Source: Betaproteobacteria bacterium (GTDB taxonomy: Bacteria > Pseudomonadota > Gammaproteobacteria > Burkholderiales > Burkholderiaceae_E). From it: a DNA stretch of 32,475 nucleotides. Location: the NCBI GenBank assembly GCA_009922405.1, contig RFVZ01000001.1, forward strand, positions 1 through 32,475. The letters run 5' to 3'. A program made the translations under genes and the position numbers. A model generated the notes under the pieces. It did not search any database and had not been told where the DNA came from. It worked only from the letters and a program-made list of their open reading frames with translations. Every line of letters begins with the position of its first letter. Position 1 is the stretch's first letter. Below, in pieces: positions 1 through 32,475 of this stretch.

Positions 1-284
1 TAAAGCGCCTGATCCTCCTGATCGGGATCAAACCTCGGCGCACCCCAATACGCCATGACTGAATCTCCGATGTACTTATCCACGGTACCCCGAAACCGAA
101 GGATCACCTCGGTCATCTCGGTGAGAAAACGATGGACATACCAATGCAGGGCTAGCGGGTCGAGCTGCTCTGCGATTCGGGAAAAGCCGCGAATGTCGGC
201 GAAAAGAATCGTCAACTCCCGCGCCTCGCTGGCCGCAACCCGAGTGGGCATGGCGGGGGTCGAAATGATCTGCCTTGGCTCCAT
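1..284 (-). CDS. Class III adenylate/guanylate cyclase domain protein, 5' part only (runs off the window start)
   Basis: Not in the supplied ORF track because it is open at the window edge. My translation of the minus strand from ATG 284-282 is MEPRQIISTPAMPTRVAASEARELTILFADIRGFSRIAEQLDPLALHWYVHRFLTEMTEVILRFRGTVDKYIGDSVMAYWGAP... 'ILFADIRGF' and 'GTVDKYIGDSVMAYWGAP' are signature blocks of class III nucleotidyl cyclase catalytic domains. An in-frame TGA about 45 nt upstream fixes the N-terminus near 284. Confidence 0.75.
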   Translation of the reverse strand, partial: MEPRQIISTPAMPTRVAASEARELTILFADIRGFSRIAEQLDPLALHWYVHRFLTEMTEVILRFRGTVDKYIGDSVMAYWGAPRFDPDQEDQAL

Positions 285-356
285 GGGTCGGCAGTGTCCG
301 GGAGTGGTCTGGATACGGTCAAGGCCTCATTTGGCAGTGCAATGGCATAGCAATTT

Positions 357-1631
357 TCAGTCCCCCAACTCCGTCATGGCCCGAGCACAAACCGTTGCGG
401 AGGACCATGCCCACTGAAAGTTGTACCCGCCCAGCCACCCCGTGATGTCGACCACTTCTCCAATGAAGTGCAGGCGCGGGATCCGACGGCTCTCCATCGT
501 TCGCGGGTCCAATTCTCGGGTGGAGACCCCGCCTCGCATGACCTCGGCCTTGCGCCACCCCTCGGAGCCGGATGGCGTCATCGTCCAGGACTGGATTCGC
601 CCCGAAAGATCCTCCAACACCCGATCTGGAAAGTCAGCAATTCGGCTCGAACCCAACGCCGCAGGGTGACCAGTGAGCGGCTCGAATCCATCCTGAGCCA
701 ATCGCCGTGGCAAGCGCTCCGCCAAAATGGTCGACAAGGCTTTGCGTCCACCGGACTTCAGTTGAACCAAATCCTTCGCCAATTCCTGACCCGGCAGAAG
801 ATTGACCTGCAACGCATCACCCGGGCGCCAAAAACTGGACGTCTGCAGCACGGCAGGACCACTCAATCCACGATGCGTGAAGAGTAGGTCCTCGACGAAA
901 CGAACTGGTTTGGTCCGTCGACCCGAAGCCACCGGGTCGACCGACTGTGGTTGAACCTGAATACCCACCTCGAGCGAAATGCCAGCCAACGGCACGAATG
1001 CGGTCCAGTCCTGGGGCGCAAATGTCAATGGAACCAGCGCGGGGCGGGGTTCAACGACGATCAACCCGAATTGTTTCGCCAATATCAGCCCCCAATCCGT
1101 GGCACCAATCTTGGGCACAGGCAGCCCGCCAGTGGCCACGACCAGTCGCCTGGCATCGATCGAACCCGCGTCGGTCTGGAGTTGAAACCCCTGCCCGGAT
1201 CGCGCAACGGACCGAACCGCAACCGGCCTCCGCCATTCGACACCGGCTCGGTCGCACTCGGCGACCAGCATCGCAATGATCTCCTCAGCGGATGTGTCGC
1301 AAAACAATTGGCCGCGGTGCTTCTCATGAAAACCGATCCGATACCGGCGAACCAAGTCGACAAACTCGGCAGGCGGATGTTCGCGCAAGGCAAATCGCGC
1401 AAACAGCGGGTCGTCACCCAGGTAACGATCAATCTGATCGCCCTCGAGGTTCGTAAAATTGCAACGACCACCACCCGAAATACGGATCTTTTCAGCCAAT
1501 CGAGGGGCATGATCGATCAGGACGACCCGGGCGCCGCGCCCGCCCGCCTGAGCGGCACAGTGCATTCCTGCAGCGCCAGCACCGACAATCGCTACATCAA
1601 AAGAACCCGGACCCTTGATCGTTCGAGTCAT
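357..1631 (-). CDS. NAD(P)/FAD-dependent oxidoreductase, HI0933/YhiN (BaiN-like) family
   Basis: 424-aa ORF. It has an N-terminal dinucleotide-binding motif (DVAIVGAGAAGMHCA) followed by 'ISGGGRCNFTN' and a C-terminal 'GGYNFQWAWSSG'-like block (GWLGGYNFQWAWSSA), typical of the HI0933 flavoprotein family. ATGA start/stop overlap with the upstream ybiB-like gene. Confidence 0.85.
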   Translation of the reverse strand: MTRTIKGPGSFDVAIVGAGAAGMHCAAQAGGRGARVVLIDHAPRLAEKIRISGGGRCNFTNLEGDQIDRYLGDDPLFARFALREHPPAEFVDLVRRYRIGFHEKHRGQLFCDTSAEEIIAMLVAECDRAGVEWRRPVAVRSVARSGQGFQLQTDAGSIDARRLVVATGGLPVPKIGATDWGLILAKQFGLIVVEPRPALVPLTFAPQDWTAFVPLAGISLEVGIQVQPQSVDPVASGRRTKPVRFVEDLLFTHRGLSGPAVLQTSSFWRPGDALQVNLLPGQELAKDLVQLKSGGRKALSTILAERLPRRLAQDGFEPLTGHPAALGSSRIADFPDRVLEDLSGRIQSWTMTPSGSEGWRKAEVMRGGVSTRELDPRTMESRRIPRLHFIGEVVDITGWLGGYNFQWAWSSATVCARAMTELGD

Positions 1632-2578
1632 CTCGCAGACGCTCCCGATGAAATCGACATCGATGTCCGGGCAGCATTTGCCACCGCCCGGACTTGAGCC
1701 GCAATGATGTCCGGAACGGGATTCACACCTGCCAGTACCGCCGCGATCCAGACCGCCGTCGAATGCGCATCCCGCTCGGGCCAGATCGGTTCGCCCCCCG
1801 CCGCGACGGACTGGCCTTCCAAGACCGTCTGCCAGCGACCGCCGGTTAGCCAGTCAATCCTCGAGGGCCGCCGAACGTTGGCCACCACCTCACCCTCGGT
1901 GGCGCGCATGACCATCGCATGGGCGTCCAACCGCTCCAACGTCGCACGTTGAAGACGAGCAAACTCCGGGTGGGTGTAGGCCGACAAACGCAGGCAAGCC
2001 GGCAGCGCCGTCGGATTGAAGAGTTTGGCAATGGTATGGCCCGTATTACGCAACCCAAGTAGGGTTCGAAATCCCAACATTCGGGCAAGCGGAGGCGCCA
2101 GAATATCGATCGGCACGAAGGCTGGTTCGCCCCGTTGGAGACTCACTTCAGCCTGCCCGATTGACTCGCACGGATGCCGCCCCAACGCAGACCAGATTTC
2201 AGCGCTGGCCGTGCGGCCAGGATCGTGGCGCACGCCATGCAGGATCACCTGAATACCTTCGCGCGCCAGCAAGCAGGCCAGGAGCGGCACCAGATTGGGT
2301 GCATTGCGAGCCCCGTTATAGGTTGGGATCGAAACCACAGGTCGCCCCGCCTCCACGCTAATCCGCTCCTGCCGGCCCTGCAGCGCATCGAGGGCGCCAA
2401 CCAGTTCTTCAACTGATTCGCCCTTCATGCGCAGCGCGATCAAGACGGCACCGACCTGCGCGGGATCCAACAACCCATCGAGAAGCCAGGAAAAAAGTTC
2501 GGCAGCCTCGTGGCGCTCGAGGCTTCGGGCCCCTGAGGCGCCGCGTCCGATCCGTTTCAGCAGCGGTTGAAGATTCAT
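1628..2578 (-). CDS. ybiB: YbiB-like glycosyl transferase family 3 / anthranilate phosphoribosyltransferase-like DNA-binding protein
   Basis: The track ORF is 1628-2782. I place the start at ATG 2578 ([20 protein letters not shown]...), which matches the E. coli YbiB N-terminus (..IIKEIGRGKNHARDL..) and the '[10 protein letters not shown]', 'IPTYNGAR' and 'HGTEGE'-like (ATEGEV) blocks. The longer ORF would overlap tsaD. Confidence 0.8.
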
Positions 2579-2599
2579 GCGCGGTATCCTACTCAGATC

Positions 2600-3637
2600 A
2601 TGCTTGTACTCGGGATCGAATCTTCGTGCGACGAAACCGGTGTTGCACTCTATGACACGGTTAGGGGTCTGCGCGCACAAGCACTGCATTCTCAGGTCGC
2701 CATGCATGAGCAATACGGGGGCGTTGTGCCGGAGCTCGCCTCGCGGGACCACATCCGCCGGGTCTTGCCACTCACCGACCAAGTGCTTCGTGAAGCGAGC
2801 GCAAGCCGCGCAGATCTGGACGCAATTGCCTACACGGCGGGGCCGGGTCTGATCGGCGCGCTTCTGGTTGGCGCCTCAGTCGCCACTGCGGCTGCCTGGG
2901 CACTTGAGGTCCCAGCAATCGGTATCCATCACCTCGAAGGCCACCTGCTCAGTCCCCTGCTTTCTAGCGACCCGCCGGATTTTCCATTCGTGGCCTTGCT
3001 GGTTTCTGGCGGACACACGCAATTGCTCGAAGTCACCGCCATTGGCCGCTATCGACTGCTTGGCGATACCCTCGACGATGCGGCCGGGGAAGCGTTTGAT
3101 AAATCCGCCAAATTGCTGGGCCTGGGCTACCCGGGTGGCCCCGCAATCGCCCGCCTCGCCGACACTGGCGACCCAAGGCGATTCGCTTTGCCCCGCCCCA
3201 TGCTCCGGTCTGGCAATCTCGAGTTTTCATTCAGCGGACTCAAAACAGCGGTCGCGACACAGGTGCAACGCACCCAACGCGACGAGGTCCCCAACACCGC
3301 GCAAGACCCCCAATTTCGAGCCGATCTCGCCGCGGCCGTTCAAGCAGCCATTGTCGAAGTACTGGTGGCCAAGTCATTAAGCGCACTCAAAACAACCGGA
3401 CACCGCACCTTGGTGGTCGCCGGCGGGGTCAGCGCGAATCGCCTGCTGCGCGAACAGTTCGCGCGTGCCCAAGCCAAACTGGGCGTCCGCGTTTGTTTTC
3501 CCGAACCTGAACTCTGTACCGATAACGGCGCCATGATCGCCTTCGCCGGCGCACTGCGCCTGAGCTCTGGGCTACCAACCCCGGACCAGCGCGTCCGTCC
3601 GCGTTGGCCCCTCGAAGAACTTACACCCAACGGTTGA
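2600..3637 (+). CDS. tsaD: tRNA N6-adenosine threonylcarbamoyltransferase TsaD
   Basis: [19 protein letters not shown]..., 'HHLEGHL', '[10 protein letters not shown]' and 'CTDNGAMIA' are canonical TsaD/Kae1 motifs. The start is set at ATG 2600 by alignment with E. coli MRVLGIETSCDETG (track ORF starts at 2567). Confidence 0.95.
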
Positions 3638-3669
3638 TTCGAGCGCTCTGCGTGCAACCGAGCACTTAA

Positions 3670-3740
3670 GCCTCGAGTCAGGGGTGCGAAGGTTCGAGGC
3701 GCCCAAGAAATCCGCTTGGGCCACCTTTCTGGGGTTTCTC
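3670..3740 (+). other. Two consecutive hairpins between tsaD and the dehydrogenase gene (possible weak terminator or leader structure)
   Basis: GCCTCGA (3670-3676) pairs with TCGAGGC (3694-3700). GCCCAAG (3701-3707) pairs with CTTGGGC (3715-3721) across a 7-nt loop, followed by CACCTTTCTGGGGTTTCTC and then ATG 3741. The T-tract is poor, so the function is uncertain. Confidence 0.3.
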
Positions 3741-5174
3741 ATGCGCCTGACATCCAGTAACCATCGGTCGATCGTTGAGCTTGCCCCAAATCCGCTCGCC
3801 GAACTCGCTCCGCCAGCGCACGCACCCCAGCCAGAGCGCAGCGCCGAACCTGAACCCAGCGCACTGCCCGCTTTATCACGGGTTCGTCTACACACACTGC
3901 GTATCGGGGTGGTCGGTTTAGGGTACGTCGGCCTGCCTTTGGCCGTCGCTTTCGGGCGACGCTTCCAAACCACCGGGCACGATGCATCTGCCGGGCATAT
4001 CGACCGCTTGCAGTCTGGTCACGATCCTGCGGGAGAGATCGAACCGAGCCAACTCCTGAGCGCCCAGCGCCTTCAATTTACCGGCAATCCCGAATCGCTC
4101 AGCGATTGCGAGATGATCTTTGTCTGCGTTCCAACCCCCGTCAATGAAGCACATCAACCCGACTTTGGCCCACTGATCGACGCGACGCGCACGGTCGCCC
4201 GCACCCTCCGAAAGGGCGCCGTCGTCATCTACGAATCCACGGTTTACCCGGGCGCCACCGAAGAAATCTGCATTCCTATCCTTGAAGCTGAATCCGGATT
4301 ACGCTGGAAACAGGACTTCCATGTGGGTTACTCCCCCGAGCGTATCAACCCTGGTGACCGCAAACACACGCTCAGTACGGTCTGCAAAGTGGTCTCAGGA
4401 GATACACCCGAAGCGCTTGAACTGATCGCCCAGACCTATGAGCAGATCGTTGAAGCGGGCGTCTTCAGGGCCAGCAGTATCGCGGTCGCAGAGGCCTCCA
4501 AAGTGATTGAGAACACTCAGCGCGACCTCAACATCGCCCTCATGAACGAGTTGTCCCTGATCTTTCACCGCATGGGGCTCGACACCCACGAGGTGCTTGA
4601 AGCGGCCGGCACCAAGTGGAATTTCCTGCCCTTTCGTCCTGGCCTGGTCGGCGGACACTGCATCGGAGTCGATCCGTATTACCTGACCCACAAAGCCGAA
4701 AAACTCGGCTACCACCCCCAAGTCATCCTCGCAGGACGACGAATCAATGATGGGATGGGCAAATACGTCGCTGAACAAACCGTCAAAGAAATCACCAAGG
4801 CAGGGCTGCCGGTCGCGGGAGCTCCTGTCACGATCCTGGGCCTCACCTTCAAGGAAGACGTCGCCGACCTGCGTAACTCGAGGGTCTTCGACGTTGTCAG
4901 CGAGTTACGAAGCTATGGCGCCCAGGTCCATGTGCATGATCCGGTTGCTGATCCGGCCGAGGCGTTAAGGGAATACGGCATCACGCTCAAATCCTGGGAC
5001 CAGCTACCGCGCTCCAATGCGATTGTCGCCGCCGTTGCCCACCGGTCATTAACCCAGCTTCCGATTGAACAAATTGCCCAAAAGCTCTATCCGGGTGGCG
5101 TTTTTATCGATATCAAGTCCGCCTTCCCCGCCACCGAATTGACGCGCCTTGGCGCGCGCGTCTGGCGACTTTGA
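3684..5174 (+). CDS. UDP-N-acetylhexosamine 6-dehydrogenase (TviB/WbpO/WbpA-type nucleotide-sugar dehydrogenase)
   Basis: Rossmann motif VVGLGYVGLPLAVAF; 'VYESTVYPG', 'VGYSPERINPGD', 'KVIENTQRDLNIALMNEL' and 'FRPGLVGGHCIGVDPYYLTHK' (catalytic Cys). By eye it is nearly colinear with Salmonella TviB. The start is uncertain (GTG 3684 or ATG 3741), and either choice leaves a Pro/Ala-rich N-terminal extension. Confidence 0.9.
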   Translation: MRRFEAPKKSAWATFLGFLMRLTSSNHRSIVELAPNPLAELAPPAHAPQPERSAEPEPSALPALSRVRLHTLRIGVVGLGYVGLPLAVAFGRRFQTTGHDASAGHIDRLQSGHDPAGEIEPSQLLSAQRLQFTGNPESLSDCEMIFVCVPTPVNEAHQPDFGPLIDATRTVARTLRKGAVVIYESTVYPGATEEICIPILEAESGLRWKQDFHVGYSPERINPGDRKHTLSTVCKVVSGDTPEALELIAQTYEQIVEAGVFRASSIAVAEASKVIENTQRDLNIALMNELSLIFHRMGLDTHEVLEAAGTKWNFLPFRPGLVGGHCIGVDPYYLTHKAEKLGYHPQVILAGRRINDGMGKYVAEQTVKEITKAGLPVAGAPVTILGLTFKEDVADLRNSRVFDVVSELRSYGAQVHVHDPVADPAEALREYGITLKSWDQLPRSNAIVAAVAHRSLTQLPIEQIAQKLYPGGVFIDIKSAFPATELTRLGARVWRL

Positions 5175-6418
5175 AGGCGATTGATCACCGGGGCTCTGAA
5201 CCACTGCTCCGCATTGCCTGCATGCTCCGCGACCCCTACCCGCCGTATCGCGCCGACATGGCCGTTCTTTTTGGGCGTTGCCTCCCACTGCGCGGCATTC
5301 AGACGGACTTACTGGCCGCCATGGATCCCGGTCGCCCACAAACGCCATGGCCAGCCGGAAAATCGATCGTTCGACGCTTACCAGGTCCCCGCTGGTTTGC
5401 CTATCTGTGTCTCCCACTGGTCGATCTACCGATTTTTGGTTGGGCCAGGCAGGCCGACTTTGTCCAGGCCCGAGACCGTATCCGTTCGGGACTGATTGGA
5501 CTGCTGGCAGCGCGGATCTTTGCCAAGCCCTTCATCTACTGGATGTCATTCCCGATTGCTCAAGGACATGAGGTACGGGCCCGTGAACTCCGGATCGAAG
5601 ACGGCAAACTCAGAAAGGCCGCGGCACACGCCCGCGCTTGGCTGGCCCAGCGGGCAGAGTCGTGGGTTTTGCGGCGCGCGGACCATCTATTTGTCCAAAG
5701 CCAAGCAATGCGAGATGGTCTAGTCCTCACAGGTTTAAAGCCTGAAAAGATGACTGTGGTCCCGATGGGCATTGATCTCGATCGCTTCCTGCCGGCACCA
5801 ACCCCATTCTCGGATCCAATCCTTTCCAATCGTCGCGTCATCGCGCATCTCGGAACGATCGGCCGGTCGCGATCAACCGACTTCCTCCTTGAACTCATCC
5901 AGACGTTGAGGGTTGAGTTCCCGGATGTCCTGTTACTCATCGTCGGTGATGGGCTTAACGAGGACGACCGGCACTGGATCCGGCAAGAATTAATCCAACG
6001 TGACCTCGCTAAACACGTCCACCTGACCGGCTGGATTGAGCAGAGCGAAGCCCTGCGCTGGGTCGCGAGTGCTTCGATTGGTCTGTCCCCCATCCCGCGG
6101 GGAGCTCTCTTCGACGTCTCGTCGCCCACCAAGGTGGGCGAATACCTCGCTCTCGGAATCCCCTGCGTGGCCAATGACATTCCTGACCAACGATGGGTCC
6201 TAGAGCAGAGTCGCGGCGGATTTTGTATACCGATGCAAATCGATGCATTTGTGGCAGCGATTCGAACGCTACTCCTCGATCCCGAAAAGGCGCGCTTCAT
6301 GGGCGCAGAAGGCCGACGCTGGATCTCAGAGCACCGCAGCTACGAGCAACTGGCCGATCAGGTCGCCACCACCTACCGGATGGTCGCAATCGGTGACACA
6401 TCCGTGACACATCGGTAA
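5171..6418 (+). CDS. Glycosyltransferase family 4 (GT-B, retaining type)
   Basis: The C-terminal GT1/GT4 signature is present: 'LIVGDG', 'VHLTGWI' and 'SPTKVGEYLALGIPCVAND' (EX7E-like). The TTG start at 5171 forms a TTGA overlap with the dehydrogenase stop. The first internal ATG would cut the first beta-strand (LLRIACML). Confidence 0.8.
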   Translation: MKAIDHRGSEPLLRIACMLRDPYPPYRADMAVLFGRCLPLRGIQTDLLAAMDPGRPQTPWPAGKSIVRRLPGPRWFAYLCLPLVDLPIFGWARQADFVQARDRIRSGLIGLLAARIFAKPFIYWMSFPIAQGHEVRARELRIEDGKLRKAAAHARAWLAQRAESWVLRRADHLFVQSQAMRDGLVLTGLKPEKMTVVPMGIDLDRFLPAPTPFSDPILSNRRVIAHLGTIGRSRSTDFLLELIQTLRVEFPDVLLLIVGDGLNEDDRHWIRQELIQRDLAKHVHLTGWIEQSEALRWVASASIGLSPIPRGALFDVSSPTKVGEYLALGIPCVANDIPDQRWVLEQSRGGFCIPMQIDAFVAAIRTLLLDPEKARFMGAEGRRWISEHRSYEQLADQVATTYRMVAIGDTSVTHR

Positions 6419-6425
6419 TACATCA

Positions 6426-7607
6426 GTGACAGATCTCATCGCGCTCAATGGACGTTTGCTTGCCTCAATCAAGGCGGACGACTACGCCGGCCACGATCCC
6501 TTTGATTTTTTAAATAGCAGGCTCTTTCAGGCGACCCCGCTCAATCAAAACCGCATCGCACGGCTGGTTTGGCTTCAACTTGGCAAGCACCTGCCAATTA
6601 ATCTGCGTCCACTGCTGCAAGTGCCCAAAATGCGCAACCCCAAGGGAATTGCCCTTTGCCTGGCGGGTCTGTTGCAGGACTATCGACGTACCTCGAGGCC
6701 CGAATTTCTCGACGAGGCAAAACGTCTTGGGCCATGGCTAATTAGTCAGAGAAGCGATCCTGAGTTCTGGCAATCCCCCTGCTGGGGCTACCACTTTGAC
6801 TGGCAGGCGCGCGCCTTCCATGTCCCCGCGGGCAAACCCAACATCATCACCACCTGTTATGTGGCCCGAGCGCTTTATGCGCTGGGTCAACAAACCGCCG
6901 ACAGTCGCTTGATGGAGCTGGCCCTGAGTTCCGCCCGATTCATGGCCGACCACCTCTACACCGAGCGCGATGGTCAAGCGTTTTATGCATATATCCCCGG
7001 AGAAACCGCATTCGTGCACAACGCAAGCCTATGGGGTGCGGCCTGGTGCGCATTTGCAGGACATCAAACCGGCCGCGTCGATCTCGTCGACCAGGCCATG
7101 CGCGTGACCCGCGAAACCGTCAGCGCCCAATCCGCTGATGGATCCTGGGTCTACGGCACGCGCAAGCATCACCAATTCGTCGACAGCTTTCACACGGGTT
7201 TCAACCTGGAAGCCCTTTGCCTCATCCGCGACGTCACCCGAAGCGTTGAATTCGATGACTGCATTCGGCGCGGCTATGACTATTACGTCAGCACGTTTAT
7301 CACGTCAACGGGCGATATCAATTACTACAAAACCTCGACCTACCCCCTCGACATGCACAGCGTAGCGCAGGCCGTGATCACTCTATTGACGACCGGAAAT
7401 GGACCGACCGCGCGGGAGCAGTCGACCCTCATTCTGAGTCGTGCGATCGAATGCCTTTATCAACCCGCCCGCAATCGATTCGTTTATCAAAAACACCGCT
7501 GGCTTACCAACCGGATCAACTACACCCGCTGGACACAGGCCTGGGCCTATTACGCCCTCGCTTTTTATCACCGTTACTGCGCCGAGCCCTCCAATGCAAC
7601 GAATTGA
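6426..7607 (+). CDS. Uncharacterised protein in the glycosyltransferase operon; Trp/aromatic-rich helical-repeat composition suggests an (alpha/alpha)-toroid fold
   Basis: 393-aa ORF (GTG start) packed between a GT4 and a GT26 gene, overlapping the GT26 start by 14 nt. There is no signal peptide or TM segment. Recurrent aromatic blocks (WGYHFDWQ, NASLWGAAW, DGSWVYG, WTQAWAYYALAFY) resemble six-hairpin glycosidase, epimerase or lyase folds. I recognise no named family with confidence. Confidence 0.55.
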   Translation: MTDLIALNGRLLASIKADDYAGHDPFDFLNSRLFQATPLNQNRIARLVWLQLGKHLPINLRPLLQVPKMRNPKGIALCLAGLLQDYRRTSRPEFLDEAKRLGPWLISQRSDPEFWQSPCWGYHFDWQARAFHVPAGKPNIITTCYVARALYALGQQTADSRLMELALSSARFMADHLYTERDGQAFYAYIPGETAFVHNASLWGAAWCAFAGHQTGRVDLVDQAMRVTRETVSAQSADGSWVYGTRKHHQFVDSFHTGFNLEALCLIRDVTRSVEFDDCIRRGYDYYVSTFITSTGDINYYKTSTYPLDMHSVAQAVITLLTTGNGPTAREQSTLILSRAIECLYQPARNRFVYQKHRWLTNRINYTRWTQAWAYYALAFYHRYCAEPSNATN

Positions 7608-8385
7608 AATCATGGGTTGTCCGATGGATTGCGCAACGATGGTGGAAACCGTCGAGGCCATTCAGAGCAATATCGCGTCGGGTTCATTTACTCAGCATGT
7701 CGTCGTAAATGTCGCAAAGCTGGTGAACATGCAGGCCGATCCGGACCTTCGGGAATCGGTGCAGGCATGCGATCTCATTAACATCGATGGTATGGGGGTG
7801 GTACTGGCTGGACGTTTTCTCGGCCATCCGATCCCAGAACGGGTCGCAGGCATTGACCTGTTTGATGAACTGATCGCGATGAGTGCGCAACATCAATACC
7901 CGGTGTTCCTACTGGGCGCCGAAGAGCCCGTGGTGAAGGCAACTGCCGAGGTTCTTCAGCGCAAGCATCCATCGCTCCAGATTGCTGGCTATCACCATGG
8001 ATTTTTCTGGAACGATGAAGCAGCGGTTGTGTCGACCATCAAGAACTCCGGAGCCAAGCTCCTGTTCGTTGCGATCACTTCGCCGCGAAAAGAAAACTTC
8101 ATCCATCAGTGGCGCGAGGAACTCGGCGTCGATTTCGTGATGGGTGTCGGCGGCACCTTTGACGTTGTTGCGGGCAAAGTCATGCGAGCCCCCGTCTGGA
8201 TGCAACGCGTCGGTCTTGAATGGCTCTTTCGCGCACTCCAGGAACCTGAGCGACTCTGGAAGCGATATCTGACGACGAACAGCCAGTTCTTGGCCATGTT
8301 GGTCATGGCAAAAATCCGCCAGTTATCGAGTCGATCCCGGCCCGAGGGTTCCTCCACAACGGTCGTTCGTGACTTGCCACACTAG
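7594..8385 (+). CDS. WecB/TagA/CpsF-family glycosyltransferase (GT26; ManNAc/ManNAcA-type transferase family)
   Basis: Start set at ATG 7594 (MQRIEIMGCPMDCATM...). 'NVAKLV', 'LINIDGMGVVLA', 'VFLLGA', 'LLFVAITSPRKENF', 'MGVGGTFDVVAG' and 'GLEWLFRALQEPERLWKRY' are typical GT26 blocks. The track ORF 7441-8385 has a spurious 5' extension. Confidence 0.85.
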   Translation: MQRIEIMGCPMDCATMVETVEAIQSNIASGSFTQHVVVNVAKLVNMQADPDLRESVQACDLINIDGMGVVLAGRFLGHPIPERVAGIDLFDELIAMSAQHQYPVFLLGAEEPVVKATAEVLQRKHPSLQIAGYHHGFFWNDEAAVVSTIKNSGAKLLFVAITSPRKENFIHQWREELGVDFVMGVGGTFDVVAGKVMRAPVWMQRVGLEWLFRALQEPERLWKRYLTTNSQFLAMLVMAKIRQLSSRSRPEGSSTTVVRDLPH

Positions 8386-8555
8386 TCCCCCAACCCCGCG
8401 AGGTCATCATGAGCACTGACTGCCAAGGAGTGCTTGCTGACCATGACTGTTGTCGCCAGCCGAATGAAGCCGGCATGGAACAGAATCACCGGAAGAATGG
8501 CCAGTGCCCTTAGGCCATCCAGCTCTTTTCGGTAGTGCGAGCGCTGGTCTGTCAC
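8382..8555 (-). pseudogene. Remnant of an acyltransferase family 3 (OafA/YrhL-type O-acyltransferase) gene, N-terminal about 30 codons only
   Basis: Minus-strand frame (within track ORF 8382-8624) reads (GTG 8555) TDQRSHYRKELDGLRALAILPVILFHAGF, then unrelated sequence and a stop after 57 codons. 'YRxxxDGLRAxAxxxVxxFHAG' is the characteristic N-terminus of Acyl_transf_3 proteins, which are normally 350-650 aa. It lies in the 194-bp gap where the two operons converge. Confidence 0.6.
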
Positions 8556-8578
8556 AACAGGGAGACCCCAGCCAGCGG

Positions 8579-9748
8579 TCAGCCCGCTGCGGGTGATGGA
8601 TTCCAGTTGCGCGCGGCGCGACACAGGGCAATGAAGTCCGGTTCAAGCTTCGACCAAAGCGCCTTAATGCCCTCTTGGTAGGCCAGCTTTGAGGCGACTT
8701 CGAGTTCAGCGGGGTTGGCGAGGCGCTCTCGAATCAGACGGGCGAAGTCTGCCGCGTCGAACTCACAGAACCAGCCTGCCCCGCCTTCTGAGAGCAGATC
8801 TCGATGGCAAGCGTTGTTGGAAACAATGACGGGAAGGCCGTTGACCATGTATTCGTGAATTTTTGTCGGCGGATTGAAGGTATTCCAAGGGCGTTCAGCC
8901 ACCAAGCTCAAACCGATATGGGCTTTGGCAAGCAATGCAGGGATCTCTTGGCCGGGAAGCCGACCGAGGAGAGTGACCCGGTCTTCGATCCCAAGCCTCT
9001 GGACCTGAAATCTGCACTCTTCGAGTTGGGGGCCGGTTGCACCAATAAGGGTGAGATGCACCGGAAGGGATTGGCGTTTAAGGAGCGCGATTGCACTAAA
9101 CATGACGTCTCGACCACGCTCGGCGTTGATCGAGCCCGCAATGACCAGGCGAAGCGATTCCCCGGGTTGATACTGCCGAGGGACGGGTGTCGGGTGCAGC
9201 GCATGATTTTCAGAAACCCCTAACGGCACCGTCACTGCACGCAGTGGATGGACGCCATGCGCAAGCAGGTCCTCGCGGAGTCGGGCACCAATCGGGAGTA
9301 CGACCGAAGCGCGTGCGGCTGCCAAGTATGAGAGTCGGGTCAATGTCATATTGAACCAGCGCACTAAACGTGTCGGGGCATGACTGTCGAACAACTGGGA
9401 TGGATGGACATTCCAGTAAAGAACCGTTGGGAATGAGGCGGGCAAGCCCAATCGGACGGGCGCCATTTGACTCCCGAGAAGGAGTACGAGATCGGGGTTA
9501 CGTTTCGCGATCCAGGGGATGAGCCGTAGGCACCACCACCACATTTGCAGTCGAGATCCACCGGGGGAGGACAACACTTCCACCGAGACCGAAAGGTCTT
9601 CAAGTTCGCGCTGGAATCGAATGTCCCGAACGACAACGATGACCCGCCATCGAGACGCCAATGAACCAATTCGCTGGCGAAAGTCCTGGTAACCGGTCTG
9701 GTCATCGTAGAACCAGACCGGAACAATCGCGAGTGGCCTTTCATTCAT
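8579..9748 (-). CDS. Glycosyltransferase family 4
   Basis: 'LVIAGS', 'RVTLLGRL' and 'PPTKIHEYMVNGLPVIVSN' (EX7E-like), with GT-B organisation. ATG 9748 is preceded by AGAGGTG (Shine-Dalgarno, SD); the track start GTG 9754 is less likely. Confidence 0.8.
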   Translation of the reverse strand: MNERPLAIVPVWFYDDQTGYQDFRQRIGSLASRWRVIVVVRDIRFQRELEDLSVSVEVLSSPGGSRLQMWWWCLRLIPWIAKRNPDLVLLLGSQMAPVRLGLPASFPTVLYWNVHPSQLFDSHAPTRLVRWFNMTLTRLSYLAAARASVVLPIGARLREDLLAHGVHPLRAVTVPLGVSENHALHPTPVPRQYQPGESLRLVIAGSINAERGRDVMFSAIALLKRQSLPVHLTLIGATGPQLEECRFQVQRLGIEDRVTLLGRLPGQEIPALLAKAHIGLSLVAERPWNTFNPPTKIHEYMVNGLPVIVSNNACHRDLLSEGGAGWFCEFDAADFARLIRERLANPAELEVASKLAYQEGIKALWSKLEPDFIALCRAARNWNPSPAAG

Positions 9749-9760
9749 CAGCACCTCTAT

Positions 9761-11251
9761 TTAACGAGCAGTATTCACGAGGCGAACGACAGTCGAGATC
9801 TCACTGAGTTTGGCGAACCGAAACAACCCAGCCGAACCTCCAAAAACGATCAAGGCCAAGAGCAGACTCGAGAAGCCCCCGCTCCAAGCTGTTTGAAACC
9901 AAAGGACAGCCCAGAACGTCACACCGAGGGATAGCAGGGCCACCGCAAGTGAGCGAATGCCAAGAGGACACGTGAGCAAACATCGTGCGGGCTCGCCACC
10001 CTCCAACCTGAGAAGCATTGAGGCGAGGATGATCACCCGGACGCCCGCAACCGCCGCCACGCCTATTGCCCCAGCGAGGGCGCCCGATGCGATGACAATT
10101 GGCACCGCGAGGAGCGAGGAAAGCATGCTGGCGCGGTTCAACAAAATCGCGTCACCGGCCGCGTTATAGGCGCTCCAGAGCGCGGATTCAATGCTGGCGA
10201 ACATCAACTGCCCGATCAGGAGCGCAGCGATCGGGAGATGTTGTCCAAATCGATCCTTCGTCAAGAGATGTTCGAGTTCTGGCCCTGCCGCAATCAAGAC
10301 AACCAGAGCGACACACAGGACGAACAAATTGACTCGAGCCATGACAGTGAGCGCCCCGAGAACCGCGGAGTCCGCGCGAACGTGGTTTAGTCGGCGCGCA
10401 GAGAGGCTGGTTTCGATATTGGGTAACACGAGTTGTAGTGGCAAGAACGCTTTTGCCCGATCGGCCAGTTGTTGAAAAAAGGCAAATGCGGCCAGGCTTG
10501 CGGTGTCAGCGAAAACCCCAACGATCAGTCGAAGTGCGGGTCCCTGAGTTGGCATCGAGGTCAGGTAGGCCCCCCAAGCGGATAGGCAGCACTTCAGGAT
10601 CGTTCGACGGTCTTTGAAGGCCCAAGGTTGAAGTACCTGATGGTTTTGGGCTGTCTGACGAGCCAGTAACTGCAGCATGGCAAACACCACCAGTAAGGCC
10701 TGCAGTGACTCTGTCCAAAGGGTGACACGGATGACGTAATCGAGCGTCAACCCGTCCTCGTTGAGCCATACTTGACCACCGAATGCGCCGCTTCTGACCA
10801 ACAAAATTAACAATCCGATGATGGCGACTGTTCGGTGCAAAGCAAACGCCGAAGCGGTGACGGTCAGCCCTTCGGTCGTTGCGACAATGGCAACCAAGGT
10901 CACGAATAACGGCGTCGACACAGCCTTGATGGGTACCGCAACGAAAGTCACACCGAGGGCGATCCACGTGACCCCCATTGCCAGGATGATGGAAGCAACC
11001 AAGCGCATCAGAATCAACTCGGCTCCGAGTTGAAGAGCGGGCCTGACGTGGCCAGCAGCGTGCAGCGGCGGGATAAAACGGAAAGCCCCGCGGTCGTATC
11101 CGAGTGATCCGGCGACAACCACCAACATCACCATCGACAATAGCAATGCATAGTCCGCGTAGACCATGAGCGCCATATTCCGGGCCAGAACGATCGGAAC
11201 GAAAAGGCCCAGGAGACCGGTCAGTACCCGAATTGCCGCAAACCCAAGCAT
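9761..11251 (-). CDS. Wzx-like polysaccharide flippase (MOP superfamily)
   Basis: 496 aa, almost entirely hydrophobic, with about 12-14 TM helices by eye. The N-terminus ...VPIVLARNMALMVYADYALLLS resembles 'polysaccharide biosynthesis protein' flippases. It sits between the polymerase-like gene and a GT gene, 6 nt after the upstream stop. Confidence 0.65.
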   Translation of the reverse strand: MLGFAAIRVLTGLLGLFVPIVLARNMALMVYADYALLLSMVMLVVVAGSLGYDRGAFRFIPPLHAAGHVRPALQLGAELILMRLVASIILAMGVTWIALGVTFVAVPIKAVSTPLFVTLVAIVATTEGLTVTASAFALHRTVAIIGLLILLVRSGAFGGQVWLNEDGLTLDYVIRVTLWTESLQALLVVFAMLQLLARQTAQNHQVLQPWAFKDRRTILKCCLSAWGAYLTSMPTQGPALRLIVGVFADTASLAAFAFFQQLADRAKAFLPLQLVLPNIETSLSARRLNHVRADSAVLGALTVMARVNLFVLCVALVVLIAAGPELEHLLTKDRFGQHLPIAALLIGQLMFASIESALWSAYNAAGDAILLNRASMLSSLLAVPIVIASGALAGAIGVAAVAGVRVIILASMLLRLEGGEPARCLLTCPLGIRSLAVALLSLGVTFWAVLWFQTAWSGGFSSLLLALIVFGGSAGLFRFAKLSEISTVVRLVNTAR

Positions 11252-11257
11252 CGCGAA

Positions 11258-12817
11258 CTAGAGGGGGGGGCGATGGGTTCGTAGCCACCCCACATAGCCG
11301 ATTGAGAGTGCCAGCAGCAGCTGTGTACAGGGTTCATCGACCAGGGCCCGGTCGTAGAAGAGCATCGTGACAAAAACAGCCAAGAGACTCGCGACCATCC
11401 GCGTTGAGGCCCGATGGGTTGCTGACAAGCTTCGGTCCCCGATCAGGCGCATGGAATAGGCCAGCGTCACCAGGATCAATCCGCCAAACAAAAGGGCACC
11501 AATGACTCCAGCATCCCAAAGCAACATCGATAGGGTCGTCGCCGCAATGGCGAGCGGTGCAAAGCGCTGTGCAACAACGCCGACCGCAACCACGCTCTTG
11601 GCGCGCGAGGCTGCGGGACCAAATCCGATCAGGCGGTTTGGCCAGTCGGTGTACTGATCGTCAATCCAGAGCGCAATGGAAGCCCCTCGACTAATTTCAC
11701 CAGTTTGATAATTGATTTCGGATGGATTAAAGAAGTATCTGGATGCCCGTTCAATGCGAACCTCAATGGGCACATGTTCAGCGCCCCGATTGGTCCAGTG
11801 AACGGCTTCGTAAACCATCGCAGTCCCAACGACGAATGCGGCCAAGGCACCGATCACCCCAATCAACATTCCGGGTCGGCGGATCAGATGGTCGTGAAAA
11901 CCCACGCAGACCGCGATCGGCACCCAGAAAAATGCTGCTTTAACCTCGCCAGCCAAGGTCAGCGCGATCGAAAAAGCAATGGTCAGGATGGCGACCGACC
12001 AGCCCCCCAACTTGAACTGCGCGCGTGAAACCGCTAGGACGGATGCGGCGATTCCGTAAAGCACCAGAAAACTGCTATTGCCGCCACCATCGCCGCCGAA
12101 TGTGCCGACGACCGCATCAAACGCGGTTTCATCACCGCGGGACTGACGCTCAGGAACGAGCACAAGCACCTGATAAAGAACTGCGGGCAGTTGCAGCGCG
12201 AGGCCCCAAGGAATCCAGCGCCAGAGCCGATCGAGTTGGTCGACGCTCCAACGATGAAACAGCAGCGCAAAAGTGACCGCCCAAAATGGAAGGTAGGTCT
12301 TCAGACCAACGGCAACCTGGACCCATGGCGAGCGGTTGATCACTGCAGAAATCAGCATGATCGACACGTAAATCATCAACAAAATCGGAATGGCACCGGA
12401 ATTCCCCGCACGCTCTTCCGAATCAGGTGGGGACTTGGCGATCCTCAGGCGTTCCAAGAGTGAACGCACAAAAACTAGAACGGCCAAGCCATAAGGTATC
12501 CAGGCGACGACTGGCGACAATAGAACGCTCGCCATTGGCCCCTGAATAAAAAATGTGAGAACCAAGAGCATCCAGATCAGCCACTCGATTGGTACGAATA
12601 ACGCGCCAAGACCAGCCAACCCGCCGAGCAAGAGGAACAGGATGGGTAACGCTCCGATCGCAATCAGAAGACCTGAGGCGATGGCAAGGCTAAGAAGGGC
12701 CAGAAGCGCCAACGTTGGCAGAGCGGGCACGGTCGGCAGAGTCCGCAGAGTCCGCAGCCTCGGCAGAGTTGACTGCGGCGGCCACGCGCCCGTCGGTCTT
12801 ACGGAGGGTTCAAGCAC
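11258..12817 (-). CDS. Wzy-like polymerase / O-antigen-ligase-like polytopic membrane protein
   Basis: 519 aa with many TM helices plus one large hydrophilic loop (..YEAVHWTNRGAEHVPIEVRIERASRYFFNPSEINYQTGEISRGASIALWIDDQYTDWPNRLIGFGPAASRAK..). It contains AT-richer patches. The assignment rests on architecture and context only. The start is uncertain because the N-terminal 35 codons are a 9-bp repeat tract. Confidence 0.55.
   Translation of the reverse strand: MLEPSVRPTGAWPPQSTLPRLRTLRTLPTVPALPTLALLALLSLAIASGLLIAIGALPILFLLLGGLAGLGALFVPIEWLIWMLLVLTFFIQGPMASVLLSPVVAWIPYGLAVLVFVRSLLERLRIAKSPPDSEERAGNSGAIPILLMIYVSIMLISAVINRSPWVQVAVGLKTYLPFWAVTFALLFHRWSVDQLDRLWRWIPWGLALQLPAVLYQVLVLVPERQSRGDETAFDAVVGTFGGDGGGNSSFLVLYGIAASVLAVSRAQFKLGGWSVAILTIAFSIALTLAGEVKAAFFWVPIAVCVGFHDHLIRRPGMLIGVIGALAAFVVGTAMVYEAVHWTNRGAEHVPIEVRIERASRYFFNPSEINYQTGEISRGASIALWIDDQYTDWPNRLIGFGPAASRAKSVVAVGVVAQRFAPLAIAATTLSMLLWDAGVIGALLFGGLILVTLAYSMRLIGDRSLSATHRASTRMVASLLAVFVTMLFYDRALVDEPCTQLLLALSIGYVGWLRTHRPPL
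11263..11270. repeat. G8/C8 homopolymer at the wzy-like 3' end, 12 nt upstream of the wzx-like ATG
   Basis: Read directly: ...cgaactagaGGGGGGGGcgatggg... It encodes the last Pro-Pro of the polymerase-like ORF. Confidence 0.95.
12717..12770. repeat. Six imperfect 9-bp tandem units (ggcagagcg ggcacggtc ggcagagtc cgcagagtc cgcagcctc ggcagagtt)
   Basis: Read directly. In the minus frame it encodes PRL-RTL-RTL-PTV-PAL-PTL at the putative N-terminus of the Wzy-like ORF, just downstream of the EpsG-like stop (12810). Confidence 0.85.
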
Positions 12818-13742
12818 CCGACAGCACCGAGCCGAAAAGCTTGCCGCCTACGTCCGTGATGGACTTGACCAAGGCTTGCACCGCTCTGGCCCGGCTACTG
12901 CCCCGGCGCGCAACCAGCACATTGCCATCGACTCGGGCCGAGATTGCGAGGAGTTCGGGGGCTTCCGATGCCGCTGGCGTATCCAGAATAATCACCTGAT
13001 GCAATTCGGCGGCATGCCGAAGGAGCTCGCCGAATCGGGGTCCTACGAGAAGGTCGGCGGCATTGGGGGGCTCGCCGCCACACGAAATCAGACTGAGTGA
13101 GCGCATGGGCTCGATCTGAACTTTGGCGCCGGCCGAGGGACGCCCGGAAAGAATGGTTGACAGCCCCACGCTGCCATCCAGTCCAAACATGCGGTGGAGT
13201 CGACCGCGGCGCATGTCCGCATCAATGAGCAGAACCTCAAGACCCGTTTGAGCGAATACCACCGCGAGATTGGCAGCAAGAAAACTGCGTCCCTCGGAGC
13301 GGGCAACGCCAACAAGCGCCACTGTGCGAGGCTCGGATGGACCGAGTGCGCTCCAGCGCAACATCAGTTGGTCCCGCAGTTCGCGCAGGTCGTCTAGTAC
13401 GGGGTGAAAAGACTCGTGCGCTGCGATGACCTCGCGGTCAATGCGGTGCTCTCCAGGAATGACGAGCGGCAGATCAAACTGATAGGCCAGGAGCGTCTTT
13501 AAATCTTCGGGCAGTAAAAGACCGAGCGCAATCGCGGCTTCGCCAAATCGCATGCCGGAAGCCCGAGCATGGCAGACGATTCGATCAATTTCCTCGTCGT
13601 TAAGCAGTCCCGCCTCCTTCAGGATACGGCCGAGGGGTTGATCGCGCGCTAGCCCAGTCTGCGTCACGCGACTTAGCTGGTTTGAAGAGTTCTGAACGCT
13701 CAGGTCCACCGATCCACTCATCCCTGTGCTCCTAGGCGTCAT
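12810..13742 (-). CDS. EpsG-like P-loop partner of the chain-length determinant (BY-kinase-like ATPase domain) with an N-terminal T2SSE_N/MshEN-like domain
   Basis: ATG 13742 forms an ATGA overlap with the EpsF-like stop. The C-terminal domain aligns with BY-kinases: GVARSEGRSFLAANLAVV (Walker A region), LLIDADMRRG (Walker A') and VIILDTP (Walker B). The N-terminal residues 36-88 form two 24-residue MshEN-like units. See the findings for the atypical features. Confidence 0.8.
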   Translation of the reverse strand: MTPRSTGMSGSVDLSVQNSSNQLSRVTQTGLARDQPLGRILKEAGLLNDEEIDRIVCHARASGMRFGEAAIALGLLLPEDLKTLLAYQFDLPLVIPGEHRIDREVIAAHESFHPVLDDLRELRDQLMLRWSALGPSEPRTVALVGVARSEGRSFLAANLAVVFAQTGLEVLLIDADMRRGRLHRMFGLDGSVGLSTILSGRPSAGAKVQIEPMRSLSLISCGGEPPNAADLLVGPRFGELLRHAAELHQVIILDTPAASEAPELLAISARVDGNVLVARRGSSRARAVQALVKSITDVGGKLFGSVLSGA

Positions 13743-15145
13743 CAAGTCAACGAAGAAGGCGAAACCCCAAGATGCAAGGGGCGTCTACCGACAACCCGAA
13801 TGCGCCCGATGACTGGACCAGGCAAGACGTTTTCCAAGTCTTCAAGAGTCCGAATACGTTGATCGGAAAATTCGAGCAGCAGGACGCCCAGGAAACCCAG
13901 AATCAGGCCGAGAAAGGCGCCCACAAGTCCATTCAGGATCAAATTGGGACTGGCGGGCTTTAGGGGTTCGACGGCTGGGTTCAGGGTCACCACATTGCCC
14001 TGGGTCGATCGACTCTCGAGCCCCGCCTGATTGAGCCGCTGCAAGCTCTGGTCGTAAGCCCGTTGAGCATTTTCGAGATCGCGTTCAAGCACTCTGAGTT
14101 CATCGCGACTTTGCTTCATGGCCATCACTCGGCCGCGCTGGGAATCAAGGGCGGTCCGCGCCTCGAGCTCTCTCCGTTCGGCCACCGAATAATTCTTGGA
14201 AATACTGCTGGCGACCGTATCAATTTCCTGCAAGACCCGTGTGCGGGTTGCGTCAAGCTCTTGCTGCAATTTCAGAATCTCGGGATGGTTGCGGCCGTAA
14301 ACCGCAGAGAGCTCACGCTGACGGGCCTCAAGGCGCGCCTGATTGGCCTTGAGTTGCTGGACCAGCGGATTCTGAAGAATTTCGGGTAGATCCGAGGCCA
14401 CCCCGCGACTCAGGGATTCGACCGCAAGTTGCCGACGCTTGGCAGCCTCGCCAGTTTGGGCGGACAAGCCCACCATCTGGGTCGAGAGCTCGAGCAGTCG
14501 GGCACTTTCGACATCAAACCGCTCTTCGGACGAAAAGATGCCCTTGGCGCGCTGGTAATCCGTGACCCGTCGCTGGGTCTGATCCAGCCGCTCGCGCAGC
14601 AACTGCACCTGCTCGGCGAACCAGACTCGAGACTGCTTGGCTGGGGCAATGCGGATTTCAATTTGGGTCTCGACGTAAGCCTGGCCAAAGGCATTGGCGA
14701 TCGAGGCCGCACTCGCAGCGGTGCCGGCCGTGGCGGTAATCGACAAAACAGACGAATCGCGTGTCGGTCGAACATCCAGGCGTCGCAGCAATCCATCTGC
14801 AACCCATTGCCGAATCGCCCCCCGACCCTGAGTCTCCTTTTGCCAAGCAGCGACGGTTTCAGGCGAGTCTGTCAGACCCAATGCATCCACGACCCGCAAC
14901 GCAACTTTCTGACTAGTGAGGATTTCCACCTGGGTTGACAGGTAGGCCTGCATCATCGCAGCCGGCAGGGCGGGCCCAGACACCGGATTGGTTGCACCCA
15001 GATCCAGAAGCACCTGTGTGCTGGCCAGATAGGTGGGTTTGCGCGTCAAACCGAACCCAAGCGCACCGCCCAACACAATAAGGGTGGTGAGCACGATGAC
15101 CCACCATCGGGCCAGAATGATCGAAAACAATTGACGTGGATTCAT
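13742..15145 (-). CDS. EpsF/GumC/Wzz-like polysaccharide co-polymerase (chain-length determinant, PCP)
   Basis: N-terminal TM helix (WWVIVLTTLIVLGGALGFGL), a long coiled-coil-rich periplasmic region and a C-terminal TM helix (LILNGLVGAFLGLILGFLGVLLL). A GGAGAA SD lies 5 nt before ATG 15145. Confidence 0.8.
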   Translation of the reverse strand: MNPRQLFSIILARWWVIVLTTLIVLGGALGFGLTRKPTYLASTQVLLDLGATNPVSGPALPAAMMQAYLSTQVEILTSQKVALRVVDALGLTDSPETVAAWQKETQGRGAIRQWVADGLLRRLDVRPTRDSSVLSITATAGTAASAASIANAFGQAYVETQIEIRIAPAKQSRVWFAEQVQLLRERLDQTQRRVTDYQRAKGIFSSEERFDVESARLLELSTQMVGLSAQTGEAAKRRQLAVESLSRGVASDLPEILQNPLVQQLKANQARLEARQRELSAVYGRNHPEILKLQQELDATRTRVLQEIDTVASSISKNYSVAERRELEARTALDSQRGRVMAMKQSRDELRVLERDLENAQRAYDQSLQRLNQAGLESRSTQGNVVTLNPAVEPLKPASPNLILNGLVGAFLGLILGFLGVLLLEFSDQRIRTLEDLENVLPGPVIGRIRVVGRRPLHLGVSPSSLT

Positions 15146-15185
15146 GAGGTTCTCCGAATCACCGGGTTCACGGCAAGCACGCCAC

Positions 15186-16061
15186 TCAGAACAGACTCTC
15201 GCGAAGGAAAATCAAGTCCGACGCGCGTACCGCCTCGTCGAGCCGGGGTTCGAATACTCGAACTTCCCCGCGATCGTCCCGTCGAAATACCCGCAAGCCC
15301 CGGTCAGTGCCACGCAAGGTCAGCCCTCCCCCTTTTGCGACGGCTTGTGCAAGCGTCATCCCGCGTTCAATGGGATACATACCAGGACGCTGTACCTGCC
15401 CGTAAACGTAATAAACGGGCGCTCGGTGAACGTAAACGGAATCACCGGACCGCAACGGAACGTCCTGTTCGAACTTCCCTGCAACGAAGATTTCATTGAG
15501 GTCGATTTCCATGCGCCTCGGTGCACCGGTCTGCGCGGTCGTGATGACCACGCGGTCGCCCCCGCCCTCTGAGACTCCACCCGCAAGGGCGAGCACCTCA
15601 GAAAGACGCATGGTCTGGGCATCCATCGGGTAGCGCCCTGGGCGGTTGACGTTGCCCAGCACAGAAACTTGTTGACTCCGAAACTGACTCACCTGAATCG
15701 AAACTTGCGGATCGCGCAGAAAGCCCCCCTCTTGCAAGCCACGGGCAATCAAGCGCTCAGCTTGATCGGTGCTCAGACCACCGACCTGTAAGGTGCCCAG
15801 TAGGGGAAAGGTTATTCGACCAGAATCCGCGATCCGGGACTCAATCGACAGGTCCGGGTGCTGAAACACCATGATCTTTAGGACATCGCCCGAGCCCAAG
15901 GGGTAGTCGCCGTTTGAGCGTTGCTCGGCGAGTGGCGGCAGGGCCTCGACGGCCAGGGCTCGGGGCGGCGCAGCATTGGCCATCGGCAGCACGAGCCAAA
16001 GGACAGAGCAGATCGAGATGGAACAGGAGCGAACAAGCGATTGGAGACATGACCGGTACAC
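15186..16061 (-). CDS. EpsE/Wza-like outer-membrane polysaccharide export protein (OPX; Poly_export + SLBB)
   Basis: 'YPLGSGDVLKIMVFQHPDLS', 'GRITFPLLGTLQVGGLSTDQAERLIA' and 'GDSVYVHRAPVYYVYGQVQRPGMYP' are typical OPX blocks. I place the start at GTG 16061, which is preceded by GGAGG (16067-16071, 5-nt spacer). This gives the signal peptide MYRSCLQSLVRSCSISICSVLWLVLPMANA|AP. The track start is 16106. Confidence 0.85.
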   Translation of the reverse strand: MYRSCLQSLVRSCSISICSVLWLVLPMANAAPPRALAVEALPPLAEQRSNGDYPLGSGDVLKIMVFQHPDLSIESRIADSGRITFPLLGTLQVGGLSTDQAERLIARGLQEGGFLRDPQVSIQVSQFRSQQVSVLGNVNRPGRYPMDAQTMRLSEVLALAGGVSEGGGDRVVITTAQTGAPRRMEIDLNEIFVAGKFEQDVPLRSGDSVYVHRAPVYYVYGQVQRPGMYPIERGMTLAQAVAKGGGLTLRGTDRGLRVFRRDDRGEVRVFEPRLDEAVRASDLIFLRESLF

Positions 16062-16140
16062 AGGAACCTCCAGTGGTTCCCACCAGTCTCGTGGGCGAGA
16101 CCGCACAATGCTGTGCGGAAATTAGCCCGTCGGGCCCGAC

Positions 16141-17040
16141 TTAAACAACCTCAGGGCTCGCCGGCCACAATCGGGCTGCCCCGCGCACGCCCGACGAATC
16201 GCCATAACGCGCTGTGACAATGCGCGTCTCAATTCGATCCGAAAAGATCCAGGGCTTCCAGTAAGTCTGCAAGCGGGTGGGCAAATCTCGAATCTTGCTC
16301 AGTCCACCGCCCAACACGATGACATCCGGATCAATCACGTTGACGATCGAGGCCAGCGCCCGCGCGCACCGATCAAGCCAGAGATCAAGAGCTTCGATGG
16401 CGAGCGAATCCCCGGCTTCAGCAGCGGCCTCGAGAGCAATGGCATCGGCGATTGGCGAATACGAAGCGGCAAGAGCCGGTCCACTCAACCAGGTTTCGAG
16501 GCAACCCCGGCGGCCACACCAACATGGGGGGCCATCCCATTCCGCTGAATTTGGCCAGGGTAAGGGGTTGTGACCCCATTCACCGGCGATCCGATTGCGC
16601 CCGGAGATTAATTGTCCATTCACGACGAGGCCGCCCCCAACACCCGTCCCGAGAATGACGGCGAATGCCGCCGCTGCGCCTTGAGCCGCACCATCGGTGG
16701 CTTCGGACAGCGCAAGGCAATTGGCATCGTTTTCAATGCGAACCGGGCGGCCCAGTAACTGCTCAAGATCGGCTTGCAATGGCTGGCCATTGAGGCAGGT
16801 GGAATTGGCATTACGCACCTTGCCCGACTGAACCGACAAGGACCCCGGTATTCCCAGACCCACCGTCGCGCGGCACGCCAGATCGGCTTCCGCCCCTGCG
16901 ATCAAACCGATGATCGCCTGAAGGGTCGCCGCGTAGTCCCCCTGCGGTGTTGCAACCCGACGCCTCAGTCGCTCCTGTTCCGATGCGTCGAGCGCAACCA
17001 CTTCGATCTTGGTTCCACCGAGATCCAGACCCAGTCGCAT
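16141..17040 (-). CDS. mak: ROK-family hexokinase, Mak (manno/fructokinase)-like
   Basis: [17 protein letters not shown].., 'GLGIPGS', 'VRNANSTCLNGQPL', 'ENDANCLALSEA', 'ILGTGVGGG', 'AGEWGHNPLPW', the zinc motif 'CWCGRRGCLETWLSG' and 'HGDSSGVRGAARLWP'. By eye it is closely colinear with E. coli Mak (YajF). The start overlaps the plsY stop (TGATG). Confidence 0.85.
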   Translation of the reverse strand: MRLGLDLGGTKIEVVALDASEQERLRRRVATPQGDYAATLQAIIGLIAGAEADLACRATVGLGIPGSLSVQSGKVRNANSTCLNGQPLQADLEQLLGRPVRIENDANCLALSEATDGAAQGAAAAFAVILGTGVGGGLVVNGQLISGRNRIAGEWGHNPLPWPNSAEWDGPPCWCGRRGCLETWLSGPALAASYSPIADAIALEAAAEAGDSLAIEALDLWLDRCARALASIVNVIDPDVIVLGGGLSKIRDLPTRLQTYWKPWIFSDRIETRIVTARYGDSSGVRGAARLWPASPEVV

Positions 17041-17702
17041 CAGCCCTCGCCTGCGGGAGATGGCCCTGGATCAGAGGCCTTTTTCTCACCAATTCGACCC
17101 TCGGTCCCCGAGATCAGCTTAGCCAAGTTGGCCCGGTGCCTCGCGATCAGCAAAACGCCAATCACAGCAACAATGAGGACAACCGGCTGGCGGCCAAACA
17201 GCAACCAGGCCCAGAACGGTGCGAACACGGCAGAAATGATTGCAGCAAGGGACGAGAGCCGGAAAAAGGCGGCAATCAGCAGCCAGGTCGCGAGTGTCCC
17301 GAGGCCGAGCCAGAGGTTAAGGCCTAGCAAGACGCCAGCGGCTGTTGCAACGCCCTTACCACCCCGGAACTTCAAAAAAACCGGGAACAAATGACCGAGA
17401 AACGCAAACAGCCCAACTAGGGCAACCGATGTTGCGTCGAGCCCCCAATCCAGCCCCCATTGAGGCCCAGCGCGCTGCGCCACGGCGACCGCCACCCAGC
17501 CCTTCGCCGCGTCGCCCAAAAGCGTCGCCAGTGCAGCCGCTTTGTTACCGGAGCGCAGCACATTGGTTGCACCGGGATTGCCGGATCCGTAGGAGCGAGG
17601 ATCGGCGAGACCCATCGTCCGGCTGACCAGCACCGCAAAGGACACTGAGCCAATCAGGTACGCAAGAAGGTACGCAACACCGTTGACCAATCCGATTTCC
17701 AT
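17040..17702 (-). CDS. plsY: Glycerol-3-phosphate acyltransferase PlsY
   Basis: '[14 protein letters not shown]', '[21 protein letters not shown]', 'LLGDAAKG' and '[12 protein letters not shown]' are canonical PlsY motifs. Confidence 0.95.
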
Positions 17703-17708
17703 GGGCGA

Positions 17709-17714
17709 ATTCTA
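17709..17714 (-). promoter_or_regulatory. Candidate -10 box TAGAAT positioned for a leaderless plsY transcript
   Basis: The minus strand reads ...ggggggcTAGAATtcgcccATG. The hexamer ends 6 nt before the ATG and there is no SD between them. No convincing -35 is present (TTGGGG sits at a 19-nt spacing). Confidence 0.25.
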
Positions 17715-17723
17715 GCCCCCCAA

Positions 17724-17759
17724 TGAAAAAAAGCCCCAACCAGTTCCCTGGCGGGGCTT
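17724..17759 (-). terminator. Rho-independent terminator of the lyase-like gene
   Basis: The minus-strand RNA is AAGCCCC-G-CCAG-GGAA-CUGG-UU-GGGGCUU followed by UUUUU. That is a 7-bp outer stem, a 4-bp inner stem, a GGAA tetraloop and a U-run. It lies 63 nt after the stop at 17822 and about 20 nt before the plsY ATG. Confidence 0.8.
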
Positions 17760-17789
17760 CTCACACGTGGTGCAAAATCAGGGCAAAGC

Positions 17790-17828
17790 CAGCTCAAATT
17801 CAGCTCACGCTCAGCTCAAATTCAGCTC
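17790..17828. repeat. Four CAGCTC hexamers at exact 11-bp spacing (a 22-bp unit duplicated in tandem)
   Basis: Read directly: CAGCTCaaattCAGCTCacgctCAGCTCaaattCAGCTC, with hexamers starting at 17790, 17801, 17812 and 17823. The last copy overlaps the lyase-like stop codon. Confidence 0.9.
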
Positions 17829-20422
17829 GCCGAAATCAGGCGGCCCCGACTGTCAACGACCCAGGTAAAGCCGTCCCACTGAATCGTGACCTGCGAATTG
17901 GCCTGGGTGACCACAGGCGCCGGACTGTTACAGCCAAAGTCAAAATGCATCGGCAGCACGGCGCTCGTGACGGCCGAGGGCGCCGTCCATTTCATTTGAT
18001 AAGTCCCCATGAGCGAGCCGTAGCCACTGACCGCCATATCCGGAATTTTGGCCTGACTGAAACCCCACCAAGTCGGGCTCTGGCTGGCCGCAACCGGCTG
18101 GATGCATAGTGCGCCACGATCTGTATTGACCTGCGCGCGCCCGCTCCCAAGCGTTGTAGCAGCGCCAGGCACGTGAAGGTTATATTCCCAACGACGTCCA
18201 GATGTGGCCGCCAGTTGATCAACCGTCACGAAGGATCCATCCGGCCCGGCGATGATGGTTCGCGTCGCCTGACTCATGCCGCTCGGGTAGGCTTTCTGAG
18301 CATCCCCGCTGGTTAGGGTGTAGCCGGCCGCATTGCGCTTGAATGCGGTGACTTGACCCTTGGCCGCCAGGCTCCCTGCGACCTGGCCAACCCCACCATC
18401 GTACGTGATTGCATTATGGGCCTTGGTCTGGACGTACCAGGCGCTGTATTGCGGCGACCAGTAGTAGTCATCAACACCACTGTTGATGAACGTTCGCTTG
18501 GAGCCGACATTCAGAATGAAGGAGTTCTGATCGGCATGGCCATGATTGACCGAGCCATAGGGGCTGGAGCGGAAGTACAAGGAAGCGCGCTTGGGATCCG
18601 CCAGATCGGTCTGGATTGAAACCACCCCAACGTCCGAGAACACCTCAGCCTTTGGTGGAACAAACGTGTTGGGAGCGGCAGAGCCAATAAACGGCGCAGC
18701 GACGAGCCAGTAGTTGGACCGATCGACCCCGGTCAAGCGATCGGCTTTCCACTTGACCAGCGGCACATCCACCCGACGTGCTAAGGCGACAAAGTTGGTC
18801 GTGTCTTCACGAAACGATTCGGATTCGTCGCCAAACGCGCCGGCAGGCGCTCCGGGCGGGAACATGTGCGTCAAGAACACGCCAAAGTTGCGACCCCATG
18901 GTTTTTTCCAGATGTCGATCCCGGAGGCATCGCGCAACGCGTCCGATGCCGACATTTGCGCCAGCACATAACTGCCATATGCTGAACCATTGGCGAATCC
19001 ACCCTCTTCTCCACCCCAGGGGTTCGTTAGCTTGGCGAACAACGGGATTGCTTCCTGAGCCCATGCATCGAACTGGGCTCCCTCACCCGCCATCACTGCA
19101 GTAGCCGCCGCAATATGGCCCAGGATGGTGTAGCCGTGAGAGTCATAGGGCAGGTTTTCCAGGGCACGACTGCCAACCAATTCGTCGAAGGGGCCTTTGA
19201 GACGGGTTTGAACGACCGACCGAATGAGCGCCCGATTCGCGTCGGTCAAGACGTCGTAACAACGATCGAACATCAACGCCAGGGACGACGCAATGTATCG
19301 GTTAACCTGATCCTGCTCTTTGTGGCTGGTTGCGCCATTGGGGTTCCAGCCCGCCAACAAGATCGCGCGTCGAGCCGAGTCCTGGAGAAGGGCCGTATCC
19401 CCTTTAATGCGGGCGACCAAGGCTTCCTCAACCATATAGTCAAGCGAGGGATTCACCTTCCCGGGCATTGCGGTGTAAACAGAAACGCCACCACTGCTGG
19501 GGTATACCGAGGGTTCCGATACGAAATTCGAACCGACATTGCCCTTGACCCGGGTGTACCAAGTGGCGAGATCGGCTGTCCGCTCGGTGCGGATGCGCGA
19601 GGCCCATTGCGCATCAAAATTTCCATTACCAGGCAGGCTTCGCGGCCGGGCCCGGGCCTTAATGTTCGCCATGAGAACGTCGCCCGATGGAATCCGGAAC
19701 TCGGTCGTATCAGTCGAAACCGTAAAGGTCCGCCAGCTGCTGGCCGCACCCAAAGAATTTCCGGTGCTGTTGAGGGGCTGTACCCGCCACTGATAAATCC
19801 CTGCGGGGAATGTGGCGGTCCACCACTGCGCCCAATTACCCCGTACCACCTTGGGCCAGATACCCATCGCACCGCTTACTTCGAGCCGATAGGAAGCAGC
19901 GCCAGAAACGGCTGGCCAGGAGAATTCGGGCGGTGACTGCCGAGTAATACCACCGTGGGCGGGCGCTGTTGGGGCGGACTGGACTGGTGCGGCGCTAATC
20001 CAGTCAGCAGCAAGTACTGTTGAAGGAGGATCCGGTAAGGCGAGCGATTTACTGACGGGGCCGGAATGCCCCACGCTGGGATTACCAGCGATGGTCTGTG
20101 GCCCCGGGTCAAATGTCGGGGCGGGGTCCTGCGGCGTTTGGATCACCAGCAAATCAGGGGCTGGCGCAAGCGCTAACTCAAGTCGGTTATCGGTCAGGTC
20201 CCCAGCATGGTGGTCAATTGGATTACCGGCGGCGTCGGTCGCTGGAGTGTCGGATTTAACTTCAGGCGCCGCGATCGGTGCGCCGGTGTCGGTTGACGTA
20301 GGGTCACCGCCACTGCCACAGGCAGCGAGTGCGACACAGATTGAAGCAGTTGCAGAGATCACGGCAAATGAGGGCGCGGTGAAGTCAGATTTCTTGGATG
20401 GAATAGAAGACACGAGACTCAT
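17822..20422 (-). CDS. Heparinase II/III-like polysaccharide lyase family lipoprotein (DUF4962-like N-domain + Hepar_II_III C-domain)
   Basis: Lipoprotein signal MSLVSSIPSKKSDFTAPSFAVISATASICVALAA|C (Cys35). This is followed by a Pro/Ala/Thr-rich linker of about 130 aa and an FN3/Ig-like segment (PEFSWPAVSGAASYRLEVS...YQWRVQPLN...WRTFTV). A toroid-like region contains 'WNPNGATSHKEQDQVNRYIASSLALMFD'. The C-terminal 'SVNHGHADQNSFILNVGSKRTFINSGVDDYY' matches the heparinase II/III signature HxHxDxxSFxL...G. Confidence 0.8.
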   Translation of the reverse strand: MSLVSSIPSKKSDFTAPSFAVISATASICVALAACGSGGDPTSTDTGAPIAAPEVKSDTPATDAAGNPIDHHAGDLTDNRLELALAPAPDLLVIQTPQDPAPTFDPGPQTIAGNPSVGHSGPVSKSLALPDPPSTVLAADWISAAPVQSAPTAPAHGGITRQSPPEFSWPAVSGAASYRLEVSGAMGIWPKVVRGNWAQWWTATFPAGIYQWRVQPLNSTGNSLGAASSWRTFTVSTDTTEFRIPSGDVLMANIKARARPRSLPGNGNFDAQWASRIRTERTADLATWYTRVKGNVGSNFVSEPSVYPSSGGVSVYTAMPGKVNPSLDYMVEEALVARIKGDTALLQDSARRAILLAGWNPNGATSHKEQDQVNRYIASSLALMFDRCYDVLTDANRALIRSVVQTRLKGPFDELVGSRALENLPYDSHGYTILGHIAAATAVMAGEGAQFDAWAQEAIPLFAKLTNPWGGEEGGFANGSAYGSYVLAQMSASDALRDASGIDIWKKPWGRNFGVFLTHMFPPGAPAGAFGDESESFREDTTNFVALARRVDVPLVKWKADRLTGVDRSNYWLVAAPFIGSAAPNTFVPPKAEVFSDVGVVSIQTDLADPKRASLYFRSSPYGSVNHGHADQNSFILNVGSKRTFINSGVDDYYWSPQYSAWYVQTKAHNAITYDGGVGQVAGSLAAKGQVTAFKRNAAGYTLTSGDAQKAYPSGMSQATRTIIAGPDGSFVTVDQLAATSGRRWEYNLHVPGAATTLGSGRAQVNTDRGALCIQPVAASQSPTWWGFSQAKIPDMAVSGYGSLMGTYQMKWTAPSAVTSAVLPMHFDFGCNSPAPVVTQANSQVTIQWDGFTWVVDSRGRLISAS

Positions 20423-20591
20423 CCTGCATAGAAAGGAGGGAGTCCCGAATTTGCGCCAACTCAGCGTTGGTTATGGATACCACCAAGCTGGAGGATTAAA
20501 CCCTATATCGGAAGGCCCCGAATGAGCGACCGCTCATGCTGATTGGTCGACCACCGGTTTATTAATGAAGCCAGCGTCCTTGTTGCGGTGA

Positions 20592-21755
20592 TCACCGGAG
20601 AAAGCGCGCCAGCTCCGAAACAATTCGCTGAGCCGCTTGTCCATCCCATAGCGAGGGACGCCTAATCGGAGCACCTATTGGCTTGGTGATTACCGATCGG
20701 ACAGCCTGCAAAATCGCCTCCGAACGGGTCCCGACCAATACGTTCGTGCCTTGCGAGACGGTAATGGGGCGTTCTGTATTTTGGCGCACGGTGATGCAGG
20801 GAATTCCCAGTGCCGTGGTTTCTTCCTGAAGCCCACCACTATCGGTAATAACCACAGCGGCGTGCTTCCACAGTTCAAGAAATGGCATATACGGTAGCGG
20901 TGGGAAAAGATGGATATTGGGTCCCGGCGTTAACCCGAGACTCTCTATCGCGGCTCGCGTTCGCGGGTGCACGGCGAATGCAATGGGTAAGCCTGCGGAA
21001 ATGACCTTGAAGGTCTCCCAGAGCCGACTCAGGGTTTCGGGATCGTCCACATTGGAGGGTCGATGCAAGGTCAGTACCCCATAGGCCTGGCCCAGTCCAT
21101 CTCGAGCGTGTGCTCGGGCTCGTTTGAACTCATTCACCGATTTCATCTCCGGGGAACCGCCCCCCCGAGAACCTTCAGATTCCAGAATATTATTCTGATA
21201 AAAAAGATTGTCGATCATGACATTACCGACCTCATAAATCGCAGAAGCGGGGTGTCCCTCCCGTAATAGATGTTCGAGCGCGCTGGACTCAGTCACAAAA
21301 TAAAGATTACTGATGGCGTCGACAGCAAGGCGATTGATTTCCTCTGGCATCGAACGATCGCCACTGCGCAAACCCGCCTCGACATGAACCAGTGGGATCG
21401 TCAACTTGGCCGCCACAAGGGCGCACGCCAGAGTTGAATTCACATCGCCAACGACCAACGTGCAATCAGGGCGAGCGCGTTCGCAGAGTTGCTCATAAGC
21501 CGTCATCACCCGGGCGGTCTGTTCAGCGTGCGAGCCGCCCCCCAACCCCAACCGTTCATCGGGTGCCGGGATGCCCAGCTCCTCGAAAAAAACGTCATTC
21601 ATGGATCGATCCGAATGCTGACCGGTATGGACCAGTCGCCAGCCCAGTTCCGGAGCTTCGCCGCGCGCGTCTCGACGGTACTGCAACGCCCTCACGATGG
21701 GCGCGATTTTCATGAAATTTGGACGGGCCCCTGCGACCAGATCAATGGTTCTCAT
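20592..21755 (-). CDS. wecB: UDP-N-acetylglucosamine 2-epimerase (non-hydrolysing, WecB-type)
   Basis: Start at ATG 21755 (MRTIDLVAGARPNFMKIAPI..), in an ATGA overlap with the upstream GT4 stop. 'HTGQHSDRSMNDVFFEELGIPAPD', 'GGGSHAEQTA', 'VVGDVNSTLA', 'HVEAGLRS', 'PEEINR', 'LTLHRPSNVD' and 'TDSGGLQEE' are typical Epimerase_2 motifs. Confidence 0.9.
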   Translation of the reverse strand: MRTIDLVAGARPNFMKIAPIVRALQYRRDARGEAPELGWRLVHTGQHSDRSMNDVFFEELGIPAPDERLGLGGGSHAEQTARVMTAYEQLCERARPDCTLVVGDVNSTLACALVAAKLTIPLVHVEAGLRSGDRSMPEEINRLAVDAISNLYFVTESSALEHLLREGHPASAIYEVGNVMIDNLFYQNNILESEGSRGGGSPEMKSVNEFKRARAHARDGLGQAYGVLTLHRPSNVDDPETLSRLWETFKVISAGLPIAFAVHPRTRAAIESLGLTPGPNIHLFPPLPYMPFLELWKHAAVVITDSGGLQEETTALGIPCITVRQNTERPITVSQGTNVLVGTRSEAILQAVRSVITKPIGAPIRRPSLWDGQAAQRIVSELARFLR

Positions 21756-22867
21756 GTCGGCACCTTTAAGGAAATGCCAATTGGCGGAGCCTCGGGGTCC
21801 AATGACTGCCAGAGCGAGCGGAGTCTGGACATCACGATTTCGGTGGCGCATTCGGATCCGATCCGCTCGCGCGCGGCGCTGGCAAGCGTTTCCTGGAGTG
21901 GCAGATCGAAGACCAACTGAGCCAAAGCCGACCCCAGCGCCTTGATATCCCCGGGCGGTACAACCAGTCCATGAACACCATGAGTCACCAGGTCGGGGAT
22001 ACCACCCACCGACGAAACAATGATCGGCACGCGTGCCGACATGGCTTCGAGCATCGACATCGGCACACCCTCGTGATGCGAGGGCAACACAAATAACGAC
22101 GCGCGCGCCAGTTGGTGGCTTCTTTCAGCCGGGCTAATCCAGCCCAATCGCTCGAGTTGTCCACCGACACCTGCCCGACTGGCAAATTCGGCCAGAGCAG
22201 CCCCATCCCCATCCCCGGCAACCACCAGCCGCAACTCGGGGGAACCCGGGGGCATTGTGTGATAAACCGCAGCGATGGCTGTGACAAGGTCGTACACCCC
22301 TTTGCGCGGGTCCAATCGGCCCAAGAACAGGATCCGTCCGGGCTCGGGTCGCCGGATCGGTGTCGAGTCAATCGCAACAGGGTTCGAAAGAATCTCCACG
22401 CGTGCAGACGGCGCAAGGGTCAGGATGTAATCCCGCCAACGCTCGGACAACGCGAGCACCAAGGAAACGTGGTTTAAGGTAGCCCGAACCCACCACCTGC
22501 CCAAGGGACCGAGCTGCTGTTCGACAAAGGTCTGAAATCCCCCCCCATGGAGATGAAAGACCGTGTGGCAACCAAGGATTCGCGCGAGCCTTAGCAAGAT
22601 CGACTTTCGCAGAAAGCTGCCCCTGGATGCACTGTGCACGTGAACGATTTGAACCGGGCGGCGGATTCGAGCCATGATCAAAGCGCCGACTGCGCTGGCC
22701 CAGAGAAGTCCGGTGCGCCAGCGCGGCGCCTCGCGGTGGGTTGTGACGTAAGTCACCGAGTGCAGCGACGCGTCAGCTGGTTCAAATAAGCCCGCCTGTT
22801 GATACGCGTTTAAGACCGATGCGATCCCTCCGGCACCTCGAGGGTCCGTTCCCATCATTAAAATCAC
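21752..22867 (-). CDS. Glycosyltransferase family 4
   Basis: 'GGIASV', 'HVHSA', 'HLHGGGF', 'LVVAGDG' and 'SHHEGVPMSMLEAMSARVPIIVSSVGGIPDLV'. GTG 22867 is preceded by GGAG (6-nt spacer); alternative ATGs lie at 22858/22855. Confidence 0.8.
   Translation of the reverse strand: MILMMGTDPRGAGGIASVLNAYQQAGLFEPADASLHSVTYVTTHREAPRWRTGLLWASAVGALIMARIRRPVQIVHVHSASRGSFLRKSILLRLARILGCHTVFHLHGGGFQTFVEQQLGPLGRWWVRATLNHVSLVLALSERWRDYILTLAPSARVEILSNPVAIDSTPIRRPEPGRILFLGRLDPRKGVYDLVTAIAAVYHTMPPGSPELRLVVAGDGDGAALAEFASRAGVGGQLERLGWISPAERSHQLARASLFVLPSHHEGVPMSMLEAMSARVPIIVSSVGGIPDLVTHGVHGLVVPPGDIKALGSALAQLVFDLPLQETLASAARERIGSECATEIVMSRLRSLWQSLDPEAPPIGISLKVPT
22539..22546. repeat. G8/C8 homopolymer inside the GT4 coding sequence (codons His-Gly-Gly-Gly of HLHGGGF)
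   Basis: Read directly: ...tctgaaatCCCCCCCCatggagatg... (minus strand: cat ggg ggg gga ttt). Confidence 0.95.
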
Positions 22868-22891
22868 GGGCGGCTCCAGTGCTTTAGTGCT

Positions 22892-24316
22892 TTAGTGCAG
22901 TTCGCAGATCACCTGCCGTCGCTTACCGCTCGCAGTTAACGGAATGTCGGGAACCTGCTCCACCGTGAGGTCAAAGTGCATCCCCCATTGGTTCTGCAAC
23001 CACGCTTGCAGTGCCCGGAGCTGGGTCGAATCGAGGGGTTCTTGGCGGGGAACGATCAGGATGCGACACCCTCCAGGGTGCGACTGCCGAACCTGATACG
23101 TCCGCACCAGATCCCAGCTATGGTCATCAATACGAATCATCTGTCCAGCGATTCGCTGTCCCTGTCGATCGATCAAATAGTCCTGACCCCGACCATCGAG
23201 TTGAGAAATGGTGCCGTCCGCTGCAATGCGCCCGTAATCAGCCGTTCGATATCGAATCAGTGGCATGACGTCGTTCCAAATCGAAGTGCCAATGATTTCG
23301 AACAAACCGTTTTGCAAACGGTTTTCAGAAAATCCGTAAAGAGGCTCGAGTCGGTAGGGCGTCAAAGCACCGTCGCGAAGTTCCCGAAAGGCGATACTCG
23401 TGCGCTCAGTCATGCCGTAATTGACTGAAACTGGCGCCCGGAAGGCCTCACTGATGCGATGCAGTTGATCGTCGTGAACGTGTTCAGAGGTCAACAGGAC
23501 GGCCTTGGGATGCACGCCGGGAATGACATCGCCAAACAACCGCACCAAATCATCGACCGCGCCCGGGTAGCCGTATACATAGTCGGGTGCAAAGGCCTCA
23601 ATGTCCCTGCGGATCACGTCAAGCCATCGCGGCCCGGTATGGCGGGGCGACAACATCAGTCGATTGCCTTGAATCCAGGTCGGCGGGTCGTTGATCGGGC
23701 GGAGCGCGTCGCGTGCGATCCGCAGCGTTCGTGAGCGTTCAAATCGGAAGCCGTAAGCCGACCAAGCCGACGCAAAAAATGCCATCTCGATGTCGATCAA
23801 CCGCTTGGTTCGCCAAACCACGATCCCCTCGCCTGTGGAGCCCGCACTCGTTGCACGATGAAGAGGGCGCCACCGATAGCGATCTGACAGGAAGCGCTCC
23901 GGCGCGTCCATGAAGGTCTGACGCTCGAGATACGGAAACTCACGAATCACCTCGGCAGCCGAGGTCGCCTGTCGAATCGCTTGCGGGTCGATCCGAACGC
24001 GCTCTCGATAGTAGGGCACGTGGGTGACGGCGTCGGCCAGAAGTTCGCGTAGCAGCAGATCCGCTACCCGCGATTGCTCTTGCACGGATGCCCCCAACAA
24101 CCTACACACCCTGAAATACTCGGGGTGATAGAGGATTCGGGACGGGACATAACGGCGGTAGCGAAAGTACGCGCGTTGCAACTGTTTTGCGAACAAGAAA
24201 GTCCCCCGTGAGCAAGCCCAAAGACACCGGTTACAGGGGAAGAAATACTGCCGGACGGGGTCGACCGAAGCGGTGACTTTGGTTGCGCAATTTGAGACGC
24301 CCCGGAAATCCTTCAC
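22892..24316 (-). CDS. CapK / coenzyme F390 synthetase-like adenylate-forming enzyme (PaaK-like ANL superfamily)
   Basis: 'THVPYYRERV', 'FPYLERQTF', 'TSAGSTGEGIVVWR' (AMP-binding P-loop-like), 'YGYPGAV', 'NYGMTE' and a C-terminal '..TASGKRRQV'. The start is uncertain: there is no ATG in the first 134 codons, so a GTG or TTG must be used (the track uses GTG 24316). Confidence 0.7.
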   Translation of the reverse strand: MKDFRGVSNCATKVTASVDPVRQYFFPCNRCLWACSRGTFLFAKQLQRAYFRYRRYVPSRILYHPEYFRVCRLLGASVQEQSRVADLLLRELLADAVTHVPYYRERVRIDPQAIRQATSAAEVIREFPYLERQTFMDAPERFLSDRYRWRPLHRATSAGSTGEGIVVWRTKRLIDIEMAFFASAWSAYGFRFERSRTLRIARDALRPINDPPTWIQGNRLMLSPRHTGPRWLDVIRRDIEAFAPDYVYGYPGAVDDLVRLFGDVIPGVHPKAVLLTSEHVHDDQLHRISEAFRAPVSVNYGMTERTSIAFRELRDGALTPYRLEPLYGFSENRLQNGLFEIIGTSIWNDVMPLIRYRTADYGRIAADGTISQLDGRGQDYLIDRQGQRIAGQMIRIDDHSWDLVRTYQVRQSHPGGCRILIVPRQEPLDSTQLRALQAWLQNQWGMHFDLTVEQVPDIPLTASGKRRQVICELH

Positions 24317-24344
24317 TTGGAGCGCAGGACCATTGCCCTACTAA
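24317..24344 (+). promoter_or_regulatory. Candidate sigma70-type promoter for the phosphotransferase gene
   Basis: TTGGAG (24317-24322), a 16-nt spacer, then TACTAA (24339-24344). An AAGGAG SD lies about 10 nt before ATG 24393. Hexamer matches only. Confidence 0.3.
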
Positions 24345-24392
24345 TGTTAGGACCCGCTCGAGTCAGGGCCGTCTTTAAGGAGTTCGCGCGGT

Positions 24393-25796
24393 ATGCAGTT
24401 CAGTCGCAAAGCCCTTGTTCGCCTCCAACCCAACCGCGCCGACCCCATCGGCTTTCTGAAGCAACTGCTTGATCCACTGATTGCGGTTGGGGTGCTGTTT
24501 CTGATCTATGAATTATTTGAAATAAAAGTACGATCAATCGACGGCATCCTTGCAGCGTTGGCGTTTTCGCTCGGCTGGCCGGGCCAAATCCCGTTCCGGC
24601 GTGTTCAGCCGGGGCTTCTTCGCGAGGTCATCCTGCGTTGGGTCACGACCGTTGCGCTGTTAACCCTGATCGGCCTTGTCACTCGCACGACGGACAATTT
24701 TCAACCCCAGGTCCTACATGCCTGGTTCATCGCCACCCCACTGCTCCAGTATGGTTTCCACCGGCTTTCGCCATTCATCGTCGCGCGAACACCTTTGAGT
24801 GGCCGTCAAGCGTCCTGCGTCATCGTAGGTGCGGGCCCCTTGGGCCGCGAACTGGCCCGGGCCATTTCCTTAGATCCCTTCGAAATCGTTCGGATTGCAG
24901 CCTATTTTGATGACCGTAACAACGAGCGTTTGGGCTGCCAGGATGAAGAAGACGGAACTGTCACGCCCTTCGGTCGTCTGTCCGATGTCGCGCGATATGT
25001 CCAGGACCATCAAATTCAACGGATCTACATCGCTCTTCCCATGGCCTCGCAGCCCCGAATCCTGGCTCTTCTGGATGCGCTGCGAGATACAACTGCCTCG
25101 ATCTATTTTGCACCCGACATTTTTGTCCATGATCTGATTCAGGCACGGGTTGAAACGATCGGTGGCATGCCCGTCGTGGCGGTATGCGAGTCCCCGTTCT
25201 TTGGCCCGGAAGCCTTCGTCAAGCGATTCTCCGACATCGTTCTGGCAGTGATTGCGATCGCACTGACGACCCCCATCATGCTGGGTGTCGCCATCGCGGT
25301 TGCGACTACTTCACCCGGACCCATTCTCTTCCGTCAGCGCAGGTACGGGCTGGATGGTCGCGAAATTGAAGTCTGGAAATTTCGCTCCATGCGCACGCAG
25401 GACGACGGCGCCGTGATCCGTCAGGCTACCCGGGAGGACGCTCGAATTACCAATGTCGGTCGATGGATTCGAAAGACCTCGCTCGATGAACTCCCGCAAT
25501 TTTTTAACGTCCTGCAGGGACGCATGAGCGTCGTCGGCCCCCGACCGCATGCCGTTGCGCACAACGAGATGTTCCGGTCTCTGATCAAAGGCTATATGGT
25601 CCGACACAAGGTCAAGCCAGGCATTACCGGGTGGGCGCAGGTCAATGGTGCGCGCGGTGAAACGGCAACGGTGGACGCCATGAGCCGTCGGATCGACCTG
25701 GACCTTGCCTATCTGCGCAACTGGTCACTCAATCTGGATCTGCAGATTTTGTGGGGAACGGTGCGCCTGATGGTGCGGGATCCGAATGCGTATTGA
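24393..25796 (+). CDS. Undecaprenyl-phosphate hexose-1-phosphate transferase (WcaJ/EpsB-type initiating polyprenyl-phosphate glycosyl phosphotransferase)
   Basis: N-terminal TM helices, a central Rossmann-like domain (CVIVGAGPLGREL) and a C-terminal Bac_transf domain: 'KRFSDIVLAVIAIALTTPIML', 'GPILFRQRRYGLDGREIEVWKFRSM', 'DELPQFFNVLQGRMSVVGPRP', 'KPGITGWAQVNG' and 'DLAYLRNWSLNLDLQIL'. Confidence 0.9.
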   Translation: MQFSRKALVRLQPNRADPIGFLKQLLDPLIAVGVLFLIYELFEIKVRSIDGILAALAFSLGWPGQIPFRRVQPGLLREVILRWVTTVALLTLIGLVTRTTDNFQPQVLHAWFIATPLLQYGFHRLSPFIVARTPLSGRQASCVIVGAGPLGRELARAISLDPFEIVRIAAYFDDRNNERLGCQDEEDGTVTPFGRLSDVARYVQDHQIQRIYIALPMASQPRILALLDALRDTTASIYFAPDIFVHDLIQARVETIGGMPVVAVCESPFFGPEAFVKRFSDIVLAVIAIALTTPIMLGVAIAVATTSPGPILFRQRRYGLDGREIEVWKFRSMRTQDDGAVIRQATREDARITNVGRWIRKTSLDELPQFFNVLQGRMSVVGPRPHAVAHNEMFRSLIKGYMVRHKVKPGITGWAQVNGARGETATVDAMSRRIDLDLAYLRNWSLNLDLQILWGTVRLMVRDPNAY

Positions 25797-26181
25797 TGGC
25801 AGGTGTTAGACCAATCGGCGGAGCACATCGTCGGGCGATCTGACTGCAAAGCAGAACTCCGAGACATGCGCCGATTGCGTCAGCCAGCAAATCGAGCCAT
25901 TCGGCGCTCCGCCCGGGGCTAAACCACTGGATCAATTCGTCCAGCATTCCCAGGAGCACAGCAATTCCCAACACGATAAGCAGCCGGCGGGCGCCTGCAG
26001 CAATCCACAAAAGGGTGCCGATCGACGCAAAAAGAACAACGTGCACAAGTTTGTCGATCGGCGGTCGAATCAGGTTGACCGCGTAGGATTGTTGTCCGTG
26101 ATACCAAAGATTGCCGAGCAACAGCGCGAGGCCGAGCGCCGCCGCGAGGCGCATTTTGGAGCTTGGATGGCCCAGGTTCAT
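25729..26181 (-). CDS. VanZ-like small membrane protein
   Basis: 150 aa with about 4 TM helices. 'DKLVHVVLFASIG' and 'LGMLDELIQWFSPGRSAEWLDLLADAIGACLG' match the VanZ family pattern (D-K-x-x-H ... DE..Q.....R......D...N/D..G). The ATG overlaps the upstream barrel gene's stop (ATGA). Confidence 0.7.
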   Translation of the reverse strand: MNLGHPSSKMRLAAALGLALLLGNLWYHGQQSYAVNLIRPPIDKLVHVVLFASIGTLLWIAAGARRLLIVLGIAVLLGMLDELIQWFSPGRSAEWLDLLADAIGACLGVLLCSQIARRCAPPIGLTPAINTHSDPAPSGAPFPTKSADPD

Positions 26182-27449
26182 AGGACCAATCGTAGCCCAA
26201 TCAAGAAGACCCTGACATCAAAGCGAAACGCCGCCAAATTGGAATGACGATGTTCGGATCGAAAGTCCGTGTCGAGAAACCAGTTCCGGGTGAATTCGTG
26301 GGTGAACTTGAGGCCGAACACATTGACTGCGTCGTTGCGGATCTCATTTGGATTGAGGCCGCCGGCAGAAACGTAGCCCAAGGCAGAGCCAGCGTCGCCT
26401 TTAAAGGATCGCAGCTGACGTTCAAGCACCACAACGGCCCGGTTCTTGGCATCAATTTCCCACGTTGGTGCCAGCGAGATCCTCTCGGTATCGGCGAAGG
26501 TCGAAGTTAACTGTTCAACGGAATAAAACTCTCGCGATATCGCGATGGGCAGAGAGAGCTTGACGGTTGGGCGCCAGGTGTATCGGAGCCTCAAGACAGG
26601 AGCACTGAAGTCACGCCCCTTCAGGTTTGGAAAACGTCGCTGCACCCATCCGATGGAACCTTCGCTGCGGCCTTGCCCGCCGTCATCAAACGCGCCCCGG
26701 AGCGTGAATTCATCCTGCGTGAAGGCGTTATCGGCCACCAAACCTGGAATCAAATCGCCGAAGAGATCAAATACAGCCCGCTTCGCGTACTCACCATCCA
26801 CACGGCGCCAACGCAGTTCGCTCTCGAGATCCGGAACAGGAACCCAGCGCAGGCCCGCATCGTACCCACGTTCAACCAGATCGGTTGAGGTACGGGAGGG
26901 GTCGGAGTTGTTGCGATCGACCCGATCCATCCCAAGGATGGCGGACCATGCTGGTGTCACTTTGATGCCCCCGGAAAAGCGCACTTGCGTACGGTCAATC
27001 ATGTTCAGAATGACCTTCGAACCGCTGAAGGGTCGGACCTCGGTGAATGGCGATAAAAACCGTTGGGCACCGGCTTCGAGGGTTCCGAACCAGGGCCTCC
27101 CAATGGCCCAATCCCAACGGGCATCGATCTGCGCGGCCTCATGATCGAACAAGGACAGGCGGTCGTAGCGAACCGCCTCGGCGCTGGCGCTGGCTCGAAT
27201 TCGCTGCAAACTCTGCGTATCGTCATACGCAATAAAGCCCCGCGTTCGCGAGTAACTGCTGGATCGATCACTGAGCGCTGCGGGTAACACGGTTTCGGCC
27301 GGCAAACGCATTAAATTGCTGTCGTAGCCCAGGGTCTGCAAGGCCTCGAACGTGAGTGGCCGACGTTCGAGGATCGGCTCCTGAGCGCAGGCGGCCGAAT
27401 GAAGCGACAGCAGGAACCAAGCGCCCGCGATTATTCGAGAAATTTTCAT
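26178..27449 (-). CDS. EpsL-like outer-membrane beta-barrel protein (putative beta-barrel porin-2 type)
   Basis: Signal peptide MKISRIIAGAWFLLSLHSAACA|QEP, the early motif 'LGYDSNLMRLP' (the YDSN-hydrophobic-x-R motif typical of EpsL/BBP2 proteins) and alternating amphipathic strands throughout. The start is taken at ATG 27449 (track uses TTG 27452). Confidence 0.6.
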   Translation of the reverse strand: MKISRIIAGAWFLLSLHSAACAQEPILERRPLTFEALQTLGYDSNLMRLPAETVLPAALSDRSSSYSRTRGFIAYDDTQSLQRIRASASAEAVRYDRLSLFDHEAAQIDARWDWAIGRPWFGTLEAGAQRFLSPFTEVRPFSGSKVILNMIDRTQVRFSGGIKVTPAWSAILGMDRVDRNNSDPSRTSTDLVERGYDAGLRWVPVPDLESELRWRRVDGEYAKRAVFDLFGDLIPGLVADNAFTQDEFTLRGAFDDGGQGRSEGSIGWVQRRFPNLKGRDFSAPVLRLRYTWRPTVKLSLPIAISREFYSVEQLTSTFADTERISLAPTWEIDAKNRAVVVLERQLRSFKGDAGSALGYVSAGGLNPNEIRNDAVNVFGLKFTHEFTRNWFLDTDFRSEHRHSNLAAFRFDVRVFLIGLRLVL

Positions 27450-27463
27450 CAACGACGCTCGGT

Positions 27464-27471
27464 GGGGGGGG
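27464..27471. repeat. G8/C8 homopolymer 15-22 nt upstream of the EpsL-like start codon
   Basis: Read directly: ...gctcggtGGGGGGGGtcaattg... The minus strand reads caattgaCCCCCCCCaccgagcgtcgttgATG, and a TAGAAT hexamer lies at 27484-27479 just upstream. Confidence 0.95.
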
Positions 27472-27572
27472 TCAATTGATTCTAGAGTCAGCGCCCTCTG
27501 GGGCGCGAATCACGCCCCCACCCACCCGTGCATCGGCCTCCAAGGCTGGCTCGCATTGGACTTAACCCGCCC

Positions 27573-28553
27573 TCAGCCGCGTGGGTGGTGAGCCCTGTGC
27601 AACTGCCGCAGGCGCTCGCGCGCGACGTGCGTATAGATCTGGGTCGTGGAAATGTCGGCATGACCCAACAGGAGTTGTACTACCCGCAGGTCGGCTCCAT
27701 GGTTCATTAAATGAGTGGCAAATGCATGGCGCAGCACATGCGGCGAGGGCAGACGGTTGATCCCGGCTTGTCGCGCATGTCGCCGAATCAGCCCCCAAAA
27801 ATGCTGTCGGGTCATTGGCTGATTGCGCACCGTCAGAAACACCGCGTCTACGGTTTGAGCTCCACATAAAACCGGTCTTGATTCACGCAAGTACTGCCGG
27901 ATTCGATCCAATGCCACTTCACCCAGGGGAACCATTCGCTCGCGGTTACCTTTTCCAATCACCCGGACTACGCCTTCGGCCAGGCCAATATCGATGGTGC
28001 GTAATCCGATCAACTCGGACACCCGCAACCCCGTTGCGTAGAGAGTCTCGAGCATCGCGCCGTCGCGCAGGCCAAGCGGGGTTCCCAGATCGGGTGCAGC
28101 AAGCAAGGCGTCGACCTGGGTTTCTGTCAGGGACTGCGGAAACCGCTCGGGCTGCTTGGCTGAACGAATCGAAATCGTGGGGTCTGCCTGAAGCTGCCCC
28201 AGCCGAACCAAGTGGCGATAAAACCGCCGAAACACGGTTAATCGGCGGTTGGCCGATGTGGCTTTGCCGTGCCCCGCGCGCGCTGCCAGATAAGCCAGTA
28301 ATCCGGATTCATCGAGTTGGGCCAGCCCACATGCGCGATGTTCGCCAAGCCAGGACGACAAAAGGTTCAGGTCGCGGGCATAAGCCGAGGTCGACGCACT
28401 GGACAGCCCATCTTCAAGCACCAAGGCGTCAACAAAGGCATCGATCAACGGCTGATCGATCTGCTGCGCACGGGCGGCAGGCGTTCGCGTTGAAGGTCGC
28501 GCTGAAGGTCGCGCTGAAGGTCGCAACGAGGGTCGCTTTGAATCGGAGGGCAT
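27573..28553 (-). CDS. xerD: Site-specific tyrosine recombinase XerD
   Basis: 'LIDAFVDALVLEDGLS', 'LLETLYATGLRVSELIGL', 'VIGKGNRERMVPLG' and 'SPHVLRHAFATHLMNHGADLRVVQLLLGHADISTTQIYTHVARERLRQLHRAHHPRG'. The C-terminus is nearly identical by eye to E. coli XerD. An N-terminal extension of about 25 aa contains the RPSx repeats. Confidence 0.9.
   Translation of the reverse strand: MPSDSKRPSLRPSARPSARPSTRTPAARAQQIDQPLIDAFVDALVLEDGLSSASTSAYARDLNLLSSWLGEHRACGLAQLDESGLLAYLAARAGHGKATSANRRLTVFRRFYRHLVRLGQLQADPTISIRSAKQPERFPQSLTETQVDALLAAPDLGTPLGLRDGAMLETLYATGLRVSELIGLRTIDIGLAEGVVRVIGKGNRERMVPLGEVALDRIRQYLRESRPVLCGAQTVDAVFLTVRNQPMTRQHFWGLIRRHARQAGINRLPSPHVLRHAFATHLMNHGADLRVVQLLLGHADISTTQIYTHVARERLRQLHRAHHPRG
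28480..28539. repeat. 12-bp tandem repeat: four clear units (gaaggtcgcgct x2, gaaggtcgcaac, gagggtcgcttt) and one degenerate unit
   Basis: Read directly. It encodes (RPSx)n in the xerD N-terminal extension: KRPSLRPSARPSARPSTR. Confidence 0.9.
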
Positions 28554-28637
28554 GATTGGAGCTCCGAATAACGGTAAACCTCAGTTTAACGAGATTGGGT
28601 GTATCGACCGCTCAGTGGACGTTACACTGCCGCCTGC

Positions 28638-29555
28638 ATGTCGACCGCGCTCCTCTTGTTCCCTGATCTTGCCTTGATCCTCATTGGTTGCCTGTTGAGG
28701 CGGCTATCGGGGCCCGGGCTGCCCTTGGGTGTCAGCTTTAGCGCAGAGGTCTGGCCGGGTATTGAACGACTGGTGTATTTCGTTCTGTTTCCAGCCCTGC
28801 TCTTCTCGGCAAGCCTGCGCAGCCGCCTGGATTCCAGCTCGACCCTCCCCATGCTTTGGGTCTCGATCGGTGTTGTGCTGATTGCCCTCGTTGCTGTCTG
28901 GCTTGCGCGCTGGATCCTGAAGCCAGACGCCCGCGATTTCGCGTCTCTACAGCAATGCGCGTTTCGTTTCAACACCTATATCGGCCTGGCGCTTGCGCAG
29001 CGACTCAGTGGCGATGCGGGGGTAGCGCAACTCGCGATCATCGTGGCATTCGCGGTACCCCTTTGCAATGCCCTCGCCGTGTTGCCGCTGGCCTCGCATT
29101 CGGGCGGAAACCTATTCGTGCAACTCCTGCGCAACCCCCTTTTGGTCGCCACCGGTGCAGGGCTAATCGGCAGCACGCTCGGTATCGAGTTACCAGAACC
29201 GGTGATGGCTCTGCTTAACCGAATGGGGCAAGCGGCAGTCGCGCTCGGTTTGCTATCCGTCGGGGCCGGCCTGAATGTGAGCGGGGTCGCGGGTTCCCGG
29301 TGGCTGGTTGGGGTCGTCACGGTGATCAAAGTGGTTCTGGTACCGGCCTGCGCACTGTGGTTTGGGACGCTGGTTGGGTTACAAGCCGATATGCTCGCGA
29401 CCGTCGTCCTGTTCGCTGCGCTTCCGACAGCGTCGAGCGCTTATATTCTCGCGATTCAGATGGGCGGTAATGGTCCACTGGTCGCGGCGGCGATCACGGT
29501 CTCGACCCTGAGCGCCATGATCACTTTGCCAGTGTGGCTTTCACTGGTGCGATAG
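28638..29555 (+). CDS. AEC (auxin efflux carrier) family transporter
   Basis: About 10 TM helices. The N-terminus MSTALLLFPDLALILIGCLLRR and the C-terminal 'LFAALPTASSAYILAIQMGGN' are typical of Mem_trans/AEC permeases. The start is set at ATG 28638 (track uses GTG 28599). Confidence 0.8.
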   Translation: MSTALLLFPDLALILIGCLLRRLSGPGLPLGVSFSAEVWPGIERLVYFVLFPALLFSASLRSRLDSSSTLPMLWVSIGVVLIALVAVWLARWILKPDARDFASLQQCAFRFNTYIGLALAQRLSGDAGVAQLAIIVAFAVPLCNALAVLPLASHSGGNLFVQLLRNPLLVATGAGLIGSTLGIELPEPVMALLNRMGQAAVALGLLSVGAGLNVSGVAGSRWLVGVVTVIKVVLVPACALWFGTLVGLQADMLATVVLFAALPTASSAYILAIQMGGNGPLVAAAITVSTLSAMITLPVWLSLVR

Positions 29556-30614
29556 CAGAGCCCAGGTGACGTGTTCACGCACGAGTTCTGATGGATCGTC
29601 GGCGCGACTGGCCAGGGCAGTTATCACCTCATCAGACTTGGACGCGTTCCCCAGAGCAACCGCGACATTGCGGAGCCAGCGCTCGTGCCCAATCCGACGA
29701 ATTGCGGTACCCGCCGTTCGGTCGTTGAAATCGCTCGGACCCCAGCGAAACAAGTCAATCAGCTGGGAGGTGTCTAAACCACCGGCACCTGCGGGGTCGA
29801 GTGGTCGGGGCTGCAGGTCTGGGATCTCGATGCGTCGGGCAAATTTATTCCAGGGACAGACCAGCTGACAATCATCGCAGCCGAAAATTCGGTTACCGAT
29901 CGGTCGCCGCAGATCCTCAGGGATCGAGCCCTTTAGTTCGATGGTCAAATACGAAACGCAGCGCCGGGCATCGAGGCGGTAGGGAGCGACGATGGCCTGA
30001 GTCGGACAGATGTCGAGGCACCGCGAGCAGGTGCCACAGTGCTCCTCGGTCGGCGCATCGACGGGTAATTCCAGATCAACGTAAAGCGTTCCGAGAAAGA
30101 ACGTGGAGCCGCGCTGCGGATGAATGAGCAAGGTGTTTTTTCCTCTCCAACCGAGGCCTGCGCGCTTGGCCAGTTCAACTTCCATAACGGGTGCTGAGTC
30201 GCAAAAGACCCGATACCCAAACGGACCAATTGCTTCGCCGATCTGATCGGCGAGCCGCTGCAAACGGCCTCGGACGACTTTGTGATAATCCCGCCCGAGC
30301 GCGTAACGGGCGACGTAGGCCCTTTCAGTTGCCTCAAGCGTGCGCCATGCCGATTCGATCCAATCAGGATCATCGGGGGCGTAATCGGCGCTCACCATCA
30401 CCGCACGGACAGTCCCTGGAACCAGTTCGGCGGGACGAGCGCGGCGCAACCCATGGCGCTCCATATAATCCATCGTGCCGTGCATCCCGGCATCAAGCCA
30501 GGCCAGCAGTCCGGGTTCGGCATCGCTAAGATCCACGTCAGCGACGCCGATGCTGGCAAACCCAGCAGCGCGTGCCCATTCCCTGATGGCCAGGCCCAAT
30601 TTCGAAAGGTCCAT
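29541..30614 (-). CDS. queG: tRNA epoxyqueuosine(34) reductase QueG
   Basis: Start at ATG 30614 (MDLSKLGLAIREWARAAGFASIGVADVDLS..) by alignment with E. coli QueG. 'VARYALGRDYHKV', 'GLGWRGKNTLLI', the 4Fe-4S motifs 'CGTCSRCLDICPTQAI' and 'FGCDDCQLVCPWN', and 'RRCVSYLTIE'. There is a 15-nt convergent overlap with the AEC gene. Confidence 0.9.
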   Translation of the reverse strand: MDLSKLGLAIREWARAAGFASIGVADVDLSDAEPGLLAWLDAGMHGTMDYMERHGLRRARPAELVPGTVRAVMVSADYAPDDPDWIESAWRTLEATERAYVARYALGRDYHKVVRGRLQRLADQIGEAIGPFGYRVFCDSAPVMEVELAKRAGLGWRGKNTLLIHPQRGSTFFLGTLYVDLELPVDAPTEEHCGTCSRCLDICPTQAIVAPYRLDARRCVSYLTIELKGSIPEDLRRPIGNRIFGCDDCQLVCPWNKFARRIEIPDLQPRPLDPAGAGGLDTSQLIDLFRWGPSDFNDRTAGTAIRRIGHERWLRNVAVALGNASKSDEVITALASRADDPSELVREHVTWALLSHQ

Positions 30615-30618
30615 ACCG

Positions 30619-31134
30619 ATGGATTCCCGGACAGTTTTTCTCGCCGAACCTGAGGATACGCGCCGCCTCGGCGCAACAATTACGCATGCAATCGAGCCAG
30701 GCTGGATTGTGACCTTGTTGGGCGGCCTGGGGGCAGGTAAGACCACCCTCGTCCAAGGATTGCTTGCGGAAATGGGCGAGCGTGGACGCGTGCGCAGTCC
30801 AACGTTTACGATCGTCGAAAGCTACAGCCCCGCGGGCATGGAGATCCACCATCTCGATCTCTATCGGTTTCAGGCGCCAACCGATTGGATCGATGCGGGG
30901 CTTGACGATTTGATCAACGGTCGATCGATCTTGCTGATCGAATGGCCCGAGCAGGGAGGAACATTTGTACCTGCGACTGACCTGAAGATTGAACTGGCAA
31001 TATGCGATGTTGGGCGGCTCGCCACGATAAGCGCATGCAGCCCGAGAGCTCAAAAAGGACTCGATTCGCTGGGAATGGCAGCAGAAAATTCGGCAAATTC
31101 AGCAAATGCGGCAAATCGGGATCCAGGCCCTTGA
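30619..31134 (+). CDS. tsaE: tRNA threonylcarbamoyladenosine biosynthesis ATPase TsaE
   Basis: Start at ATG 30619 (MDSRTVFLAEPEDTRRLG..). P-loop 'LLGGLGAGKTTLVQGL', 'VRSPTFTIVESY', 'HHLDLYR' and 'LLIEWPEQG'. The C-terminal tail of about 18 aa (..AENSANSANAANRDPGP) extends beyond the conserved core. Confidence 0.85.
   Translation: MDSRTVFLAEPEDTRRLGATITHAIEPGWIVTLLGGLGAGKTTLVQGLLAEMGERGRVRSPTFTIVESYSPAGMEIHHLDLYRFQAPTDWIDAGLDDLINGRSILLIEWPEQGGTFVPATDLKIELAICDVGRLATISACSPRAQKGLDSLGMAAENSANSANAANRDPGP
31083..31118. repeat. Four imperfect 9-bp tandem units (agaaaattc ggcaaattc agcaaatgc ggcaaatcg)
   Basis: Read directly. It encodes ENSANSANAAN in the tsaE tail. Confidence 0.8.
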
Positions 31135-32420
31135 CCCCGCCTGCTAGACACCTAGTGCGTCGCGCGTTGCTCGCGCGAGCACTCAGAACGGCCTCGATCG
31201 GGCTTGGTGGATGGATCCCCTGGAACATGGCGTCAGCAACGGCCTTGGTGGCGATCCGGATGTGGCCCGCCGCCGATCACACCCGTTTAACCATCGAAAC
31301 TTCTGGACGCCCGGCCTGGACCTCGACCACGCTGAAGGGGCCCGATCGGTTGGTCATCGATCTGGAGGCCAATGCAGCAGGCGAGCGGTTGAATGAACGG
31401 ATCCCGCGAACCCATCCGGACAACCCCTGGATCCGAAAGCTCCTTGTGACTCAGCCGGAGGTGGGCAAAATCCGGTTGACGATCGAGTTCCAAGCAGAAT
31501 CGCGTGCCGACGTCTTTACCCTACTGCCAACGGAGCCCTACCAGCATCGATTGGTCATCGACCTGATCCCGCGCGATGCGCCCGACCCGCTGGCAGCCCT
31601 AATCGATCGACGCCCACCGAACGAACCTGGGCTAGATGCCTTGATCAGGCAGCTGGAAACCGCCCCGAAGCGGTCGGAAAGGGCCGAAATGGCGGAGCGG
31701 CTGGATCGCCCCATCACAATTGCCATCGATCCTGGCCATGGCGGCGAAGATCCGGGCGCAATTGGCCCCGGCGGCACGATGGAAAAAGATGTCACCCTCA
31801 TGATCGCGCAACGGCTTTTTGAACTCACCCAGAAAGACCCTGCCTTGCGCGCCATGTTGACCCGGGACGGGGACTGGTTTGTCCCTCTGAGTGCCCGGGT
31901 GGCGAAGGCGAGACGGGTCAAGGCGGACCTGTTTGTCTCCATTCACGCCGACGCGTTCAGTACCACTAACGCCCGCGGATCTTCCGTTTTTGTGCTGAGC
32001 GAAACCGGCGCCTCGAGCACCGCCGCGCGTTGGCTCGCCACCAAAGAAAATTCAGCGGATCGGGTCGGGGGCGTCAATCTAAGTAGCGCCCCAGAGCGCG
32101 AAGTCCGCCAGCTATTGCTCGATTTGTCCACTACAGCGCAGATTAACGACAGCCTGCGCGTTGGCAATTCGGTCCTGGAAGAGCTCCGGGGCGTCGGACG
32201 CCTGCATAAACCGAGTGTCGAACGCGCTGGGTTCGCGGTGCTCAAAGCACCCGACATTCCGTCCATTCTGGTCGAGACGGCTTTCATCAGCAATCCGGAA
32301 GAAGAATTCAGACTGACCGATGACGCCCATCAGCAGGCCTTGGCCACCGCCTTATATCGGGGGATCAAGCGGTGGCTCGAACGACACAATGCCCGGGGCC
32401 GACCGGGCGCACTCATCTAG
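31131..32420 (+). CDS. N-acetylmuramoyl-L-alanine amidase, AmiC-like (Tat signal + AMIN domain + Amidase_3)
   Basis: 'LVRRALLARALRTASIGLGG' is Tat-like; the AMIN domain reads 'VAIRMWPAADHTRLTIETSGRPAWTSTTLKGPDRLVIDLEA'. The amidase_3 motifs are 'IAIDPGHGGEDPGAIG', 'DLFVSIHADA' and 'PSILVETAFISNPEEE'. The start is uncertain: I favour in-frame TTG 31131 (TTGA overlap with the tsaE stop), and the track ORF begins at 31002. Confidence 0.8.
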   Translation: MTPPARHLVRRALLARALRTASIGLGGWIPWNMASATALVAIRMWPAADHTRLTIETSGRPAWTSTTLKGPDRLVIDLEANAAGERLNERIPRTHPDNPWIRKLLVTQPEVGKIRLTIEFQAESRADVFTLLPTEPYQHRLVIDLIPRDAPDPLAALIDRRPPNEPGLDALIRQLETAPKRSERAEMAERLDRPITIAIDPGHGGEDPGAIGPGGTMEKDVTLMIAQRLFELTQKDPALRAMLTRDGDWFVPLSARVAKARRVKADLFVSIHADAFSTTNARGSSVFVLSETGASSTAARWLATKENSADRVGGVNLSSAPEREVRQLLLDLSTTAQINDSLRVGNSVLEELRGVGRLHKPSVERAGFAVLKAPDIPSILVETAFISNPEEEFRLTDDAHQQALATALYRGIKRWLERHNARGRPGALI

Positions 32421-32475
32421 AGAAAACTCAATTCGAGAAGATCTGGGTGAACTGTCGACCGCGAAATTCGAACGT

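Follow-up and report, generated by a model that had tools for sequence, protein, structure and literature searches.

A divergent EpsG-family protein lacking key kinase features and carrying a predicted c-di-GMP-binding domain in a betaproteobacterial exopolysaccharide operon

Gene, Operon and Family Assignment

The window analyzed here is a stretch of 32,475 nucleotides (contig RFVZ01000001.1, Betaproteobacteria bacterium) which contains an epsG-like gene on its minus strand, most likely at 12810..13721, with a product of 303 aa from ATG 13721. The longest open reading frame (ORF) of this gene reaches back to ATG 13742 or TTG 13745, and translation of 12810–13742 gave 310 aa, identical to the protein quoted in the initial annotation of this DNA. 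As an AGGAG is located 7 nt 5′ of ATG 13721 (M8 in the 310-aa numbering) and the close homologues P0001–P0004 are 303 aa in length, ATG 13721 is the probable true start; the initial annotation had the correct frame with an upstream start. All EpsG residues are given in the 310-aa ORF numbering, which is thus +7 relative to the likely protein.

The gene belongs to a tight, translationally packed operon, epsE-epsF-epsG, on the minus strand. The first gene, epsE (15186..16106), encodes an outer-membrane polysaccharide export protein (OPX/Wza-like; TIGR03028, 317.5 bits against a cutoff of 262.65; Pfam Poly_export and SLBB). It is followed by epsF (13742..15145), encoding a PCP-2b-type transmembrane co-polymerase (TIGR03017, 459.6 bits against a cutoff of 422.75; Pfam Wzz and GNVR), which is presumed to be the membrane partner and activator of EpsG. 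The packed operon and the existence of natural fusion proteins of the type Wzz-GNVR-MshEN_N-P-loop (EpsF-EpsG) speak for this partnership. Downstream operon genes, assigned by ORF coordinates and Pfam, occupy 8579..12817 on the same strand. These encode two polytopic membrane proteins of 519 aa (11258–12817, overlapping the epsG stop by 8 nt) and 496 aa (9761–11251), neither having a family match in Pfam or NCBIfam, and a GT4 glycosyltransferase identified by Pfam matches (8579–9754). The same gene order occurs on a related contig. Elsewhere in the window are a UDP-glucose/GDP-mannose dehydrogenase-family enzyme (a UDP-sugar dehydrogenase with 12 Tyr; 3684–5174) and an initiating sugar transferase (Bac_transf; 24393–25796).

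The NCBIfam matches of the protein were to the EpsG, Wzc, eps_fam and c-di-GMP_motif models. The match to TIGR03029, the equivalog model of the EpsG family, was full-length (2–273 of 274) but at 225.9 bits fell under the cutoff of 313.8; the EpsF and EpsE genes lie directly upstream, which is the operon context of this family. The product is best explained as a divergent EpsG-family member, a soluble cytoplasmic partner of EpsF in a Wzx/Wzy-type EPS assembly and export operon; together with the whole mechanism proposed below, we give this explanation an even chance of being correct.

P-loop Domain and Missing Kinase Features

The alignment of the C-terminal domain with BY-kinases, made in the initial annotation, was borne out structurally. 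In the AF2 model (pLDDT 90.4) this domain superimposes on Wzc (3LA6) with an rmsd of 1.6 Å over 193 columns (Foldseek), and its profile matches in the PDB were to CapB (3e-46), Etk, BceF and Wzc. Translation of the minus strand places the ring-oligomerization motif ExxRxxR, found in helix α2 of BY-kinases, at 13374..13394 (D117-D-L-R120-E-L-R123), Walker A at 13284..13310 (GVARSEGRS, or G-x5-G-R152-S), Walker A′ at 13209..13235 (VLLIDADMR) and Walker B at 12975..12995 (VIILDTP). Walker A′, Walker B, ExxRxxR and the fold of a BY-kinase are therefore present, whereas the Walker A Lys and the Y-cluster are absent. A ParA/MinD (deviant Walker A) ATPase was also considered and rejected: CbiA, ParA and MinD matches were weak and sub-cutoff, the signature Lys of KGGxxK[ST] is absent, and the P-loop belongs to the BY-kinase type.

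The position of the Walker A Lys is occupied by R152, whose column aligns with CapB Lys55 (Met in the K55M structure 2VED). Its codon, CGC at 13287–13289, differs from AAA and AAG at all three positions, and Arg is found in 187 of 201 close homologues, in agreement with the earlier view that a read error is unlikely. The C-terminus, TDVGGKLFGSVLSGA (12810..12857, minus strand; translation and AF2), ends as ...GSVLSGA two residues past the last β-strand and thus lacks the Y-cluster tail. Alignment to the PDB chains stops at residue 253 of 271 in CapB and at residue 697 of 720–738 in Wzc, just before the tails. EpsG contains one Tyr in 310 aa (Y87, in the N-domain) against 2.0% Tyr across 25 window ORFs (binomial P(≤1) = 0.015); the single Tyr and the missing C-terminal cluster reported earlier were thus both confirmed in the translation and the PDB alignments.

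These features are not peculiar to the window gene but are found family-wide. Counts were made on 148 representatives clustered at 50% identity and on a second set of 201 closer sequences. Of the representatives, 104 have R at position 152 and 22 have K, while C occurs there in 9, T in 4, S and A in 3 each, N in 2 and V in 1, so that R predominates without being universal; some of the P-loops are fully degenerate. In the closer set 187 sequences have R, 12 have K, and A and G are found once each, four of the 12 K sequences being canonical kinases without MshEN_N. On a crude rooted NJ tree, this single site must have changed state at least 21 times. A basic residue is nevertheless kept in 85% of representatives, and as Lys is kept in 15%, genuine ATPases or kinases may exist among the relatives. 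Other positions vary far less among the 148: D174 is present in 100%, R123 in 99%, R120 and G151 in 97%, D254 in 96% and R178 in 93%, 124 have E or D at position 117, and at position 176 there are 123 with D and 23 with N. None of the representatives has a Y-cluster, and a Tyr-poor tail is general, with no Tyr in the last 25 aa of 117, one in 30 and two in a single sequence. No Tyr column is conserved across the family (201 closer sequences), and at the four semi-conserved Tyr columns the window protein has L, L, H, and H. Loss of kinase features, together with the MshEN_N domain described below, is a trait of the EpsG family, which is mainly betaproteobacterial and comprises at least 436 clusters at 50% identity.

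The partner protein was also inspected for Tyr. All seven Tyr of EpsF lie within residues 39–364, between its Wzz N-terminal (5–88) and GNVR (350–423) regions, and are for this reason presumed to be periplasmic; the N-terminus and C-terminal tail of EpsF have none. Neither the window nor the ±10 kb around EpsG-type loci contains an LMW-PTP signature, the sole LMW-PTP found adjoining a canonical Y-tailed kinase. Given R152, the lack of a Y-cluster and of any family-conserved Tyr, and the lack of cytoplasmic Tyr in EpsF, the label of autophosphorylating tyrosine kinase is not literally applicable, as the initial annotation had proposed. There is strong support for the view that EpsG is no autokinase in the literal sense, although an Arg at Walker A could still allow slow catalysis.

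N-terminal MshEN_N Domain

Residues 31–95 (13458..13652, minus strand) form an MshEN_N-like four-helix bundle, identified by HMM, profile, BLASTP, AF2 and Foldseek. Within it, residues 36–88 (13479–13637) read in translation as the 53-residue tandem motif PLGRILKEAGLLNDEEIDRIVCHA-RASGM-RFGEAAIALGLLLPEDLKTLLAYQ, which confirms the two-unit layout noted earlier. The NCBIfam model NF053729 (‘c-di-GMP motif, MshE-related’) matches this stretch over its whole length (1–53/53; E = 1.4e-7) at 31.1 bits, under the curated cutoff of 38, and the NfrB model also matches it. Pfam T2SSE_N gave no match to the N-domain even at E ≤ 0.1. BLASTP against Vibrio cholerae MshE returned E = 1e-10, and profile matches in the PDB were to PilF (5e-22) and MshE (2.8e-10); for the family N-domain profile, GSPII/MshEN chains were the only PDB matches, with PilF at 5.9e-24 and MshE (5HTL) at 4.6e-11. 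The AF2 helices span 37–43, 49–62, 66–72, and 78–88, and the best Foldseek matches were the MshE-c-di-GMP complex (5HTL, TMq 0.76) and c-di-GMP-bound PilF GSPII-B, with E only 0.018 for this small domain. By sequence and predicted fold, the stretch is a genuine MshEN_N homologue.

Aligned to MshE, EpsG keeps the motif Gly (MshE G11/G40) as G38 and G67, and both guanine-contacting hydrophobic triads (L37/L81/L85 and I52/V56/F66). Unit II, R65...Q88, fits the consensus, while unit I, P36...A59, departs from it (first R/K/L, last Q), having P36 for the stacking Arg, A59 for the phosphate-binding Gln and K42 at a hydrophobic position. This first unit had been called degenerate; the three deviations are real, but P...A is a conserved subtype (29 of the 148 representatives have the P and 35 the A), and its form is shared by NfrB. 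E. coli NfrB is a proven c-di-GMP binder (Kd 1 μM) whose motif I is P489...R512, PilF GSPII-B also binds although it has no Arg, and PilF GSPII-C binds with a motif II beginning with P335. In MshE, changes at Arg9 or Gln32 shifted the affinity no more than 5-fold. Single Gln-to-Glu mutants of PilF GSPII-B lost 80–160-fold in affinity. PilF GSPII-A, where motif I ends in His and motif II is degenerate, does not bind, and XpsE is a documented non-binding homologue.

Across the 148 representatives the Gly and hydrophobic residues of the motif are 90–97% conserved (G38 93%, F66 97%, G67 97%, L85 90%), as is Q88 (92%), and the best-conserved MshEN_N positions are the c-di-GMP-contacting ones (two Gly, six hydrophobic, Q88). 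The dN/dS of the N-domain is ~0.13 against an 82%-identical homologue. The site thus appears to be under selection in the EpsG family, and binding of c-di-GMP by EpsG is predicted from these comparisons.

Comparison with Known Systems

EpsG shares the P-loop fold, Walker A′/B and ExxRxxR with Wzc/Etk of E. coli (PCP-2a) and the split PCP-2b system CapA/CapB of Staphylococcus aureus. As in the latter, it is separate from its Wzz/GNVR membrane partner, and its operon, with an OPX exporter, follows the logic of these BY-kinase systems. It differs from both in having Arg for the Walker-A Lys and an additional N-terminal MshEN_N, and in lacking the C-terminal Y-cluster and a nearby Wzb-type phosphatase. 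With MshE, PilF GSPII-B and NfrB it shares the 24-5-24 tandem register, the predicted four-helix bundle, and the Gly and hydrophobic triads; as in NfrB, Pro is the first residue of motif I and the domain is tied to a machine that makes exopolysaccharide. Unlike these receptors, EpsG has the MshEN_N subdomain alone (no MshEN_C/N1) and A59 for the first Gln, and its binding is predicted; where they have a T2SS/T4P ATPase or GT2 synthase as output domain, EpsG has a BY-kinase-like P-loop.

Methylobacillus EpsG (Mfla_2024) has the same two-domain architecture and EpsE/EpsF neighbors. Identity of typical EpsG to the window protein is at most 51%; the typical motif I is x-I-G...Q, whereas the window protein is of the P...A subtype with all semi-conserved Tyr replaced. 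A previous listing gave Mfla_2024 an MshEN_N domain with a non-T2SSE ATPase and predicted that it binds c-di-GMP (Wang et al., 2016; PMC5013675 supplement), so that this part of the finding is already published. No biochemical data for any EpsG-type protein were found in the searchable literature; our search found no paper on the loss of kinase features in EpsG, nor any experimental test. The term ‘pseudo-BY-kinase’ has been applied to GumC of Xanthomonas in a JBC review of BY-kinases (Hajredini et al., 2022; PMC9800525). Likened by description, GumC and EpsG share the idea of a PCP-associated module that resembles a BY-kinase, lacks a Y-cluster and acts without phosphorylation. GumC however has no MshEN_N and no proposed second-messenger input, and EpsG is a separate soluble protein.

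A Predicted c-di-GMP Switch and Its Alternatives

The prevailing view of Wzx/Wzy machines is that autophosphorylation of a BY-kinase switches them, and in the classical systems Tyr phosphorylation and the Wzb phosphatase drive a cycle of assembly and disassembly. In the P-loop domain of EpsG, the Asp residues that bind Mg and nucleotide are retained, as is the ExxRxxR ring interface. We infer that EpsG is a pseudo-BY-kinase that would still bind nucleotide without autophosphorylating and, with the C-terminal tail of EpsF, might form a Wzc/CapAB-like ring. Binding of c-di-GMP to MshEN_N would supply the on/off switch between assembled and disassembled states in place of Tyr phosphorylation and the phosphatase, and high c-di-GMP would act directly on polymerization and export of EPS, the direction of control being conjectural. 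Such gating of EpsG is plausible from sequence, and gating of EpsF through it is hypothetical. As the catalytic Lys and target Tyr have been lost and a likely c-di-GMP sensor domain is carried, a second messenger rather than phosphorylation probably switches sugar-polymer export here. The pseudo-BY-kinase with a c-di-GMP switch is, as a whole, the best explanation, and it may equally turn out right or wrong. Counted against it are the motif I without Arg/Gln, the sub-cutoff HMM scores, the missing T2SSE_N match, the Foldseek E-value of the N-domain and the lack of a nearby GGDEF gene (none within ±10 kb of any examined locus). That c-di-GMP, through MshEN_N fused to a catalytically dead BY-kinase, replaced the Tyr-phosphorylation cycle of the PCP/BY-kinase ring family-wide is offered tentatively, at rather below even confidence.

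An active EpsG, a P-loop kinase or ATPase using Arg152 in place of Lys to phosphorylate Tyr of other proteins, with MshEN_N only tuning activity, is in our view improbable. Wzc and PtkA phosphorylate Ugd, and CapB phosphorylates CapO; candidate substrates here would be the UDP-sugar dehydrogenase and the initiating sugar transferase, and the window does encode both, the former belonging to the UDP-glucose/GDP-mannose dehydrogenase family and containing 12 Tyr, the latter being a Bac_transf protein. The remaining catalytic motifs are intact (G151, S153, D174, D176, R178, D254), and the basic residue at position 152 in most representatives, Lys included, also fits. However, 22/148 representatives have C/T/S/A/N/V at the Lys position, and in some the P-loop has degenerated completely, which excludes catalysis as the conserved function. 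The autophosphorylation substrate is moreover missing in every member, there is no nearby phosphatase gene, and Lys-to-Arg mutants of P-loop NTPases typically bind nucleotide with hydrolysis or transfer severely impaired.

It is also conceivable, though unlikely, that the MshEN_N-like domain of this clade does not bind c-di-GMP and is a protein–protein docking module, as are the N-domains of XpsE/GspE and PilF GSPII-A; EpsG would then be a constitutive, GumC-like scaffolding pseudo-kinase governed by expression level or ATP alone. The motif I deviations (P36, K42, A59), the sub-cutoff NF053729 score, the non-binding homologues on record (XpsE, PilF GSPII-A), the absence of a DGC or PDE in the neighborhood and the phosphorylation-independent ‘pseudo-BY-kinase’ proposed for GumC (PMC9800525) are all consistent with this. 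Yet the c-di-GMP-contacting residues are the best conserved of the domain, the P...A motif I is itself a conserved subtype, the c-di-GMP binder NfrB has a similar P-first, non-Gln-last motif I, and the Arg9/Gln32 changes in MshE had only a small effect on affinity (≤5-fold). An artefact, whether a sequencing error in Walker A, a truncated or pseudogenized kinase or a chance resemblance to MshEN, is next to impossible; no support for it was found, and it is refuted by the CGC codon, the Arg of close homologues, the intact ORF in a translationally packed operon syntenic with an independent contig, a dN/dS of ~0.07 and MshEN HMM/profile E-values of 1e-7 to 1e-24.

Synthase-dependent machines are directly activated by c-di-GMP (BcsA, PgaCD, Alg44, PelD, NfrB), while the known c-di-GMP inputs to Wzx/Wzy-dependent capsules and EPS are mainly transcriptional. 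If the c-di-GMP switch is correct, EpsG would to our knowledge be the first direct post-translational c-di-GMP receptor in a Wzy-dependent (non-synthase) polysaccharide machine. Should EpsG bind c-di-GMP and be unable to phosphorylate, there would be a phosphorylation-free way, driven by a second messenger, of running the Wzc-type octamer cycle, and the labels ‘tyrosine autokinase’ and ‘protein-tyrosine kinase’ would be wrong for thousands of annotated genes. The natural K/R/C/T/S/A/N/V variants at position 152, with Walker A′/B near-invariant, would then be material to separate nucleotide binding from catalysis.

Organization of the epsEFG operon

The gene epsG corresponds to a minus-strand ORF (12810–13742), the translation of which was identical to the protein of the initial annotation. 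epsG comes third in a densely packed operon, after epsE (15186–16106, minus strand), encoding an OPX/Wza-like exporter, and epsF (13742–15145, minus strand), encoding a Wzz and GNVR co-polymerase; the two products were matched above cutoff by TIGR03028 and TIGR03017, respectively. The longest epsG ORF begins with the ATG at 13742, overlapping the stop codon of epsF. However, the ATG at 13721 is the more likely start, given that AGGAG is located 7 nt upstream and that the closest homologs (82–95% identity) are 303 aa in length. Residues are nonetheless counted on the 310-aa form used in the initial annotation. An Rfam search of the window gave no match at the gathering threshold and no c-di-GMP riboswitch, while a promoter and terminator scan found nothing exceeding shuffled expectation.

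Directly downstream of epsG are the minus-strand genes of two polytopic membrane proteins, of 519 aa (11258–12817) and 496 aa (9761–11251), followed by that of a GT4 glycosyltransferase. Neither membrane protein had a Pfam or NCBIfam match at E ≤ 0.1. Both are kept in a syntenic contig, L081 (455 and 502 aa), and the pair presumably supplies the pathway's Wzy-like polymerase and Wzx-like flippase.

Domain structure of EpsG

EpsG comprises an N-terminal MshEN_N domain, of a type that includes c-di-GMP receptors such as that of MshE, and a P-loop domain resembling that of bacterial tyrosine autokinases (BY-kinases), in which the Walker-A lysine is replaced by Arg152 and the C-terminal tyrosine-rich tail (Y-cluster) is absent. 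The MshEN tandem had been proposed at residues 36–88, and it was these residues that the 53-residue NCBIfam model "c-di-GMP motif, MshE-related" spanned end to end (E = 1.4e-7; 31.1 bits, short of the curated cutoff of 38). The NfrB model of NCBIfam also matched here; Pfam T2SSE_N, a check suggested at the time, was not detected on EpsG at E ≤ 0.1. The assignment is further backed by BLASTP, in which MshE of V. cholerae matched the N-domain at 1e-10 in the expected register, and by a profile of the family N-domain, which retrieved only GSPII/MshEN chains from the PDB (PilF at 5.9e-24, c-di-GMP-bound MshE, 5HTL, at 4.6e-11, and also PilB). In Foldseek, a separate model of residues 25–100 (pLDDT 76.8) matched 5HTL and c-di-GMP-bound PilF GSPII-B best (TMq 0.65–0.76), with weak E-values due to the small size of the domain. 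Fumarase C-terminal helices, ranked under the MshEN chains, were dismissed as generic helical matches, as was a FumaraseC_C Pfam match on EpsG as spurious.

The Pfam scan of EpsG (E ≤ 0.1) otherwise gave only weak CbiA, ParA and MinD matches. For the C-terminal domain, a profile of 66 family members matched the solved BY-kinases CapB, Etk, BceF and Wzc with E-values of 1e-43 to 1e-46. The AlphaFold model of EpsG (pLDDT 90.4, pTM 0.82) superposed on the Wzc kinase domain at 1.6 Å over 193 columns, and its top 50 Foldseek matches were all BY-kinase chains. In the HMMER alignment the G-R-S column of the family lies over G-K55-S of CapB and over G-M-S of the K55M structure 2VED, identifying Arg152 as the replacement of the catalytic lysine. 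The replacement was correctly read from the sequence, with the CGC codon (13287–13289) in fact three substitutions from either lysine codon. The tail lacks tyrosine, as had also been described: the PDB alignments end at residue 253 of 271 in CapB and residue 697 of 720–738 in Wzc, where their tyrosine-rich tails start, and EpsG is only two residues longer.

Conservation among EpsG homologs

Two sets of homologs were aligned. The closer set of 201 sequences took in 120 database proteins together with the top ORF of each of 80 genomic loci. The wider set consisted of the best 148 representatives of the 436 clusters (50% identity) obtained from a full-library search at E ≤ 1e-30; P0001 and P0023 were left out because the closer set already contained them. 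A search of GTDB representative genomes with the family alignment found no close relative (best 46% identity).

Arginine occupies position 152 in 187 of the 201 closer homologs, the remainder having K (12), A (1) or G (1), and four of the 12 lysine sequences are canonical kinases that lack MshEN_N. This set shows no variation at G151, D174 and R123 and almost none at S/T153, D176, R178, R120 and D254. Among the 148 representatives the lysine position is R in 104, K in 22, C in 9, T in 4, S and A in 3 each, N in 2 and V in 1, so that 22 have C, T, S, A, N or V, while Walker A′ and B remain near-invariant; a few representatives have a wholly degenerate P-loop, such as PTADVQSSL or LDSEKQTSL. On a rough NJ tree with canonical kinases as the root, this site required at least 21 state changes. 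More conserved than the lysine were the MshEN contact positions (G38 93%, F66 97%, G67 97%, L85 90%, Q88 92%), while D174 was present in 100%, D254 in 96% and the ExxRxxR arginines in 97–99% of representatives. By this pattern, selection acts on nucleotide/Mg binding, on the ring interface and on the MshEN site, but not on the catalytic lysine.

The Y-cluster is missing as well, none of the 148 representatives possessing one (0 Tyr in the last 25 residues of 117, 1 in 30 and 2 in 1). No Tyr column is conserved in the 201 closer homologs, and at the four semi-conserved ones the EpsG of the window has L91, L93, H109 and H248. These features are traits of the family and not confined to this gene, which diverges from the other members of a family already known, and there is next to no chance that they are artefactual. 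Homologs are still named "tyrosine autokinase" or "receptor protein-tyrosine kinase" in databases.

A minority of MshEN_N-containing homologs from named genomes is of the lysine type (loci L033, from Rubrivivax gelatinosus DSM 1709, L050, L063, L067, L006 and L022). These have a GDGK[ST]F Walker A, yet no Y-cluster, and the turn glycine of motif II is often substituted (RFGEAAVA.[KR]L).

EpsF–EpsG fusion proteins

Approximately 25 of the 148 representatives are 540–808 aa in length. Six of these were scanned, and their domain matches fit the order Wzz, GNVR, (MshEN_N), P-loop, and in each the P-loop is accompanied by Wzz, GNVR or both. By this domain order, such proteins (P0126, P0129, P0133–P0138, P0168, P0179, P0195, P0201, P0216, P0254 and others) are natural single-chain EpsF–EpsG fusions. 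Their layout is Wzc-like, with MshEN_N following the second membrane span and preceding the kinase-like domain, and they support a physical partnership of EpsF and EpsG analogous to that of CapA and CapB. Both lysine- and arginine-type Walker A motifs occur among them.

Search for a phosphorylation circuit

The only tyrosine of EpsG is indeed Y87, in a column that is variable among the 201 homologs (R, Y, Q, K and others). All seven tyrosines of EpsF lie at residues 39–364, between the Wzz N-terminal (5–88) and GNVR (350–423) regions, and are therefore presumed periplasmic; no tyrosine occurs in its cytoplasmic N-terminus or C-terminal tail. Motif scans of the window and 1.35 Mb of loci were conducted for LMW-PTP (C.GN.CRS and looser forms), PHP-type phosphatase, GGDEF and PilZ. 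Neither the window nor the ±10 kb around EpsG-type loci contained an LMW-PTP signature, the single one detected adjoining L077, a locus with a canonical kinase with a Y-rich tail. No GGDEF was found in the window or loci, and PilZ-pattern matches were rejected as low-complexity noise.

With Arg152, no Y-cluster, no cytoplasmic tyrosine in EpsF and no LMW-PTP nearby, the view that the autokinase label cannot apply literally is strongly supported: measured by the defining features of BY-kinases, EpsG does not literally qualify as one. This conclusion extends to the whole EpsG family. It is rather unlikely that EpsG is instead a residual kinase or ATPase with other substrates, a reading that the near-invariant nucleotide-binding residues would allow.

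Possible c-di-GMP binding and proposed role of EpsG

In the MshE structure, c-di-GMP is held by two glycine backbone amides and two hydrophobic triads; mutation of Arg9 or Gln32 shifts affinity by at most 5-fold, and G11L and G40I abolish c-di-GMP-induced thermal stabilization. EpsG retains G38, G67 and the triads L37/L81/L85 and I52/V56/F66. Unit II keeps the consensus fully from R65 to Q88, as first reported. Unit I, described as degenerate, does deviate at P36, A59 and K42 (a hydrophobic position), but it represents a conserved P...A subtype and not random decay, with P in 29 and A in 35 of the 148 representatives, and P...A also in long fusion proteins. It resembles E. coli NfrB, whose unit I (P489-L490-G491...R512) is likewise P-first and non-Gln-last and whose Kd for c-di-GMP is 1 µM. 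PilF GSPII-B binds at 6 nM without any Arg, and GSPII-C binds with P335 first in its motif II. The N-domain dN/dS of ~0.13 against an 82%-identical homolog, approximate as dS is close to saturation, points to purifying selection within the clade.

Counting against binding here, Gln-to-Glu mutants of PilF GSPII-B lose affinity ~100-fold, and GSPII-A, whose unit I ends in a residue other than Gln and whose unit II is degenerate, fails to bind c-di-GMP. The EpsG family probably binds c-di-GMP, while for the clade of the window the chances are about even, or marginally better. A non-binding MshEN_N serving for docking only, with EpsG a constitutive GumC-like pseudo-kinase, is a less likely but serious alternative; GumC has been discussed as a possible phosphorylation-independent "pseudo-BY-kinase" (Hajredini et al., JBC review, PMC9800525).

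Binding by Methylobacillus EpsG (Mfla_2024) was already predicted from motif conservation by Wang et al. (2016; PMC5013675, supplementary text, Table 3, Fig. 3), who list it as an MshEN_N joined to an ATPase "different from the T2SSE ATPase". In the literature, no paper was found that remarks on the Arg in Walker A of EpsG, on the hypervariability of the lysine position or on the lack of a Y-cluster, nor any experiment on c-di-GMP binding, ATPase or kinase activity of the family; the Herbaspirillum epsG paper has only an epsG::lacZ reporter and names the gene a glucosyltransferase.

We propose that EpsG docks onto the C-terminal tail of EpsF, binds nucleotide and makes a Wzc/CapAB-type ring via ExxRxxR. 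Tyrosine phosphorylation drives the assembled/disassembled cycle in classical systems. As EpsG would be incapable of self-phosphorylation and of phosphatase reset, c-di-GMP occupancy of the MshEN_N site may take over and set this cycle. Switching of EpsF by a c-di-GMP-gated EpsG is, as a hypothesis, coherent and in part foreshadowed by published work. The sequence observation of the initial annotation is confirmed, and its overall interpretation is partly supported. The functional class indicated is an as yet uncharacterized BY-kinase/PCP variant, and its interest would be considerably greater if c-di-GMP binding and loss of phosphorylation were demonstrated.

Other genes of the window

Further EPS genes in the window encode a UDP-sugar dehydrogenase, GT4s, a WecG-type transferase, a UDP-GlcNAc 2-epimerase, a Bac_transf initiating transferase and a heparinase II/III-like enzyme. 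The last (17822–20422, minus strand; 866 aa) combines heparinase II/III C-terminal and DUF4962 domains with a signal/lipoprotein-like N-terminus, lies within the EPS locus, is also found in L081 and may be a polysaccharide lyase for the locus's own polymer. Genes for a ROK-family sugar kinase and PlsY, a glycerol-3-phosphate acyltransferase (16141–17702, minus strand), separate the epsEFG operon from the second EPS gene block, as they do in L081, a metagenomic contig.

EpsG has the lowest Tyr content of the window ORFs (0.3%; window mean 2.0%). Two ORFs of the EPS locus stand out as Tyr-rich, 6426–7607 (plus strand; 5.6%), without family match, and 22892–24316 (minus strand; 4.4%), with a weak AMP-binding match only (E = 3.5e-4). 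Just past the gene of the initiating sugar transferase and a 424-aa ORF without annotation (26178–27452) is a XerC/XerD-type tyrosine recombinase gene (27573–28553, minus strand), with Phage_integrase and SAM-like N domains.
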